From assembly GCF_016903815.1 (NCBI RefSeq), contig NZ_CP069973.1: a stretch of 64,000 nucleotides of DNA; one strand, written 5' to 3'. The notes below the pieces were generated by a model. That model was not told the origin of the DNA. It ran no database searches and saw nothing but the letters and a program-made list of their open reading frames with translations. The first letter of the stretch is position 1. The number at the start of each line of letters is the position of its first letter. This DNA comes from Escherichia coli (GTDB taxonomy: Bacteria > Pseudomonadota > Gammaproteobacteria > Enterobacterales > Enterobacteriaceae). A program made the position numbers and the translations under genes. Positions 1-64,000 of the stretch are shown piece after piece.

Positions 1-715
1 TGCGTAACTGTTTTTCCACTATGCTCATAAACCATACTGCCAGAAGCACGGGGAAAACCGTTCCCTGATAGCCAATCATGGCGATTTCAAAACCGAAGAA
101 GTTCATTGTCTGAAATCCCGCAGCAACGCCCCAGGCATTTGTGAGTGCCGGGTGAGTCAGAATCCCTCCTAATGTCGCGCCAAGATAAGGATTTCCACCA
201 AATTCACGAGCAGCAGTAAAGCCAATAAGGATGGGGAGAATAATAAATGCGGCTGAACTGCACATATCCAGCAGGATATAAATCGCATTATCGGTATTCA
301 CCCAGCCATATGTTTTCACCATTCCCAGAAGCCCCATTAATAAACCAGAAGCAACAATGGCTGGAATGATGGGGACAAAAATATTAGAAAGTAGCCGTGC
401 TATTCGCTGAAAAGGATTGAGTTTTTGAGCGGCGAGTCGAGCGATATCTGCTTTACTGGATTCGCTAATACCTGCAACCTGAATAAAGGCAGCATAGACT
501 TTATTAACCACGCCGGTGCCAAAGATAATTTGCATTTGCCCTGAATTACGAAAACAACCTTTCACTCCATCAATCTGGCCAATGGCATGTTGATCGGCAA
601 GTGTGTCGTCAACCAGTACCAGCCGTAGGCGAGTGGCGCAATGTGCTGCACTGGCGATGTTCTCCTTACCACCTAATAAAGGAAGCAACGATTGGGCGAT
701 TTTATCGAAATCCAT
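1..715 (-). CDS. scrA: PTS sucrose-specific EIIBC component, N-terminal part (gene runs off the left edge)
   Basis: Reverse-strand translation from the ATG at 715 reads MDFDKIAQSLLPLLGGKENIASAAHCATRLRLVLVDD... (EIIB Cys motif), then hydrophobic EIIC segments. Absent from the ORF track because the frame leaves the window. Synteny scrK-scrY-scrA. Confidence 0.88.
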   Translation of the reverse strand, partial: MDFDKIAQSLLPLLGGKENIASAAHCATRLRLVLVDDTLADQHAIGQIDGVKGCFRNSGQMQIIFGTGVVNKVYAAFIQVAGISESSKADIARLAAQKLNPFQRIARLLSNIFVPIIPAIVASGLLMGLLGMVKTYGWVNTDNAIYILLDMCSSAAFIILPILIGFTAAREFGGNPYLGATLGGILTHPALTNAWGVAAGFQTMNFFGFEIAMIGYQGTVFPVLLAVWFMSIVEKQLR

Positions 716-775
716 ATAACCCTCTAATTCATTGTTATTTCAGTAAAAACTTCACATCTGTGAGGTTGTCTGGTA

Positions 776-2317
<1,542 letters not shown>

Positions 2318-2338
2318 TTATAAAAATTGCTAAAATGC

Positions 2339-2350
2339 TAAACCGGTTTA
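2339..2350. promoter_or_regulatory. LacI-family (ScrR-type) operator-like perfect palindrome TAAACCGGTTTA upstream of scrY
   Basis: Perfect 12-bp palindrome in the scrK-scrY intergenic region. Related half-sites recur at 2397 and 3414. Confidence 0.55.
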
Positions 2351-2396
2351 GGTGTTGATAATAAAGCTGACTTTTTAGCCAAAGCAATTATTTTCG

Positions 2397-2410
2397 CTAA
2401 ACCGATTTAG
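2397..2410. promoter_or_regulatory. Second ScrR-type operator-like near-palindrome CTAAACCGATTTAG
   Basis: 14-bp near-palindrome (one mismatch) 47 bp from the first, same TAAAyCGrTTTA core. Confidence 0.5.
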
Positions 2411-2460
2411 TAAATGTGACAGGCACGACAAATCGGGTTACAGATACAACAGCAGGATCA

Positions 2461-3381
2461 CTATTGTGAAGGGAGATCGTGTTGTCGGGGTAAGGCGGTC
2501 ATCGCGCCTTTAGCCGTGGTCGCCAGAGCACCACAAATCTGAGCTTGTACAATGATTCGTTCAAGCTGTCTGGTATTTGTTGGTATTCCAGAATCAGCCA
2601 GACCGGCAAGTAATCCAGCGACAAAAGCATCTCCTGCCCCGGTCGTATCGACGACAGAAACAGGTTTGGCGGGATAGTGGATAAACTGCCCCTGAAAATA
2701 CACAAGTACGCCATTTTTTCCTTGTGTGATAAGCAATAAAGTCAACGAATAACGTTGTACTAATGAATATGCGCCTTGCTGAACCTGGCTTTCGCCACTG
2801 ATGAATAGCAACTCTTCTTCGGACAATTTAGCGATATTCGCCAGCGAAAGTGCGCGATCAAGGTATTTCCTTAATAGCGCTTCACTCTGCCAGAGATCGC
2901 TGCGGATATTGGGATCAAAACTGATGTTTCCGCCAGCCTGACGTATTTTCTCCATAGCCAGAAATGCGGTACTTCGGGAAGGTTCTGCACTGAGCGCAAT
3001 GGAACAAAGATGGAGCCATTCACCCGGCCCAAATGCAGGAAGGCCATCAGGTTGTAAAAAAAGATCGGCACTTGGGCGTACCATAAAGGTAAAGTTTCTT
3101 TCTCCTTGCTCATCAAGTCCTACAGCCACAATTGAGGTGCGATGTTGAGGATCAAGAGACATATAACGTGTATCAACATTTTCTGTACTCAGTGTCTGAT
3201 ACATAAAGCGACCGAAAGGATCATCGCCAACTTTGCCAATAAAGGCACTTTTCCCCCCCAGCCTTGCGATACCGACTGCAACATTAGCAGGCGCCCCGCC
3301 AGGACACTGTAGTAGTCTCCCCTGGCTTTCGGGTAATAAATCAACAACCGCATCACCAAGTACCCATACTCTTGTGCTCAT
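2461..3381 (-). CDS. scrK: Fructokinase (PfkB/ribokinase family)
   Basis: 306-aa ORF MSTRVWVLGDAVVDLLPE...CPGGAPANVAVG...DTTGAGDAF...ATTAKGAMTALP, with the PfkB signatures. First gene of the scr operon. Confidence 0.9.
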   Translation of the reverse strand: MSTRVWVLGDAVVDLLPESQGRLLQCPGGAPANVAVGIARLGGKSAFIGKVGDDPFGRFMYQTLSTENVDTRYMSLDPQHRTSIVAVGLDEQGERNFTFMVRPSADLFLQPDGLPAFGPGEWLHLCSIALSAEPSRSTAFLAMEKIRQAGGNISFDPNIRSDLWQSEALLRKYLDRALSLANIAKLSEEELLFISGESQVQQGAYSLVQRYSLTLLLITQGKNGVLVYFQGQFIHYPAKPVSVVDTTGAGDAFVAGLLAGLADSGIPTNTRQLERIIVQAQICGALATTAKGAMTALPRQHDLPSQ

Positions 3382-3413
3382 AAAGGCTCCAATATACTAA
3401 TTGCTAAACTAAT

Positions 3414-3425
3414 TAAATCGATTTA
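3414..3425. promoter_or_regulatory. ScrR-type operator-like perfect palindrome TAAATCGATTTA just upstream of scrK
   Basis: Perfect 12-bp palindrome embedded in the larger symmetric TTGCTAAA...TTTAGCAA, 33 bp upstream of the scrK start. Confidence 0.55.
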
Positions 3426-3940
3426 GCAATTAAAGCATAAACGCTGCTCAGGAGAGAACAATATTCATCAATAGTTACGTGGTATTTTGTTGTGAGAATA
3501 TGTCGGAAATATGGTAAGTGATGAGATAGTCTTCCCCCACCTTCACGACCGCTTTCAATTGCGCCATAGCGAATAAATTTTAACCACAAAAGTAAGAGAA
3601 AGGCCATGATTGAACAGAAAATTACCGACATCGCTCAGGCTAAAACGAACTTTTATCTTTTCAGTATCAATGCTCGTGGCAATCACGCGGGAAAGATCAA
3701 ACTTTCTCACAACCAACTGCTTAACTGGCTGGTATAACAGCCAAAATGACCGTTGCGATGAAGGCTTGCGGGACATCCCATCACTGCCCACAGGAAATAA
3801 GGGAACTCAACTATGATGTAATATTGCATCCAGCACAACATGTTAAATCTTATCAATGGCGTCAGAAAAATGATTATAACAACGCACAGCAATAGCTGAA
3901 ACCTATCAATATAGAACTATACGACTGGTACCAATAAAAA

Positions 3941-3971
3941 GTCTGGACCTACAGAACGTCCAGGCTTTTTT
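3941..3971. terminator. Bidirectional rho-independent terminator-like hairpin
   Basis: CTGGAC-N9-GTCCAG stem flanked by an A-run on the left and TTTTTT on the right (AAAAAGTCTGGACCTACAGAACGTCCAGGCTTTTTT). Confidence 0.55.
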
Positions 3972-3977
3972 GAAAAT

Positions 3978-4172
3978 GCATCGGTTGATCTCGATGGAAG
4001 GACACAACTGATAGATCATGTTCTTGGACTTCTTACTGAATACGGCATTGTGTTCAGTAAAAGCGCAACAGAATTACGCCCCAAATTACCGGCATTACTT
4101 GAGGATGCGGCGATGCTGTACCTGCGGATTGGTACATGCCGTCTGAACAATATGGCTCCAGAAAAATGGCTG
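3978..4172 (+). pseudogene. IS110-family transposase internal fragment
   Basis: The plus-strand frame reads ...GRTQLIDHVLGLLTEYGIVFSKSATELRPKLPALLEDAA.... This matches the RTxLxNxIRGLLxEFGIxxxxGxxxLxxxLPxLLED stretch typical of IS110-family DEDD transposases. There is no start codon and no 5' or 3' part. Confidence 0.5.
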
Positions 4173-4214
4173 TGAACCGCCCCGGGTTTCCTGGAGAGTG
4201 TTTTATCTGTGAAC

Positions 4215-5105
4215 TCAGGCTGCCAGATCATCGTTTCCGATGGAAGCATAATAAGCTTTTTCTGCTTCTGCCGGAGGAGTATGGCCCAGCCTTCCCAGCA
4301 ATCGTCGATTGTTATACCAGTCCACCCACGTTAGTGTGGCCAGTTCCACTTCTGCACGGTTTTTCCAGCTCTTACGGTGTATTACCTCCGCTTTGTAAAG
4401 ACCATTGATGCTCTCAGCCATCGCGTTGTCATACGAGTCGCCTGTACTCCCTGTTGATGCCAGTAATCCGGCTTCTTTTAGTCGCTCCGTATAGGCCAGT
4501 GACACATACTGAGAGCCTTTATCGCTGTGATGGATGGTGCCAGACGGACGACGGGCCCACAACGCCTGCTCCAGCGCATCCAGCACGAATGTCGTTTCCA
4601 TAGACGATGAGACCCGCCACCCCACGATGTATCCGGCAAACACATCAATGATAAACGCCACATAGACGAAGCCCTGCCATGTGCTGACGTAAGTAAAATC
4701 AGCCACCCACAGCTGGTCAGGTCGTTCTGCCACGAACTGACGGTTTACGCGGTCGCCTGCGGCAACGGCTTTCCGGCTGATGGTCGTACGGACCTTTTTA
4801 CCCCGGAGAACACCGGCAAGTCCCATAACCGCCATGAGACGTGCCACTGTACATCTGGCCACCCTGATTCCTTCCCGTAACAACTGACGCCAGACTTTAC
4901 GCACACCGTACACCTGATGATTTTCATCGTATACGCGCTGTATCTCTCTCTTCAGCCAGTCGTCGTGCTGCGCACGGGCACTGCGTTTATCCGGATGATG
5001 TCGCTGTTGCTGACAATGGTAATACGTTGACGGGGCAATATGCAGTTCGCTGCATACCGGTCCGACCCCGTACTGCTCACGCAGCTTATCCAGCAGTGGC
5101 ATCAT
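4215..5105 (-). CDS. IS629 OrfB (DDE integrase-type transposase catalytic subunit)
   Basis: 296-aa ORF with WVADFTYV (D), HHSDKGSQY (D) and DNAMAES (E) motifs of IS3-family transposases. Confidence 0.95.
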
Positions 5106-5428
5106 TTTTTCCAGAGGCGGTCGAACTCCGCCTTCGCAAAATAAGCGGAAGCCTGGCGAAGGATATCGTTACTGCGGCGCAGTTCACGATTTTCACGTTC
5201 CAGCTCTTTCAGACGCTGACGTTCAGCGCTGGTGAGCCCACCATCACCGCCCCCGGTATCCCGCTCATGCTGGCGAACCCAGACACGCAGAGTCTCCGGC
5301 GTACAGCCAATCTTTGGAGCAATGGAACAAATTGCCGCCCACTGTGAGTCATATTCATCCTGACTTTCCAGAACCATACGAATCGCCCGCTGACGGACTT
5401 CGGGGGAAAAACGAGTATTTTTAGTCAT
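5102..5428 (-). CDS. IS629 OrfA (HTH transposase subunit)
   Basis: 108-aa [45 protein letters not shown]... with a leucine-zipper-like tail. Overlaps orfB by ATGA. Confidence 0.95.
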
Positions 5429-5482
5429 CCTGTTTACCTCTTTCTCAGGGAGTTTAGTCTCCAGGATTTCCGGGGCGGTTCA

Positions 5483-8400
5483 GCTGTTCATTAAAACGTT
5501 GTCCAGGCTGATCATAAAGTGCGCGTAATGTCTCCGCGGATGGCCGCGGTTGCATTTGCTGCATGCAGGGTTTCTGGTGGTAATCAAAATACTGTGGCAG
5601 ATGCTGGATCTCTGCTTTGTTTTCAATTACCCGTTGAAGGGCTCTTTGACGCAACTCTCTTGATGATTTGTCACGGATCGATTCCAATTGTAGCTGGCTG
5701 CCGCTACTAATTCGCTTACGAGCAGCATCAAAATCAAAGCGAATAGCCAATAGACTCGGCGTAGTCTCACTTAGCTGCAATTCCCCTAATTGCACTGATT
5801 CACGCTTATCTTTAATATAAACAATGATCTTATCATCAAGTTCAAAGCTGAGGTCAGCACCGGATTCCGTAGTATATGGGTAGAGTAAGCAACCACTCGG
5901 TGATTCCTGAAAGTCAGTAGAGTCGATGTTGACTATATCTCGTAGGTCTACTTCTGTATCAGATAATGCCTGCCATAACTCAATTGGGCTTGACTCACTA
6001 CTATCGAAGTCATCTTCATCCATCTCTTGATTAGGATTAGCTCGCTCAATGATGGCATCAATTACTGGCTCGAGGTTAAACAGTAGTTCAATAAAAGTAT
6101 TACGCTGATTAAGTGAGCCACGTTGTAATGAAAGTTGAGTATTAATTTTAGCCTGGGAATATTTACCAGCCTTTATACTTTCTTCGATCGATAATCCTTT
6201 TTCATACACTATTCTATTAATAGTGCGATTATCAGGATCTAAGTCTATCAATAGCCGCTCTCCTAGGCCAGTGATGTAACAACGCAATTCATGCGCAAAG
6301 CGTGGGTTAGATGACCAGTTACATTGAAAATAATAGATCCCATCATTTTGTTCTAGAAGCTTCACTTCTTGCGGCCAATCATCTGTGCCCCAGCAAACAG
6401 GAATTACCTTATCCTGTGACTCAGACGCCACAACTTGATTAATCTCAGCTTGTTCCGGTGCTCGAATTGACTGCAGCAAAGGATCGAGCGCGATAGGTAT
6501 ACCGTCAACGGTTTGTTTTGCGCGTTCTAGCTCAGCCTGCACCAGTACTGGCATATCTTCACTAAATAGCTCCTCCACCATACGATATACTGCAAAGCAA
6601 TCTCGCCCAAAAGCATCAGTACTTTCGGGATTCTCTGGCTGGTAGCGATTATCTGCAGTTAATTCATCACTGAATTCAAGCAATCCAATCAGAGTAATTA
6701 CTGTCTGCTCCCCGACTTGTACCAGCAGTTTCTCTGGGCAAAGATCTCCATGAGGTAACTGCTTTTCATGAAAAGCATGAATGGTGTTGATCAACTTTTC
6801 CGCAATTGTAAAACGTTGGGATTGTACTAACACGTTCTCAGCAATAAACTGTGACCACGGTAGGCCATCCACATACTCGCTCACTACATACAAGCCGCCT
6901 TGTCCTAATAGTCCATAGGACTGCACCTTAGGAGTTGGCAGATTTATATGCGTAAGCTTATCGATCCGTTGCTTAAAAGCGTGGATACGGCGGTTAACAC
7001 CAGGTTGTTGAGGGGTCAAAATAACACCATCCCACAATTTTACCTGCAGAGCTTTCCCACCTTGTTCACAGTGATAACTGATGCTGCCAGTCGTAGCAAT
7101 AGCAGCAAGAGCAGAGTAAACCATAGACAACTGTTCAGGAAGTGGAGGAAACTCAATTAACACACCAACGCTGTTCATCCCTTCGCGAAAGAATTTGTTT
7201 TGCTTTAATTCTTGATAAATCTGGTTAGCTTCATCAAATTCTTGGCTATGTTCCTTAGTAGCTGCATTAAACTCATTGAGCATTATGTCCGCACGTGGAA
7301 AGCGTTTACTTGGCTCAAGGTTAAGAGCTTGCTCAAACCAGCTATTTAGAATACCGCTAAAAGGATCAGTTAATGGAGCTCTCCATTCAGGCATCTGTCC
7401 AGGAGTCAGTAATGATTCACCTGCAAAACAAATACGATAAGCAATTACAGCCAACATGAATACATCTAGGCGATAGGGCTCAACTGCTTCTTCAAAAGCA
7501 TCTTCGGGCAAAATATATGGAGCACTTTGCAATGTCGGACGCAATGACTCTAGGCTATTATGTCCCTCCAGTGAGGCTGCGCCAAAGCCAGTAACGACAA
7601 TGCTCTTCTGATCCCCTGCGTACCATAGATTGTGCGGGTCAATATCACAATGACTGATACCCAAGCTATGTAATTCCGAGAATGGAGCTAATAATGCACG
7701 AACGCGATCAATACGCTCAGATTTACTCCATCCGTCAGCTTCGCTATCTAGAATCTCATCTAATCGGCTAAAACTACGGCGTAACTCATACAGCTCACGG
7801 GCATCATCAGTTATATCCTCCTCGGATAGTTCCCTTACAGCACGCAACATATAATCCTGCATAGTTGCGCTGCCATGACGAACTAGGCGACCGACTCGAG
7901 TCTCACGCAGAGCTATCTCAGCCCACAATGTTTGCATTGCGTTTGCTACACCCAAGGCATCAAAGTTCCACTGCCGTAGCAGACCTCTGTGTTGACTATT
8001 GTCTTTGTGGGTAGCCCTGAATTCGTTGTAGACCATGTGAGGGTGACTAAAGAATGGCTTATCGTTCGCAAGATAACCGCTTTCTTTTAGTGGCAAAGGC
8101 CTGACTTTTGGTCCTTCAAAGAAGGACTTAATTATAGGTAATGCCTCATCAGAATTTGGTCGAGGCTTTCCCCCTTCAAAAAGATGAAAAAAGTTAGTGT
8201 GTTGCACCAGCTTTTCGTAATTTTTTGGGTTACCTATAGTCAAGAATTCATCACGGGTATGAACATAGCGCCTCTCACTTAATGGCAAGTTTTCAGGACC
8301 AGCTGTGCCACACAGCACTACATGAGCCTCAACATGCAAAAAGTAACCCAGCTTACGAGATAACTCTTCCTGCAACAAATCTTTTAGTCGCAGTGCATGC

Positions 8401-8678
8401 TCACGCTTGATCTGATAGGGACTTTTGCCTCGTGACTTACCATTTTGCAGCCACTTCCCCCCTTCAAATGTGATGTTACCATTCCACTCTTTAAGCTCGA
8501 CTAATAGCAGACGGTCAGCAGTAATAATTAGCATATCGATTTCCATCGACCCTTGGCTATCAGTAACAACTAAGCCAGCATAGCCAAACCAACTATCTGG
8601 TAACTGCTTAACCATCATATCAACTGTTTTGGTTTCGCTGCGGTGCAGGCCAGCACCACCTACTATCTGATACTTCAC
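5483..8678 (-). CDS. Large NERD-domain protein with two tandem, degenerate protein-kinase-like domains; 3' end interrupted by IS629
   Basis: ORF 5454..8678, GTG start with AGGAG 6 nt upstream. NERD-like N-terminus (..MEIDMLIITADRLLLVELKEWNG..). Kinase catalytic-loop motifs are GISHCDIDPHNLWY (~7629..7652) and LPHGDLCPEKLLV (~6730..6753). The last 8 codons plus the stop (5454..5482) are IS-derived. Confidence 0.75.
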
Positions 8679-8888
8679 GTTTTCTCCTGCACCACTAAAT
8701 TTTTGTTGGTGGTAGTCCAGTAAAAATGGATGTAGTTATCTAAGACAGCGCATAGATTGTGCCTGCCTAACCCTAAAAAGTGTAATTATGAAAAGTAACG
8801 CTAGAAATTCTATACCGTTCGCAAAGAGAACACTTTTCAAAGATATATCATCATCTTGAACATGTCACTATAATGGTGAATCCATAAG

Positions 8889-9050
8889 ATGCGAACACCA
8901 CATCTTGTGCCACTCAGCAAACAGGCTGTAGCCATACTGATAAAACTTCAGACATGGGCAGTTGAAAATGGTCTGGTCTTTACGGGAGCACATGACCCGC
9001 GTAAACCAATCAGCGAAAACACCGTAAATAAGGCCCTTAGGTGCCCTTGA
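8889..9050 (+). pseudogene. P4-type tyrosine integrase internal fragment
   Basis: 53 codons MRTPHLVPLSKQAVAILIKLQTWAVENGLVFTGAHDPRKPISENTVNKALR, matching the H-x-VPLS-x-QA...PISENT-x-NKALR core of P4-family integrases. The catalytic C-terminus is missing, and the stop codon TGA is the first three bases of the adjacent IS3-family end. Confidence 0.7.
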
Positions 9051-9800
9051 ACCACTATATCCAGACAGCCGTTGAGCTTAAGTTAACGTTACCGAGTGAC
9101 GTTGATATTCCCTCGGTGAGAGATAACCAAGGCACCATGAGGATGCTATTCGTTATAGTGTTCGAACGCCTCCGCAAGGTTTTTTACTGCCGTTAACACG
9201 TCCGGTTTAGGTATGATACTGATGTAATCGCTCTTCATCGTTTTCACGAACCGTTCTCTCATTCCATTACTCTGAGGGCTACTGACTGCCGTCGTGCAGA
9301 GCTCCAGATTCAACTCTCTGGCGAACTGCCGTGTTTCATGAGTTGTATAAGCCGAACCGTTATCGGTCAGCCACTGGATGGGCCATCCCGGTCTATCGCC
9401 AAAGCGTTTTTCTATCGCTCCTGACATGACATCCTGCACCGTTGCTTTGCCATAACCTCCCGTGCTTGCGGCCCAGTCTATGGATTCAAGATCGCAACAG
9501 TCCAGTGCGAACGTGACACGCAGTTTTTCGTCATCATCACAACCGAACTCAAAGCCATCGGCACACCAGCGCGGGTCGCTTTCCTTCACCGATATTCGGG
9601 CCTTTATGTTCCCTCTGCGGTCGTGAAGGTTTGTCATGTAATAACAACAGGTTATTCTCGCTCATTATTCGATAAACGCGATTTGCATTCACGAACTGCA
9701 GTCCTTCGTTAAGACTGCCGTCTGAGAATAGCCCGGACACGACGATAGCCATCGAATCGCTGAACAGCGTCATTCGGCAGGCGATAAAGAAGGTGTCGTT
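9048..9800 (-). mobile_element. Degenerate, 5'-truncated IS3-family element (orfB remnant only)
   Basis: The end sequence TGAACCACTATATCC begins at 9048. ORFs 9146..9637 and 9549..9773 together read an IS3-type OrfB (..VNANRVYRIM.., [24 protein letters not shown]). It carries at least two frameshifts and an in-frame TAG where W is expected (HYNE*HPHGALGYLSPREY). No orfA is present. Confidence 0.7.
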
Positions 9801-9879
9801 ACGGGGAAGTCATCTTCACAGAGATTTTCAGTCAGTTAGCATTACCGACATTCATTCACCAACTTACCGGAGATAATCA

Positions 9880-10209
9880 ATGTCAAAACCCCGATGGACC
9901 ATTGAACAGAAAAGGCAGCACGTTGCTGCCTGGCGCGCCAGTGGTCTTACACGTCAGCAATACTGTGAACTCAACGATATTCCCTTCACATCACTTCGCG
10001 AATGGCCGCAGGATGTCGCAAAAGCTGAACGCCGGGCAAATGAACCGACCGTTCTTCCCGTTCATATTGCGCCACCACTGCATGCTGATGTACCACAGCC
10101 CGTCACGAATGAGCCAGTCACGCTCTTCCTTCCCGGCGGAGTACGGATGTGCTGTCAGCCGTCACAACTTACCGATGTCTTCAGGGCGCTCAAATATGCT
10201 CAGTCCTGA
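9880..10209 (+). CDS. IS66-family accessory protein TnpA (orf1)
   Basis: 109-aa ORF MSKPRWTIEQKRQHVAAWRASGLTRQQYCELNDIPFTSLREW... (HTH). The stop overlaps the tnpB start. Confidence 0.85.
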   Translation: MSKPRWTIEQKRQHVAAWRASGLTRQQYCELNDIPFTSLREWPQDVAKAERRANEPTVLPVHIAPPLHADVPQPVTNEPVTLFLPGGVRMCCQPSQLTDVFRALKYAQS

Positions 10210-10588
10210 TAATGTCTTCATCGCGATTAAACCTGTTGACATGCGCCGGGGCATCGACACACTGACGCAGTATATACAGGATGAACTCCGGTCGACATGG
10301 CATGAGGGAGCCGCCTTCGTCTTTGTTAACAAAGTCCGTTCGCGTATCAAAGTTCTCCGGTGGGATAAACACGGGGTGTGGTTGTGTACCCGCCGTCTGC
10401 ACAAAGGCAGCTTCCGCTGGCCACGTGCAAATGATGCTGCCTGGCACCTAACTCCCGACGAGTTTAACTGGCTGATTGCCGGTGTTGACTGGCAGCAGGT
10501 TAAGGGACATGACCTGACGAAATGGGGCTGGCAGAATGAACCTGAACTGCGCCCTGAAAACACGCAAAATACACTGCTAACTCAGTGA
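10196..10588 (+). CDS. IS66-family TnpB (orf2)
   Basis: From the ATG at 10196: MLSPDNVFIAIKPVDMRRGIDTLTQYIQDEL...VFVNKVRSRIKVLRWDKHGVWLCTRRLHKGSFRWP, the IS66 Orf2 signature. The 228-aa track ORF 9902..10588 is an upstream read-through of the same frame. Confidence 0.9.
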   Translation: MLSPDNVFIAIKPVDMRRGIDTLTQYIQDELRSTWHEGAAFVFVNKVRSRIKVLRWDKHGVWLCTRRLHKGSFRWPRANDAAWHLTPDEFNWLIAGVDWQQVKGHDLTKWGWQNEPELRPENTQNTLLTQ

Positions 10589-10630
10589 AAAATAATGAAT
10601 ATCCGTATCTGGAGTGGTATACTCCCCTGT

Positions 10631-11465
10631 ATGGATATCTCCGCTCTCAACACCACGAATGACATCGAAAAACTGCGTGCTATGGCACTTACCATGGTAC
10701 AAAAAGTCATGTCGGAGAATGCCGAAAAAGAGCGGGAATTACTGGAGAAAAGCCGGCGCATCCAGCTTCTGGAAGAAATGCTGAAACTGGTTCGTCAACA
10801 GCGCTTCGGTAAAAAATGTGAAACGCTGGCTGGTATGCAACGCTCCCTGTTCGAAGAGGATGTTGATGTCGATATCGCCGCGCTTACCGCACATCTGGAT
10901 AAACTGCTCCCGCAATCCCCTGAAGAAGACGAAAAAGCGTCCCGTTCACGCCCGATACGCAAACCCTTACCGGCTCATCTTCCACGGGTGGAAAAAATTA
11001 TCCAGCCGGACACTGACCATTGCCCTGAATGTGACGAGCCGCTGCACTATATCCGTGATGCGGTGAGTGAAAAGCTGGAGTATATTCCCGTTCACTTCGT
11101 GGTGAACCGTTATGTCCGTCCGCAATACAGTTGTTCCTGTTGCCAGAAGGTGTTCAGCGGTGAAATGCCGGCACATATCCTCCCGAAAAGTGCCGTTGAG
11201 CCATCAGTCATCGCACAGGTGATCATCAATAAATACGGTGACCACCTGCCTCTGTATCGCCAGCAACAGGTCTTTGCCCGTTCAGTGTCGGGCTGCCCGT
11301 CAGTTCGATGGCTGACATGGTTGGCGCGGCGGGTGCCGCATTATCTCCCCTGGCGGCGTTACTCCATCGCGAGTTGATAAACCGTCCGGTGGTGCATGCA
11401 GATGAGACTACCCTGAAGATCCTGAACACTAAGAAAGGCGGTAAATCCTGCTCCGGTTATCTGTG
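10631..11465 (+). pseudogene. IS66-family transposase TnpC, frameshifted (~11285) and 3'-truncated
   Basis: MDISALNTTNDIEKLRAMAL...CPECDEPLHYIRD...PLYRQQQVFARS continues in another frame as ..MADMVGAAGAALSPLAALLHRELINRPVVHADETTLKILN...GYLWA. After that the DDE domain is missing. Confidence 0.85.
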
Positions 11466-20046: not shown

Positions 20047-20104
20047 GATCTCCGTTGATTTGGATTGACTTCACATCATTAATCACCGCGGTAAAACTTT
20101 ACGG
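20047..20104 (-). repeat. ~58-nt conserved leader element, copy 2, abutting the start of gene 19308..20039
   Basis: See copy 1. This copy contains the RBS (AACGGAGATC) of the downstream gene. Confidence 0.7.
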
Positions 20105-20876
20105 CATCCCGCCATTGAGCAACGCCAATGGCTCCTGATTAAAACAGAATGAATCCCCCACGAAGAAAAAATAAACCTACACGCAGAGTAAAACACACAA
20201 CAACGGCATAAATGGTTTTTAAAAACTACAAAGCCTGAAGGGAAACGGATCCACAGAACGTGCAAACAAAACACCAAAAACGCAATCAGAACGCTTTCTG
20301 CTGCTGTGAATCAACAACAATACCAAAACCTACAGCTTAACCACAAAACTCAATCACAGAGCCGAATAGCGTGTTTAAAACCTGTTTACAGATAACCCTG
20401 CCACAAGAACAAAGTTCACCAATATCAGAATCGATTTTCTCATCCTGAAAATGTTACGTTTCACTACACAGCATAAAAACGATTAACTATTGATAACGTA
20501 AACCTCATCTGAATCAAAACACCAGAACCAATCATCACGCTTTTCCTGAAAAGAGCCTTGCGCTGAGAAAAAACACCAGGGTCAGTTAATCATCTCATCA
20601 ATCTCATCGTTACAAAAACATCCATAAAACCATTTAACAAAATCATCGTAAGCACACAGTAAATCACGCCAGGTTATCTCAGCCAAATTTTCGTTTTACA
20701 TAAAGACACTTGTCTCAGGTTAACGACTAAAAACACAAAAACTCAGAAAAGGTTAAACGTAACTTCAGAAAAATAGAATATCATATTGATTGCTTAAACA
20801 GGAAAGATTGTTTTGTAGTAGCATTAAGCTGATTTTAGTTAACGTAAAAACAGGACTGACAGGTTTACTAAACTGG

Positions 20877-21095
20877 ATGTGTATCAGACAAAGCAATGTG
20901 TATAACAATACTTAATGAAAACACTTGTAGAATTGTTTATGAAAATACGTGTATGTCTGGTAAAACACTTAGTAGAAAATACGTGTATAACACTTACTGA
21001 AATGCTTAGTAAAAATACTTAGTAAAATATGTGTAGAATTATCTATTTAAAAAGATATGTATATAACACTTAATAAAAACATGTGTATATAGTAT
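20877..21095. repeat. Iteron-like array of interleaved short direct repeats
   Basis: RTGTGTATAACAMTACTTAATRAAAA-type units at 20896, 20981 and 21056. CTTAGTARAAAT x3 at 20968, 21005 and 21018. TGTAGAATTRTYTAT x2 at about 20926 and 21032. RYGTGTAT cores also at 20877, 20947 and 21081. Confidence 0.7.
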
Positions 21096-21359
21096 CATAC
21101 CGACATTCTCAACATCTTCAGACTTCCATACATACTGGGTGTTGATTTCTCACTTTTACAGCCAGCATGGAGTTTTCTGTCCTAAAAACAGAGCAGATTT
21201 ACTCTGGAATTATTTTTCTACCCCCGTATTTCAGGCCCCAGAAAAGACAATCCGAAGCAAACCGTTTGTCAGCCTCCATATCATCTTTTACCCCCGGAAA
21301 GTGATCGCGTTTACAACCAGAATGACAGCCATACTGATTATGTCGTCTCCCGGCCCCCT

Positions 21360-21563
21360 TCACATATAACATGCATGTCTGTCATTGCTTACTGCTCCAC
21401 ATGACCGGATTTCACATACAGGATGCACATTCAGTGTTTTTATCGCTACTATAACAGACAGATTACTGTCGTCTTTACTCTTCAGATTGTTAATCTGACC
21501 ACAAGAACAGCCGAACGGCAAAACGCCCTCCACAAGGGGCACATGAACCATAGTTGATAGCAT
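21360..21563 (-). CDS. Possible small Cys-rich (zinc-finger-like) protein
   Basis: From the ATG at 21563 (AGGA 6 nt upstream): MLSTMVHVPLVEGVLPFGCSCGQINNL...HPVCEIRSCGAVSNDRHACYM, 67 aa, CxC...Cx4C spacing. Divergent from gene 21731..22522. Confidence 0.35.
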   Translation of the reverse strand: MLSTMVHVPLVEGVLPFGCSCGQINNLKSKDDSNLSVIVAIKTLNVHPVCEIRSCGAVSNDRHACYM

Positions 21564-21730
21564 GTTTTTCCTAATCAAGGAATAGTTCAGGAATATTTTA
21601 TTGCATTAATAACTGGCGAATAATCGTTCTGTGAACACAAAATGCTTTTATTTGTAAATTTTATTGCATTGCACTCGTTTTATTGATATGGGGTTTAATA
21701 ACAGATAACCCGGAAAGAAGGAGAAAACAG

Positions 21731-22522
21731 ATGACATTACGGATTAACGATCAGGGGCGAGATAAACAGAATCAATTTTTATCGAAAAATGGAGAAAATC
21801 TGAATTCGTTAAAATCGCGTCATGTGCAGGATAGGCATTTACCTGAATGGCTTAAGGATAAAGTTGCAGCATTCTGGTTTTGTCTGGTGATAAAGGATAT
21901 GAAAGTGTCAGGGAGCAGTTACTATGAACTTACCATGCAACTTCCCACTTCTGAAGAATCTGTTTGCATCAGTAAGCTGTCATCCTCAACCCATGAGATT
22001 CGGCTGGAGATCATCAGGCGATGGATTGATAGTGTAGCGCAGATAGAAACGGAAGCTTTTACTAAAAATCTCGTTGATGCCATCTATAAAAACTGGAAGG
22101 AAATCGGGAACAAAAACCAGGCCACATGGCTTAAAAAAAATCCGGAACAACTCGAGTGGGCATGGAAATATATTAACATTCGTATTCCCGAGTCACATTT
22201 AACCTGGTTTTGCCCCGTCAATAACGAAGAGAAACGCATTGCCATCTTAGCATTGCTTAAAATACTGTATCCCGGAGATATACCATGCCAGTACAACGAC
22301 AAAGAGTTTCATGTCGGGATCTGCGCTGAAGAACATTTTTACAGAAGAATGCACGACGCTTTCAGAAAACAGTTTATCGACGGGAAAAAAGATAAACGGG
22401 TACAAATTAACGTAAAGATATCACCGTCCGCAAAAAGCGCTCTGGACAGACTGACCAGAGCGAGGAAAACAACACAGCAGGCTATTCTGGAACAACTGAT
22501 TCTGAACGGTAGACTGGATTAA
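21731..22522 (+). CDS. Hypothetical protein, function unknown
   Basis: Track ORF 21683..22522. The preferred ATG is 21731, with AAGGAG 9 nt upstream. No recognisable catalytic motif. The tail ..ISPSAKSALDRLTRARKTTQQAILEQLILNG resembles a ribbon-helix-helix segment. Confidence 0.6.
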   Translation: MTLRINDQGRDKQNQFLSKNGENLNSLKSRHVQDRHLPEWLKDKVAAFWFCLVIKDMKVSGSSYYELTMQLPTSEESVCISKLSSSTHEIRLEIIRRWIDSVAQIETEAFTKNLVDAIYKNWKEIGNKNQATWLKKNPEQLEWAWKYINIRIPESHLTWFCPVNNEEKRIAILALLKILYPGDIPCQYNDKEFHVGICAEEHFYRRMHDAFRKQFIDGKKDKRVQINVKISPSAKSALDRLTRARKTTQQAILEQLILNGRLD

Positions 22523-23505
22523 CTTTCACTACTTCCACTCCTGGCAGTTTTCCTCTTTTTGTAGTGTCTCCCGGCTGCAGGCATCAGGTACTTTTCCGTC
22601 ATTTCGTTGCAGAACTCTTCAATGTAGTTAATCAGCTTCTGGTGTGCTTTCACCTTTTCTTCCCCGGGGGACGCTTTCAGATAAATGTCCTCCTTTTCCA
22701 CAAGTGTATTTATAAACTCTCCCGGACATCCCTGGTTATAAAGCAACGTGAAAAACAACACATTCCCCAGTCTCTCCAGTAACTGCGATTTAACCCTGTA
22801 TTGTTGTTTGCTGAGGATTGATTGTTTTATAAAGCTTAGTCTTGTTAAAAGTTGTTCAAATCCCGGTTCCAGTTTAAAAACAGATTTTAATACCAGGGAC
22901 TGATACTCCTGATAAAAAAGTTCAAACGTCGGGGATGCAGACTGACGAACAGATTTGGCTACAACCCATGGACTAAATCCCATGATTGGGATTTCCTTCG
23001 CTCCCTCCAGCGCACTCAGAGGTAGTCCAGCAATCCATGCGTCCAGCTTAGCCGAATCAATATCCCCGCTCAAAACCTCATACAAACTGCCCGTGAACGG
23101 TTGAGTCGGTTTTTTTGTTGTTTTACCTTCTGATTGCCTGAATCCATCCACTTTTCTCCGGATATTACGCGGAATCAGCATAAAAGGCGGGACATTAAGT
23201 GATAAACGTTTACCCGTCATACGATACCAGTGGCCCACCTCAACCTTAATCCGTGTATCTGGCCTTGTATCTGGCCTTGTATCTGGCCTTAGCTCAAGTG
23301 CTATTATGTTAAGCAGGTACAGATAACGCACCGTATAACAGTCAAAATGTTTCTCCGGATCAAACGGCTCTGATCGTTCTCTGCACACAAGTCCGCTGCG
23401 CTTCAGTATTCGCTGGGTATCTTTCCAGGCCTTACTCTGAAGAATGGTGGTAACTCTGGCTTTATTAGCAATCTCACGCAGCGCATCACTTTGTTGTGCC
23501 GTCAT
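22519..23505 (-). CDS. Hypothetical protein with an internal RPDT x3 tandem repeat
   Basis: Track ORF 22519..23520. The preferred ATG is 23505 (GGAGG upstream). Its stop codon overlaps the convergent stop of 21731..22522 (TTAA). No family recognised. Confidence 0.6.
   Translation of the reverse strand: MTAQQSDALREIANKARVTTILQSKAWKDTQRILKRSGLVCRERSEPFDPEKHFDCYTVRYLYLLNIIALELRPDTRPDTRPDTRIKVEVGHWYRMTGKRLSLNVPPFMLIPRNIRRKVDGFRQSEGKTTKKPTQPFTGSLYEVLSGDIDSAKLDAWIAGLPLSALEGAKEIPIMGFSPWVVAKSVRQSASPTFELFYQEYQSLVLKSVFKLEPGFEQLLTRLSFIKQSILSKQQYRVKSQLLERLGNVLFFTLLYNQGCPGEFINTLVEKEDIYLKASPGEEKVKAHQKLINYIEEFCNEMTEKYLMPAAGRHYKKRKTARSGSSES
23255..23290. repeat. Perfect 12-bp x 3 tandem repeat GTATCTGGCCTT inside CDS 22519..23505
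   Basis: Read directly from the sequence. On the minus strand it encodes RPDTRPDTRPDT. Confidence 0.95.
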
Positions 23506-23611
23506 CTCTTCCCTCCACACTTTGTCACTCCAGATTTTTTCACGTCCATATTACCTGAATGATAAACCGGATTAGTGTGATCCGGTTCAGCGAAATCAAC
23601 AGGATACCGGT

Positions 23612-24496
23612 ATGTCATTCAGCCATTCTTCCCTCTCTGCACAAGTGAAATCATATCTGACGTTTCTTCCTGAAGAAATTCGCCAGAAAATCCTTGAACA
23701 TCTCCACGGTGTTATTCATTACGAGCCCGTGATTGGCATTATGGGTAAATCCGGCACAGGCAAAAGCAGCCTGTGTAATGCCATTTTTCAGTCCCGTATC
23801 TGCGCCACGCATCCCCTGAACGGCTGCACCCGCCAGGCTCATCGTCTTACCCTGCAGCTCGGTGAACGCAGAATGACGCTGGTCGATCTGCCCGGCATTG
23901 GTGAAACACCGCAGCATGATCAGGAATACCGGACACTTTATCGTCAGCTGCTACCGGAACTGGATCTGATTATCTGGATCCTACGGGCTGATGAACGTGC
24001 GTATGCTGCCGATATTGCCATGCATCAGTTTTTACTGAATGAAGGTGCAGATCCCTCGCGTTTTCTGTTTGTTCTCAGCCATGCCGATCGCGTGTTTCCT
24101 GCTGAAGAATGGAACGACACAGAAAAATGCCCGTCCCGTCAGCAGGCGCTCTCACTGGCGACGGTGACAGCCCGGGTGGCAACCCTGTTCCCTTCATCAT
24201 TTCCGGTACTCTCCGTTGCTGCACCTGTCGGCTGGAACCTTCCGGCGTTTGTGTCGCTGATGATCCACGCACTGCCACCACAGGCAACCAGCGCGGTGTA
24301 TTCACATATCCGGGGAGAAAACCGCTCTGAACAGGCCCAGAAACACGCACAACAGACTTTTGGTGACGCCATCGGGAAAAGCTTTGACGCTGCCGTTGTC
24401 CGGTTCAGTTTTCCGGCCTGGATGTTACAGCTTCTCCGTAAAGCCCGGGACCGCATTATCCACCTGCTGGTCACACTGTGGGATCGTCTGTTCTGA
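23612..24496 (+). CDS. YeeP/YkfA/YfjP-family GTPase (CP4-type prophage-like island)
   Basis: 294-aa ORF with P-loop GKSGTGKSSLCNAIF, G3 motif DLPGIGE and SHAD. First gene of the yeeP...cbtA module. Confidence 0.85.
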   Translation: MSFSHSSLSAQVKSYLTFLPEEIRQKILEHLHGVIHYEPVIGIMGKSGTGKSSLCNAIFQSRICATHPLNGCTRQAHRLTLQLGERRMTLVDLPGIGETPQHDQEYRTLYRQLLPELDLIIWILRADERAYAADIAMHQFLLNEGADPSRFLFVLSHADRVFPAEEWNDTEKCPSRQQALSLATVTARVATLFPSSFPVLSVAAPVGWNLPAFVSLMIHALPPQATSAVYSHIRGENRSEQAQKHAQQTFGDAIGKSFDAAVVRFSFPAWMLQLLRKARDRIIHLLVTLWDRLF

Positions 24497-24614
24497 GCGC
24501 CCCGGAGTCCCCCGTGGCAACCGTATACCTTTACACGACAACGGATTACGGTAACCACTGCCGTATACCGTCTGTCATTATCAATAACACGCTCTTTAAT
24601 TTCAGAGGTCAGTC

Positions 24615-25292
24615 ATGAATACCAGAATTCTTTTTCCCCTGCTGTTCACTGTGGCATCCTTCTCCGCCTCCGCCGGCAACTGGGCTGTCAAAAACGGCTG
24701 GTGTCAGACCATGACGGAAGATGGTCAGGCACTGGTAATGCTGAAAAATGGCACGATTGGTATTACCGGCCTGATGCAGGAATGCCCGAATGGCGTACAG
24801 ACGCTCCTGGGCAGCCGTATCAGTATTAACGGTAACCTGATCCCCACATCACAAATGTGTAATCAGCAGACGGGATTCAGGGCTGTTGAGGTGGAAGTCG
24901 GACAGGCGCCGGAAATGGTCAAAAAAGCCGTTCACTCCATAGCAGAGCGTGATGTGTCCGTTTTACAGGCATTTGGTGTACGAATGGAATTCACCCGCGG
25001 TGATATGCTGAAGGTCTGTCCGAAATTTGTCACATCACTTGCCGGTTTTTCCCCGAAACAGACACCCGCCATTAATAAAGATTCCGTCCTGCAGGCTGCC
25101 CGGCAGGCATACGCCCGGGAATATGACGAGGAAACAACAGAAACCGCTGATTTTGGCTCTTACGAAGTAAAAGGCAATAAGGTTGAGTTTGAAGTGTTCA
25201 ATCCTGAAGACCGTGCGTACGACAAAGTGACCGTCACGGTTGGTGCTGACGGTAATGCCACCGGTGCCAGCGTTGAATTTATCGGAAAATAG
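24615..25292 (+). CDS. Exported protein of unknown function
   Basis: 225-aa ORF with signal peptide [20 protein letters not shown]. It occupies the slot that holds the Ag43 gene in CP4-44-type islands. Confidence 0.6.
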
Positions 25293-25297
25293 CCGGT

Positions 25298-25531
25298 ATG
25301 TCGGACTGTCACCCTGTTTTATTGCCCGAAGGCCCTTTCTCACGCGAACAGGCGGTTGCCGTCACAACAGCTTACCGCAATGTGCTTATTGAAGATGACC
25401 AGGGAACGCATTTCCGGCTGGTTATCCGTAATGCTGAAGGTCAGTTGCGCTGGCGATACTGGAATTTTGAACCTGATGCCGGAAAACAGCTAAATCCGCA
25501 TCTCGCCAGTGAGGGAATTCTCAGGCAATAA
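25298..25531 (+). CDS. Small DUF905-like island protein
   Basis: 77-aa ORF ..[53 protein letters not shown]... Position and size match the DUF905 genes of CP4-type islands. Confidence 0.6.
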
Positions 25532-25552
25532 ACGTCTTCATTTCATCCATCA

Positions 25553-25585
25553 GGCCGCGTCTTCTCCGGGAGACGCGGCCTTTTC
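25553..25585 (+). terminator. Rho-independent terminator
   Basis: GGCCGCGTC-N10-GACGCGGCC followed by TTTT. Confidence 0.8.
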
Positions 25586-25620
25586 ATTTATACCGCTAAC
25601 TCATTCATAAGGAGCAAAGT

Positions 25621-26439
25621 ATGCAATTAGCCAGTCGTTTTGGTCATGTAAATCAGATCCGTCGGGAGCGCCCACTGACACGCGAAGAACTGATGTACCA
25701 CGTCCCGAGTATTTTTGGAGAAGACCGGCACACCTCCCGCAGTGAACGGTATGCGTACATTCCCACCATCACCGTCCTGGAAAATCTGCAGCGGGAAGGC
25801 TTTCAGCCGTTCTTCGCCTGCCAGACCCGTGTGCGCGACCAGAGCCGTCGGGAATATACCAAACACATGCTGCGTCTGCGGCGGAGCGGACAGATAACCG
25901 GCCAGCATGTGCCTGAAATTATTCTGCTCAACTCCCATGACGGTTCATCCAGCTACCAGATGTTACCCGGATATTTTCGTGCCATCTGCACCAATGGCCT
26001 GGTCTGCGGTCAGTCGCTGGGAGAAGTCCGGGTGCCACACCGGGGAAACGTGGTGGACAGGGTGATTGAAGGTGCTTACGAAGTGGTGGGCGTTTTTGAC
26101 CGGATTGAGGAAAAGCGTGATGCCATGCAGTCGCTGCTCTTACCGCCACCGGCACGTCAGGCACTGGCTCAGGCGGCACTGACTTACCGTTATGGTGACG
26201 AACATCAGCCCGTCACCACTGCCGACATTCTGACACCACGACGCCGGGAGGATTACGGTAAGGACCTGTGGAGTGCTTATCAGACCATCCAGGAGAATAT
26301 GCTGAAAGGCGGGATTTCCGGCCGCAGTGCAAAAGGAAAACGTATCCATACCCGGGCCATTCACAACATCGACACCGACATTAAGCTCAATCGCGCATTG
26401 TGGGTGATGGCGGAAACGCTGCTGGAGAACCTGCGCTGA
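25621..26439 (+). CDS. YafZ/YfjQ family protein (UPF0380/DUF932)
   Basis: 272-aa ORF MQLASRFGHVNQIRRERPLTREELM...EGFQPFFACQTRVRD...ILLNSHDGSSSYQM...CTNGLVCG... closely parallels K-12 YfjQ/YafZ. Confidence 0.8.
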   Translation: MQLASRFGHVNQIRRERPLTREELMYHVPSIFGEDRHTSRSERYAYIPTITVLENLQREGFQPFFACQTRVRDQSRREYTKHMLRLRRSGQITGQHVPEIILLNSHDGSSSYQMLPGYFRAICTNGLVCGQSLGEVRVPHRGNVVDRVIEGAYEVVGVFDRIEEKRDAMQSLLLPPPARQALAQAALTYRYGDEHQPVTTADILTPRRREDYGKDLWSAYQTIQENMLKGGISGRSAKGKRIHTRAIHNIDTDIKLNRALWVMAETLLENLR

Positions 26440-26515
26440 TGCCGTTTACCTGAATCACGTCTGTCCCTGCCCCCGAGCCTTCTTCATTCATTTGCTTTTT
26501 ATAAGGAATAATATC

Positions 26516-27001
26516 ATGACAACCTCTTCGCATAATTCCACCACACCTTCTGTTTCCGTAACTACTGCATCAGGGAATAACCAGTCTCAACTGGTTGCCA
26601 CTCCCGTCCCTGATGAACAGCGCATCAGCTTCTGGCCGCAGCACTTTGGCCTCATTCCACAGTGGGTGACCCTGGAGCCCCGCGTCTTCGGCTGGATGGA
26701 CCGTCTGTGCGAAGACTACTGCGGTGGTATCTGGAATCTGTACACCCTGAACAACGGCGGGGCATTTATGGCACCCGAACCGGATGACGATGATGACGAA
26801 ACATGGGTACTGTTCAATGCCATGAACGGTAACCGCGCTGAAATGAGCCCGGAAGCTGCCGGTATTGCCGCCTGTCTGATGACGTACAGTCATCATGCCT
26901 GTCGTACGGAGTGTTATGCCATGACGGTCCATTATTACCGGCTGCGGGATTACGCCCTGCAGCATCCGGAATGCAGCGCCATTATGCGCATCATCGACTG
27001 A
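26516..27001 (+). CDS. Antirestriction protein (ArdB/KlcA-like, YfjX/YafX family)
   Basis: From the ATG at 26516 (AAGGAA upstream): MTTSSHNSTTP...FWPQHFGLIPQWVTLEPRVFGWMDRLCEDYCGGIWNLYTLNNGGAFMAP.... Confidence 0.8.
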   Translation: MTTSSHNSTTPSVSVTTASGNNQSQLVATPVPDEQRISFWPQHFGLIPQWVTLEPRVFGWMDRLCEDYCGGIWNLYTLNNGGAFMAPEPDDDDDETWVLFNAMNGNRAEMSPEAAGIAACLMTYSHHACRTECYAMTVHYYRLRDYALQHPECSAIMRIID

Positions 27002-27016
27002 ATGGAGGCAGGGACA

Positions 27017-27493
27017 ATGCAGCAGCTTTCCTTTCTGCCCGGAGAAATGACGCCCGGCGAGCGCAGTCTCATTCTGCGGGCTCTGAAAACCCTGGACCGC
27101 CATCTTCATGAACCCGGTGTGGCCTTCACCTCCACCCGTGCGGCACGGGAATGGCTGATTCTGAACATGGCGGGACTGGAGCGTGAAGAGTTCCGGGTGC
27201 TGTATCTGAATAACCAGAATCAGCTGATTGCCGGTGAAACCCTCTTCACCGGCACCATCAACCGCACGGAAGTCCATCCCCGGGAAGTGATTAAACGCGC
27301 CCTGTATCACAATGCCGCTGCCGTGGTGCTGGCACACAATCACCCGTCAGGTGAAGTCACACCCAGCAAGGCAGACCGCCTTATTACGGAACGTCTGGTA
27401 CAGGCACTGGCCCTGGTGGATATCCGGGTGCCGGACCATCTGATAATCGGTGGCAGCCAGGTTTTCTCCTTTGCGGAACACGGTCTGCTTTAA
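27017..27493 (+). CDS. RadC-like JAB-domain protein (YeeS/YkfG/YfjY family)
   Basis: MQQLSFLPGEMTPGERSLI...AHNHPSGEVTPSKADRLITERL (JAMM motif HxHPSG...D). Confidence 0.85.
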   Translation: MQQLSFLPGEMTPGERSLILRALKTLDRHLHEPGVAFTSTRAAREWLILNMAGLEREEFRVLYLNNQNQLIAGETLFTGTINRTEVHPREVIKRALYHNAAAVVLAHNHPSGEVTPSKADRLITERLVQALALVDIRVPDHLIIGGSQVFSFAEHGLL

Positions 27494-27561
27494 CCCGTCA
27501 CCGTCACAACCACATCACACCTGTTTTCACTTTTATCTTCTGTCTTCAGAGGTATCACACT

Positions 27562-27783
27562 ATGAAAATCATCACCCGTGGTGAAGCCATGCGTATTCAC
27601 CGTCAGCATCCTGCATCCCGTCTTTTTCCGTTCTGTACCGGCAAATACCGCTGGCATGGTGGCACTGAAGCGTATACCGGTCGTGAAGTGCAGGATATTC
27701 CCGGTGTGCTGGCTGTATTTGCAGAACGCCGTAAGGACAGTTTTGGCCCGTATGTCCGGCTGATGAGTGTCACCCTGAACTGA
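27562..27783 (+). CDS. DUF987 protein (YeeT family)
   Basis: 73-aa ORF MKIITRGEAMRIHRQHPASRLFPFCTGKYRWHG... in the canonical position before the antitoxin. Confidence 0.8.
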   Translation: MKIITRGEAMRIHRQHPASRLFPFCTGKYRWHGGTEAYTGREVQDIPGVLAVFAERRKDSFGPYVRLMSVTLN

Positions 27784-27945
27784 TGTTCCGTCACCCGGGA
27801 AACGAGTACGACCAGATGACCTCAGACGCCGCTGTGGATGAGGCCATTCTCATCAACGAATACACCTTCACCGAAACCGGTCAGCGCGCCGGCTGACCTG
27901 TCATCATTAAACCATTCTTAACCACTTTTCAGAGAGGATTTTATC

Positions 27946-28314
27946 GTGTCAGACAAACTCTCCGGGATAACTCATCCCGACGACAATCACGACCGCCCCT
28001 GGTGGGGGCTTCCCTGCACAGTGAGGCCCTGTTTTGGCGCTCGTCTGGTGCAGGAGGGTAACCGCCTGCATTACCTTGCCGACCGCGCCGGTATCAGAGG
28101 CCGCTTCAGCGACGCAGATGCATACCATCTGGACCAGGCCTTTCCGCTGCTGATGAAACAACTGGAACTCATGCTCACCAGCGGTGAACTGAATCCCCGA
28201 CATCAGCATACCGTCACGCTGTATGCGAAAGGGCTGACCTGCGAAGCCGACACCCTCGGCTCCTGTGGTTACGTTTATCTGGCTGTTTATCCGACGCCCG
28301 AAACGAAAAAGTAA
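27946..28314 (+). CDS. CbeA/YeeU-family type IV antitoxin
   Basis: 122-aa ORF (GTG start) MSDKLSGITHPDDNHDRPWWGLPCTVRPCFGARLVQEGNRLHYLADRAG.... Confidence 0.88.
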   Translation: MSDKLSGITHPDDNHDRPWWGLPCTVRPCFGARLVQEGNRLHYLADRAGIRGRFSDADAYHLDQAFPLLMKQLELMLTSGELNPRHQHTVTLYAKGLTCEADTLGSCGYVYLAVYPTPETKK

Positions 28315-28403
28315 ACCACCGGAATAACCTTCTGCTCCGGCCTGGTGCTTTCACCACGCCACTTTTCCATTTTTCATCTCTGCATATCAGGAAAACCTTC
28401 AGT

Positions 28404-28781
28404 ATGAAAACATTACCCGATACACACGTACGGGAGGCATCGAGCTGCCCGTCTCCCGTCACCATCTGGCAGACTCTGCTCTCCCGACTACTGGGCCAGC
28501 ATTACGGCCTTACACTGAATGACACACCGTTCGCCGATGAACGTGTGATTGAGCAGCATATTGAAGCTGGCATTTCACTGTGTGATGCGGTGAATTTTCT
28601 CGTGGAAAAATACGCGCTGGTGCGTACCGACCAGCCGGGATTCAGCACTTGTCCCCGCTCTCAGTTAATAAACAGTATTGATATCCTCCGGGCTCGCCGG
28701 GCGACCGGCCTGATGACCCGCGACAACTACAGAACGGTAAATAACATTACCCTGGGTAAACATCCGGGGGCGAAACAATGA
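28404..28781 (+). CDS. CbtA/YeeV-family cytoskeleton-targeting toxin
   Basis: 125-aa ORF MKTLPDTHVREASSCPSPVTIWQTLLSRLLGQHYGLTLNDTPFADE... immediately after the antitoxin. Confidence 0.88.
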   Translation: MKTLPDTHVREASSCPSPVTIWQTLLSRLLGQHYGLTLNDTPFADERVIEQHIEAGISLCDAVNFLVEKYALVRTDQPGFSTCPRSQLINSIDILRARRATGLMTRDNYRTVNNITLGKHPGAKQ

Positions 28782-29200
28782 AACTGGCCCTGACGCTGGA
28801 AGCCGACAGCATTAATGCGCAGGCGCTGAACATGGGGCGCATTGTCGTTGACGTCGATGGTATTAAGCTCGCTGAACTGATTAACAAAGTCGCTGAAAAC
28901 GGTTATTCACTCCGCGTGGTGGATGAACATGACGCTACCGAAACACCGGCGACTTCTGCCAGCCCTCATCAGTTGCCGGAAGACAATACAGTGATACAGA
29001 GCGTGATGCCATTAACCACTGAAACAGCGCTGGATATCCTCATTGCGTGGCTGCAGGACAATATTGACTGCGAATCGGAAATTATCTTTGACAACGATGA
29101 GGACAAAACGGATTCGGCAGCACTGTTGCCCTGTATTGAACAGGCCAGGGAGGATATCCGTACCCTGCGCCAACTGCAGCTTCTGTACCAGAACCGGTGA
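28778..29200 (+). CDS. YeeW-like protein (DUF5983-type)
   Basis: 140-aa ORF overlapping the toxin stop (ATGA), at the conserved position downstream of cbtA-family toxins. Confidence 0.6.
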   Translation: MKLALTLEADSINAQALNMGRIVVDVDGIKLAELINKVAENGYSLRVVDEHDATETPATSASPHQLPEDNTVIQSVMPLTTETALDILIAWLQDNIDCESEIIFDNDEDKTDSAALLPCIEQAREDIRTLRQLQLLYQNR

Positions 29201-29284
29201 GTCTTACTCACCAGACTTCATTCCACTGACGCCAGCCTGAACAGGGCAGGCGTTTTCATTTATCTGCAAAAAGGAATATCGATT

Positions 29285-30127
29285 ATGTCTGAAATCACAG
29301 CCCCCCGTCCGGAAGTGGTCAACGGGCATACGGACGTTATCTGCTCAACCAGTATCCGCCACATTCTGGCTGTACGAAAGAGTACACTGCTGCAAATCGA
29401 CACACTTATCCGGCAACTGGCTGAAATATCAGCAATGACAGAAAGTATTGGCGGTAAAGCCGCCCCGGGCTGGGCCATGAAACAGGATTTTCGCTACGGC
29501 TGCTGGCTGATGGAGAAACCGGAAACCGCAATGAAAGCCATCACACGCAATCTCGATCGCGAAATCTGGCGTGACCTGATGCAACGTTCAGGGATGCTTT
29601 CCTTAATGGATGCACAGGCCCGTGATACATGGTACCGGTCACTGGAGTACGATAATTTTCCGGAAATCAGTGAAGCGAACATTCTGATCACATTTGAACA
29701 ACTACACCAGAATAAGGATGAGGTGTTTGAGCGAGGGGTGATCAACGTCTTCAGGGGACTGAGCTGGAATTACAAAACCAATTGCCCCTGCAAATTTGGC
29801 AGTAAAATTATCGTCAACAACCTGGTGAGGTGGGACCGGTGGGGGTTTCATCTTATCACCGGGCAACAGACTGACCGACTCGTCGACCTGGAAAGAATGC
29901 TACATCTGTTCAGCGGCAAACCGATCCCCGACAACCGGGAAAACATCACTATTCGTCTGGATGGTCACATCCAGTCCGTTCAGGGTAAAGAGCGCTATGA
30001 AGACGAGATGTTCATCATTAAATACTTTAAGAAGGGATCTGCACACATCACTTTCAAAAGGCTGGAACTGATTGACAGAATTAACGATATAATAGCCAAG
30101 TACTTTCCTTCTGTGCTCTCAGCCTGA
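29285..30127 (+). CDS. DUF4942-like protein (terminal gene of CP4-type islands)
   Basis: 280-aa ORF. It is the last gene before the tRNA-derived direct repeat, as in related islands. No catalytic motif recognised by eye. Confidence 0.55.
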   Translation: MSEITAPRPEVVNGHTDVICSTSIRHILAVRKSTLLQIDTLIRQLAEISAMTESIGGKAAPGWAMKQDFRYGCWLMEKPETAMKAITRNLDREIWRDLMQRSGMLSLMDAQARDTWYRSLEYDNFPEISEANILITFEQLHQNKDEVFERGVINVFRGLSWNYKTNCPCKFGSKIIVNNLVRWDRWGFHLITGQQTDRLVDLERMLHLFSGKPIPDNRENITIRLDGHIQSVQGKERYEDEMFIIKYFKKGSAHITFKRLELIDRINDIIAKYFPSVLSA

Positions 30128-30237
30128 TCCCGAGTGTGATTCCCTTTCGATATCAAAAGGGACTGCGGGTATAATTGAGGGTACATTTTTAATCAAACCA
30201 AATAAATTATATTAATATCAATATGATAAAAGAAATT

Positions 30238-30259
30238 TTCGATTCCGAGTCCGGCACCA
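30238..30259 (+). repeat. Island-end direct repeat: 3'-terminal 22 nt of tRNA-Phe (pheV/pheU type) lacking one G
   Basis: The sequence is TTCGATTCCGAGTCCGGCACCA, against the canonical tRNA-Phe end TTCGATTCCGAGTCCGGGCACCA. The rest of the tRNA is absent. Confidence 0.85.
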
Positions 30260-30272
30260 CTAATTCTTAAGA

Positions 30273-30296
30273 ACCCGCCCACAAGGCGGGTTTTTG
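30273..30296 (+). terminator. tRNA (pheV) rho-independent terminator
   Basis: CCCGCC-CACAA-GGCGGG followed by TTTTT, 13 nt after the CCA end. Confidence 0.85.
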
Positions 30297-30421
30297 CTTT
30301 TGGATCTTTATATAAAATAAACTTGGGAGCATAACGCCATCAGGTCTTAAACACTCCCGAATCATCAATAAACATCCCCCGTTAACAAAACACAGTTCAG
30401 TTCACATAACATCCCTGTTAT

Positions 30422-30640
30422 CCCACACATATCTGCTGGCCGAACGACGCCAGTGCGCGTACGGAGGCAAGAGCAGCCCTGCACATGGCAGCGCTTGTGG
30501 TAACCTGGTTTAATCCGGTGATAAAGGCGTTTTACATGCATCTGCCAGCAGCCGGAAAAACCAAAAAAGTGGCGCTGGTTGACTGTATGCGTAAATTGCT
30601 GACCATCCTGAACGCAATGCTCAGAAAAAACGAAGAGTGA
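30422..30640 (+). pseudogene. IS110-family transposase C-terminal fragment
   Basis: The plus frame reads ..ALHMAALVVTWFNPVIKAFYMHLPAAGKTKKVALVDCMRKLLTILNAMLRKNEE*, the typical IS110-family C-terminus. No upstream part is present. The minus-strand track ORF 30365..30658 is its antisense artefact. Confidence 0.75.
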
Positions 30641-30660
30641 AATGAATCGTAGCATCATGT

Positions 30661-31450
30661 TGCTCCATAATTTTTACGTTCAAGACAGTTGATTATCGGC
30701 GCATATGACTCAAAAAGAGCCTGATGATTGCCTCTTTTCCATAGGCTCTTTCTCTGAAGTGAAGGAAGGCCCGGAAGAAAGCACTCGCTGGCATACGTGA
30801 CTCCAGCTCAACCGGAGATAATCACCATTGTTATTTTTCTATTTAATAATAATCTCCTGAAAAATAGATATAGCAAAAATACAATCCGGCCAGATTTAAT
30901 TCCGCATTCATTACCAGAAATAATCAACACCACAACTATCATATCATTCAATAGTCACCGCTAAAATTTTATTATTTTCCTCTTCTTTACATGGAAATTG
31001 TCAACCTGTTTATTATGCCGCACTTAAATAGTTAATCACAAAACAACATCACCATTATTTGCGTGTTTTATTTATTAATAACATAGTCATACGTTCTTTT
31101 TTTACAAGGAAATAATCAATTGATAAATTGTTTTTGGTCTTAATAGTCAAGTAGGAAACATTTTAATAAATGATAAAAATCCTAAATTCCTTGTTCATAA
31201 TGTAGGGGTGTGTTAAATAGGTGGGCAAAATTTGGTTCCCCTTCTCGCCTGTAATATTGCAGCATCTTCGCACCTCCATGAGACATTGCGACTTAATAAG
31301 AAGGTGATAAGTCCTGCATATAAGCATGGACTGACCATGGTTTTATATTCATTAAAAATTTTGTTACAACCCATTGATTTAGCATAAATAAATTATAGTG
31401 GGTTCGGGTTAGTTGTGACTGTGGCATTATTTCCGTGCAAAGGAGCTGAT
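30661..31450 (+). promoter_or_regulatory. AT-rich kps region 1 promoter/leader upstream of kpsF
   Basis: ~790 bp of ORF-free, strongly AT-rich DNA directly upstream of kpsF. In characterised group 2 loci this region holds the temperature-regulated region 1 promoter. The exact -10/-35 elements were not assigned. Confidence 0.5.
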
Positions 31451-32434
31451 ATGTCTGAAAGACATTTACCTGATGACCAGAGCAGTACTATCGATCCATA
31501 TCTAATTACCTCTGTTCGCCAGACTCTGGCAGAACAAGGCGCAGCATTACAAAACTTGTCTAAACAACTGGATTCCGGGCAGTACCAGCGTGTCCTTAAT
31601 TTGATAATGAACTGTAAAGGTCACGTTATTCTTTCGGGAATGGGTAAATCAGGGCATGTCGGTCGTAAAATGTCAGCGACGCTGGCCTCTACGGGTACGC
31701 CTAGTTTCTTTATTCATCCTGCAGAAGCTTTCCATGGCGATCTGGGCATGATTACGCCTTACGATCTTCTGATCCTTATTTCTGCCAGCGGTGAAACGGA
31801 TGAAATCCTCAAGCTAGTTCCTTCACTGAAAAATTTCGGCAACCGAATTATCGCCATTACCAATAATGGAAATTCCACGCTGGCGAAAAATGCTGATGCC
31901 GTGCTGGAACTCCACATGGCGAATGAAACCTGCCCGAATAATCTTGCACCAACAACGTCTACCACGCTGACGATGGCGATCGGCGATGCGCTGGCGATTG
32001 CCATGATCCACCAACGCAAATTTATGCCGAATGATTTTGCGCGCTATCACCCGGGCGGTTCATTAGGTCGTCGCCTGCTGACCCGCGTTGCTGATGTCAT
32101 GCAGCATGATGTTCCTGCGGTACAGCTGGATGCGTCATTTAAAACCGTGATTCAACGTATCACCAGCGGATGCCAGGGAATGGTGATGGTAGAAGACGCA
32201 GAAGGTGGGCTAGCGGGCATTATCACCGACGGTGACCTGCGTCGCTTTATGGAAAAAGAGGATTCTCTGACATCCGCCACGGCTGCGCAGATGATGACAC
32301 GTGAACCGCTGACGCTACCGGAAGACACCATGATCATTGAAGCGGAAGAAAAAATGCAAAAGCACCGCGTCTCAACGTTATTGGTGACCAACAAGGCAAA
32401 TAAAGTCACTGGCCTTGTGCGCATTTTCGACTAA
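31451..32434 (+). CDS. kpsF: Arabinose-5-phosphate isomerase KpsF (SIS + tandem CBS)
   Basis: ATG at 31451 preceded by AAGGAG. MSERHLPDDQSS...GMGKSGHVGRKMSATLASTGTPSFF.. followed by a CBS pair. 327 aa. Confidence 0.93.
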   Translation: MSERHLPDDQSSTIDPYLITSVRQTLAEQGAALQNLSKQLDSGQYQRVLNLIMNCKGHVILSGMGKSGHVGRKMSATLASTGTPSFFIHPAEAFHGDLGMITPYDLLILISASGETDEILKLVPSLKNFGNRIIAITNNGNSTLAKNADAVLELHMANETCPNNLAPTTSTTLTMAIGDALAIAMIHQRKFMPNDFARYHPGGSLGRRLLTRVADVMQHDVPAVQLDASFKTVIQRITSGCQGMVMVEDAEGGLAGIITDGDLRRFMEKEDSLTSATAAQMMTREPLTLPEDTMIIEAEEKMQKHRVSTLLVTNKANKVTGLVRIFD

Positions 32435-32505
32435 TTAAGCAACGGGGTGCGAGAGGTTAGTCTCTCATTGAGTTTGCGCCCCACTGAAACTTTGATAATC
32501 GTTAC

Positions 32506-33654
32506 ATGTTGATAAAAGTGAAGTCTGCCGTATCCTGGATGCGTGCTCGTCTGTCTGCCATCTCACTGGCAGATATCCAAAAACACCTGGCGAAAATCAT
32601 CATTCTGGCACCGATGGCGGTGCTGCTGATCTATCTGGCTATCTTCAGCCAGCCTCGCTATATGAGCGAGTCGAAAGTCGCCATTAAACGCTCGGATGAT
32701 TTAAACAGCGGCAGCCTGAATTTTGGTCTGCTTCTGGGTGCCTCTAACCCCAGTTCCGCAGAAGATGCGTTGTATCTGAAAGAGTACATCAACTCGCCGG
32801 ATATGCTGGCGGCGCTGGATAAGCAACTAAATTTTCGTGAAGCGTTTAGCCACAGCGGGCTCGATTTTCTTAATCATCTTAGCAAGGATGAAACCGCAGA
32901 AGGCTTCCTGAAGTACTACAAGGACCGTATCAACGTCTCGTATGACGATAAAACCGGATTACTGAATATTCAGACGCAGGGCTTTAGCCCGGAATTTGCG
33001 CTTAAGTTTAACCAGACCGTGCTGAAAGAGTCAGAGCGCTTTATCAATGAGATGTCACATCGCATCGCGCGTGACCAGCTTGCCTTTGCAGAAACGGAGA
33101 TGGAAAAGGCACGCCAGCGTCTGGACGCCAGCAAAGCGGAATTGCTCTCTTATCAAGACAACAACAACGTTCTGGATCCACAGGCACAGGCACAGGCGGC
33201 GAGCACGTTAGTGAATACGCTGATGGGCCAGAAGATCCAGATGGAAGCGGATCTGCGTAACTTGCTGACGTATCTGCGTGAGGACGCCCCGCAAGTAGTG
33301 AGTGCGCGTAATGCGATTCAGTCATTGCAGGCACAAATCGATGAAGAACAAAGCAAAATCACAGCGCCGCAGGGTGACAAGCTAAACCGTATGGCGGTGG
33401 ATTTTGAAGAAATCAAATCAAAAGTAGAGTTCAACACCGAGCTGTACAAACTGACCCTGACCTCCATTGAAAAGACCCGTGTAGAAGCGGCTCGTAAGCT
33501 CAAGGTGCTGTCAGTGATCAGTTCGCCACAGTTGCCGCAGGAATCGTCTTTTCCAAATATCCCTTATTTGATCGCCTGCTGGTTACTGGTGTGCTGCCTG
33601 CTGTTCGGCACCCTGAAACTGTTGCTGGCTGTTATTGAAGATCACCGAGACTAA
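32506..33654 (+). CDS. kpsE: Capsule export inner-membrane protein KpsE (PCP-3 family)
   Basis: 382-aa ORF with N- and C-terminal hydrophobic anchors flanking a long coiled periplasmic region. Position after kpsF. Confidence 0.9.
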   Translation: MLIKVKSAVSWMRARLSAISLADIQKHLAKIIILAPMAVLLIYLAIFSQPRYMSESKVAIKRSDDLNSGSLNFGLLLGASNPSSAEDALYLKEYINSPDMLAALDKQLNFREAFSHSGLDFLNHLSKDETAEGFLKYYKDRINVSYDDKTGLLNIQTQGFSPEFALKFNQTVLKESERFINEMSHRIARDQLAFAETEMEKARQRLDASKAELLSYQDNNNVLDPQAQAQAASTLVNTLMGQKIQMEADLRNLLTYLREDAPQVVSARNAIQSLQAQIDEEQSKITAPQGDKLNRMAVDFEEIKSKVEFNTELYKLTLTSIEKTRVEAARKLKVLSVISSPQLPQESSFPNIPYLIACWLLVCCLLFGTLKLLLAVIEDHRD

Positions 33655-33677
33655 CGCTGTCGCTGAATGAGTTTGTG

Positions 33678-35354
33678 ATGAAATTATTTAAATCAATTTT
33701 ACTGATTGCCGCCTGTCACGCGGCGCAGGCCAGCGCGGCCATTGATATTAACGCTGACCCAAACCTTACAGGAGCCGCGCCGCTTACCGGTATTCTGAAC
33801 GGGCAACAGTCGGATACGCAAAACATGAGCGGCTTCGACAATACCCCGCCGCCCGCACCGCCGGTGGTAATGAGCCGTATGTTTGGTGCTCAACTTTTCA
33901 ACGGCACCAGCGCGGATAGCGGTGCGACGGTAGGATTCAACCCTGACTATATTCTGAATCCGGGTGATAGCATTCAGGTTCGCTTGTGGGGTGCGTTCAC
34001 CTTTGATGGTGCGTTACAGGTTGATCCCAAAGGTAATATTTTCCTGCCGAACGTTGGTCCGGTGAAAGTTGCTGGCGTCAGTAATAGTCAGCTAAATGCC
34101 CTGGTCACATCCAAAGTGAAGGAAGTATACCAGTCCAACGTCAACGTCTACGCCTCCTTATTACAGGCGCAGCCAGTAAAAGTGTACGTGACCGGATTTG
34201 TGCGTAATCCTGGTCTGTATGGCGGTGTGACGTCTGATTCGTTACTCAATTATCTGATCAAGGCTGGCGGCGTTGATCCAGAGCGCGGAAGTTACGTTGA
34301 TATTGTGGTCAAGCGCGGTAACCGCGTGCGCTCCAACGTCAACCTGTACGACTTCCTGCTGAACGGCAAACTGGGGCTTTCGCAGTTCGCCGATGGTGAC
34401 ACCATCATCGTCGGGCCGCGTCAGCATACTTTCAGCGTTCAGGGCGATGTCTTTAACAGCTACGACTTTGAGTTCCGCGAAAGCAGCATTCCCGTAACGG
34501 AAGCTTTGAGCTGGGCGCGCCCTAAGCCTGGCGCGACTCACATTACGATTATGCGTAAACAGGGGCTACAAAAACGCAGCGAATACTATCCGATCAGTTC
34601 TGCGCCAGGCCGTATGTTGCAAAATGGCGATACCTTAATCGTGAGCACTGACCGCTATGCCGGCACCATTCAGGTGCGGGTTGAAGGCGCACACTCCGGT
34701 GAACATGCCATGGTACTGCCTTATGGTTCCACTATGCGTGCGGTTCTGGAAAAAGTCCGCCCGAACAGCATGTCGCAGATGAACGCGGTTCAGCTTTATC
34801 GCCCATCAGTGGCTCAGCGTCAGAAAGAGATGCTGAATCTCTCGCTGCAAAAGCTGGAGGAAGCCTCACTTTCTGCCCAGTCATCCACCAAAGAAGAAGC
34901 CAGCCTGCGAATGCAGGAAGCACAACTGATCAGCCGCTTTGTGGCGAAAGCACGCACCGTGGTTCCGAAAGGTGAAGTGATCCTCAACGAATCCAATATT
35001 GATTCTGTTCTGCTTGAAGATGGCGACGTCATCAATATTCCGGAGAAAACATCGCTGGTTATGGTTCATGGCGAAGTGCTGTTCCCGAACGCGGTGAGCT
35101 GGCAGAAGGGTATGACCACCGAGGATTACATCGAGAAATGTGGTGGCCTGACGCAAAAATCGGGTAACGCCAGAATTATCGTCATTCGTCAGAACGGTGC
35201 TGCCGTCAACGCGGAAGACGTGGATTCACTCAAGCCGGGCGATGAGATTATGGTTCTACCGAAATATGAATCGAAAAATATTGAAGTTACCCGTGGTATT
35301 TCCACCATCCTCTATCAGCTGGCGGTGGGTGCAAAAGTGATTCTGTCTTTGTAA
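33678..35354 (+). CDS. kpsD: Capsule export protein KpsD (OPX/Wza-like)
   Basis: MKLFKSILLIAACHAAQASA signal peptide. 558 aa from the ATG at 33678. Confidence 0.9.
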   Translation: MKLFKSILLIAACHAAQASAAIDINADPNLTGAAPLTGILNGQQSDTQNMSGFDNTPPPAPPVVMSRMFGAQLFNGTSADSGATVGFNPDYILNPGDSIQVRLWGAFTFDGALQVDPKGNIFLPNVGPVKVAGVSNSQLNALVTSKVKEVYQSNVNVYASLLQAQPVKVYVTGFVRNPGLYGGVTSDSLLNYLIKAGGVDPERGSYVDIVVKRGNRVRSNVNLYDFLLNGKLGLSQFADGDTIIVGPRQHTFSVQGDVFNSYDFEFRESSIPVTEALSWARPKPGATHITIMRKQGLQKRSEYYPISSAPGRMLQNGDTLIVSTDRYAGTIQVRVEGAHSGEHAMVLPYGSTMRAVLEKVRPNSMSQMNAVQLYRPSVAQRQKEMLNLSLQKLEEASLSAQSSTKEEASLRMQEAQLISRFVAKARTVVPKGEVILNESNIDSVLLEDGDVINIPEKTSLVMVHGEVLFPNAVSWQKGMTTEDYIEKCGGLTQKSGNARIIVIRQNGAAVNAEDVDSLKPGDEIMVLPKYESKNIEVTRGISTILYQLAVGAKVILSL

Positions 35355-35363
35355 GGAGTTGAA

Positions 35364-36104
35364 ATGAGCAAAGCTGTTATTGTCATCCCGGCTCGTTATG
35401 GCTCATCGCGTCTGCCGGGTAAGCCGCTACTCGATATTGTCGGCAAACCGATGATCCAGCATGTTTACGAGCGTGCGTTACAGGTGGCGGGCGTCGCAGA
35501 AGTTTGGGTGGCAACAGACGATCAGCGTGTTGAAAAGGCCGTGCAGGCATTTGGCGGGAAAGCCATTATGACGCGCAACGATCATGAATCCGGCACCGAT
35601 CGGCTGGTCGAGGTGATGCATAAAGTCGAGGCAGATATCTACATTAACCTGCAGGGCGACGAACCAATGATTCGCCCGCGGGATGTAGAAACGCTGCTAC
35701 AAGGAATGCGTGATGATCCTGCGTTGCCAGTGGCAACGCTATGCCACGCGATTTCTGCCGAAGAAGCGGCTGAGCCAAGCACGGTAAAAGTGGTGGTAAA
35801 TACCCGCCAGGATGCGCTTTATTTCAGCCGTTCGCCTATTCCGTATCCGCGTAATGCTGAAAAAGCGCGCTACCTGAAACACGTTGGTATTTACGCTTAT
35901 CGTCGCGATGTGCTGCAAAACTACAGCCAGTTACCGGAGTCCATGCCGGAGCAGGCGGAATCACTGGAGCAGCTGCGGTTGATGAGCGCGGGGATCAACA
36001 TCCGCACATTTGAGGTTGCCGCAACCGGTCCGGGCGTCGACACCCCAGCATGCCTGGAAAAAGTGCGCGCCCTGATGGCACAGGAACTGGCTGAAAACGC
36101 ATGA
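35364..36104 (+). CDS. kpsU: CMP-Kdo synthetase KpsU (KdsB paralogue)
   Basis: 246 aa; [17 protein letters not shown]... and NLQGDEP motifs. Confidence 0.92.
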
Positions 36105-38128
36105 TTGGCATTTACTCGCCTGGCATCTGGCGTATTCCGCATCTGGAGAAATTTCTGGCGCAACCGTGCCAGAAACTTTCTCTGCTGCGCCCTGTTCCGC
36201 AAGAAGTTGATGCTATCGCCGTGTGGGGACATCGTCCCAGCGCGGCGAAACCAGTCGCCATCGCCAAAGCAGCGGGAAAACCCGTCATTCGTCTGGAAGA
36301 TGGATTTGTGCGTTCGCTGGATCTTGGCGTCAATGGCGAGCCGCCGCTTTCTCTGGTGGTGGATGATTGTGGCATTTACTACGATGCCAGCAAGCCTTCA
36401 GCACTGGAGAAACTGGTACAGGATAAAGCCGGAAATACAGCTCTGATAAGCCAGGCCAGAGAAGCGATGCACACCATCGTGACCGGGGATTTGTCGAAAT
36501 ATAACCTGGCACCTGCGTTTGTGGCTGATGAGTCAGAACGTTCAGACATCGTTCTGGTTGTCGATCAGACATTTAATGATATGTCAGTGACGTATGGCAA
36601 TGCTGGCCCGCATGAGTTTGCTGCCATGCTGGAAGCCGCGATGGCGGAAAATCCTCAAGCCGAAATTTGGGTGAAGGTGCATCCGGATGTCCTGGAAGGA
36701 AAGAAAACAGGTTATTTCGCTGATCTGTGCGCCACGCAACGAGTACGTTTGATTGCCGAGAATGTCAGCCCGCAGTCGCTGTTGCGACACGTTTCCCGGG
36801 TTTACGTCGTGACCTCCCAATATGGCTTTGAAGCCTTGCTGGCAGGAAAACCAGTAACATGCTTCGGCCAGCCCTGGTATGCAGGTTGGGGCTTAACCGA
36901 CGATCGTCATCCACAGTCCGCTTTGTTATCTGCCCGACGCGGTTCTGCCACGCTGGAGGAACTTTTTGCCGCTGCATACCTGCGTTACTGTCGCTATATC
37001 GATCTGCAAACGGGAGAAGTAAGCGATCTATTTACCGTGCTGCAATGGCTGCAATTACAACGTCGACATCTGCAACAGCGTAATGGTTATTTATGGGCGC
37101 CAGGCTTAACGCTGTGGAAGTCAGCGATCCTGAAACCTTTCTTGCAAACGGCAACAAACCGGCTGAGTTTTTCACGTCGTTGTACTGCGGCGAGCGCCTG
37201 CGTGGTATGGGGTGTAAAGGGAGAACAGCAATGGCGAGCCGAAGCGCAACGAAAATCACTGCCGTTATGGCGAATGGAAGATGGTTTTCTGCGTTCATCC
37301 GGACTTGGCTCTGACCTTTTGCCGCCGCTATCGTTGGTCCTGGATAAACGCGGGATCTACTATGACGCCACGCGCCCCAGCGACCTGGAAGTGCTGCTTA
37401 ATCACAGCCAGTTAACACTGGCGCAGCAGATGCGAGCTGAGAAGTTGCGGCAACGGGTGGTTGAAAGCAAACTGAGCAAATACAACCTGGGGGCCGATTT
37501 CTCTCTGCCTGCCGAAGCCCAAGATAAAAAAATCATCCTGGTGCCGGGTCAGGTAGAAGACGATGCCTCTATTAAAACAGGCACTGTCTCGATTAAGAGC
37601 AACCTTGAGTTATTACGCACAGTACGCGAGCGTAATCCGCACGCCTACATTGTTTATAAACCGCACCCGGATGTACTGGTGGGGAATCGCAAGGGCGATA
37701 TTCCGGCAGAACAGATTGCTGAACTTGCTGATTATCAGGCACTGGACGCCGATATTATTCAATGCATTCAGCGCGCAGATGAAGTGCATACCATGACGTC
37801 GCTGTCGGGGTTTGAAGCGTTATTACATGGCAAGCACGTACATTGTTACGGCCTGCCCTTCTATGCCGGTTGGGGTTTAACCGCTGATGAACATCGCTGC
37901 CCGCGTCGCGAGCGAAAATTAACGTTAGCGGATTTGATCTATCAGGCGCTGATTGTTTATCCAACCTATATCCACCCAACACGGCTACAACCTATTACGG
38001 TAGAAGAAGCTGCGGAATATTTAATCAAGACGCCGCGCAAGCCGATGTTTATTACCCGAAAAAAAGCGGGGCGAGTCATACGCTATTACCGCAAATTAAT
38101 TATGTTCTGCAAGGTCAGATTTGGCTAA
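36101..38128 (+). CDS. kpsC: Capsule linker beta-Kdo transferase KpsC (duplicated domain)
   Basis: 675 aa. The two halves each carry the same signature ([14 protein letters not shown] and [22 protein letters not shown] and MEDGFLRS). Confidence 0.92.
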
Positions 38129-38162
38129 ACAATTTCATGGTTGACTATTACGCAAATTATTT

Positions 38163-39395
38163 ATGCAAGACAACGCACTAACCATTTTATTATCGGGTAA
38201 AAAATATCTGCTATTGCAGGGACCGATGGGACCTTTTTTCAATGACGTCGCCGAATGGTTAGAGTCATTAGGCCGTAACGCTGTGAATGTTGTCTTCAAC
38301 GGCGGGGATCGTTTTTACTGCCGCCATCGACAATACCTGGCTTACTACCAAACGCCGAAAGAGTTTCCCGGTTGGCTGCGAGATCTCCAACGACAATATG
38401 ACTTTGATACCATCCTCTGTTTTGGTGACTGCCGCCCATTGCACAAAGAAGCAAAACGCTGGGCAAAGTCGAAAGGGATCCGCTTTCTGGCATTTGAAGA
38501 AGGATATTTACGCCCGCAATTTATAACCGTTGAAGAAGGCGGAGTGAACGCATATTCATCGCTACCGCGCGATCCGGATTTTTATCGTAAGTTGCCAGAT
38601 ATGCCTGCGCCGCACGTTGAGAACTTAAAACCTTCAACGATGAAACGTATAGGTCATGCGATGTGGTATTACCTGATGGGCTGGCATTACCGTCATGAGT
38701 TCCCTCGCTACCGCCACCACAAATCATTTTCCCCCTGGTATGAGGCTCGTTGCTGGGTTCGTGCATACTGGCGCAAACAACTTTACAAGGTAACACAGCG
38801 TAAGGTATTACCGAGGTTAATGAACGAGTTGGATCAACGTTATTATCTTGCCGTTTTGCAGGTATATAACGATAGCCAGATTCGTAACCACAGCAGTTAT
38901 AACGATGTACGTGACTATATTAATGAAGTCATGTACTCATTTTCGCGTAAAGCGCCGAAAGAAAGTTATTTGGTGATCAAACATCATCCGATGGATCGTG
39001 GTCACAGACTCTATCGACCATTAATTAAGCGGTTAAGTAAGGAATATGGCTTAGGTGAGCGAGTCATATACGTGCACGATCTCCCAATGCCGGAATTATT
39101 ACGCCACGCAAAAGCAGTAGTGACAATTAACAGTACGGCAGGGATCTCTGCGCTGATTCATAACAAACCACTCAAAGTGATGGGCAATGCCCTGTACGAC
39201 ATCAAGGGATTGACGTATCAAGGGCATTTGCACCAGTTCTGGCAGGCCGATTTTAAACCGGATATGAAACTGTTTAAGAAGTTTCGGGGGTATTTATTGG
39301 TGAAGACGCAGGTTAATGGGGTTTATTATGGGGAGATGGTTTTTAACAAGATAAAACTGGATGAATATTTTCAGAGCGTGTCGTGTCAAGTATGA
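38163..39395 (+). CDS. kpsS: Capsule linker beta-Kdo transferase KpsS
   Basis: 410 aa, same family as the KpsC halves (..FEEGYLRP.., ..TINSTAGISALIHNKPLKVMGNALYD..). Last gene of region 1. Confidence 0.9.
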   Translation: MQDNALTILLSGKKYLLLQGPMGPFFNDVAEWLESLGRNAVNVVFNGGDRFYCRHRQYLAYYQTPKEFPGWLRDLQRQYDFDTILCFGDCRPLHKEAKRWAKSKGIRFLAFEEGYLRPQFITVEEGGVNAYSSLPRDPDFYRKLPDMPAPHVENLKPSTMKRIGHAMWYYLMGWHYRHEFPRYRHHKSFSPWYEARCWVRAYWRKQLYKVTQRKVLPRLMNELDQRYYLAVLQVYNDSQIRNHSSYNDVRDYINEVMYSFSRKAPKESYLVIKHHPMDRGHRLYRPLIKRLSKEYGLGERVIYVHDLPMPELLRHAKAVVTINSTAGISALIHNKPLKVMGNALYDIKGLTYQGHLHQFWQADFKPDMKLFKKFRGYLLVKTQVNGVYYGEMVFNKIKLDEYFQSVSCQV

Positions 39396-39425
39396 AATAT
39401 AATAATAAACAACACAAAACAATTA

Positions 39426-39445
39426 TTAAAATGATGCCATTTTAA
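39426..39445. terminator. Weak AT-rich hairpin between convergent kpsS and region 2
   Basis: TTAAAATG-ATGC-CATTTTAA palindrome. Confidence 0.25.
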
Positions 39446-39656
39446 TGTTACAAATATAAACAACACCCATCCACAAGCCAAGTTAAAAATCCAAGATATA
39501 ATTTTGTTATTATCTATAAATAATACAAGTATAATCTATACGCTAATCAATTATTTTTGTAGAAAATTTATTTTATTAGTATTTACACGAAAATATGACG
39601 AAGTTATTAGCATTACACATTTATAATCATCAAATATGAAAATATTGTTACTATCA

Positions 39657-40655
39657 TCACTCCTCAATAAGTTTATCTAAAGGAATATAATATAATTGAG
39701 CAAATCTTTTTTTATGATCCCCAAGAGCAAACATGATAACCAATGATTTTGATTTGCGATCAATAGCTAAACCTTCAGGTTCCCAATGTTTTTCTTTGCC
39801 ACTGTTAAGAGAATCTTTTTTCCCTACTGTTACATTATTAAACTTTCTTACAAGCTCTCCTTTTAACGTGTAAATATAGATTCTTTTGTTTTCTCTATTC
39901 CCTCCCCCACTCAACAAATATATATATTTATTATCAGCGGTAATGGCTTGCAATACATAATTATCATTGGTTAAACCTGCATCGATAAACCATTCTATAT
40001 TTTGTTCTGATGAAATATCACTCTCGATTCGAAAGTTAACTTCTTCACTATTATAGACTCTTAATAAGTCTCTACCATTCAACTTACTTCTTACTATTAA
40101 ATATTTAGCATCTAAGGTTAAAACAGGCATTGTACTAACACGAGTATTATATGGTCTATCGAATATTTTTATAATTTTCATCTCATAAGGAAAAGAAAAA
40201 TCATTGTATTTAAAATATGTAACAAACCATCCTTTGTTAGCAAAGGCATTTCCCGCAGACGTTATTACCCCCCCCTCAAAAGGATCAAACCCAATTCCTT
40301 GATGCCCAATAAATTCAGTGGGTTTTTGAAATGACAATGCTACAGCTTTTCTTTTTTTTGTTGTTAATGAGAATCTATTTATAACTCCTTTTTCGGGTTT
40401 CCCTGTGGTATGTAAAGTATAAATATCAGAACTAAATCTATCAATCACGACTCCTTGAACAATATTATTTTTACCCTCGCCATCCCTATATAATCTCACT
40501 TTTCTCGTAACAATATCATCATTTAAATGAGAAATAAAATTAGCCAAAGGTATATTTGTTGCAGATGATGAATTATGCAACAACATTAATATCAAAAAAA
40601 ATAAATTTATATACTTCAAACACATTGAAAATTTTTCATATGAACCGATTAGCAT
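39657..40655 (-). CDS. Secreted protein of unknown function (repetitive beta-strand pattern, possibly propeller-like)
   Basis: 332-aa ORF. The likely start is the ATG at 40625, giving signal peptide MCLKYINLFFLILMLLHNSSSA. Low GC. Separated from the upstream gene by 380 bp. Confidence 0.6.
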   Translation of the reverse strand: MLIGSYEKFSMCLKYINLFFLILMLLHNSSSATNIPLANFISHLNDDIVTRKVRLYRDGEGKNNIVQGVVIDRFSSDIYTLHTTGKPEKGVINRFSLTTKKRKAVALSFQKPTEFIGHQGIGFDPFEGGVITSAGNAFANKGWFVTYFKYNDFSFPYEMKIIKIFDRPYNTRVSTMPVLTLDAKYLIVRSKLNGRDLLRVYNSEEVNFRIESDISSEQNIEWFIDAGLTNDNYVLQAITADNKYIYLLSGGGNRENKRIYIYTLKGELVRKFNNVTVGKKDSLNSGKEKHWEPEGLAIDRKSKSLVIMFALGDHKKRFAQLYYIPLDKLIEE

Positions 40656-40969
40656 AATATTAGATTATACCAAATAAACGCACTAACCAAACTTGAATTT
40701 AAAAACACAGTTCACAACTTAAGAAGCACTATTTTAAACACATTGATAAAACAATGAAAATCCCGCAAACACTCTAATTATTAAAATACATAAAAATAAA
40801 AATCGTTATAAAAAAAGTTATAATCCATCAAAAACAAAAAAATGCACATAAAATATTTCTGTTTAAGAAGATGTTATAAATACAATATTTAATTCATCAA
40901 ATGTTTTTCTATTGGCAATTTACTAAACTGTATTTACAGTATAAAAAATACTAAATACATTTCCACATC

Positions 40970-40996
40970 AGAGGTGATCACAAAACAACCACCTCT
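40970..40996 (-). terminator. Hairpin downstream of the hydrolase-TPR gene
   Basis: AGAGGTG-N13-CACCTCT, 42 nt past the stop at 41038. No strong U-tract. Confidence 0.3.
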
Positions 40997-41037
40997 TGCA
41001 GTCATATTTTTTACATCTGCATGGTTTTTAATATTAA

Positions 41038-42204
41038 TTATGAAAAATAAGTTTCATACCTTTTTTTATATGTTTCACTTTCAGGGGATAGACTATATGC
41101 CATTTGGGCCATTTTTTTTGCATCTTCCAATAACCCTTTCCTTTCATATATTAGAGATAGATTATAATACGAGCCAGCAGATGAAGGCATTAAAGATATA
41201 TATTCATAGAAATGCTGTATTGCCTGATCATATTTTTTTGACATCCTTAATGACTTTGCCAAATTATATTTAGCTGTTGTAAAATGTGGCGAAATACCGG
41301 CAACAAAAGCAAACTGCTCTACAGCTAAAGTATAGTTCTTGAGCTCCATATTTACTAAAGCAGAAATAAATATAGCAGGTTCGAGTAAAGGTTCAGCCAA
41401 CAAAGCTTCCCTGATTAAAGATTGAGCAGTGGAAAAATCTTTGTTGACAAATGCCTGGTAAGACAGGAATATATTTTTTGATAAGATTTTATTATGGCAA
41501 AGATTATTAATCTCTTTAATTTCGGGAAGTGTGTTATTTTCCACAAAAAAGGTTATTATATTAGGCATTCCATATCTTTTATCTATAAACCGCCCCACAC
41601 CATGTGTTACTCCTCGAACGGAATACGCTTTAACATTTTTAAGATCTGAAATCCTACTCAATGAAAGTAAATCAGGAAAATCCATTTCCCCACTTAATGC
41701 TGTGATTCTACATTTAGAGTTTTTTATAATTGGGCGTAGATTCTTATATATAATTTTTGTCTTTTTAGGAATTCTTTTAGCACTACGGCTCAAGGGATAT
41801 TTTAGTACCGTGTCAAAGCTAAAGGCTAACACACGACAATCCAGAAGAGCGCCAAATAATGAAGCTGCATATCCTCCCATACTGACGCCTATTGTTATAA
41901 TCTCGTCACAACCTAGTTGTTCAGAAATATATTTTATTTTTTCTATTGTTTCTGATATTGAAGAACTAAACCCTGGAATACTATCTTGGTACCATTCATT
42001 TTTACCATTGTTAATTAACAAAATATTATATGGCAGTTCATCTGCTGATTTCCAAAAATCAAAGCGGCCATCTTTTTTATCTGTACCAGAAAAAAAGACG
42101 AGCAATTTATTAGACGTTTTTTTAATCAGTCTATGAGAAACCCCATGCTCATTTATATTTAATTGTAAATTCATATTTTTATTATCTAAAGTCATGATAT
42201 ACAT
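41038..42204 (-). CDS. Alpha/beta-hydrolase-fold domain fused to C-terminal TPR repeats (candidate capsule O-acyl transferase/esterase)
   Basis: 388 aa. Nucleophile elbow GVSMGG within ..DEIITIGVSMGGYAASLFG... The C-terminal ~140 aa have TPR-like A/Y/L periodicity (..YNLAKSLRMSKKYDQAIQHFYEYISLMPSSAGSYYNLSLIYERKG..). Confidence 0.6.
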   Translation of the reverse strand: MYIMTLDNKNMNLQLNINEHGVSHRLIKKTSNKLLVFFSGTDKKDGRFDFWKSADELPYNILLINNGKNEWYQDSIPGFSSSISETIEKIKYISEQLGCDEIITIGVSMGGYAASLFGALLDCRVLAFSFDTVLKYPLSRSAKRIPKKTKIIYKNLRPIIKNSKCRITALSGEMDFPDLLSLSRISDLKNVKAYSVRGVTHGVGRFIDKRYGMPNIITFFVENNTLPEIKEINNLCHNKILSKNIFLSYQAFVNKDFSTAQSLIREALLAEPLLEPAIFISALVNMELKNYTLAVEQFAFVAGISPHFTTAKYNLAKSLRMSKKYDQAIQHFYEYISLMPSSAGSYYNLSLIYERKGLLEDAKKMAQMAYSLSPESETYKKRYETYFS

Positions 42205-42232
42205 CCATTTTTTTAAAAATTGATAAGTAACT

Positions 42233-43423
42233 TTACACTTTTAACTTTCTAGAAAATAAATTTTTCGCTTTTCTGTAAAATGGTAGTTTTTTATTCTTAA
42301 TGGATTTTTCAAGTTTATTCAGCTTTGGCTTACATGTTCGAAGCTCTTGCACAGTCTCTCTAACATAGAGCTGCGTTTGTGTTAGTGGCGGAATTAACCC
42401 ATTATATAGTTTTTTTATATAGTTAATACATAGCTGTGAAGCATTTACCTCTTTATCTACGTAAAAAAGACTTTCACGAAGATTTGATGCTCTTAATACA
42501 ATATCTTGACAGTTATTGAGACAGTGAATTATGGATGGTTCAAAATCAGAAAGACTAGTGCAAACATAACCTATCTCGTCTCTATGTTTAAACTCTAAAG
42601 ATGTAAGATCAAATTTTTGAATACCTATTTTGTTTTTCAATCCAGCTTGATATAGAAGAATAGGTTTTTCTGCATACATACCGTCAAATATAGCCCCAGA
42701 AAAATCACTTATAATCAAATCTGCCGCACAAAGCAATTTTAATTGGTCCGCAGAACCATCGTAAACATGTTTTAAGTTTGCTTTATTTGCAGAATCTACC
42801 CATTCAGGTATTTTTGCATCATTATTGTGATGCATCTTTAATATAAGATTATATTTTGATTGTAACCGAGATATTGTATCCAGAAGTTCAAAATATGAAC
42901 CCAACTCCCCCCAAGTAGGCATGTAAAGCAATGTCTTTTTGGTTATATCTAATTTTAATTCTTTATAAAGCTCTTCTCTATTTGAGTACTTTTGTTTGTA
43001 CTCTAACCAATTATCAAACTTTGGATTTCCAACAGGATAGGATGGCGCATAGTGAGAAACAATATTAGATGAATAGTCACCATACATTAAATTCATGTCA
43101 GCAAGAGAACGCCATTCACCATAATTATGGCGCTCCTTTGCTAAACCATATTGTATTGAAACTAATTTACTATTTTTAATTTTCTCAATACCAGGAAAAG
43201 CCGACTGAAAAAGTAAGATATCATGAGTCCCATCAATAACGGGAACATCATGGGGCTCAATATACACTACATTCCATGATTTGTTATTAATTAACTTCTT
43301 GGGAAACAAGGCAAGGTTATTGTTTTTCCTAATAATAAAAATAGTTGGTTTTTCTAATTTTAATGCAATAGATTTGAATTGAATCAACTGGAATGGATTC
43401 CAGATTATAAATCCTACTTTCAT
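42233..43423 (-). CDS. CDP-glycerol glycerophosphotransferase (TagB/TagF family)
   Basis: 396 aa. KKTLLYMPTWGE and LLCAADLIISDFSGAIFDGMYAEKPILLY match the Glyphos_transf signatures. Confidence 0.75.
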   Translation of the reverse strand: MKVGFIIWNPFQLIQFKSIALKLEKPTIFIIRKNNNLALFPKKLINNKSWNVVYIEPHDVPVIDGTHDILLFQSAFPGIEKIKNSKLVSIQYGLAKERHNYGEWRSLADMNLMYGDYSSNIVSHYAPSYPVGNPKFDNWLEYKQKYSNREELYKELKLDITKKTLLYMPTWGELGSYFELLDTISRLQSKYNLILKMHHNNDAKIPEWVDSANKANLKHVYDGSADQLKLLCAADLIISDFSGAIFDGMYAEKPILLYQAGLKNKIGIQKFDLTSLEFKHRDEIGYVCTSLSDFEPSIIHCLNNCQDIVLRASNLRESLFYVDKEVNASQLCINYIKKLYNGLIPPLTQTQLYVRETVQELRTCKPKLNKLEKSIKNKKLPFYRKAKNLFSRKLKV

Positions 43424-43429
43424 ATTTAT

Positions 43430-44689
43430 TCACTTTGTAATTTGTTCAAAAATTATTCTTTCTTTATCCCATTCATGCAGGTGGGTTCCCACTTCATTCT
43501 CATCAACAAAATAATGAGTATGAAAATCTTTATTGTTATGGAAATGAGTAAAACCGAACAAACATTCTTTGGGTATTTTACCAACTATAGAGTAAACCCA
43601 ATAGGCAACTGCTAGTCCTGTACTTGGTAGACCATCTAGTTTTTTTATAAGTGATTTGTACACATGATTTGGTATAACCGTATATTCCATTTCCATTAAT
43701 TGTGGAGCAAGAAAATATTTGTTTGCATCTCTTCTTTTTATTGTGAAATTATTCGCCGCAAAAATAACAAGTCTATTGTTTTTGAGATTATTATTGCTTA
43801 CTTCTTTATTTGCCACTCTAACCCATATATCCTGCTTTGTACCATAATCATCCGGATAGTCCAGGGTATAATTGTTTATTCTAATCACTGTTTTTTTAGA
43901 ATCAATCAACGCTCCATGACCGGTATTTATTTCTGTTGGTGCATTCCCAACAATACAAAAACTACCAGCGGAATTTCTAATTGATTTTATAAACTCATTT
44001 CGTGATTTTAAGATGTGAGAATATTGTTCACTTCCTCTTTGTATATATGGATCATTAAAAATCTTATTCTTTTTAATCTTGTTAAAAACATAAGGACTGC
44101 TTGTATATTTCAACAGAAACTTTTTCCCTATTTGCTTAATAATTTCATTAGCTTTAGCATCCTTATCATTTTGATATAACATTATTGCCAAGCGTAATTT
44201 TTGACTTTTATTTAAATTTCTCAATGATACATCAGAGCAAAGTCGTGATATTATTCTTTTAAGCCTGTCTGATTTATAGCCATATTTTTGTGAAATAAAA
44301 TCAGAATACCTAAGATTAATAGTTATTTCTTTATTTCTGTAATGCGCTGAAATAAAATGTTTTTCTGTAATATCGCTATAGTTACGATATCTTAGTAACC
44401 AATCAGCAATTGAGTAATGAATGTAACGTGATTTTACTTTATTGAATAAGTAAAAAGGTACTATCCCTACATTATCATGCGTTTTTTTTATCTTTATAAA
44501 CAGCAAAGAATTAATAAAATGAAAAAAATGAACTTTACGTATAAACCAAGAACCTTGTAACTTCACCACATTATCTTCACCTATAAAAATGAGTAATCTC
44601 ATTATTAGCTTGTCATAAATACTATATCTAGAAAAATAAACATCTTGCGCTTTTTTTATGAGTATTTTCTTTATTGACATATTATGCAA
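43430..44689 (-). CDS. Two-domain protein with a C-terminal GT29 (eukaryote-type sialyltransferase)-like domain
   Basis: 419 aa. L-motif-like FCIVGNAPTEINTGHGALIDSKKTVIRINN...DYGTK, S-motif-like PSTGLAVAYWVYSIVGKIPKECLFGF, then HTHYF and HLHEWDKE (motif III/VS-like). Confidence 0.6.
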   Translation of the reverse strand: MHNMSIKKILIKKAQDVYFSRYSIYDKLIMRLLIFIGEDNVVKLQGSWFIRKVHFFHFINSLLFIKIKKTHDNVGIVPFYLFNKVKSRYIHYSIADWLLRYRNYSDITEKHFISAHYRNKEITINLRYSDFISQKYGYKSDRLKRIISRLCSDVSLRNLNKSQKLRLAIMLYQNDKDAKANEIIKQIGKKFLLKYTSSPYVFNKIKKNKIFNDPYIQRGSEQYSHILKSRNEFIKSIRNSAGSFCIVGNAPTEINTGHGALIDSKKTVIRINNYTLDYPDDYGTKQDIWVRVANKEVSNNNLKNNRLVIFAANNFTIKRRDANKYFLAPQLMEMEYTVIPNHVYKSLIKKLDGLPSTGLAVAYWVYSIVGKIPKECLFGFTHFHNNKDFHTHYFVDENEVGTHLHEWDKERIIFEQITK

Positions 44690-44782
44690 GTTTCTTTTGT
44701 TAGTTCGCTCTAAGCCTCAACAGACATAGGTGTTCATTCCCTTTTCAAGGGGATGAACACCTACCTGAACATAAACATTAAT

Positions 44783-45178
44783 TTAACTGTATTTTTTAAT
44801 CTCCGTAATAAGTTTTGTAGTAGAAATGCCTTCCGTCCTTGGTAAATAAATAACCTCGCATAACTTTTTAAACATATCAAACTTTCCTTCCCAATCATTA
44901 CCCATAATAAGAATGTTAGCTTTATATTTTTTTATATACTCACCTTTTAATTCAAGTGACTCCTCAAGAAATACGTCATCAACATATTGTAGAGAACGAA
45001 TAATTTCACATCGCTCATTTTCTGGGTAAACTGGGTATCTTTGCTTTTTAGAGAAACTTAATGCATCGGATGACACGCCAACAATTAATCGATCACCATA
45101 TTTCTTTGCTCTTTCTAAAATTTTAATGTGGCCAATATGTAAAACATCAAATGTTCCAAAGGTTATGACTGTACGCAT
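44783..45178 (-). CDS. Glycerol-3-phosphate cytidylyltransferase (TagD-like)
   Basis: From the ATG at 45178: MRTVITFGTFDVLHIGHIKILERAKKYGD...LPRTEGISTTKLI, near-collinear with TagD (the track ORF starts at a TTG at 45190). Confidence 0.9.
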   Translation of the reverse strand: MRTVITFGTFDVLHIGHIKILERAKKYGDRLIVGVSSDALSFSKKQRYPVYPENERCEIIRSLQYVDDVFLEESLELKGEYIKKYKANILIMGNDWEGKFDMFKKLCEVIYLPRTEGISTTKLITEIKKYS

Positions 45179-45347
45179 TGTATATTCCAATTTATATAAA
45201 GAGAGATTTTTTGATAACGGAAATCAAGATTTAGCAAAATAAATACCATCGCCATCAACCTCACCTCATAAAGTCAGTAAATACAAATGAGAACAAGGTG
45301 ATTTCGTGATAATAATTGCATGAATTACACAACTTGAATGAAGATAA

Positions 45348-46022
45348 TCAATATGTATTAATTGTTATGTTGTTTTTATACTCCTCTATCCCCTCCTGAA
45401 CATCCTCATGAAAACTAACCGCATTATCATCCATAAACACAATGGCCACATCGCAAAACTCTTTCAATGAATTCAAACTATGTGAAACCATTAAAAAACT
45501 AGATTCTTTATGCCTTTCTTTAAACAATTGAGCGCACTTTTCTTTAAACCTGGCATCACCGACCGCCGTTACTTCATCGACGATATAATAATCAAACTTA
45601 AATGCCATGCTTAAACCAAAGCCCAGGCGAGATCGCATACCTGATGAGTAAGTTTTAATCGGCATATCAAAGTACTTACCGAGTTCGGCAAATTCTTCGA
45701 CAAACTCAATTTTCTCTTTCAGTTCTTCTTGCTTCGCGTATAACCGCGCAACAAATTTTACGTTTTCGCGTCCGGTTAAACTTCCCTGAAATCCACCTGC
45801 GAGGCCGACTGGCCATGATATTGTTTTATTAGTGATGATCTTTCCACTGTCGGGGCGGTCAATGCCGCCAATCATTCTCAGTAACGTTGATTTACCCGCT
45901 CCGTTGCGACCAATAAAGGCAACACTTTTTCCTGAAGGGATTTCAATATTTAAATCCTTAAAGACATAGTGTCGACCCGTTGGCGTGCGATAGGACTTCG
46001 TCAAATTCTCAATCTTAATCAT
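45348..46022 (-). CDS. kpsT: Capsule ABC transporter ATPase KpsT
   Basis: 224 aa. Walker A GRNGAGKST, signature YSSGMRSRL, Walker B YYIVDE. Overlaps the kpsM stop. Confidence 0.93.
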   Translation of the reverse strand: MIKIENLTKSYRTPTGRHYVFKDLNIEIPSGKSVAFIGRNGAGKSTLLRMIGGIDRPDSGKIITNKTISWPVGLAGGFQGSLTGRENVKFVARLYAKQEELKEKIEFVEEFAELGKYFDMPIKTYSSGMRSRLGFGLSMAFKFDYYIVDEVTAVGDARFKEKCAQLFKERHKESSFLMVSHSLNSLKEFCDVAIVFMDDNAVSFHEDVQEGIEEYKNNITINTY

Positions 46023-46795
46023 GATGTCAGCATTGCCTCTTCACGCGTTCGGTATAACGCCAGACCGATGAACAGGGTGACCAGAGTGAACATTGCCAGG
46101 TAGTTCAGACTTACGCCTTCGCTGATATAGCCAGGCATAACAGCCTCGCGGCTTAGCTCCACCACATGTACTAATGGGTTCCAGAGTAGATATGACCAGT
46201 ATTGCTTTGGAATCGAGTGTAGAGGGAACATGATGCAGGAGATGAAATACAGCGGCTTAAGCAGTATCGGCAGAACCTTTTGCATTTCGGGGAAGGTTTT
46301 ACCAACGACCATGAATATTAAGCCGACGCCACATGAAAGAATGATCAGCAGGCTCCAGGTAGCCACAAGTTGTAAAAAATTTGTTATCTCGAAATATTCG
46401 CCTGCCATCCAGACAATGAGCATAAGCAGAATATAAACAGCAACGTAAATCAGTGTCTCAAGCAGTGCGCGTGCAATGATCGTATCGATGGGTTTTACTG
46501 GTCGATAATTAAACAACCCCTGATTCGCTTCAATAGCACCTACAGAACGATTGCTGATACTGCTAAAGATAAAAAAGGGAATCAGGCCATTAAGTAAAAA
46601 CACCGGGAATGAGATGTCTGGCATCGTGCGGTGCATAATGTAACCAAAAATGCCCAACAGTATCAGCAAATGCGCAGAGGGTTCGAGAATCGCCCACAAA
46701 TATCCCAGACGGAACTTACCAAAGCGTGTTCGTATTTCTCGTAGAAATAATGCCTCTACGGTGACTTTCTGGACTTCAAATCCACTTCTTGCCAT
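46019..46795 (-). CDS. kpsM: Capsule ABC-2 transporter permease KpsM
   Basis: 258 aa from the ATG at 46795 (MARSGFEVQKVTVEALFLREIRTRFGKF...). The track ORF extends upstream to 46936 with no support. Confidence 0.9.
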   Translation of the reverse strand: MARSGFEVQKVTVEALFLREIRTRFGKFRLGYLWAILEPSAHLLILLGIFGYIMHRTMPDISFPVFLLNGLIPFFIFSSISNRSVGAIEANQGLFNYRPVKPIDTIIARALLETLIYVAVYILLMLIVWMAGEYFEITNFLQLVATWSLLIILSCGVGLIFMVVGKTFPEMQKVLPILLKPLYFISCIMFPLHSIPKQYWSYLLWNPLVHVVELSREAVMPGYISEGVSLNYLAMFTLVTLFIGLALYRTREEAMLTS

Positions 46796-46827
46796 TTGAT
46801 GATGTGATCCTAATCTCTTCAGGTACG

Positions 46828-46835
46828 CTACCGCC
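46828..46835 (-). promoter_or_regulatory. ops element (GGCGGTAG) of the JUMPStart sequence, RfaH loading site
   Basis: The minus strand reads ..CCAGGGGCGGTAGCGTACC.. 33 nt upstream of the kpsM ATG. Confidence 0.85.
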
Positions 46836-47855
46836 CCTGGCTTAACAGCTACCAATACACTGGAGGTAATACTTGACTTGTTTGTAACTGGATAAAATTC
46901 ATTCGGACGGCTTGACCTTTTAATAGCCAAAAACAATTTCAGCAGAAATTATTTCCGCAGGGATAAATAGATCTATTTCCGTCTCGTTTCTTCTAATCCA
47001 TTCTTCAGGCATGAATGTATTCGGTCTTCTGGTAATTTCAGAAAACTGGCCGTTTTAGAATGCAGAGTTAATTTCTCAGGAAATTATTTTTTGTGATTAC
47101 TGTTAACTACTTGATTATAATATCCCCTATGGATTTTATGCGTAACAATACCTACAATCTGTTTCAAACCAGAACGCACGCGATTGATTACCAATAAATT
47201 GTTCACCGAGAAACTATTTCCCTATTTAAAATTCACTCGTGTACTTCTTATTTATATCTACAGCCCCCTCTTTACAGCCATATTTGTGATTCATATCACA
47301 TTTAAATGGTGTTATTTAAGTCGCATCAATAATCCCGAAGGTAATTATTTTCGTCGATTAAAATATACATCTTGATTATTTTGTGTGTTTATTTTAACCA
47401 GTGTTACAACCAACACCATCCCTCAGTAGATATACCTGAGCAGACATTTCTTAAAATCAACGAATAGTTTCACTGGAAATTATTATGCTTATTTGAAATT
47501 CCCTTTCTGATTATCTCCAGGAATTTTACTAATTTCCAAGCTACACAAAATACAGATCACACAAGAATTATCCTATATGTTTTGGCCTATCAATTGTTAC
47601 TCAATGATTTATTGCAACTATTAATAATCATAATGTGTCAAAACACTTAAGCAACTTTACAGTCTGAGAAAGGTGTCGATTAACGAAGGCTACATGGTGA
47701 AAAACAGGTTCCTTCAGTGTTACCGAATATTCCGTGGTGGTCTGGAGGGAGATAATTCTTGCTACATCGAAACTCAGCCCGGTAAGCGGGTTTGACAGTT
47801 CCGCACTCACCATTGGGCTAAGGGTTATCAGGTGGGGTTAAGGAAATGGCAATAC
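46836..47855 (-). promoter_or_regulatory. Long AT-rich untranslated leader and promoter region of kps region 3
   Basis: ~1 kb without a credible ORF between the gspM stop and the ops element. Promoter position not assigned. Confidence 0.45.
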
Positions 47856-48392
47856 CTACCCCCGTCCAAATTCCAGTCGCTGCACATTCACCATCCCAGG
47901 CTTCTCACCCGCACTGACATCAATTTGTGTCACCCGCAGCGCATATTTTTCATCCAGTGCGTTTAACCATTTCAGCAGGTCATTAAACACCACAGGTTCT
48001 ATCCAGACCTGAATATTCTCCCCACGCTCGGCTATTCGCTTGATGACCACAGAGTGCACGGAAGCACTATCGCTGATGACCCGCGATACCTGCGCAGGCG
48101 TTGTTGTGGCAGATTTTCGCGCTGCAATAATATCCGGCGCGGCGCTCTTCAGTCGCGCGTTCATCGCCACCAGCTGCTGCAACATCGTCTCCTGTTGCTC
48201 AATCCGTTCGCTCAACGGCTGCCAGATGAGAACGTAATATCCGGCGCTAAACAGGAACACTACCGCTGCCAGTAACATGCCTTTTTCACGCGGAGAACGC
48301 CCCGCCAGGTGTTGTGTCAGCCAGTGTTCGCCACGGCTTAACTGGCGTTCACGCCATTGCTGAAAATAGTGAATAAATTTATCGCGTAACAT
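47856..48392 (-). CDS. gspM: Type II secretion protein GspM (YghD)
   Basis: 178 aa, single N-terminal TM helix. Last gene of the gsp operon. Confidence 0.85.
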   Translation of the reverse strand: MLRDKFIHYFQQWRERQLSRGEHWLTQHLAGRSPREKGMLLAAVVFLFSAGYYVLIWQPLSERIEQQETMLQQLVAMNARLKSAAPDIIAARKSATTTPAQVSRVISDSASVHSVVIKRIAERGENIQVWIEPVVFNDLLKWLNALDEKYALRVTQIDVSAGEKPGMVNVQRLEFGRG

Positions 48393-48393
48393 G

Positions 48394-49572
48394 TTATTTC
48401 CTCCGCAACGTTACGCCGCCGGAAACCGCATCACCATCTTTCTGTAACGCGTCCTGTTGCACAACATAATCTGCCGCCAGTGCGCTACGCAGTTTGTCGA
48501 AGCTGGCAAAGTTCGCAGCCCGTAGCTGGAGGTGAAGCGTCTGGCGTTTTTGATCAAAGGTGAAACCACGCATTTCGATGTCGGTAAGTGACGCTGATTT
48601 CAGGGTACTGGCGATCGCTGACAATTCTGCGAGCAGCCGGGTATCGTCGGCCTGTGGGCGATATTTTTTCAGCGCCATCGTCACCTGAGAGCGTAAATTC
48701 ACAATCCGCTTCTGCTCCGGGAATAGCGTTAAGAACTGTTTCTCCGCCTGGGTGCGGCTTTGCGCCACCTGTTCGCTGACGCTCCATAACGTCACGCCCC
48801 GTTCCACTACCAGCGCAACCAGAATCAGCAATATCGGCAGAATCATCACCCGCCAGCGCGCCCACTGTTTTCGGTAGCTGACACGAGGCTGCCACGGCCC
48901 TGTTAGCAGGTTCCCTTCCGGTTCGCCATAAGTGGTAATGGCTGGCAGAGCCGTAACGGTCAGGCGTTCGGCGTCCGCACCAGCCCATGCAGATAGTTCT
49001 TCCGGTGCAATGCCGACCACGGTTAGCGAAAGCGGTAAATTCTGCTCATTGAGCTGTGCGCGGAACATGACCGGAGCCAGCGCCCGCCCGGCGCTCCATC
49101 CCCGGCATTCATCGATGCGGCAGATAACCCGTTGCGCATCGCCAGCCATAAACCCACAAGGAATGGACATCCAGTCCGGCGCGACGGTAGCGTGGGTGAT
49201 GCCGTTTGCCTGCAACCATTGCGCAATGTTGCGCATATGCTGCTGGTGAATCACAGCTACGGTTGCCAGTTGCTGGTCGATTTTCAACGGGGCGAAATGC
49301 AGTTCATCGATATCCTGGTTCAGCTCTTCTTCCAGCAAGGCGGGCAGAATCGTCGGTATCTGCTTACGGGGCACATCAGGCAGTTCAACCTGCCAGACGC
49401 TGATCCATTCGCCGGGAATATAGAGTCGAATCGCATCAGTTTGCAGCCATTGCTGGAGACATTCATCAGCAACGTCAGGCCAGATGCCGCACTCCACGTC
49501 GGCGGTACGACGCTGCCAACGGATGGGAGCGGAAGCGCAAAGCGGGAAAAAAATCTCAAGGATGGAACTCAC
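48394..49572 (-). CDS. gspL: Type II secretion protein GspL (YghE)
   Basis: 392 aa, central TM helix (WRVMILPILLILVALVV). Synteny between gspK and gspM. Confidence 0.85.
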   Translation of the reverse strand: MSSILEIFFPLCASAPIRWQRRTADVECGIWPDVADECLQQWLQTDAIRLYIPGEWISVWQVELPDVPRKQIPTILPALLEEELNQDIDELHFAPLKIDQQLATVAVIHQQHMRNIAQWLQANGITHATVAPDWMSIPCGFMAGDAQRVICRIDECRGWSAGRALAPVMFRAQLNEQNLPLSLTVVGIAPEELSAWAGADAERLTVTALPAITTYGEPEGNLLTGPWQPRVSYRKQWARWRVMILPILLILVALVVERGVTLWSVSEQVAQSRTQAEKQFLTLFPEQKRIVNLRSQVTMALKKYRPQADDTRLLAELSAIASTLKSASLTDIEMRGFTFDQKRQTLHLQLRAANFASFDKLRSALAADYVVQQDALQKDGDAVSGGVTLRRK

Positions 49573-50546
49573 TCACTTTCTCCTGTCTGATGCCAGAGAA
49601 CAGAAAAGTGTTGTGGGCCCATGCGGACAATTAACGAATTCATCGTCAGTTCAATCTCATTCACGGTGATATCTGAACGCAGCCAGAAGTAATTGCTGTC
49701 CACGCTCAGGACGGTTTTTAGCTGTTTTTTAGTACGCTCATCGACGTCAGCGAGTAGCGGCTGTGCAAGAAACTGATCGACATCTTCCCAGCCCTTCGCC
49801 GGACGTTGTTGTAATAACACCCGCGCCTGAACAGGGCTTAACCACGGGTCAAACAGCGCCTCAAGAATCACACTTTGCGTGACGTCTAAGGTATTGATGT
49901 TGATTTGCTGGCGGGTCATCGGCAGCGCACAGACCAGCGGTTTCAGTTTTTGATAAAGCCCGGCGTCCATTCCCTGTACCACGCGCATCTCACTGATATC
50001 GGCCAGCGGTTGATTGGCGGCGTAGAACGGCACCGAGCGGGCGAGATACTCGCTGTCTTCACGCCCCAGACGCGTCTGCACGCTGCGGTCTTCGTCAATA
50101 AACTCCCACAGGCTTTCGGCTATCAGTTCGGCCCGATAAGCAGGCACATCCAGGCGCGTGATCAGGGCAATCAGTTGTTGTACCGCGATAGGACGCGACG
50201 CCGTCGTCGGCTGAGCGAGAGCATTCAGGTTAAAGCAGGCCTGTGCGTCACGCAGAGTGACGGCGATTTGCCCCTGCGGCAGTGGGAAAAAACGAGGGCC
50301 GGAAGCCCACGGCTGCGCCAGATGCACGCGCTTTTCATTTTTCAGGCTCAGACTGAGTGCGCTCAACGCCAGGCTTTCCGCACTGGCGCTGTACCACAGC
50401 GCCTGCTGGTACTCCTGCTGGCTGCGCGTTCGCCCAAGTTGTTGCTGCATTCGCCCGGAAAGCGTGATGGTCACCAGCATCATAACCGCCAGCAATACCA
50501 GCACCACGACCAGTGCCATTCCGCGTTTTGGTGGTGAGGTGATCAT
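49569..50546 (-). CDS. gspK: Type II secretion minor pseudopilin GspK
   Basis: 325 aa; N-terminus KRGMALVVVLVLLAVMMLV. Overlapping start/stop with its neighbours. Confidence 0.88.
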   Translation of the reverse strand: MITSPPKRGMALVVVLVLLAVMMLVTITLSGRMQQQLGRTRSQQEYQQALWYSASAESLALSALSLSLKNEKRVHLAQPWASGPRFFPLPQGQIAVTLRDAQACFNLNALAQPTTASRPIAVQQLIALITRLDVPAYRAELIAESLWEFIDEDRSVQTRLGREDSEYLARSVPFYAANQPLADISEMRVVQGMDAGLYQKLKPLVCALPMTRQQININTLDVTQSVILEALFDPWLSPVQARVLLQQRPAKGWEDVDQFLAQPLLADVDERTKKQLKTVLSVDSNYFWLRSDITVNEIELTMNSLIVRMGPQHFSVLWHQTGESE

Positions 50547-51148
50547 GATAATTGCGGCCCGCGTAACAACCAGATGCGTTCAATTTCGCCCCATTGCGGC
50601 GAATGCAGGGTTATGCGTACCGCCACAGGGATCGCCTGTACTGACGACCAGCTCTCCTGCCAGCGCGTGCCGTCGTAGAACTGCAAACGGAGCGAATCCG
50701 CCGGAATCAACTTTTGCATTGTCGGCTTCACGCTGCCTGCTGCGTCGGTCAGCGGCCAGGCTAACCGTTCGAGATAGCCGTCATGAATGCGGTAACCGAC
50801 GGTGAGCAGATTACTGCGTGGCAGACGCATCAACGGGTTAACCACACCGCCGCGCACAAAGCGCATCCCTTCACTCTCAGACGCCAGCACGCCAGCGCCA
50901 GCCAGTAACGCTGGTTCACGCTGGCCCTGATCGTCTCTTACCGGACGCGGCATCATTTGTGTCAGATCGTGGGTCAGAAAACTCATCGTTTGCTGCATGA
51001 GGTTTAGTTTTTGATCGTGTCCGGCGACGGCGCTATTCACGCGCGTGACGCCGTTAGTCACCTGCTGCGCCATCAGTGCCAGCGAGGCAAAAATGGCAAT
51101 TGCCACCAGCATTTCCAGTAACGTGAAACCAGCGCGAGCCCTTCTCAC
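50543..51148 (-). CDS. gspJ: Type II secretion minor pseudopilin GspJ
   Basis: 201 aa; prepilin motif AGFTLLEMLVAIAIF. Confidence 0.88.
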   Translation of the reverse strand: MRRARAGFTLLEMLVAIAIFASLALMAQQVTNGVTRVNSAVAGHDQKLNLMQQTMSFLTHDLTQMMPRPVRDDQGQREPALLAGAGVLASESEGMRFVRGGVVNPLMRLPRSNLLTVGYRIHDGYLERLAWPLTDAAGSVKPTMQKLIPADSLRLQFYDGTRWQESWSSVQAIPVAVRITLHSPQWGEIERIWLLRGPQLS

Positions 51149-51516
51149 TGTTGGCCTCCCACGGCGCTAAACCAGGCGCGTCGTGACTGAATCACCGGCG
51201 AAAAGTCTTCGTGAAGGCTGACTTCAATATCCACCGCCTGGAGCAGCGCGTTGCCTGTACTCAGCGGTGTGGTTCGCCAGTACCAGCGGCTTCCTGCCAT
51301 ATCGCTCTCGCCCTGATGCCTGACCGCCCGCTGCTCGCGGGTCATCAGGTAGAGCAGCGCGGTCTGGTTTTCAGCCACCCACCCCGCTACCGTTTTTTCC
51401 TCAAGAACGTGCTGATTACTCAGCGCGCCGCTGGCAATCTGTAACACCGCCGTGGCAGCCAGCGCAAAAATCGCCAGCGCGAGCATCACTTCCAGCAAGG
51501 TAAATCCGCGCTTCAT
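51145..51516 (-). CDS. gspI: Type II secretion minor pseudopilin GspI
   Basis: 123 aa; MKRGFTLLEVMLALAIF. Confidence 0.88.
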   Translation of the reverse strand: MKRGFTLLEVMLALAIFALAATAVLQIASGALSNQHVLEEKTVAGWVAENQTALLYLMTREQRAVRHQGESDMAGSRWYWRTTPLSTGNALLQAVDIEVSLHEDFSPVIQSRRAWFSAVGGQQ

Positions 51517-52076
51517 CGCATCCTCTCATCACATTGATTGAGGGATAACGCGCCATCGTGTGCCAGTTTTACCGCCCAACATGCGTTTTGCGCCGCCGAG
51601 TAGAAGCGCAGCGTAAACGGCGTGGCGGGTTCAAAAGGCGAAAAACGGATCTGCGGCGTCTTCTTTTTCGCCTCTTTTTGCAGCTCCAGTTCAATATCGT
51701 GCAGCGTCAGGCGACGACGCTGCAGCTCCAGCGCATATTCCTTCTGCCAGATATCACTTCCGGGTTGTAACAGCATCTGCACCTGTTTCGGCACCGTAAC
51801 CTGTGCCGATAACCGGGTCGCAGAAACGGGCAACCACTGCCCCTGACGACGCTGCATAAACTGGTATCCCGGCGGGTCGATTAGTACACCGAGTGTCTGC
51901 CCTTCGATCACTGCCCTGTCTTTAAACTGCGCAAAGCGAGTCAGAAAATCCTGCGCCGCTTTTTTCGCGGGCGATTCAGAATCGGTCGCAAAAGTCTGCA
52001 CCACGCCCGCACTGGCAAGGCCGATAAGGAAAATCACCAGCATGATTTCCAGAAGTGTGAATCCGCGTTCAGGCAC
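51513..52076 (-). CDS. gspH: Type II secretion minor pseudopilin GspH
   Basis: 187 aa; ERGFTLLEIMLVIFLIG. Confidence 0.88.
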   Translation of the reverse strand: MPERGFTLLEIMLVIFLIGLASAGVVQTFATDSESPAKKAAQDFLTRFAQFKDRAVIEGQTLGVLIDPPGYQFMQRRQGQWLPVSATRLSAQVTVPKQVQMLLQPGSDIWQKEYALELQRRRLTLHDIELELQKEAKKKTPQIRFSPFEPATPFTLRFYSAAQNACWAVKLAHDGALSLNQCDERMR

Positions 52077-52079
52077 TGA

Positions 52080-52535
52080 TTACTGAAACTCCTGCAAATT
52101 CCAGTTACCGATATCTGCGCCAGCGCCCTCCCCGTTTTCCTGACCATCTGCCCCCAGGGTATAAACATCAAACAGTCCTTTTTCACCCGGGCTGAGATAC
52201 TGATAATCATTGCCCCACGGATCTTTTGGCAGTCGTTTAATGTATCCACCGGTACGGTAGTTGCGGGAGTCCGCCATATTGGCCGGTTGCTGGATCAGCG
52301 CCTCAAGCCCCTGCTCGGTAGTCGGATAACGCCCGTTATCCAGTCGGTACATATCCAGCGCATTCTCCAGCGCCACGATATCGCTGATGGCTTTTTGCCG
52401 ATCGGCTTTCTCTTTGTTGCCCAGCAGGTTAGGCACCACCAGACTTGCCAGGACGCCAAGAATAACAATCACCACCATCACTTCCAGCAGGGTAAAACCT
52501 GCCCGTGGTTTTTGTGTGCGGGATAACGAATTCAT
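52080..52535 (-). CDS. gspG: Type II secretion major pseudopilin GspG
   Basis: From the ATG at 52535: MNSLSRTQKPRAGFTLLEVMVVIVILGVLASLVVPNLLGNKEKA...; 151 aa. Confidence 0.92.
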   Translation of the reverse strand: MNSLSRTQKPRAGFTLLEVMVVIVILGVLASLVVPNLLGNKEKADRQKAISDIVALENALDMYRLDNGRYPTTEQGLEALIQQPANMADSRNYRTGGYIKRLPKDPWGNDYQYLSPGEKGLFDVYTLGADGQENGEGAGADIGNWNLQEFQ

Positions 52536-52551
52536 GTGATAACTCCGTAAA

Positions 52552-53775
52552 TTACATTCCAACCATATTGTTCAGTTGCAGCATCGGCTCGAGGATGGCG
52601 ATGACGATAAACAGCACCACGCCCGCCATCATCACCACCAGCGCCGGTTCAAACAGCCCTAACGCCAGCCCCACCTGGGTATCAAATTCCCGTTCCTGGT
52701 TGACTGCGGCCTGCTCAAGCATGGTTTCCAGTTCGCCGCTCTGTTCGCCGGAGGCGATCATGTACAGCATCATCGGCGGGAACAGGCGCAACTCCGCCAG
52801 CGCAGCGCGCAGACTGCTTCCTTCGCGGACGCGATCTGCCGCCAGCAGCAGTTGTTGTTCGACATAACGATTTGCCGACACGGCGGCGGCGGTCTGAATG
52901 CCTTCCAGCAGCGGAACACTGCTGGCGGTGAGGATGCTTAATGTGCGGGAAAAACGCGCCGTATTCAGTCCGCGCGCAACACGCCCCGTCACGGGCAAAC
53001 GCAGCAAGGTTTTATCCCAGCGCAGGCGCATCGCAGGATTTTTGAGTAGCCGTTGCCCCAGCACCAGAAGCCCCAGCAAACCCGCCAGCCAGTACACGCC
53101 GCTGGCCTGTAACGCGTCGCTCATGGCGATGAGCGTGCGGGTGGAGGCAGGCAGCGCGTGTCCGAGATGATCAAACTGTTCGATGATTTTCGGCACCACT
53201 GACGTCAGCAAAATAGTGACTACGCCCGTTGCCACCACCAGCAATACCAGCGGATAAAGCATGGCCTGCAGCAGGCGAGATTTCAGGCGCTGTCGCTGTT
53301 CGGTGTAATCCGCCAGGCGATTGAGCACCACGTCGAGATGCCCGGATTTTTCACCGGCAGCAACCATCGAACAAAACAGAGAATCAAAGACGCGGGGATG
53401 TTCGCGCAGGCTGTCCGACAGGGTGTAACCTTCCTGAATCCGGCTGCGCAGCGCCATTCCGAGGCTTTTTACATGCAGTTTTTCACTTTGCTCACTGACC
53501 GCCTGTAAGCAGGTTTCCAGCGGCATTGCTGCCTGTACTAATGTTGCCAGTTGGCGTGTGAACAGCGCCAGATCTGCCGCCGCCACGCGACGATGTGCGT
53601 GCCGCCGACGCTGCAACATCCCCCCTGCCGATGCATTCATCCGGGCTTCAATGTGCACGGGAATGAGGTCTTTACCACGCAACAATTGACGGGCATGACG
53701 CGCGGAATCCGCCTCAATCATGCCTTTGGTTTTGCGACCATTACGCTCCAGCGCCTGATAGTAAAACAGTGCCAT
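52552..53775 (-). CDS. gspF: Type II secretion inner-membrane platform protein GspF
   Basis: 407 aa, duplicated GspF/PilC-type domain with three TM segments. Confidence 0.92.
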   Translation of the reverse strand: MALFYYQALERNGRKTKGMIEADSARHARQLLRGKDLIPVHIEARMNASAGGMLQRRRHAHRRVAAADLALFTRQLATLVQAAMPLETCLQAVSEQSEKLHVKSLGMALRSRIQEGYTLSDSLREHPRVFDSLFCSMVAAGEKSGHLDVVLNRLADYTEQRQRLKSRLLQAMLYPLVLLVVATGVVTILLTSVVPKIIEQFDHLGHALPASTRTLIAMSDALQASGVYWLAGLLGLLVLGQRLLKNPAMRLRWDKTLLRLPVTGRVARGLNTARFSRTLSILTASSVPLLEGIQTAAAVSANRYVEQQLLLAADRVREGSSLRAALAELRLFPPMMLYMIASGEQSGELETMLEQAAVNQEREFDTQVGLALGLFEPALVVMMAGVVLFIVIAILEPMLQLNNMVGM

Positions 53776-55268
53776 TACGCCTCCATGGTTACCCGCAGAA
53801 CTTCATCGAGAGAGGTTTCTCCGGCGAGCACTTTCTCAATGCCATTGCTGCGGATGCCCGCAGAGTGTTGCCGGACATAACGTTCCAGCTCCAGTTCCCC
53901 GGCCTGACGGTGGATCAAATCACGCAATGTGGCGTCCACCACGATCAACTCATGGATGGCAGTACGCCCGCGAAAACCTTTGTGATTACAGGCGGGACAG
54001 CCCTGTGGATGGTACAGAGTGACGGTACGGGCGTCGGTAATTCCCAGCAGGCGTTTTTCTTCGTCAGTGGCAGGCAGGGCCTGGCGGCAGTCGGGGCACA
54101 GCGTACGGACCAGTCGCTGCGCCATCACGCCCGTCAGACTGGAAGAGAGCAGGAAAGGCTCTACCCCCATATCCTGCAAACGCGTAATCGCCCCCACCGC
54201 CGTGTTGGTATGCAGCGTGGAAAGGACCAGGTGTCCGGTAAGTGAAGCCTGGACGGCGATTTCTGCGGTTTCGGTATCGCGGATTTCACCGACCATCACT
54301 ACATCCGGGTCCTGACGCAAAATCGCGCGCAGGCCACGGGCGAAGGTCATGCCGACGCGGGTGTTAACCTGTGTCTGACCGATCCCTTCAATCATGTATT
54401 CGATGGGATCTTCAACCGTGAGAATGTTGCGCGAATGGTTGTTCAGCTCCTGCAATCCGGCGTACAGCGTGGTGCTTTTGCCGGAACCTGTCGGCCCCGT
54501 CACCAGAAAGATGCCGTGCGGTTTGTGTAACAGCTGGCGCAACTGCGCAGTCAGTTCGTGACTTAAACCCAGACGCTCCAGCGTCAGGCGGGCCTGGTTT
54601 TTGTCCAGCAGTCGCAGCACCACGCGCTCGCCCCAGGCGGAAGGCATGGTGGAGACGCGCACGTCGATCGCCCGACCGCCCAGCAGCAGCGCAATACGGC
54701 CATCCTGTGGTACGCGCTTTTCGGCGATATCCAGACGCGCCATCACCTTGATACGCGAGACCAGCAGCGAGGCCAGCTTGCGACCGGGGCGCAACATTTC
54801 ATGTAATGTGCCGTCAACACGAAAACGGATCACCAGACTCTTTTCAAACGTCTCGATGTGGATATCCGAAGCGCCTTCTTTAATCGCCTCTGCCAGCATG
54901 GCGTTGATCAGTTTGATGATCGGCGCATCGTCGTCACTTTCCAGCAGATCTTCCGTTTCCGGCAGTTCTTCTGCGAGGGTAAAAAAGTCCTCGGCAGAAC
55001 CGAGATCTTCCATCAGTTGGCGAGCCTCGGAAGAGTCCCGCTGCCAGACCGCATTCAGCCGCTGTTCAAATTCGGCTTCGTCGATTTGCCGCAGCGTAAA
55101 GGGCGCGTTCAGCCCCCGCTGCAGCTCCTGCAAAACAGAGAGCGACAACGGATGAACATGGAGGATCTCCAGCGACGCTTCGCACCATGCCACCAGGCTA
55201 AACCGACGGCTGAAACTGTAGGGCAGACGCACGGTGTTAGCAGTGGTTTCCTGTGCTACAGGCACCAT
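53775..55268 (-). CDS. gspE: Type II secretion ATPase GspE
   Basis: 497 aa. Walker [10 protein letters not shown], Asp/His boxes, and a tetracysteine CPDC...CPAC motif. Confidence 0.95.
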
Positions 55269-57328
55269 TAACGCGTTCTCCCGGCATTGAGGAATGCGCG
55301 AACTTCCGGCGGTAAGGCCTGGTTTTGCGCTGGCAGTACCGGCTGCGCGGTGTGCGGCATCAGGCTTAAGCCTTGCTCATCGCAGTAGATTTGCTCGGCG
55401 CGCATGTAGTTATATTTGCGCTGCGACACGCCGTCTGCCGCCATACCGTCACGCAGAATGGTCGGGCGGATAAACACCATCAGGTTACGTTTTTCTTTTT
55501 TATCCGCCGTCGATTTAAACAGGTTACCAATCAACGGGATATCGCCCAGCAGCGGCACTTTCGCCACGCTTTCTCCTGCCTGATCATCCATCAGACCGCC
55601 AAGCACAATCAGCTCGCCATCGTTAGCCAGCACGGTGGTCTTCAGTTTGCGCTCACCAAACACGACGTCGAGGCTGGTCTGTCCTTCCACCTTCGAGACT
55701 TCCTGCTCAATCACCATCTGTACCGCGTTTCCTTCGTTAATCTGCGGCGTGACTTTCAGCATGATGCCGACTTTTTTCCTCTCTACCGTATTGAAAGGAT
55801 TGCTGTTATTGGAGCCAACGGTAGATCCAGTTAATACCGGAACGTCCTGGCCCACCATGAAGAAGGCTTCCTGGTTGTCCAGCGTGGTGATGCTCGGCGT
55901 GGAGAGCACGTTAGAGCTGGAGTCGTTTTTAACCGCCTGCACCAGCGCCATCCAGTCGCCTTTCACCACACCAACCGCCGTACCGCTAAAGCCGGAAAGA
56001 AGCTGAGCAAGCGTGGAGAGATCGCCGTTAGTATCCGGATTTATGGTGGTAGCGCCGTTTTCACTGATTACCGTCGAGCCTTTCTGCGGTTTCGCCTGAG
56101 AAATGGCTGCCCCCAGCGTGCCAATAGGGATCTGCGTACCGTTAGCAAACTGCATTAATCCGGCATCTTTCGACGCCCACTGCACGCCGAAGTTGATATT
56201 GCTGCCTTCAGCAACTTCCACGATCAACGCCTCGACATGCACCTGAGCACGGCGAATATCCAGTTGTTCAATCACGCTTTGCAGCGACTGCATGATGTCC
56301 TGCGGCGCGGTAACAATCAGGGCATTACTGTGTTTGCTGGCGGCGATGGAGACAACCTCACGCCCGCTACCGACCGTGCCTTCCGCCTCTTCTTTAGCCG
56401 CCGTGAGCGTACCGCTGACCTGCTTCAGTACATCGACCAGATCTTCGGCTTTGCTGTATTTGAGATAGAAAACCTGGCTGTTGCCGCTGCGCTCCATTTC
56501 TGAGTCCAGGCGACGGATCAGACGGCGCATTTTGTCCCGCGTGGCGGGGTCACCACTGACAATCACGCTGTTGGTGCGTTCATCGGCGACAATTTGAGAT
56601 TTCAGCGTTGCTGGCTGGTTCTCGCCGCTGTTTTTGGTCAGGCTTTCCAGCACGCGGGCGATTTCCGAAGCCGAGGCGTTATCCAGCGGGATCACCTCTT
56701 CAGTGCGATTACCCGCGTGATCCACACGCTGGATCACTTCCGTCAGGCGCTCCACAACGGAGGCGCGTCCGGTGAGCATAATCACGTTGGAGGGATCGTA
56801 ATTAACAACGTTGCCTGAGCCTGCGCTGTCGATCATCTGGCGCAGAATCGGTGCCAATTCGCGGACCGACACATTACGTACCGGCACTACTTTGGTGACC
56901 ATTTCATCGCCCGCGTAGTTGTCGCTGCCTTCACCGACCAGCGGCAGTGGCTCGACTTTCGCGGCGCTGGATTTCACCACCTTCAGCACGTCGTTTTCCA
57001 TCGGTACGACGGCATACCCCTGTGCTTCCAGCAGGTTAAGGAATAGCTGGTAATACTGGCGTTCATTGAGCGGAGTCATGGTACGAATACTCACTTTCCC
57101 CTGTACGCCCGGCCCCATAATGATGGTTTTATTAAGGTTAGCGCCGACGGTTTCGATGAACGATTTCAGGTCGGTATCTTTAAAATTGGCGGTGAAAGTG
57201 GCTTCTTCCGCCCAAACCGGTGAACTGCATAATGCCGCTGCCAGCACCAGCGGCAGTAAACGCTTTTTTGTTTTGAGGCCAGTTGTCTTCTTACGCCAGA
57301 CCGACAACGTAATATCACGCCAAAACAC
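55268..57328 (-). CDS. gspD: Type II secretion secretin GspD
   Basis: 686 aa. Signal peptide, N-domains, secretin core ..[14 protein letters not shown]... Confidence 0.95.
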
Positions 57329-57357
57329 GATGAATGATTCTCCTGGATTAAATGCGG

Positions 57358-58317
57358 TTAGCGCAGCGCGATGGAAATGTCGTGGCGCGCACCCTTGCGT
57401 AAAACCGTAAGTTGAATGGAATCCATTGAAGGTAACTGCCGCATCAGAGCAATCATTGCTCGTGGATCAGTGAAATCCTGCTGATTTAGCGCAATGGCGA
57501 TATCGCCTTCCCTGAAACCGCTGACATCGAACAGAGAACGATCTGCCCCCGGCTTCACTGCATAACCGACAATCCCCTCCTTACGCACAGGCGTAAGCTG
57601 GATATAGTTAAAAATTTTCTGCGGATCTTTCGCCAGTGCCTGACGCACGGCAGTCGGGATCTCAACTGGCGCACTGACAGCAGGTTCAGCAACAGCTTGC
57701 TTTGCTTCGTCACTGACAGCTTTTTTGTTGGTCACGGCAACGGTGGAACGCTCCTCTTCAGCCAGGCTCAGGCGCTCTATTTTTCCCTGATAGCGCAGCA
57801 TCACATGGTCGCGGTTGATTTCCTCAATCACCGCGTTGTGAGAACCAAGCCGTTCCCCCTGCAAATAGACCTGCTGTTTGCCACCTTCTTCAATAACCGC
57901 GCCAGGTCTGGCACCAAAGGCGATCCCGCGCAGCACCACATTAAGACGTGTTTCTGCCACAGGCACAGGTTCAGGTTGTTTTACCGGTGCGGCGACGGGC
58001 TGATATTTGCCAAACCAGTTTTGCTGGCTGATTAATTGCACGTCATTTTTATCGAACGTTTTTGCATCTGCACGGGGCGGTTTATTCGCCGATGGGGAAA
58101 CCGCCGTATATTCCGCAGAAAAGGAGAAATAGCGCCAGAGTGAATGCGCCACTTTTGCAGAAATAATAAGCAGCATCAGCCAGAACATCGCGCGTACAAT
58201 TTTTCGCAGATGCTCTTTGTCTGTATTAAGAGATTGTCTCTGGTTAAGAGTGTGACGAATTTTTGTCAGCCATTGAATGAGATAAATTCGTGCGTCACGA
58301 AAAACAACCCGCGCCAA
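57358..58317 (-). CDS. gspC: Type II secretion protein GspC (YghF); start codon uncertain
   Basis: 319-aa ORF with TM helix MFWLMLLIISAKVAHSLW and a C-terminal PDZ-like segment. An internal ATG may be the true start. Confidence 0.8.
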   Translation of the reverse strand: MARVVFRDARIYLIQWLTKIRHTLNQRQSLNTDKEHLRKIVRAMFWLMLLIISAKVAHSLWRYFSFSAEYTAVSPSANKPPRADAKTFDKNDVQLISQQNWFGKYQPVAAPVKQPEPVPVAETRLNVVLRGIAFGARPGAVIEEGGKQQVYLQGERLGSHNAVIEEINRDHVMLRYQGKIERLSLAEEERSTVAVTNKKAVSDEAKQAVAEPAVSAPVEIPTAVRQALAKDPQKIFNYIQLTPVRKEGIVGYAVKPGADRSLFDVSGFREGDIAIALNQQDFTDPRAMIALMRQLPSMDSIQLTVLRKGARHDISIALR

Positions 58318-58334
58318 TTTATATCTACCCGACG

Positions 58335-58745
58335 TTATGCTTTGACTATTCCACAGGTGGTACGATCCAGTTTCCGCTGATACTGGTTACCTGTACGTGT
58401 ATCATTAATCATTATGCTGTAATTAATTCCCTCGGTTATCATTAATTTCACCGTCGGGTCAGCGCACATTTGTCGTTGATAGCTGGTTAAAAAGGCATCA
58501 GGCGTCTGCGTGGTCTGAGCACCCGCTTCGCTGATAATGGTCATTTTTACCGTCGTGCCGCTACTTTGCGCCAGCACTAAGGTATATCCCGCAGATTTAA
58601 TCGGCAGGTTTTGGCTGATATTTTGCGCCTGTTTTTTCGCCAGTAAACTGGCATTTTCATTATGGCTGGCACAGCCACTTAATAATCCTGTAACGCTCAA
58701 CAATAGCGATATTAATACCCTCCCTGGCATTTGTTTTATCGACAT
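58335..58745 (-). CDS. yghG: T2SS-beta pilotin lipoprotein YghG (AspS/GspS-beta)
   Basis: 136 aa; lipobox LLSGC. Lies between pppA and gspC. Confidence 0.85.
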   Translation of the reverse strand: MSIKQMPGRVLISLLLSVTGLLSGCASHNENASLLAKKQAQNISQNLPIKSAGYTLVLAQSSGTTVKMTIISEAGAQTTQTPDAFLTSYQRQMCADPTVKLMITEGINYSIMINDTRTGNQYQRKLDRTTCGIVKA

Positions 58746-58810
58746 GGTAAATAATCTCTAAGGTTATTAATAAGAGTTAAAATATCACTTTGATAATGAC
58801 GTTGTTATCA

Positions 58811-59620
58811 TTAAAACAATGCCTGTAGATAAAGTGTTGCTATACCGCCCAGACTTAAACACGGTCCAAAAGGCAGTGTGGTTGATCCTCTTTTTGTAAT
58901 AACGGCATATATCAGGCCGCAGCATGAGGCGATTAAAGCAACGTTGGGCAGTGATAACGCCCCCACCCAGCCACCTAAAGCGGCGAAGAGTAATACATCG
59001 CCCATGCCTAATGCTTCTTTACGCAGAACTATTCCGGCTATCCAGCGCAGGGAGTAAAAAGTGATAAACCCCACCAGGACGCCGGTGACTGCGTCTTGTA
59101 GCGTTAACGGACTCTGTTGCGCCCATGCCGCAATCAGCCCGGTCCACAATACGCCCTGAGTAAAAACATCGGGCAGCCATTGGTTGTCGAGGTCGATGAT
59201 GCTCGCGGCAATCAGCCACGCGGATAATATCATCACCGCCAGTCCCCATCCACTTTCTGGCCACACCAGACTCGCCAGCAAAAAAGCAAGTGCTGTCAAT
59301 AACTCAACCAGCGGATAACGCTTGCTGATTTTCGCCTGACAGTCGCGGCAGCGCCCTTTGAGCATCAACCATGAGAGCAGCGGAATATTGTCACGAACGC
59401 GGATAGTCTGCTGGCAATGCGGACAGTGCGAACGCGGTAGCGCAAGGCTTATTTTTGACTGCGTACTCGGCGTTTCACCATGAAACTCCGCCATTTGTTG
59501 GCGCAGCATGATGGGGTAACGCCAAATCACCACATTCAAAAAACTGCCGATGATCAATCCTCCGACGGTTGCCAGTATGGGCATCGCCGCGGGGTATTGC
59601 TGAAAAACATCAAAAAGCAT
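58811..59620 (-). CDS. pppA: Prepilin peptidase PppA (A24 family)
   Basis: 269 aa, polytopic. CPHC...CRDC zinc motif, and GMGDV plus a second Asp box. Confidence 0.9.
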
Positions 59621-59645
59621 GGTTAAAGGTTATTTGTTGTAATTT

Positions 59646-59780
59646 GCCGGATGCGGGCCTGCAGGTGTATGCCATATGGCTTTCCTCCAGGCCCGATAAG
59701 ATGGCGCATCGGGCAAATGTGTTAACCCGATGCGCCTTATTTCATGCCGGATGCGGCGTGAACGCCTTATCCGGCCTACA
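59646..59780. repeat. BIME: cluster of REP (repetitive extragenic palindromic) units
   Basis: TGCCGGATGCGGCGTGAACGCCTTATCCGGCCTACA at 59745..59780, plus two further REP-like palindromes (GCCGGATGCGGGC.., CCCGATAAGATGGCGCATCGGG / CCCGATGCGCCTTAT). Confidence 0.85.
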
Positions 59781-59783
59781 GGC

Positions 59784-62700
59784 TTACTCGGCAGACATCT
59801 TATGCTCGGTAACCTTATTAATGGTTTCCGGCCCCTGTTCCGGTTTCGGCAGCTTGAGCGACGCGAGCGTGTTGTAAGCCGACTGGCTCACACCGCCCTC
59901 GAAGCTCATCTCGCTCGCCCCCGGCAGCTGGTAAGCATTCGCACCTGGATTCCATTTCTTAAAGAACTCCGAAAGATCCGTCTGGGCGACCCAGGAGGCG
60001 CACAGCATCAGCGTGTCGGCAGCGTTACCGTTTGACTCAGCACAGTAATTTCTTTCGCCAAACTTGGTTTTACCAACATCATCGCCGCGTGCTTTACGGT
60101 GCATCAACTGGAACAGGTTCCAGCCTTTCATCCCTTCACGATCGCTGTAGAACGCTGGCAGAGAGCCTTCTGGATACCATTTCTTGATATCAAAGTTTTT
60201 CTCTGCCCATTCCTTCAGTTGTGCGTACATCAGCAGACGGTCACCCGCACCGCCGCGCGCCCATGCCTGACCGTTGCTCTCGTCCAGATATTCCGGCGCG
60301 ACGGTAATGTCGTCAGCGACACGGTTCATCTTACCGAGATAGCGATCCTGCATGTACAGCGCCAGCACGTTGTTCGCCACTTCAGTTGCACCCGGTACGT
60401 TCAGCGGTGTTTCTGCAGCGTTATGACCGACTTCGTGCCAAATCAGCCAGTCGTTCAGCGGCGTCGTCGGCAGCGTGGTGCTGTTCGTCGAGAAGCTGCT
60501 GTTCATTACCGGGTAACCCGAGTGCGCATCACCGATGGAGATCTGCACATCGTTGGCGAAACGATGTTTATGCCCCGTCAATGCTTTATAGGTAAACATC
60601 CGGTGCTTACCGCTTTCGCCATCACGACCGTAGAAGTCATTCATCGAGCTGGCAAAGGTATCCAGATCGTTAGCGAATTCTGCTACACCACCAGTGAAAT
60701 TGCTGGCCTCAAGGTTCTTCTTCGGCGTGGTATAAACGAAAGCGTCTGATTCCAGCTCGCCCAGCGGCGCAGGGGAGTTCAGAGCGTTTTTCCATTCGCC
60801 GTCTTTATAGAACGGCGCTTTTACCACACCAGTAAAGGTGAATTCGGCTGACTCATTCTTTGGGCTGTTGCCCTTGATATAAATCAGACCACCGTAAGGC
60901 ACCTTGAAGGTCACCTTATCATTGGCTTTCAGATCATAGGTTTTCGTCACTTTTGGCGGACGGTTCAGCGCGACTTCATGCTTCTCGCGTCCGGTCAGAT
61001 CGTCGGCCAGCGCCACGGTGACAGTCACAGGAACTGATGCAGTAGACTCAATGGTGACCTCTTTCTGAGCCGGAGCCCACAGGCCAGTAGACTGCATGTT
61101 ACCCGCAAACCATTTGGTCGGGTTCGAGTACAGGCTGATGCTTTCAGTAACCTTCTCACCTTCTGCCGATACCGCTCCCGGATACTTCTCGACATCAACT
61201 TTGATGTTCAGATCCCACCAGGAACGACCCAGCATCAGGCGCGTCAGCGGTTTTTCCATATAGTTGAGCGGATAGCTTGGGTTCATCATGCCTGCTTTGC
61301 TGCTACCGTCACCGTAGATCATGTTGTTATCGACAAGCGATTTTTTCAGATCTGCAGAACACTGCGTGCCTTCGCTATAGGCATTGTTGGCGTAGCAGTT
61401 CAGGAACTCAGTGAACGTTTTAAAGCCCAGCTCGTCATCCTTGTCGTTTTCATAGCGATATTCAATTTTATTCCACAGCCAGACCGACATGTTCTGGTAC
61501 AGACGTTCCAGATCGACGCTGCTCAGACGCTCACCTTTGCGACCATTGGTCCGGAAGTAGAGCTCATGCTGATAAAGACGCTGAATATTGGTGCCTAAAT
61601 CCGCAGCCTGCACCATCGCTTTTGCCGTGTCGGCGTTAAGGCTTAGTTGCGTATACTGTGGAACATACATGCCACCAGTAACCGGAACCCCCGTGCCAGG
61701 ACGGTATTCCAGACAGTTGACCTCGTAGTGGTAGTCAGAATCCTTACACTCTTCCAGCCCAGGGAACGCGTCCAGAATTCTCTTCTTCGCCGCAGCCAGC
61801 AACTCAGGCGTTTTGTAGTCGGCTTCATCAATAAACGCGTATTGAGTTACTTGTTCACCATCAACCTCTTCTTGCCAACTGGCAACTTCCAGCTTCGGTT
61901 TCTTATCAGGTTTGTTATCAATCTGATATTTCCAGGTAACTTCGCCTGTCTCAGAATTAATGGTGTACGGCAGCGCACCTTCCACAACCGGATAACGTTC
62001 ATAAACCCAAATGCCATCCGCTCGGCGCTGGCGCTCGCGGTTCGGATAACCCTGCGGATCGTTATTCACCACCGACTTGTTCAGTGCCATTGACAGACCC
62101 GCGGCATCCAGCAGACGCACAAAGCCAGACGCGCTCTCTTCCTTAAGATTGCTCATCACGTTTTCCATGATCAGCACCGAACCGCCTTTGTTCAGATAGG
62201 CGATCAGATCGGTCACATCCTGCTGGCTCAGCTTCGGTTTGCTGGTATCTGCACGCAGCGGGATTGCATAAGGATCGTTACCCACCTGAGTCACATATTC
62301 AAAGCCGTTAAGGATCAGCAGCGGCATTTCCTGCGGATCGAGATCGCCATAGCTACTTAAATGCTCAACAGAGATGCCCGCAAAATCCGGATGGAAGTCG
62401 AACGCAGCGCTGTTTCCTGTAACCTGACCATGACGTTTAAAATAGACAGTATCCAGGTTGGTGCCTACGGTCATGCTGGCTTTCGCGTCCGGCTTCCATT
62501 TATCGTCGGACAGATAGCGCAGCACGTTCTCCATGAAGTTCTTCATGTCATCCGGGTCGCTGTTGAGCGTACACTGCCCATCTTTATTAACGCCCCCGTT
62601 CCAGCTGTAACCGTTCGGGCAACGCAAAATGCTGTTGTAGTGTGGGTTACCGATAACCATCAGTTTGCCCTCACCGACTTGCCCCAGCGAAATAAACGGC

Positions 62701-64000
62701 AGGTTAAAGGTGGCGGTATCGCGCGTAACGTTTTCCGGCTCAACAAGAGAAGGCGCTTCCGTAATGTACGCCAGCTCGTTTTTATCCCAGGCGCGTTTTT
62801 CGCCGAAGGCCAGCCAGTAGTTTTTATCATTACGCGCCATCAGAATCGGGAAGGCCGCGTTGGAGATATTCACCACCGCCTGACCGCGCGCATTACCCGT
62901 GCTGCCATAGAAGTTGGTGGAGTCATGGAATACATGGAACTTGCTGACAGATTTGTAGTTCGTATCCACGCCCCACAGCTTGTTGATAACGCCCTGAATC
63001 TGGCCGTCATTAACATTGCGCGTCGTCAGCGAGAACCAGCGAGCCTCGTTACAACCATCGGTTTTCGCACAAATCGCGGTATCGATCTCTTTGGCCTGAC
63101 CCGTATTAAACTGCTCAATAAATTCGTTAGGCAGATTAACGACTTGCTCACCTTCCCCCAGCGTCGCACCGTTGGATAACGAGAGATTGATAATCTCGTT
63201 GATCACGTTGGGATATTCGGCAAAGACCTTGCGTACATCGTCCGGAACAACACGGGTATTATTTTGCCCGGTCGTCGAATAGCGATGAATAAGCTGATCA
63301 ATATTCGCCCCGCGAACTTCATCACCCAGTTCAGTCAGCGCAATGGTCGACTTATTGCCGCGCACTGAACCCAGTTCAAAGGTATCGATACCAAAGGAGA
63401 TGGTTTCGCCCCAGCTAAAGGAAAATTCACCATTTTCCCCTGTCACGCCACGGCCTGAATTGGTGTAGTAGTTGACGCCAGCAACACCATATCCCTGGCT
63501 ATCGACCAGTCGACCTTCAGAGAGAATGATTTCAGTGGGTTGATACTGATAAAACTGTTCCGCGTTAGCCGACACGAAGGAAGCGTTCAGATCCGGTTTT
63601 GTTCCCGGCGTGGTGACGGGCACGACCGGTGAAGTATGAGTGGATGGCGCTTTATCGGTCGCAGCATTGTTTTCCACCTCTTCATTGACCAGCTTTTTGA
63701 ACTCTTCCGGTGCCAGATCGATTTGCTTATACAGCGAGTCGAAGCGTTTACTCTCGATCACCGAGGAGAACGTCAGACAAACCTGTTCTGTATTCGCCGG
63801 ACAGCTGTTACTGGACGTTACCAGCGAAACCGCATTGCTTTTCTTGTCATCGGAGCCCGCCAGTTCTTGCGCGTCCTCAAGGCTAAACGACACTTTTTCA
63901 ACCGCACGCAAGCTACGCGCAGCTTCTGACTGAGTGTTGAAGGTGGCAATTGTCGTGTTACCCGCCACGCAAGTAACGTCCTCGCCAGGTTTAAATGTAA
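59784..64000 (-). CDS. sslE: SslE/YghJ secreted M60-like zinc metalloprotease (mucinase), C-terminal ~1400 aa; N-terminus beyond the window
   Basis: The frame is open to the right edge. HEXXH motif in ..WLIWHEVGHNAAE... First gene of the yghJ-pppA-yghG-gsp operon. Confidence 0.92.
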   Translation of the reverse strand, partial: TFKPGEDVTCVAGNTTIATFNTQSEAARSLRAVEKVSFSLEDAQELAGSDDKKSNAVSLVTSSNSCPANTEQVCLTFSSVIESKRFDSLYKQIDLAPEEFKKLVNEEVENNAATDKAPSTHTSPVVPVTTPGTKPDLNASFVSANAEQFYQYQPTEIILSEGRLVDSQGYGVAGVNYYTNSGRGVTGENGEFSFSWGETISFGIDTFELGSVRGNKSTIALTELGDEVRGANIDQLIHRYSTTGQNNTRVVPDDVRKVFAEYPNVINEIINLSLSNGATLGEGEQVVNLPNEFIEQFNTGQAKEIDTAICAKTDGCNEARWFSLTTRNVNDGQIQGVINKLWGVDTNYKSVSKFHVFHDSTNFYGSTGNARGQAVVNISNAAFPILMARNDKNYWLAFGEKRAWDKNELAYITEAPSLVEPENVTRDTATFNLPFISLGQVGEGKLMVIGNPHYNSILRCPNGYSWNGGVNKDGQCTLNSDPDDMKNFMENVLRYLSDDKWKPDAKASMTVGTNLDTVYFKRHGQVTGNSAAFDFHPDFAGISVEHLSSYGDLDPQEMPLLILNGFEYVTQVGNDPYAIPLRADTSKPKLSQQDVTDLIAYLNKGGSVLIMENVMSNLKEESASGFVRLLDAAGLSMALNKSVVNNDPQGYPNRERQRRADGIWVYERYPVVEGALPYTINSETGEVTWKYQIDNKPDKKPKLEVASWQEEVDGEQVTQYAFIDEADYKTPELLAAAKKRILDAFPGLEECKDSDYHYEVNCLEYRPGTGVPVTGGMYVPQYTQLSLNADTAKAMVQAADLGTNIQRLYQHELYFRTNGRKGERLSSVDLERLYQNMSVWLWNKIEYRYENDKDDELGFKTFTEFLNCYANNAYSEGTQCSADLKKSLVDNNMIYGDGSSKAGMMNPSYPLNYMEKPLTRLMLGRSWWDLNIKVDVEKYPGAVSAEGEKVTESISLYSNPTKWFAGNMQSTGLWAPAQKEVTIESTASVPVTVTVALADDLTGREKHEVALNRPPKVTKTYDLKANDKVTFKVPYGGLIYIKGNSPKNESAEFTFTGVVKAPFYKDGEWKNALNSPAPLGELESDAFVYTTPKKNLEASNFTGGVAEFANDLDTFASSMNDFYGRDGESGKHRMFTYKALTGHKHRFANDVQISIGDAHSGYPVMNSSFSTNSTTLPTTPLNDWLIWHEVGHNAAETPLNVPGATEVANNVLALYMQDRYLGKMNRVADDITVAPEYLDESNGQAWARGGAGDRLLMYAQLKEWAEKNFDIKKWYPEGSLPAFYSDREGMKGWNLFQLMHRKARGDDVGKTKFGERNYCAESNGNAADTLMLCASWVAQTDLSEFFKKWNPGANAYQLPGASEMSFEGGVSQSAYNTLASLKLPKPEQGPETINKVTEHKMSAE

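Follow-up and report, generated by a model that had tools for sequence, protein, structure and literature searches.

The window, a 64,000-nt (64-kb) stretch of Escherichia coli DNA, carries on its minus strand a single ORF (5454..8678) that, according to the ORF listing, begins with GTG and encodes 1074 aa, of which 1065 codons are native and the last 9 are encoded by an insertion sequence. The native part, mkoA' (5483..8678, minus strand), comprises codons 1-1065 plus 1 nt of a Mokosh type I large subunit gene, as judged by its match to the MkoA profile and its identity to an intact allele. Both the ORF listing and the sequence agree with a preliminary description of this DNA, which had counted 1065 native codons from a GTG at 8678; this GTG is also the start annotated by RefSeq in identical alleles, and the N-terminus is kept across the family alignment. 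The ribosome-binding site AGGAG (8684..8688, minus strand) had been correctly recognized, but the spacer reads AAAAC and is therefore 5 nt long rather than 6. Two weak sigma-70-like sites are intact, as are the start codon and ribosome-binding site of mkoA'.

At its 3' end the ORF runs into a complete IS629/IS1203 element (4173..5482, minus strand, 1310 bp), acquiring the tail LNRPGNPGD and a TAA stop (5454..5482, minus strand), with the first tail codon borrowing a C from native base 5483. This stop lies 25 nt upstream of the orfA ATG (5428) in the same orientation. The element was assigned to IS629/IS1203 (IS3 family) by its length of ~1.31 kb, its terminal inverted repeats TGAACCGCCCCGG and its orfA (5102..5428, 108 aa) and orfB (4215..5105, 296 aa) with frameshift, and it is 100% identical to elements that RefSeq names 'IS3-like element IS1203 family transposase'. 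RefSeq lists a near-identical truncated product from strain 2779 as 'NERD domain-containing protein kinase family protein'.

The N-terminus of the mkoA' product carries a NERD domain of the PD-(D/E)xK nuclease type (8313..8639, minus strand; residues 14-122), which matches PF08378 with E=2.6e-14 and 54.1 bits against a cut-off of 22.1. Its score above the gathering cut-off is accompanied by the acidic and ExK catalytic residues, and D48, D55, E61 and K63 are invariant in all 60 sequences of the family alignment. Two kinase-like domains follow. The first (7251..8111, minus strand; approximately residues 190-476) was delimited by Pkinase, PDB and Foldseek matches, column counts and the secondary structure of the model; Pkinase matches residues 317-418 (E=1.8e-9, 37.8 bits versus a cut-off of 31.7), and a sequence search aligns PDB kinases to residues 285-461 (E of about 1e-6). 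The second (6456..7235, minus strand; approximately residues 482-741), placed by Kdo and Bud32 profiles and column counts, is Bud32/RIO/Kdo-like and matches the Kdo/WaaP-type kinase family PF06293 over residues 617-665 (24.5 bits versus a cut-off of 21.3) as well as Bud32 TIGR03724 (E=2.8e-7). The AlphaFold2 model of the mkoA' product (mean pLDDT 86) returned protein kinases from Foldseek, the best match being an EGFR tandem kinase-domain duplication aligned over 600 columns, and phosphorylase kinase reached a TM of 0.72. The Pkinase and Kdo scores and the Foldseek matches thus provide the kinase-like domain that characterizes the helicase protein MkoA of Mokosh type I. The NERD domain and two kinase-like cores first proposed from sequence alone are therefore borne out by Pfam, AlphaFold2 and Foldseek, which returned both the NERD profile and the kinase fold, and the motifs quoted for the two cores, GISHCDIDPHNLWY (residues 340-353, 7620..7661) and LPHGDLCPEKLLV (residues 641-653, 6720..6758), fall within about 10 nt or less of the positions first given for them.

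Beyond the kinase-like domains, the model predicts two beta-rich modules (5679..6410, minus strand; approximately residues 757-855 and 914-1000) with pLDDT values of 80-94, joined by linkers below 50. W902 and E909 are invariant in the 60-sequence family alignment. For residues 701-1065, nothing beyond SH3 matches below threshold came out of Pfam and PDB sequence searches (SH3_1 with E=0.016 and the myosin IB SH3 with E=0.6), and the Foldseek match list for the whole model is dominated by kinases. The last native segment (5484..5678, minus strand; residues 1001-1065), with predicted helices at 1001-1018 and 1048-1055, forms the lead-in to a helicase. It ends in FNEQ, 19 residues short of the Walker A motif of intact alleles, in which the sequence continues as QLMAFQQLVEFGPVGVLQGPPGTGKT.

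Neither kinase-like domain has the full set of residues of an active eukaryotic-like kinase (beta3 Lys, HRD Asp, catalytic-loop Asn and DFG Asp). Domain 1 keeps H343-C-D345 and N350, with E259 as the alphaC Glu, and has R235 in place of the beta3 Lys and T363-G-F in place of DFG; the DFG Asp and beta3 Lys are missing from all 60 aligned family members, which read S/T-G-F at the DFG position. Domain 2 keeps K547 and H643-G-D645 and carries K650 (N in the family), G665 (D in the family) and E668 (D in the family), substitutions confined to the E. coli clade, with N650K and D665G found in the seven of 60 aligned sequences that make up this clade. K650 and the column counts agree with the earlier reading that neither DFG position has an Asp and that a Lys replaces the Asn of HxDxxxxN.

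We compared the product with defence-system profiles and found that it matches the PADLOC MkoA profile of Mokosh type I (PDLC03921) with E=2.2e-188 and 627 bits over profile positions 2-1030 of 1607, consistent with the proposal that this is an anti-phage defence gene. The intact allele matches the same profile end to end (E=0, 1305 bits, positions 2-1598 of 1607), which overturns the statement that no described system has this architecture. The ORF is very likely a truncated mkoA allele of 'long-form' Mokosh type I and, as such, most likely non-functional in defence. Mokosh type I is an anti-phage system already described by Millman et al., 2022 (10.1101/2022.05.11.491447), and the ORF is almost certainly not a new defence module. 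NERD PF08378 also appears as an entry of 'Mokosh type I' in a review from 2023 (PMC10952713), and phage protection has been shown in the literature for the SEC470, H10407 and CFE331 Mokosh systems.

Of 5,426 complete E. coli genomes, 70 carry an IS-free allele with 100% identity as far as base 5483. mkoA' (5483..8678) is 100% identical to positions 9423..12618 of one such locus (L001), which encodes an intact protein of 1652 aa, and the window is colinear with it at 100% identity over a longer span (window 18100..5483, L001 1..12618). The 1652-aa product reads FNEQ/QLMAF...GPPGTGKT into a Upf1-like SF1 helicase, giving the order NERD, kinase-like 1, kinase-like 2, two beta-rich modules and helicase. 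Pfam places AAA_11 (2e-46) from residue 1062 and AAA_12 (5e-45) in the intact allele, with Walker A GPPGTGKT at 1084-1091, so that FNEQ had rightly been compared to the lead-in of an SF1 helicase; GPPGTGKT and DEAG are invariant in the family alignment. The best solved relatives of this helicase are Upf1/NAM7, Sen1 and Dna2, with E values down to 3e-28.

In all 70 of these genomes, the mkoA stop codon is overlapped by mkoB, a 515-aa gene whose product matches the MkoB profile PDLC03923 (E=1.1e-61). The same overlap is found in Methylomicrobium, Tolumonas and Xanthomonas, where unrelated flanks surround the cassette. MkoB is predicted to combine a winged helix with a PLD-like fold that retains only the His of the HKD motif; its model resembles NucT and Nuc, both PLD nucleases, and to a lesser degree Zucchini. 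Among solved structures, sequence searches found no counterpart of MkoB, and MkoA retrieved nothing more specific than generic Upf1-like helicases and kinases. Intact loci are thus two-gene operons, and the single-polypeptide, standalone module envisaged in the preliminary description is not supported.

A related possibility is that the IS event itself created such a module, in that the truncated NERD and tandem-kinase protein is still expressed and has its own activity, whether as deregulated nuclease or toxin, as phage sensor or as dominant-negative partner. The start codon, ribosome-binding site and upstream region of mkoA' are intact, the native frame breaks off between two domains, 19 residues ahead of Walker A, every N-terminal domain is confidently predicted by AlphaFold2, the NERD catalytic residues are preserved, and the sequence lacks decay. 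However, 100% identity is equally expected after a very recent loss, and the N-terminal part is almost always fused to a helicase: among the best 150 representatives matching the N-terminal 1065 aa, 101 are at least 1500 aa long, and the shorter ones (96-1464 aa) are fragment-like. One candidate split locus (L014; P0180, 1081 aa) was rejected as a natural stand-alone NERD-kinase because it is an interrupted gene rather than a natural two-gene form, in which ~1.5 kb of unrelated sequence intervenes directly behind Walker A; another candidate that we checked (L015; P0197) ends too near a contig end, at 110 nt, to be informative. The exact mkoA'/IS junction occurs in none of the 5,426 complete E. 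coli genomes and has therefore not spread. We consider a newly active truncated protein improbable, and a truncated Mokosh type I gene remains the preferred reading.

Assignment to a different NERD-kinase defence system, namely PglW of BREX type 2/Pgl or MAD6 of MADS, is highly improbable. These proteins have an N-terminal NERD-kinase module of ~400-480 residues homologous to that of MkoA, and the product matches NCBIfam MAD6 NF047741 (E=4e-39, residues 10-487), PglW NF033442 (E=2.8e-23, residues 14-417) and PADLOC PglW (E=2.3e-23). However, the scores lie far under the curated cut-offs (134.6 versus 460 bits for MAD6, 81.6 versus 990 for PglW) and the matches span only the N-terminal 40-45% of the fragment, whereas the MkoA profile scores 627 bits over its entire length. 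PglW and MAD6 also differ from MkoA in their C-terminal parts and partner genes, and intact alleles are accompanied by the Mokosh helicase and mkoB, with no adjoining BREX or MADS genes. Membership in these systems is refuted, and the shared NERD-kinase module is a real homology.

The Mokosh type I gene was lost in part through a deletion that has one of its ends at the IS. The far IS flank, CAGCCATTTTT.., also borders an IS copy already present in strains with IS-free mkoA: window 1..4172 equals 868108..863937 of strain 222, where IS copy 2 has an identical flank. In strain 222, mkoA codon 1065 is separated from this IS copy by 15,904 bp that the window no longer has. This segment held the 1,763 nt encoding the mkoA helicase, the whole of mkoB, four unrelated genes, and IS debris with a group II intron. 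With one end of this 15.9-kb deletion at the IS, no downstream remainder of mkoA is left; the claim that the gene is cut at its 3' end by IS629 stands as to the IS copy at which it ends and fails as to a simple cut. That mkoB and the missing portion of mkoA follow directly behind the IS, where precise excision could restore the system, has next to no likelihood despite identical 4-bp CAGC sequences on both IS sides that resemble a target-site duplication: the far flank is not mkoA but the flank of a sucrose locus, which in intact-mkoA strains borders an IS1203 copy with CAGC duplication, and neither blastn (word size 11) nor tblastn detected the mkoA 3' part or mkoB anywhere in the 64-kb window, within which simple insertion with target duplication was rejected because the far flank pre-exists beside IS copy 2 of strain 222. 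Strain 2779 (H1) was rejected as a carrier of the same truncated allele, its junction being 3 nt shorter (GAAC/IS versus GAACAGC/IS) and its DNA past the IS arranged differently.

The window copy accordingly lacks two components of Mokosh type I, the Upf1-like (COG1112) SF1 helicase with Walker A/B and an adjacent mkoB. In the available text of Millman et al. (10.1101/2022.05.11.491447), helicase ATP-site and PLD active-site mutants lose Mokosh defence, data that are not tied to the long-form subtype. Since defence as reported there needs the helicase ATP site, and since the partner gene is absent, mkoA' is most likely a remnant inactive as a defence system, in line with the earlier suspicion that the gene is inactivated here. 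The loss is recent, since the 3,196 nt that survive still show 100% identity to intact alleles.

The closest verified counterpart is the long-form Mokosh type I of E. coli SEC470 (Millman et al., 2022; PDLC03921/PDLC03923), whose MkoA also has 1652 aa, a NERD-like N-terminus and the domain order of the intact allele. Identity between the two is 27% for MkoA over residues 30-1645 (E=1e-164) and 23% for MkoB (E=1e-20), aligned over its full length. In kinase-like domain 1, the DFG Asp is missing from MkoA of SEC470 as it is from that of the window; SEC470 keeps HGDIHPGN in kinase-like domain 2, whereas the E. coli clade of the window has lost N650, D665 and D668. Unlike SEC470, the window copy has neither helicase nor mkoB. 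The short form of ETEC H10407 (PDLC03920/PDLC03922) pairs a 1215-aa 'Kinase-Helicase' MkoA with a 602-aa 'HTH-PLD' MkoB. It shares a kinase and a Upf1-like helicase with intact MkoA (PDLC03920, E=1e-120, residues 1021-1630) and an N-terminal HTH with MkoB of the intact locus (PDLC03922, E=3e-4, residues 8-126). However, its MkoA has the kinase N-lobe at the very start and the helicase at 460-1215, so that NERD, a second kinase and beta-rich modules could not be accommodated. The annotation of its MkoB includes a PLD domain, of whose HKD motif MkoB of the intact locus retains only the His.

More distant likenesses concern single modules. Eukaryotic pairs of an RNA helicase and a PLD nuclease, Upf1/MOV10L1 with Zucchini (PLD6), resemble the intact system, whose helicase is nearest to Upf1/NAM7 among solved structures, and a link between the piRNA pathway and Mokosh has been proposed (Cury et al., 10.1101/2022.12.12.520048). 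In contrast to MkoA, the eukaryotic proteins lack NERD and kinase modules; the HKD motif of MkoB is degenerate, and the helicase and PLD-like part are absent from the window. Nhi and Nhi-like proteins also occur in defence and, like intact MkoA, carry NERD together with an SF1 helicase in a single polypeptide, but have no kinase-like domains and no MkoB partner, and no Nhi profile was among the best 25 PADLOC matches listed.

No mechanism for Mokosh type I emerged from a literature search; to escape a Mokosh type I system of UPEC, phages require T4 Alt as well as DNA glucosylation (10.1101/2025.11.20.689424), and Mokosh type I resisted purification in one study (10.1101/2025.07.10.664194). In the intact system, mkoA and mkoB are co-transcribed. 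Phage RNA or replication intermediates are the probable substrates onto which the helicase loads, and a sensing or regulatory role is probable for the tandem kinase-like module, after which a nuclease, either NERD, the PLD-like MkoB or both, may cut phage nucleic acid. We tentatively suggest, as a reading that is rather unlikely as a whole, that in long-form Mokosh type I it is NERD of MkoA, and not MkoB, that serves as effector nuclease, that domain 1 is a pseudokinase-like sensor family-wide, and that domain 2 has turned pseudokinase in the E. coli clade. Consistent with this, MkoB retains only the HKD His while the NERD D..ExK residues are invariant, domain 1 has Arg for the beta3 Lys and no DFG Asp, and domain 2 carries N650K, D665G and D668E. 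If NERD were the effector, the truncated protein would keep the whole effector and sensor part and might have deregulated nuclease activity.

For annotation, the ORF is better named a Mokosh type I mkoA pseudogene or defence-system remnant, and it adds one more example of IS-mediated defence-gene loss, here inside a decaying ExPEC-type genomic island. A search beside a ThsB gene for its ThsA partner yielded neither an ORF of 90 aa or more nor a convincing stretch free of stops. Of wider interest, as by-products only, are the catalytic-residue pattern of the kinase-like domains, the degenerate HKD motif of long-form MkoB and the repeated independent disruption of this mkoA allele, which could together guide mutagenesis of Mokosh type I.

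The feature is what a recent inactivation has left of mkoA, the large gene of the known defence system Mokosh type I. One long open reading frame (5454..8678, minus strand, from the ORF listing of the window) encodes 1074 aa from a GTG start codon, which is also the RefSeq start in identical alleles; an AGGAG ribosome-binding site (8684..8688, minus strand) lies 5 nt before the GTG, and our 60-sequence MkoA alignment (A1) shows a conserved N-terminus throughout the family. Its 3' end reads, in gene orientation, ...CGT TTT AAT GAA CAG C|TG AAC CGC CCC GGA AAT CCT GGA GAC TAA, so that 1065 native codons and 1 base are followed by 9 codons and a stop from the end of an IS629 copy (4173..5482, minus strand as the ORF, 1310 bp, TGAACCGCCCCGG terminal repeats), confirming the truncation proposed in the preliminary description. 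This IS is 100% identical to copies annotated in RefSeq as 'IS3-like element IS1203 family', IS1203 being an isoform of IS629. The same ORF listing places its orfA (5102..5428) and orfB (4215..5105) on the minus strand, as the truncated ORF. The truncated frame stops 25 nt upstream of the orfA start (window 5428..5456) on the same strand, and transcription from the mkoA promoter could thus read into the transposase genes.

The fragment matches the PADLOC MkoA profile for Mokosh type I (PDLC03921, E=2.2e-188) over profile positions 2-1030 of 1607, about the first two-thirds. By megablast the locus is present in 71 of 5,426 complete E. coli genomes, chromosomal every time. Strain 222 matches window 18100..5483 at 100% identity, and its sequence continues past 5483 through an intact mkoA of 4,959 nt (1652 aa, WP_000877066.1, annotated 'AAA domain-containing protein'). 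Past the truncation point this protein reads ...FNEQ QLMAFQQLVEFGPVGVLQGPPGTGKT..., and it matches PDLC03921 end to end (E=0, 1305 bits). Pfam assigns AAA_11 to residues 1062-1382 and AAA_12 to residues 1402-1609, and the nearest solved relatives are Upf1/NAM7, Sen1 and Dna2. The SF1 helicase suspected to be missing after FNEQ is therefore found in the IS-free allele, and its Walker A, Walker B and later motifs, invariant in A1, are missing from the window. The following gene overlaps the mkoA stop codon and encodes a 515-aa protein matching MkoB (PDLC03923, E=1.1e-61).

The definition of Mokosh comes from Millman et al. (bioRxiv 10.1101/2022.05.11.491447), who describe type I as a kinase-helicase protein with a separate PLD protein; the type I systems in their Table S2 include a verified one from E. 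coli SEC470, with a 1652-aa MkoA that has a NERD-like start. We retrieved the SEC470 locus from strain TUM1886 and found that its MkoA aligns with the intact allele over residues 30-1645 (27% identity, E=1e-164) and its MkoB over the full length (23% identity, E=1e-20). Because SEC470 is verified and a 2023 review already places NERD PF08378 under 'Mokosh type I' (PMC10952713), the NERD/kinase/helicase architecture is described and experimentally validated. The suggestion of a defence function was right, and the architecture was wrongly thought novel.

A word-indexed search returned 111 clusters at E 1e-200 or better across Gammaproteobacteria, nearly all of 1,615-1,681 aa, with NERD, Pkinase/Kdo, AAA_11 and AAA_12 domains in common. 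An exhaustive search with the 1065-aa fragment gave 165 representatives at E<=1e-30; among the best 150 of these, 101 are at least 1500 aa long and the shorter ones form a continuous range of 96-1464 aa, as expected of fragments. In each of Methylomicrobium, Tolumonas and Xanthomonas, a gene for 519-547 aa without a Pfam match comes next after the mkoA homologue and overlaps it, and the flanks of the pair are unrelated from case to case. The mkoA-mkoB pair is a mobile two-gene cassette, and the earlier reading as a single-polypeptide system fails in E. coli as in these three genera. A candidate natural 'split' form, a metagenomic homologue (locus L014, 5290..5345 / 5327..8122), was rejected, as the gene breaks off directly behind Walker A (..GPPGTGKTGSLSFGVG*). 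About 497 unrelated residues form the N-terminus of the following ORF and the helicase continues behind them, a pattern suggestive of an insertion inside the helicase gene.

Pfam identified, above gathering thresholds, a NERD domain (residues 14-122, E=2.6e-14), a Pkinase domain (residues 317-418, E=1.8e-9) and a Kdo/WaaP-type kinase domain (residues 617-665) in the fragment. The 1065 native residues were modelled with AlphaFold2 from the 60-sequence alignment (mean pLDDT 86), and the Foldseek matches of the model in the PDB were almost all protein kinases. The best match was an EGFR kinase-domain duplication over 600 aligned columns, and the model thus fits a tandem kinase arrangement.

All motif statements of the preliminary description held against A1 (n=60). 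NERD residues D48, D55, E61 and K63 are invariant. Kinase-like domain 1, with strands and helices assigned from the model, has invariant H343 and D345, N350 in 55 of 60 sequences, and at the beta3 position an invariant Arg (R235) that pairs with the invariant alphaC Glu E259. Its DFG position is S/T-G-F in 60 of 60, and the verified SEC470 protein has the matching pattern (HRDVADHS ... SNF); the missing metal-binding Asp is therefore a family trait and not decay. Kinase-like domain 2 has K547 in 56 of 60 sequences, an invariant H643-G-D645, and, in 53 of 60, the catalytic-loop N650 and LID-x-LD motif (D665, D668) as in Bud32/RIO/Kdo kinases. In the window (6684..6752, residues 643-665) this domain carries the correlated changes N650K, D665G and D668E, so that it too lacks the DFG Asp. 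K650/G665/E668 occur in all seven E. coli-clade sequences (67-100% identical; Escherichia, Shewanella, Pantoea, Vibrio and Photobacterium) and in none outside it (7/60); the Lys in place of Asn is thus part of a conserved, clade-specific triple change.

To establish what was lost, we analysed MkoB, missing from the window, from strain 222 (locus L001, 14381..15928) and a 40-sequence alignment (A2). Pfam found no domain in the MkoB accompanying the long, NERD-bearing MkoA of SEC470 type, and a model of a 96% identical homologue (P0120, pLDDT 87) predicts a winged helix and a PLD-like fold. A conserved segment, H420-G-Q-P-N-x-D-S427-x6-G434-Y-x-T437, is spaced like the canonical HxK(x)4D(x)6GSxN motif and keeps only its His and Gly; all 40 sequences have H420, S427, G434 and T437. 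The table of Millman et al. labels SEC470 MkoB 'HTH' and the short-form H10407 MkoB 'HTH-PLD' (10.1101/2022.05.11.491447). We hypothesize that long-form MkoB is a divergent, possibly non-catalytic PLD-like protein and that long-form MkoA gained an intact NERD nuclease.

Neither blastn nor tblastn found a trace of the mkoA 3' third or mkoB within the 64-kb window. Window 1..4172, which carries sucrose PTS, porin and kinase genes, matches strain 222 868108..863937 at 100% identity; in strain 222 this stretch is bordered by a resident IS1203 copy (locus L003, 16628..17937) in the orientation of the window IS and with the same far flank, GGTTCA|CAGCCATTTTT. Given these matches, the window equals the strain 222 arrangement minus L003 724..16627 (15,904 bp). 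The missing segment comprises 1,763 nt of mkoA, all of mkoB, IS3-family debris with a group II intron, a further IS3-family copy, a further IS1203 copy, IS66 remnants, and genes for an MFS transporter, a RidA protein, a sugar-phosphate isomerase and an HTH regulator. Two routes would give this product: insertion of IS629 into mkoA with later recombination with the resident copy, or a deletion whose end point is the left end of that copy. The same 4 bp lie on both sides of the IS (4169..4172 and 5483..5486; GCTG on the plus strand, CAGC in gene orientation), in flanks that in strain 222 belong to loci separated by 15.9 kb. The CAGC on the mkoA side equals the target duplication of the resident copy, and the match would reflect either microhomology where the deletion ended or coincidence, with odds of 1 in 256. 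The surviving part is 100% identical to intact alleles, which points to a recent loss, and the mkoA|IS junction occurs in 0 of 5,426 complete E. coli genomes.

Besides the window, mkoA is broken in 3 of the 71 carriers. In strain 2779 the IS1203 junction lies 3 bases upstream (GAAC|IS, locus L002 12615/12616, versus GAACAGC|IS in the window) and the DNA behind it is arranged differently, indicating a separate event. These two IS629/IS1203 junctions, 3 bp apart, occur in closely related backgrounds. TGAAC, the five bases with which the IS end begins, is also present at the site, which makes this a possible hot spot for insertion. The other disruptions are independent: isolate AF56 carries IS3 and ISVsa5 inside mkoA, splitting it into three CDSs, and strain 2013C-3181 has a frameshift near codon 390.

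Mokosh defends against phages, and mutation of the helicase ATP site or PLD active site abolishes defence, as reported in the defining preprint (10.1101/2022.05.11.491447). Escape of T-even phages from a UPEC type I Mokosh requires the Alt ADP-ribosyltransferase and DNA glucosylation (10.1101/2025.11.20.689424), and type I Mokosh resisted purification (10.1101/2025.07.10.664194); we found no biochemical mechanism for Mokosh in the literature. In the intact system the helicase may engage RNA or replication intermediates of the phage, with the tandem kinase-like module as a putative sensor or gate and NERD and/or MkoB as the putative cleaving enzymes. Lacking helicase and MkoB, the window copy should be inactive.

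The surrounding region is an IS-rich genomic island in decay that contains defence genes. Strain 222 is colinear (99.996%) with window 16205..64000, which includes sslE with gsp type II secretion genes, a group 2 kps capsule cluster and CP4-like island genes (CbtA/YeeU toxin-antitoxin, antirestriction protein, RadC). The window also holds truncated T6SS tssF/tssG pseudogenes, IS66 remnants and no tRNA genes. The Thoeris TIR protein ThsB (18180..18884, plus strand, 234 aa) matches PADLOC PDLC00424 over its full length (E=2.7e-128). Beside it we found neither an ORF of at least 90 aa nor a convincing stop-free stretch for ThsA, and ThsB would thus be an orphan or have a degraded partner. Its gene lies about 9.5 kb from mkoA. 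Upstream of mkoA, window 9146..14000 holds integrase and DDE transposase fragments, IS66 tnpA, tnpB, a frameshifted transposase and the tssF/tssG pseudogenes, in an arrangement that matches strain 222.

Follow-up and report, generated by a model that had tools for sequence, protein, structure and literature searches.

The window analysed here, the whole 64,000-nucleotide stretch of DNA, is an E. coli chromosomal island that is 100% identical to strain 222. Within it, three open reading frames, numbered (i) to (iii) below, lie between a YagK/YfjJ gene and a YeeP/YfjP-type GTPase gene, and the last two of them meet tail to tail:

19308..20039, minus strand: YagK/YfjJ gene ('inovirus Gp2', HUH Rep-like; PF11726, 1.1e-35; PF23343, 6.9e-9), heading the arm divergent from gene (ii)
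21360..21563, minus strand: frame (i), a 67-codon Cys-rich open frame, unsupported as a gene
21731..22522, plus strand: gene (ii), 263 codons (PGAP WP_000175256.1); AAGGAG lies 7 nt ahead of its ATG
22406..22519, plus strand: putative ribbon-helix-helix (RHH)-like DNA-binding domain of gene (ii), aa 226-263 (VQINVKIS-PSAKSALDRLTRARK-TTQQAILEQLIL)
22519..22522, no strand assigned: TTAA, the overlapping stop codons of genes (ii) and (iii), read from the sequence
22519..23505, minus strand: gene (iii), 328 codons (PGAP WP_029396404.1), with GGAGG before the ATG
23254..23290, no strand assigned: perfect 12-bp tandem repeat (3.1 copies) encoding RPDT x3 (aa 73-84) of gene (iii)
23612..24496, plus strand: YeeP/YfjP-type GTPase gene (MMR_HSR1, 7.5e-15), heading the arm divergent from gene (iii)

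The boundaries, ribosome-binding sites, TTAA double stop and threefold RPDT repeat given for genes (ii) and (iii) in a first-pass annotation of this DNA all agree with the sequence, and the spacer between frame (i) and gene (ii), described there as about 170 bp of AT-rich DNA, measures 167 bp at 31% GC. The three-gene module proposed in the same annotation survives as the convergent pair of genes (ii) and (iii), but frame (i) behaves as noncoding DNA.

Frame (i) does possess the CxC and Cx4C motifs for which it had been called Cys-rich, and in the window AGGA stands 5 nt upstream of its ATG, but this Shine-Dalgarno sequence, the source of its supposedly good RBS, is missing from all other alleles. 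Its pN/pS against five variant loci is 1.2-2.1, in NZ_CP019250 the frame is interrupted by an IS3 element, unrelated DNA replaces it from position 21425 onward in a third allele type, and it is absent from type-3 alleles and from other genera. The 3' third of the frame overlies a conserved noncoding block with 1-nt and 11-nt indels, and extra Cys residues come and go, position 12, for instance, being E, C or G. It is annotated in none of the nine E. coli RefSeq loci inspected (0/9) and was left uncalled by gene callers in other assemblies. Conservation, purifying selection and conserved Cys ligands, by which a small zinc-binding protein would be recognised, were all lacking. We see no sign that frame (i) is a gene, it behaves as noncoding DNA, and the 'small DNA-binding-type protein' that it had been thought to encode therefore falls away.

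Protein families of genes (ii) and (iii)

Gene (ii) encodes a basic protein of 263 aa (pI 9.25) in which a Trp-rich N-terminal domain of 215 aa, without an assigned fold, is followed by the C-terminal RHH-like domain. Homologues were detected down to 23% identity, and the uncorrected pN/pS is 0.43-0.71. Searches of Pfam, NCBIfam, PADLOC, PHROGs and PDB returned no significant match, the only hits being of RHH type: RHH_1 (PF01402; cutoff 20.5) scored 13.7 bits against the full protein (E 0.065) and 18.1 bits against the tail alone (E 0.0026), RepB-RCR_reg (PF10723; cutoff 21) scored 15.6 bits against the tail, and all RHH bit scores reported fall under the Pfam cut-off. Among the tails of diverged homologues (n=8), RepB-RCR_reg matched 8/8 (best 2.6e-4) and RHH_1 6/8 (best 5.9e-5); an Arc-like PHROG matched 4/11 family members, and the tail pattern RVQINVKIS / PSAKSALDRLTRARK / TTQQAILEQLIL is conserved among the homologues. 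The match of gene (ii) to phrog_2562, a PHROG of iteron-binding Rep initiators, was not significant (E 0.015 over 70 residues, 2/11 members). The RHH-like tail remarked on in the first-pass annotation is borne out by matches in all diverged homologues, albeit at scores that are sub-threshold throughout. On these sequence patterns we regard the C-terminus as RHH-like and the gene (ii) product as a probable, putative RHH DNA-binding protein.

The AF2 models of both proteins were built from shallow alignments that predate the discovery of the distant homologues. Structure prediction, which had been suggested as a check, placed two helices in the tail of gene (ii) (232-245 and 249-258, pLDDT 75-80 in the monomer) but gave poor models overall, with pLDDT 51.5 for gene (ii) and 45.8 for gene (iii). 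The β-strand of the tail was not modelled, as expected because the dimer partner is absent. Foldseek comparison of the poor gene (ii) model with PDB gave no match at E <= 0.001; the ParG structure was among its weak, non-significant fold matches.

The product of gene (iii) is likewise basic (328 aa, pI 9.55) and mostly helical and belongs to an orphan family, and its uncorrected pN/pS lies within the range quoted for gene (ii). An initial search collected 67 clusters at 90% identity, and a profile search of 1.84 billion proteins yielded only 49 representatives. The family shares the conserved motifs SxAWxNTQxxLKRSG, IVPxxIRRKxDxFxQ, GSLY and LLExLGxALFF, its conserved residues include nothing recognisable as an enzymatic or toxin motif, and the 21 members searched against Pfam, NCBIfam, PADLOC, PHROGs and PDB matched no family or PDB entry. 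The earlier reader, who recognised no known family in this protein, was right, no annotation to one existing. Close homologues have between 1 and 3 copies of RPDT, and the segment is therefore taken as a slippage-prone loop. Genes (ii) and (iii) were rejected as mutual paralogues (hhalign probability 0.2%), as was a relation of either family to K-12 YfjH or YfjM, to which neither gave a match.

Synteny, junction and promoter repeats

Outside Escherichia the pair was found in five loci (Serratia, Lelliottia, Salmonella (x2), Enterobacter), all five of which, at 22-32% identity, retain the order of a leftward GTPase arm, a rightward gene (iii), a leftward gene (ii) and a rightward AlpA/YagK arm; the same order is seen in all three Escherichia allele types. 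A search with an alignment subset returned one Serratia locus. Genes (ii) and (iii) are convergent in 14/14 loci carrying both, and are strictly paired in every Escherichia allele type with both genes as well as in the five other loci, so that the prospect of homologues that never co-occur, which the first-pass annotation had allowed for, is contradicted by pairing in five genera. The YagK/YfjJ gene is syntenic in all related loci and the GTPase gene in 4/5 of those outside Escherichia. Both genes of the pair are protein-coding, and their convergence and position are conserved across genera: they are real, uncharacterised genes, standing tail to tail at a fixed position in an enterobacterial island family.

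That the two genes might be functionless relics of a decaying island seems to us scarcely credible. IS insertions and truncations do hit either gene, constraint is only moderate and many related islands lack the pair, but full-length homologues that keep invariant motifs and this synteny are found down to 22-32% identity in five genera, and pN/pS is <1 for both genes, unlike the neighbouring frame (i).

The 4-nt stop overlap occurs at every inspected E. coli locus with both genes, across three allele types, and the TTAA double stop is kept among these even where the flanking codons are unrelated. In Serratia, Lelliottia, Salmonella (x2) and Enterobacter, however, gaps of 121, 41, 52, 69 and 15 bp, respectively, separate the genes, and because of these gaps of 15-121 bp the overlap, confined to Escherichia, cannot be the conserved functional feature that it had been taken for; the convergence is. 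No terminator-like site was found between or within the two genes in the window, nor a hairpin at their junction (z = 0.3 and 0.6), which upholds the earlier statement that no terminator separates them and led us to reject a bidirectional terminator at this junction. A type-3 Escherichia allele has a significant hairpin across the junction (z = -3.7), and termination may therefore occur in that allele. Retention of TTAA in all three Escherichia allele types, a window junction free of terminator-like sites and hairpins, and universal convergence would suit a functional core located in the overlap itself, working by antisense/RNase III coupling or RNA polymerase collision, but we consider this quite unlikely, given that the overlap is missing from the four other genera, that the type-3 hairpin spans the junction and that selection on both stop codons alone would hold TTAA in place.

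Repeats are found upstream of both genes of the pair:

21578..21598, plus strand: pair of direct repeats with an 11-bp period (AGGAATAGTT / AGGAATATTT) ahead of gene (ii), a candidate RHH operator
21595..21670, plus strand: ATTTTATTGCATT, two exact copies (at 21595 and 21658) within the promoter region of gene (ii), which is 31% GC
23509..23555, no strand assigned: 15-bp direct repeats (2.9 copies) and conserved core TCCAGATTTTTTCACGTCCATATTACC (23529-23555), between gene (iii) and the GTPase gene
23565..23587, no strand assigned: perfect inverted repeat AACCGGAT-N7-ATCCGGTT, read from the sequence, upstream of the GTPase gene

Direct-repeat arrays are thus present in both promoter regions. 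The 11-bp array varies from 2 to 6 copies (4 at exact 11-bp spacing in locus L008; 5-6 in L007 and L011) and accompanies the type-1/2 RHH sequence; the type-3 allele, which has a different RHH strand, lacks it. As to the exact repeats ATTTTATTGCATT, the TTATTGCA core turns up twice in L009, upstream of a type-3 allele. Salmonella homologues possess, instead of the 11-bp array, perfect palindromes of 16-22 bp just before the gene (ii) RBS, which are likewise candidate binding sites. In the 106-bp divergent intergenic region between gene (iii) and the GTPase gene, the 15-bp repeats are conserved across genera, and the core TCCAGATTTTTTCACGTCCATATTACC can still be recognised in the Serratia, Lelliottia and Salmonella loci, where the flanking proteins share only ~25-30% identity. 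The inverted repeat is conserved in all E. coli alleles, L002 and L003 differing by a single change of one arm to AGCCGGAT, and L014 has it too.

No convincing sigma-70 promoter was found for gene (ii) or (iii), and no LexA box in the E. coli locus; a LexA-box-like site lies nearby in two relatives. Enrichment of GAATAG in the window was considered and rejected (21 copies vs 17 expected). No GAATAG repeat was found in the window near the YagK gene, 1.7 kb away, and control of the YagK arm is therefore without cis evidence there. The promoter and N-terminal half of gene (ii) are swapped as a single allelic cassette between conserved flanks, an exchange that, by analogy, resembles those of immunity or regulatory regions.

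Island context and possible roles of the pair

The islands concerned are tRNA-associated and comprise an integrase, AlpA, the YagK/YfjJ HUH endonuclease, cargo and a GTPase-DUF932-ArdB-RadC-CbeA/CbtA operon; the class has been published as an uncharacterised mobile element with unknown core functions (PMC12458937; bioRxiv 10.1101/2024.08.29.610337). Literature searches by the WP accessions of the pair found nothing. The pair sits where two outward-reading island arms meet, each gene sharing a divergent promoter region with one arm. Between YagK and gene (ii) is a noncoding stretch of 1.55 kb, 74-93% conserved, with iterons of variable copy number, into which some alleles have inserted a 176-aa protein with a faint NikA-like match. 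An Rfam search of 18500-25500 gave no credible RNA family, only a lone chance-level PhotoRC-I match inside the YagK gene.

The gene (iii) family is present in only 741/5426 genomes, and 1879 genomes match some part of a 3.4-kb region that includes part of the GTPase gene; the families of the pair occur in ~14% of complete E. coli genomes. Phage or plasmid association of the pair was rejected: it occurs on 2/72,556 plasmids, is missing from phage records and turned up once among 2.9 million viral contigs. Single-gene states were observed in L007, where gene (iii) is intact and gene (ii) is split by IS3, in L012, where gene (ii) is intact and gene (iii) is truncated, and in L014, where a single 407-aa gene (iii)-like gene stands with gene (ii) absent. 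With such states in complete genomes, obligate toxin-antitoxin dependence is therefore unlikely.

These data bear on whether the pair is cargo, namely a novel anti-phage defence, abortive-infection or toxin-antitoxin-like pair lodged in the YfjJ-to-GTPase slot, with gene (ii) as an antitoxin-like RHH protein and gene (iii) as the effector. The K-12 CP4-57 yfjJ-yfjP slot (abpB-abpA-yfjM-rnlA-rnlB) has the same position relative to the YagK/YfjJ and GTPase genes and holds two proven defence systems, AbpAB and RnlAB (PMC10732053), but whereas that slot contains proven defence cargo, the synteny of the pair extends across genera, and no sequence relationship between pair and slot was found, DNA similarity being confined to the GTPase gene. 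Several highly diverged alleles with mosaic exchange, low GC (41-45% vs 47.7% for the window), a narrow taxonomic range and a TIR-domain gene close by are also consistent with cargo. As in the HicB and BrnA toxin-antitoxin pairs, in which a C-terminal RHH follows a partner-binding N-terminal part, we have a two-gene unit on a mobile element. Unlike those pairs, genes (ii) and (iii) are convergent rather than operonic, are both large, show no evident toxin fold and may each be found without an intact partner; convergence in 14/14 loci, the lack of a toxin family match and the single-gene states differ from a type II toxin-antitoxin system. PADLOC-DB 2.0 searched with all three frames returned zero families at E <= 1, and no component of a known anti-phage defence system was matched. 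Because of this and the near-absence from plasmids, phage records and viral contigs, the pair is not cargo-like; convergence without co-transcription in all genera, the missing enzymatic or toxin motif in gene (iii) and a position and partnership conserved over five genera, which is backbone-like, also count against this role, and we think it very unlikely.

In another reading, which we judge unlikely, the pair would be an accessory of DNA handling, the gene (ii) RHH protein marking a cis site used in replication, segregation, mobilisation or packaging (candidates being the iteron array, a conserved noncoding block or, for the HUH endonuclease, an ori/oriT-like site) and gene (iii) serving as adaptor. 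Precedents are the CopG/RepB rolling-circle regulators, the ParG/ParR centromere binders and the TraY/NikA relaxosome proteins. CopG of pMV158 and the PF10723 proteins are RHH repressors through which rolling-circle replicons regulate the expression of their HUH Rep; the C-terminal strand, helix and helix of gene (ii) align in register with CopG, RepB-RCR_reg is the most consistent family match (8/8 homologues, at sub-threshold scores), and gene (ii) similarly adjoins an HUH Rep-like gene (YagK/YfjJ, PF23343), a fixed neighbour from which the 1.55-kb noncoding stretch separates it, and has its own upstream direct repeats. In contrast, CopG, of 45 aa, is encoded ahead of rep on a shared transcript, whereas the gene (ii) product has 263 aa, 215 of them in the N-terminal domain, and its gene is divergent from the HUH gene, 1.7 kb apart; to our knowledge, no antisense RNA is known for the gene (ii) system. 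With ParR (R1), ParG (TP228) and omega (pSM19035) it shares an RHH-like fold and direct repeats of about one helical turn (here 11 bp, 2-6 copies, as a binding candidate), and the faint NikA-like match of the inserted protein and ParG among the weak fold matches point the same way. Unlike those systems, and unlike type Ib and II partition systems generally, no Walker or actin-like (ParM/ParA-type) NTPase gene is co-transcribed with gene (ii), the GTPase being Era/dynamin-like and in a separate divergent unit, and the element is chromosomal and integrated, being virtually missing from plasmids. The domain matches classify the RHH fold alone, not function, and the sole replication-initiator match is the non-significant PHROG hit cited above.

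The reading that we favour, if tentatively, is that genes (ii) and (iii) may form a conserved backbone module of tRNA-associated enterobacterial islands with a regulatory role. As a CopG/RepB-type RHH protein, the gene (ii) product would have its binding sites in the 11-bp GAATAG repeats ahead of the gene itself, thereby autoregulating and setting the expression of the adjacent AlpA/HUH-Rep arm, while the gene (iii) product would act, directly or as a partner of gene (ii), at the conserved promoter/operator core shared with the GTPase operon. As no terminator separates the convergent genes, transcription leaving either one would continue antisense into its partner, and their expression would be mutually antagonistic and switch-like; the transcriptional interference or antisense coupling and the 'regulatory switch' put forward in the first-pass annotation remain plausible. 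In favour of a regulatory backbone module are the fixed synteny, the RHH signal in every diverged homologue, the basic character of both proteins, an 11-bp array whose presence follows the RHH type, the Salmonella palindromes, the core and 15-bp repeats kept next to the GTPase gene, the cassette exchange and a distribution unlike that of cargo. In phage satellites and prophages, the SaPI Stl/Str and lambdoid immunity regions likewise lie where two arms transcribed in opposite directions join, with regulator and cis sites exchanged together as a mosaic cassette, but their regulators are divergent HTH proteins, whereas the present pair is convergent, gene (ii) is RHH-like and gene (iii) has no recognisable DNA-binding domain; we know of no helper phage or inducer for the pair's island. 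Against a regulatory module stand the lack of an RHH score at the Pfam cut-off for the window protein, the poor AF2 models with no significant fold match, the failure to find a convincing sigma-70 promoter or a GAATAG repeat near YagK, the many related islands without the pair, K-12 CP4-57 among them, and a pN/pS of ~0.5, which denotes only moderate constraint.

A bolder version of the regulatory module, which we regard as doubtful, would make the pair the so far overlooked master control of a widespread class of enterobacterial satellite-like 'defence-island' elements, with an RHH repressor bearing a new sensor domain, a gene (iii) product that founds a new protein family and gates the GTPase-ArdB-RadC-CbtA arm, and a convergent terminator-less layout forming a bistable switch between quiescence and excision, replication or transfer. 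Such a switch might respond to helper phage or, considering the LexA-box-like site in two relatives, to SOS.

Much of the cargo that serves virulence and anti-phage defence in E. coli and its relatives resides on islands built in this way, and the pair, placed at the hinge where the recombination/replication arm adjoins the GTPase-antirestriction-CbtA arm, suggests itself as an obvious candidate for controlling their life cycle. If it should prove to be an ordinary autoregulated RHH repressor with an accessory protein, the gain would be modest, namely the annotation of two 'hypothetical protein' families. Two genes and two repeat arrays make a small, concrete target for work on island silencing, excision and mobilisation.

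Two convergent genes and their products

Two large reading frames with strong ribosome-binding sites (RBSs), neither of which the first-pass annotation recognised, are present in the sequence:

21731..22522, + strand, gene (ii), PGAP hypothetical protein WP_000175256.1
22519..23505, - strand, gene (iii), PGAP hypothetical protein WP_029396404.1

Neither was significantly matched in Pfam, NCBIfam, PADLOC, PHROGs or PDB sequences, and no description of the pair was found in the literature searched. AF2 models of both products were poor, because the alignments were shallow and made before distant relatives were found, and the fold search was uninformative.

The (iii) product is basic (pI 9.55), mostly helical in its model, and contains the threefold RPDT reported earlier, coded by a perfect 12-bp tandem repeat. 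Its family has few members (67 clusters at 90% identity, E. coli predominating); a profile search returned 49 representatives out of 1.84 billion, of which ~17 were full-length distant relatives, found in Citrobacter, Hafnia, Lelliottia, Enterobacter, Salmonella and Serratia. Inspection of the family alignment showed conserved motifs (SxAWxNTQxxLKRSG, IVPxxIRRKxDxFxQ, GSLY and LLExLGxALFF) and a basic tail, with no catalytic-looking residue set, and (iii) is an orphan family.

The (ii) family is also basic (pI 9.25), and its Trp-rich N-terminal domain has no detectable relatives. Its last 40 residues, previously likened to a ribbon-helix-helix (RHH) domain, are nearly invariant across Escherichia allele types 1 and 2, and the Enterobacter sequence resembles them clearly. 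When the tails of eight diverged homologues were scanned alone, RepB-RCR_reg was matched by 8/8 (best 2.6e-4) and RHH_1 by 6/8 (best 5.9e-5); the CopG alignment placed the tail in register, and an Arc-like PHROG was matched by 4/11 family members. The matches among diverged homologues are consistently of RHH type, but all reported bit scores lie below the Pfam cut-off, and the C-terminus is therefore rated a likely, not a proven, RHH domain. Its architecture would then be a new variation on an already known DNA-binding fold.

The small reading frame and the adjoining noncoding DNA

A third gene had been proposed in a 67-codon Cys-rich frame (21360..21563, - strand) across AT-rich DNA from (ii). 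The frame exists, as do its Cys pattern and an AGGA that precedes the ATG by 5 nt, and the spacer measures 167 bp at 31% GC. The frame is open in six alleles (~90% nucleotide identity), but its substitutions are mostly non-synonymous (pN/pS 1.2-2.1, versus an uncorrected 0.43-0.71 for (ii) and (iii)). Its Shine-Dalgarno occurs in the window's allele only, an IS3 insertion in NZ_CP019250 splits it while (ii) and (iii) are intact, and type-3 sequence is unrelated to the window from 21425 onward, inside the frame; neither the 9 RefSeq loci nor the five loci of other genera have a gene called at this position. All of this argues against a gene, and since only (ii) and (iii) behave as genes, the supposed three-gene module is a pair. 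That these two are relics is very improbable.

The 1.55 kb between the YagK/Gp2 gene and (ii) (20040-21595, 37% GC) contain no credible gene, are 74-93% conserved among variant islands and carry 1-nt and 11-nt indels, and are therefore conserved noncoding DNA. In the repeat ('iteron') array at ~20900-21100, alleles differ by a 52-bp block and smaller indels. The most conserved part is as follows:

21296-21400, block near-identical even in type-3 alleles, overlapping the 3' end of the small frame
21321-21341 and 21366-21386, arms of an inverted repeat within it, AATGACAG...CTGTCATT

The block had no match in Rfam; it may be either an RNA or a site bound by protein. A DNA-handling role for the pair, at an ori, oriT or centromere-like site within this stretch, is rather unlikely. 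An additional 176-aa gene (WP_000778605.1; L003, a type-3 locus, 9433-9963; L014, E. coli PK8241, 2302-2832) is present in some alleles inside the otherwise 'noncoding' stretch, at a position corresponding to ~20214-20503 of the window, which is without it; its product gave a faint NikA-like (mobilisation RHH) match (E 0.011).

Conservation, setting and departures from the pair

The stop codons of (ii) and (iii) overlap in TTAA, as had been noted, and this 4-nt overlap and the convergence are kept by every Escherichia allele type carrying both genes, including cases in which identity in (ii) falls to only 23% and the codons on either side are different. The convergent pair also occurs in five loci of other genera (Serratia, Lelliottia, two Salmonella, Enterobacter), with (iii) at 22-32% identity and the common order GTPase arm, (iii), convergent (ii)-like RHH gene, AlpA/YagK arm, except that in Enterobacter a glycosyltransferase replaces the GTPase. 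The two genes are there separated by 121 bp (Serratia), 41 bp (Lelliottia), 52 and 69 bp (Salmonella) and 15 bp (Enterobacter); what is conserved is therefore the convergence and the position, and this anatomy is directly observed. The stop-codon overlap is a lineage trait; that it is itself the functional core, a reading compatible with transcriptional control, is unlikely. In the window the junction has neither a terminator-like site nor a stable hairpin. Unlike the window, the type-3 junction (L003 6915-7008) is spanned by a significantly stable predicted hairpin (MFE -23.6, z = -3.7), possibly a terminator that lies within coding sequence.

Over the 3.4 kb around the pair, identity is 100% to the chromosomes of E. 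coli strain 222 and of numerous further isolates from humans and birds, and the strain 222 record places the region within a composite island adjoining the kps capsule genes. The left neighbour is an 'inovirus Gp2 family' protein (YagK/YfjJ_C 1.1e-35, REP_ORF2-G2P 6.9e-9) and the right a GTPase (MMR_HSR1 7.5e-15), followed in the strain 222 annotation by a 225-aa protein, DUF905, DUF932, an antirestriction protein, RadC, DUF987, YeeU antitoxin, CbtA toxin, DUF5983, DUF957 and DUF4942. This is a CP4-like island backbone; such elements are termed uncharacterised integrative elements in a recent preprint, which lists an integrase, excisionase, HUH endonuclease, cargo and a RadC/ArdB/CbtA 'moron' block (PMC12458937), and Pseudomonas has a similar element class (bioRxiv 10.1101/2024.08.29.610337). 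A TIR-domain protein gene (~18180-18884; L001 17781-18485) lies immediately left of the YagK/Gp2 gene, with a second YagK/YfjJ-domain gene farther left, which suggests stacked island remnants and defence cargo. In one metagenomic island (L002 26-2255), an actin-like (HSP70/MreB) protein of 348 aa is among the cargo past AlpA, together with a 124-aa protein and a second small GTPase.

The (iii) family occurs in 741/5426 complete E. coli genomes and the window's allele of the (ii) promoter and N-terminal half in only 53-63; the pair hardly occurs at all on plasmids, in phages or in viral contigs. In E. coli PK8241 (NZ_CP080139, L014 3996-5219) the whole pair is replaced by a single 407-aa protein, which is remotely homologous to (iii) (hhalign probability 94%, E 1.3e-7), carries a Cys-rich extension at its N-terminus (CxxxxC...CxxH) and is accompanied by neither (ii) nor an RHH partner. 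The K-12 CP4-57 slot (L015, 2761351-2767355) lacks the pair and holds abpB-abpA-yfjM-rnlA-rnlB at the equivalent position; it is a differently organised cousin, because the neighbours of its three named systems share the reading direction of the GTPase arm. That the pair is novel defence or TA-like cargo is quite unlikely, given its convergent orientation, the synteny across genera, the lack of effector features and the fact that both single-gene states occur.

Control regions and proposed function

Comparison of the loci places a variable cassette between conserved flanks:

21595-22086, type 2, promoter and first 118 codons of (ii)
21425-22709, type 3
21230-23537, 407-aa allele

Upstream of (ii), GAATAG repeats with an 11-bp period occur in two copies in the window; L008 has four, and L007 and L011 have five to six; in type 3 they are absent and the RHH strand also differs. 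The Salmonella (ii) homologues instead have perfect 16-22 bp palindromes directly upstream of the RBS, which are candidate operators. The 106-bp (iii)/GTPase spacer contains three 15-bp direct repeats, with a core, TCCAGAnnnTnTCACnnCCATATTACC, recognisable across genera, and an inverted repeat kept in all E. coli alleles, including the pair-less one (one arm base is changed in L002 and L003).

L017 ~8790-8815, palindrome AATAAGGGAACGTTCCCTTATT, just before the RBS of the (ii) homologue
L018 ~8835-8855, palindrome CAGGGAACGTTCCCTG, just before the RBS of the (ii) homologue
23565-23587, perfect 8-bp inverted repeat AACCGGAT-N7-ATCCGGTT, flanked by the conserved promoter core and the start of the GTPase gene

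LexA-box-like sites (TACTG-N10-CAGTA, 16/20 consensus matches) lie in Lelliottia (L016 9046-9065) and Salmonella (L017 8912-8931), 140-170 nt upstream of the (ii) homologue and between it and AlpA/YagK; the Escherichia loci yielded none.

Each gene of the pair shares a divergent control region with one island arm, and both regions contain repeat arrays; together with the RHH-like product, this makes transcriptional control of the island backbone the most likely function, a reading we hold tentatively and at somewhat less than an even chance. On the HUH/AlpA side, the proposed role of gene (ii) is that of a CopG/RepB-type repressor regulating its own gene; (iii) would either act on the promoter of the GTPase operon or assist (ii) as a partner, and convergent read-through would add mutual antagonism between them; DNA binding, its targets and transcriptional interference are what we infer from this arrangement. 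The pair is an ordinary-looking yet genuinely uncharacterised backbone module, and it belongs to an island class of current interest.

Follow-up and report, generated by a model that had tools for sequence, protein, structure and literature searches.

The window analyzed in this study (a 64,000-nucleotide stretch of Escherichia coli DNA) carries a group 2 capsule locus, one gene of which encodes a protein related to glycosyltransferase family 29 (GT29). This GT29-like protein is likely to be one half of the polymerase that makes the E. coli K24 capsule, namely the half that adds Kdo. On the best reading, its predicted activity is that of an inverting CMP-beta-Kdo:glycerol alpha-Kdo transferase, which would alternate with a TagF-like enzyme to produce poly(Kdo-glycerol-phosphate). 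The K24 polymer reportedly consists of Kdo and glycerol phosphate, so the addition of Kdo, not of sialic acid, was considered most likely. The original prediction was of a capsule polymerase component that transfers either Kdo or glycerol phosphate. The former is favored by the K24 assignment of the locus, the alpha-Kdop in this capsule, the presence of the TagF-like enzyme, and the Kdo-transferase domains fused to relatives of the protein; glycerol-phosphate transfer is disfavored, as the TagF-like enzyme already explains it. The gene and its parts were located as follows:

43430-44680, minus strand: GT29-like gene encoding a 416-residue TPR-GT29-like protein (open reading frame, translation, RefSeq, PF00777, AlphaFold).
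43973-44680, minus strand: TPR-like, all-helical N-terminal domain (residues 1-236).
43433-43972, minus strand: GT29-like C-terminal catalytic domain (residues 237-416).
43835-43960, minus strand: sialylmotif L equivalent, FCIVGN...IDS...VIRINN...DYGTK (residues 241-282; aligned to motif L of ST3Gal-I, ST8SiaIII, and ST6GalNAc2).
43550-43627, minus strand: sialylmotif S equivalent, PSTG...LFGF (residues 352-377; aligned to YPSTG...LYGF of ST3Gal-I).
43508-43522, minus strand: motif III equivalent, HTHYF (residues 387-391; aligned to HHYWE of ST3Gal-I).
43460-43483, minus strand: motif VS equivalent, HLHEWDKE (residues 400-407, featuring H402-x4-E407; assigned by conservation).

The open reading frame originally placed at 43430-44689 exists, and the strand, which had not been named, is the minus strand. 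The plus-strand frame across the same interval is riddled with stops, and the stop codon of the gene occupies 43430-43432. The earlier count of 419 codons runs from a TTG at 44689; the true start is likely the ATG at 44680, which gives 416 residues, equal to the length of RefSeq WP_029701467. The RefSeq name on identical DNA is “glycosyltransferase family 29 protein”. The product corresponds to K24_11 in kTYPr, to which no role is assigned in the accessible literature. In the AlphaFold model (pLDDT 88.8, pTM 0.87), a TPR-like helical N-terminus is followed by a catalytic domain with the GT29 fold. The N-terminal half, previously left unassigned, can accordingly be described as a TPR-like domain, and we infer that it binds the polymer or a partner protein. 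The two-domain protein appears to be cytoplasmic, and the cores of all four sialylmotifs are intact.

The GT29-type motif set that had been predicted was recovered in full: all four strings were found, in order, and PF00777 and the alignments agree with them. The PF00777 match (E = 1.6e-7) scored 31.4 bits against a gathering cut-off of 23 bits and spanned profile positions 28-262 of 272. Single-sequence phmmer searches of the PDB sequences gave nothing useful, and a family profile was therefore needed for alignment to PDB entries. This profile aligned motifs L, S, and III residue by residue with pig ST3Gal-I, and also aligned with ST8SiaIII. Among 24 homologues, at identities down to 21%, the invariant residues were G245, N246, I259, D260, R267, N269, D278-G280, P352-G355, G376, F377, H389, Y390, H402, and E407. 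Also invariant in the 24 were G256 and Y271 of motif L and G367 of motif S; H400 and W404 of motif VS were nearly so. As judged from the sequences, the motif match exceeds chance. The modified GT-A (variant 2) fold of the solved GT29 structures was also found. In GT29 enzymes, motif L is the CMP-binding region, and the histidine of motif VS serves as the catalytic base; by analogy, H402 is the predicted base here.

Identity to animal GT29 enzymes is only 15-18%. The protein differs from the animal enzymes compared (ST3Gal-I, ST6Gal1, ST6GalNAc2, and ST8SiaIII) in its TPR-like N-terminal domain, in having no membrane anchor apparent in the AlphaFold model, and in the disulfide between motifs L and S, which is not kept (Cys242 is conserved, but Cys373 of motif S is not conserved in the family). 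It differs further in residing in a locus without a sialic-acid pathway, and its predicted donor and acceptor are CMP-Kdo and a glycerol hydroxyl in the growing polymer. The dbCAN GT29 HMM did not match K24_11 in the kTYPr supplement table, where the only DIAMOND match was to the unclassified “GT0”, and no match to PF05159 (Capsule_synth; GT107/GT99-like) was found in the protein. The label “eukaryote-type” originally given to the motif set is misleading, as bacterial GT29-like sequences that have all four sialylmotifs but neither a transmembrane segment nor a disulfide were described in 2018 and placed in a basal position relative to those of eukaryotes (Petit et al. 2018, PMC5811610).

Region 2 of the locus comprises five open reading frames only, which encode a CDP-glycerol synthase, the GT29-like protein, a TagF-like enzyme, a TPR/alpha-beta-hydrolase protein, and a beta-propeller protein. 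The neighboring features are:

44783-45178, minus strand: glycerol-3-phosphate cytidylyltransferase, TagD/CpsB-like, which makes CDP-glycerol (PF01467, E = 4e-26; best NCBIfam TIGR01518, E = 8e-38).
42233-43423, minus strand: TagF/TarF/CpsA-like CDP-glycerol glycerophosphotransferase, 396 residues (PF04464, E = 3.9e-16; weak TarF and TarB NCBIfam matches).
41038-42195, minus strand: accessory protein, 385 residues, with an alpha/beta-hydrolase-like N-terminal half and C-terminal TPR (TPR Pfam matches at residues 258-381).
39657-40625, minus strand: five-bladed beta-propeller protein with a signal-peptide-like N-terminus (PF21311, E = 1.9e-15; N-terminal sequence).
35364-39395, plus strand: kpsU (CMP-Kdo synthetase), kpsC, and kpsS (beta-Kdo transferases) (PF05159, E = 2e-105 and 5e-91 for KpsC and KpsS; RefSeq).
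45348-46795, minus strand: kpsT and kpsM, the ABC exporter of region 3 (PF00005, PF01061; RefSeq).

The gsp genes come after kpsM. The products of kpsU, kpsC, and kpsS together constitute the supply of donor and primer, and the TagF-like enzyme is predicted to add glycerol phosphate onto Kdo. The absence of neuABC-type genes that had been noted was confirmed among the five region 2 frames, and none was annotated in the matching genome (strain 2779) over window positions 1 to about 40000. Collinearity of the window with strain 7/2 on the upstream side had been considered and was ruled out, as the window has no tRNA; strain 2779 matches instead. Also upheld was the claim that CMP-Kdo and CDP-glycerol are the only activated donors encoded by the locus. 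Homologues of the accessory protein carry the names alpha/beta hydrolase or Asp2, and it is possibly an O-acyl transferase/esterase or a scaffold. Its identification as a LicD-type poly(Gro3P) polymerase (CpsC) was ruled out, given these homologues and no LicD match.

Sequence comparison identifies the locus as the E. coli K24 (KL24) group 2 capsule locus; the serological identity of the window allele is assumed. The five region 2 genes occur in the same order in the O83:K24:H31 strain A0 34/86, at 94.1-97.7% protein identity, and they agree with kTYPr frames K24_8 to K24_12 in size and annotation. For the structure of K24, the kTYPr and Gladstone papers cite Lenter, Jann and Jann 1990, and K24, which contains alpha-pyranosidic Kdo (alpha-Kdop), is listed with the Kdo capsules and not with the sialic-acid capsules (2026 JBC, PMC12887879). 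The 1251-nt GT29 gene is found in exactly one K locus of the Gladstone database. A K2-like locus (galactose-glycerol-phosphate, CpsABCD type) was ruled out: neither a large CpsD-type polymerase nor a galactosyltransferase is encoded, and the gene finds its matches in K24 strains. The title of the 1990 paper reportedly describes a polymer of alpha-KDOp and glycerol phosphate; the glycerol-phosphate content and the linkages used here are based on that title, together with the gene content.

Eight independent loci were compared, from E. coli, two Pseudomonas species, Pusillimonas, Polycladidibacter, and three metagenomic contigs; a scan of GTDB added only three further loci. In every one of them the GT29-like gene is directly followed by the TagF-like gene. 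It is immediately preceded by the gene for the CDP-glycerol synthase in seven; in L014, the remaining locus, that gene lies at a distance of 5.6 kb. Neu genes were seen in none of the eight. In Pusillimonas and Polycladidibacter, a minimal cassette consists of the CDP-glycerol synthase, GT29-like, and TagF-like genes. The gene for the accessory alpha/beta-hydrolase-TPR protein occurs in the metagenome loci and in those of Pseudomonas, though in Pusillimonas it does not lie near the cassette, and the beta-propeller gene is conserved in loci L002, L004, and L008. The best 150 matches among 1.84 billion proteins included 47 relatives longer than 550 residues; PF05159 (the KpsC/KpsS-type Kdo-transferase domain) was detected in 34 of these, often with intervening TPR repeats, and 41 also matched PF00777. 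The TagF-like domain, PF04464, was absent from the 25 fused families listed among the relatives. PF05159 takes in non-Kdo ulosonic-acid transferases as well, and the fusions thus indicate CMP-ulosonic acids in general. Kdo-pathway genes in the Pseudomonas locus had also been considered as donor-specific evidence; this argument was weakened because kpsC and kpsS are found in other loci too, and CMP-Kdo is required for these in any case.

The anomeric configuration narrows the choice of enzyme. GT29 enzymes convert CMP-beta-ulosonic donors to alpha products by inversion (PMC11288761), whereas KpsC and KpsS, which build the lipid-linked poly-Kdo anchor (PMC11666461), are retaining beta-Kdo transferases. 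The GT29-like protein is therefore the sole region 2 candidate for forming the alpha-Kdo linkage. In the proposed mechanism, KpsS and KpsC would make a beta-Kdo oligomer on phosphatidylglycerol, with CMP-beta-Kdo furnished by KpsF and KpsU and CDP-glycerol by the TagD-like enzyme. The TagF-like enzyme would add glycerol phosphate to a Kdo hydroxyl, on the anchor first and on the growing chain later. The GT29-like enzyme would then move Kdo from CMP-beta-Kdo onto the free glycerol hydroxyl, inversion yielding alpha-Kdop; the base in this transfer would be H402 of motif VS, with CMP held by motifs L and S and the phosphate contacted by H389/Y390. Working in turn, the two enzymes would give poly(alpha-Kdo-glycerol-phosphate), to be exported by KpsMT-KpsED. 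Holding the anionic chain or the partner enzymes is probably the task of the TPR-like domain, just as it is that of the TPR domain in the Actinobacillus pleuropneumoniae CpsD polymerases.

Other assignments were weighed. CMP is released from CDP-glycerol as it is from CMP-Kdo, and the gene directly follows that of the CDP-glycerol synthase in seven of the eight loci; the GT29-like domain might thus transfer glycerol phosphate from CDP-glycerol, with CMP leaving, and Kdo would be added by another enzyme. However, a dedicated PF04464 glycerophosphotransferase is always encoded by the next gene, region 2 offers no other candidate for alpha-Kdo transfer, the relatives are fused to Kdo-transferase domains and not, in the 25 families listed, to PF04464, and we know of no GT29-fold phosphotransferase. 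Use of CDP-glycerol is accordingly held to be quite improbable. It is doubtful that the protein transfers just one Kdo, whether for transition, branching, or capping, on a chain whose repeat is built otherwise: a repeat of Kdo plus glycerol phosphate, if that is indeed the structure, calls for Kdo each time, and the minimal cassette of Pusillimonas and Polycladidibacter holds the three genes alone. Such a role would nevertheless have precedent in the transition transferases CpsA and CpsC of related systems, and the TPR/alpha-beta-hydrolase protein has only tentative assignments.

A genuine sialyltransferase that decorates capsule or LPS, with CMP-Neu5Ac or another nonulosonic acid as its donor, is extremely improbable. 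The GT29 fold and motifs are present and the biochemically characterized GT29 enzymes are all sialyltransferases, yet neuABC-type genes are absent from region 2, from the annotated strain 2779 interval, and from the eight orthologous loci, and K24 is classed as a Kdo capsule. The relatives are often parts of multi-domain assemblies, as might be anticipated of a catalytically dead scaffold that organizes a complex via its TPR domain; the residues of the catalytic motifs are all invariant in homologues down to 21% identity, however, which is not expected of a dead domain, and this possibility is regarded as very unlikely.

The preferred assignment, that of a polymerizing alpha-Kdo transferase, was partly anticipated by the RefSeq annotation, the 2018 bacterial GT29 sequences, the plant enzyme RCKT1, and the GT29-GT107 frame of K6, which was proposed in 2026 as a maker of poly-Kdo (kTYPr, PMC13171606). 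RCKT1, a GT29 enzyme of Arabidopsis, is an inverting CMP-beta-Kdo transferase on genetic evidence (PMC11288761). Like the K24 protein, it is GT29-type, occurs in an organism without sialic acid, and has been assigned, by prediction in the K24 case, alpha-Kdo transfer from CMP-beta-Kdo. RCKT1 resides in the Golgi as a type II membrane protein, acts on pectin, and resisted expression in E. coli, whereas the K24 protein is soluble and bacterial; with its defined polymer product, the latter should be far easier to assay.

GT29-like domains are also present in the E. coli K6, K94, K111, and K126 loci, and K126_10 comprises Capsule_synth, TPR, and GT29 domains (kTYPr, PMC13171606). These loci, like K24, specify ABC-transporter capsules, and K126_10 shares the TPR-GT29 arrangement. 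In K24 the domain stands apart from any Kdo-transferase domain, and its gene is instead paired with a separate TagF-like gene. KpsC, KpsS, WbbB, and KrkA (GT107, GT99, and related) likewise draw on CMP-beta-Kdo to make capsules, and relatives of the K24 domain are often found fused to them. They have another fold and belong to other families, however, and their mechanism is a retaining one that proceeds by way of a covalent Asp adduct and gives beta-Kdo, whereas K24 needs alpha-Kdo.

The CpsD/CpsA/CpsB system of A. pleuropneumoniae (PMC11666461) resembles K24 in making a teichoic-acid-like capsule from CDP-glycerol on a poly-Kdo anchor, in having a CpsB-like GCT and a CpsA-like PF04464 enzyme for placing Gro3P on Kdo, and in the TPR borne by the module that adds the sugar; as a precedent, Cps7A transfers Gro3P to beta-Kdo (PMC11666461). 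The A. pleuropneumoniae module is a GT-B galactosyltransferase that uses UDP-Gal, whereas that of K24 is GT29-like with a predicted CMP donor. CpsD holds the GT, PF04464, and TPR parts in one polypeptide, but PF04464 is encoded by the next gene in K24. No LicD-type CpsC was detected in the K24 locus.

The question addressed here is which enzymes lie behind alpha-linked Kdo in capsules. The characterized capsule Kdo transferases KpsC, KpsS, and KrkA are retaining and give beta-Kdo, and recent catalogues hold that alpha-Kdo capsules require an inverting enzyme. K24 is the simplest test case found, with two sugar/polyol units, two transferases, and a soluble bacterial protein. If the assignment is correct, it would allow the first in vitro proof of CMP-Kdo use by a GT29-fold enzyme, would help with RCKT1, which resists expression and assay, and would be relevant to the proposal that eukaryotic sialyltransferases are of bacterial origin. 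The GT29-like and TagF-like enzymes could also serve in the enzymatic synthesis of a defined Kdo-glycerol-phosphate antigen. Only tentatively can the whole be read together: the protein would be the first experimentally tractable CMP-Kdo-using enzyme of the GT29 fold, a soluble, TPR-guided inverting alpha-Kdo:glycerol transferase that polymerizes with a separate TagF-like enzyme, and it would define a bacterial “TPR-GT29” clade of Kdo transferases; Kdo transfer, and not that of sialic acid, could then be the older function of the fold, inherited by eukaryotic sialyltransferases and plant RCKT1.

Of 5426 complete E. coli genomes, 60 carry the locus; among them are those of LF82 and NRG857C, both associated with Crohn's disease, and of the probiotic strain A0 34/86, in all three of which the GT29-like gene is 97% identical to that of the window. 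The window allele differs from that of the K24 type strain at 21 of 416 residues (about 3% at the DNA level) and is carried by 49 of the 60 genomes.

The capsule genes in the window form a typical E. coli group 2 cluster with the following layout.

31415-39395, plus strand: kpsFEDUCS
39657-45178, minus strand: region 2, a block of five genes, 28-33% GC
39657-40625, minus strand: five-bladed beta-propeller protein with a signal-peptide-like start (PF21311)
41038-42195, minus strand: two-part protein, one half alpha/beta-hydrolase-like and the other TPR
42233-43423, minus strand: TagF-like glycerophosphotransferase (PF04464) of region 2
43430-44689, minus strand: GT29-like gene, a single long ORF (plus strand stop-filled)
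44783-45178, minus strand: glycerol-3-phosphate cytidylyltransferase, 131 aa (best family match TIGR01518, E 8e-38)
45348-46795: kpsTM, with gsp type II secretion genes beyond

The GT29-like ORF runs to 419 codons if translation starts with the TTG at 44689; a start at the ATG at 44680 gives a 416-aa product that is called "glycosyltransferase family 29 protein" in RefSeq (identical DNA). All four motif strings quoted in the original prediction were located in the translation (minus strand), in the claimed order.

aa 241-282, minus strand: equivalent of motif L
aa 352-377, minus strand: equivalent of motif S
aa 387-391, minus strand: equivalent of motif III
aa 400-407, minus strand: equivalent of motif VS

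The proposed likeness to GT29 was borne out. PF00777 was matched over almost its entire profile (31.4 bits against a gathering score of 23, E 1.6e-7; Pfam), and motifs L, S and III were aligned to pig ST3Gal-I and human ST8SiaIII using a profile built from 24 homologues. Because the cores of all four motifs are invariant among homologues with identities as low as 21%, a working active site is predicted. The label "eukaryote-type" was not retained, as the eukaryotic GT29 hallmarks are absent: no membrane anchor is visible in the predicted model of the protein, and the cysteine of motif S varies among the homologues. Both features are also lacking in the 23 bacterial GT29-like sequences that were already described by Petit et al. 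in 2018 (PMC5811610).

The capsule type was approached through the distribution of the gene, which is carried by 60 of 5426 complete E. coli genomes. A 97%-identical allele occurs in 11 of the 60 carriers, including LF82, NRG857C and A0 34/86, a probiotic strain of serotype O83:K24:H31. On comparative grounds, the window carries the K24 locus or a closely related allele, since its five region 2 genes are shared with A0 34/86 in identical order (94-98% protein identity), its ORF sizes and annotations agree with the kTYPr catalogue entries K24_8 to K24_12 (PMC13171606), and the 1251-nt GT29 gene is found in exactly one locus of the Gladstone K-locus database. The window and type-strain alleles differ at 21 residues, 17 of them within the TPR-like half. 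In A0 34/86, ISEc39 lies between the propeller gene and kpsS (11172-12380 of that locus, L007); it is absent from the window. The K24 polymer is reportedly composed of alpha-KDOp and glycerol phosphate. Lenter, Jann and Jann 1990 is the reference cited for the K24 structure, and a 2026 JBC paper (PMC12887879) places K24 among the capsules with alpha-pyranosidic Kdo.

Two activities would be required for K24 synthesis, one supplying the glycerol phosphate and the other the alpha-Kdo. The former step is predicted to be covered by the TagF-like protein, whose relative Cps7A has been shown to place Gro3P on Kdo (PMC11666461). KpsC and KpsS retain configuration and yield beta-Kdo (PMC11666461). Transfer by GT29 enzymes is inverting, from CMP-beta donors to alpha products (PMC11288761); among the region 2 proteins, the GT29-like one is therefore the sole candidate for adding alpha-Kdo, and it is probably the alpha-Kdo transferase of the polymer. 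The original prediction had allowed transfer of either Kdo or glycerol phosphate. Gene context and domain fusions favor the Kdo half of that claim; the other half, that the GT29 fold transfers glycerol phosphate, is quite unlikely, as the adjacent TagF-like enzyme would then be redundant and no transferase would remain for alpha-Kdo. Addition of Kdo once only, rather than per repeat, is unlikely, given that it conflicts with the expected presence of Kdo in each repeat. A dead scaffold is very improbable with the catalytic residues invariant. Least probable of all is a true sialyltransferase, which would have neither a donor pathway nor a product. The claimed absence of sialic-acid genes held: none was seen among the region 2 ORFs or in the annotation of the matching genome for window positions 1-40000, and gsp genes follow kpsM.

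GT29-like and TagF-like genes adjoin in all eight independent loci compared (E. coli, Pseudomonas kurunegalensis, P. paraversuta, Pusillimonas, Polycladidibacter and three metagenomic contigs), and no neu genes were seen in any of the eight. The cytidylyltransferase gene is directly upstream in seven; in L014, the eighth, the distance is 5.6 kb. ABC-transporter capsule export genes lie next to the cassette in 7/8, the exception being a short contig-end fragment from Polycladidibacter. The two accessory genes are not near the Pusillimonas cassette, so the three genes for the cytidylyltransferase, GT29-like and TagF-like proteins look sufficient. An exhaustive HMMER search of 1.84 billion representatives returned 809 relatives of the catalytic domain. 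Within the best 150 of these, 34 of the 47 longer than 550 aa are fused to a KpsC/KpsS-type Capsule_synth domain, in many cases with TPR repeats between the two domains; no PF04464 domain was present among the 25 fused families listed. This fusion would link the GT29-like domain to CMP-Kdo chemistry. Gene adjacency and domain fusion, two independent sequence comparisons, both agree with the alpha-Kdo assignment.

Two single-action transferases would take turns on a lipid-linked poly-Kdo primer, the TagF-like enzyme adding Gro-P to Kdo and the GT29-like enzyme adding alpha-Kdo to glycerol. The TPR-like domain probably holds the chain or a partner, a role ascribed to the TPR domain of CpsD (PMC11666461). 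Such a system would share the working principle of teichoic-acid-like capsule polymerases but would be split over two proteins, with a different, CMP-dependent sugar-adding fold.

A GT29 name for the K24 protein was already on record in RefSeq, and the kTYPr dbCAN table lists it as "GT0" only; no functional assignment for it was found in the literature. For the plant GT29 protein RCKT1, a role as CMP-Kdo transferase has genetic support (PMC11288761). The literature yielded no biochemical demonstration that a GT29-fold enzyme transfers Kdo. Being soluble and bacterial, the K24 protein makes both the source of capsule alpha-Kdo and the use of CMP-Kdo by a GT29 fold directly testable.

Another E. 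coli K locus (Gladstone DB_group_21, kTYPr K126_10) combines a gene for an 800-aa Capsule_synth-TPR-GT29 protein with genes for the same cytidylyltransferase (kslA) and for a Cps2A-like glycerophosphotransferase; the polymer it specifies may be a related one, built from Kdo and glycerol phosphate. The most distant match, P0027 (596 aa, 21% identity, clear PF00777; 8001-9791 of locus L015), belongs to a capsule locus of the ABC-transporter type that also has genes for GT2, UDP-galactopyranose mutase and GT4, and no cytidylyltransferase, TagF-like or neu genes are near it. The occurrence of GT29-like enzymes thus extends to Galf-type capsule loci.

The RefSeq name of the 131-aa protein, "pantoate--beta-alanine ligase", is probably wrong in light of its TIGR01518 match. 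The beta-propeller protein (signal-peptide-like N-terminus MCLKYINLFFLILMLLHNSSSA; "phage baseplate protein" or "hypothetical" in RefSeq) would be an exported protein amid the cytoplasmic synthesis genes of region 2. It is kept in the Pseudomonas and metagenome loci, there on the strand opposite to the biosynthetic genes. Homologues of the N-terminal half of the "TPR protein" (41038-42195) go by the names alpha/beta hydrolase or accessory Sec protein Asp2, and the protein also gave a weak XcbB/CpsF match; identity with the LicD-type CpsC of related systems was rejected. It might serve in polymer O-acylation or as a scaffold.

Between 39000 and 45000, the GC content of region 2 (28-33%) contrasts with that of kpsEDUC (50-54%), a usual sign of foreign origin. 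Orthologous cassettes occur in Pseudomonas, Pusillimonas and an alphaproteobacterium. No tRNA genes lie within the window. The island upstream of kps (about 5450-31000; matching genome L012, position = window + 1) is a mosaic of IS66 and IS3 copies, truncated tssF and tssG, genes for a 1073-aa NERD-domain kinase-family protein and a TIR-domain protein, and a CbtA/YeeU toxin-antitoxin pair with the usual CP4-like genes.
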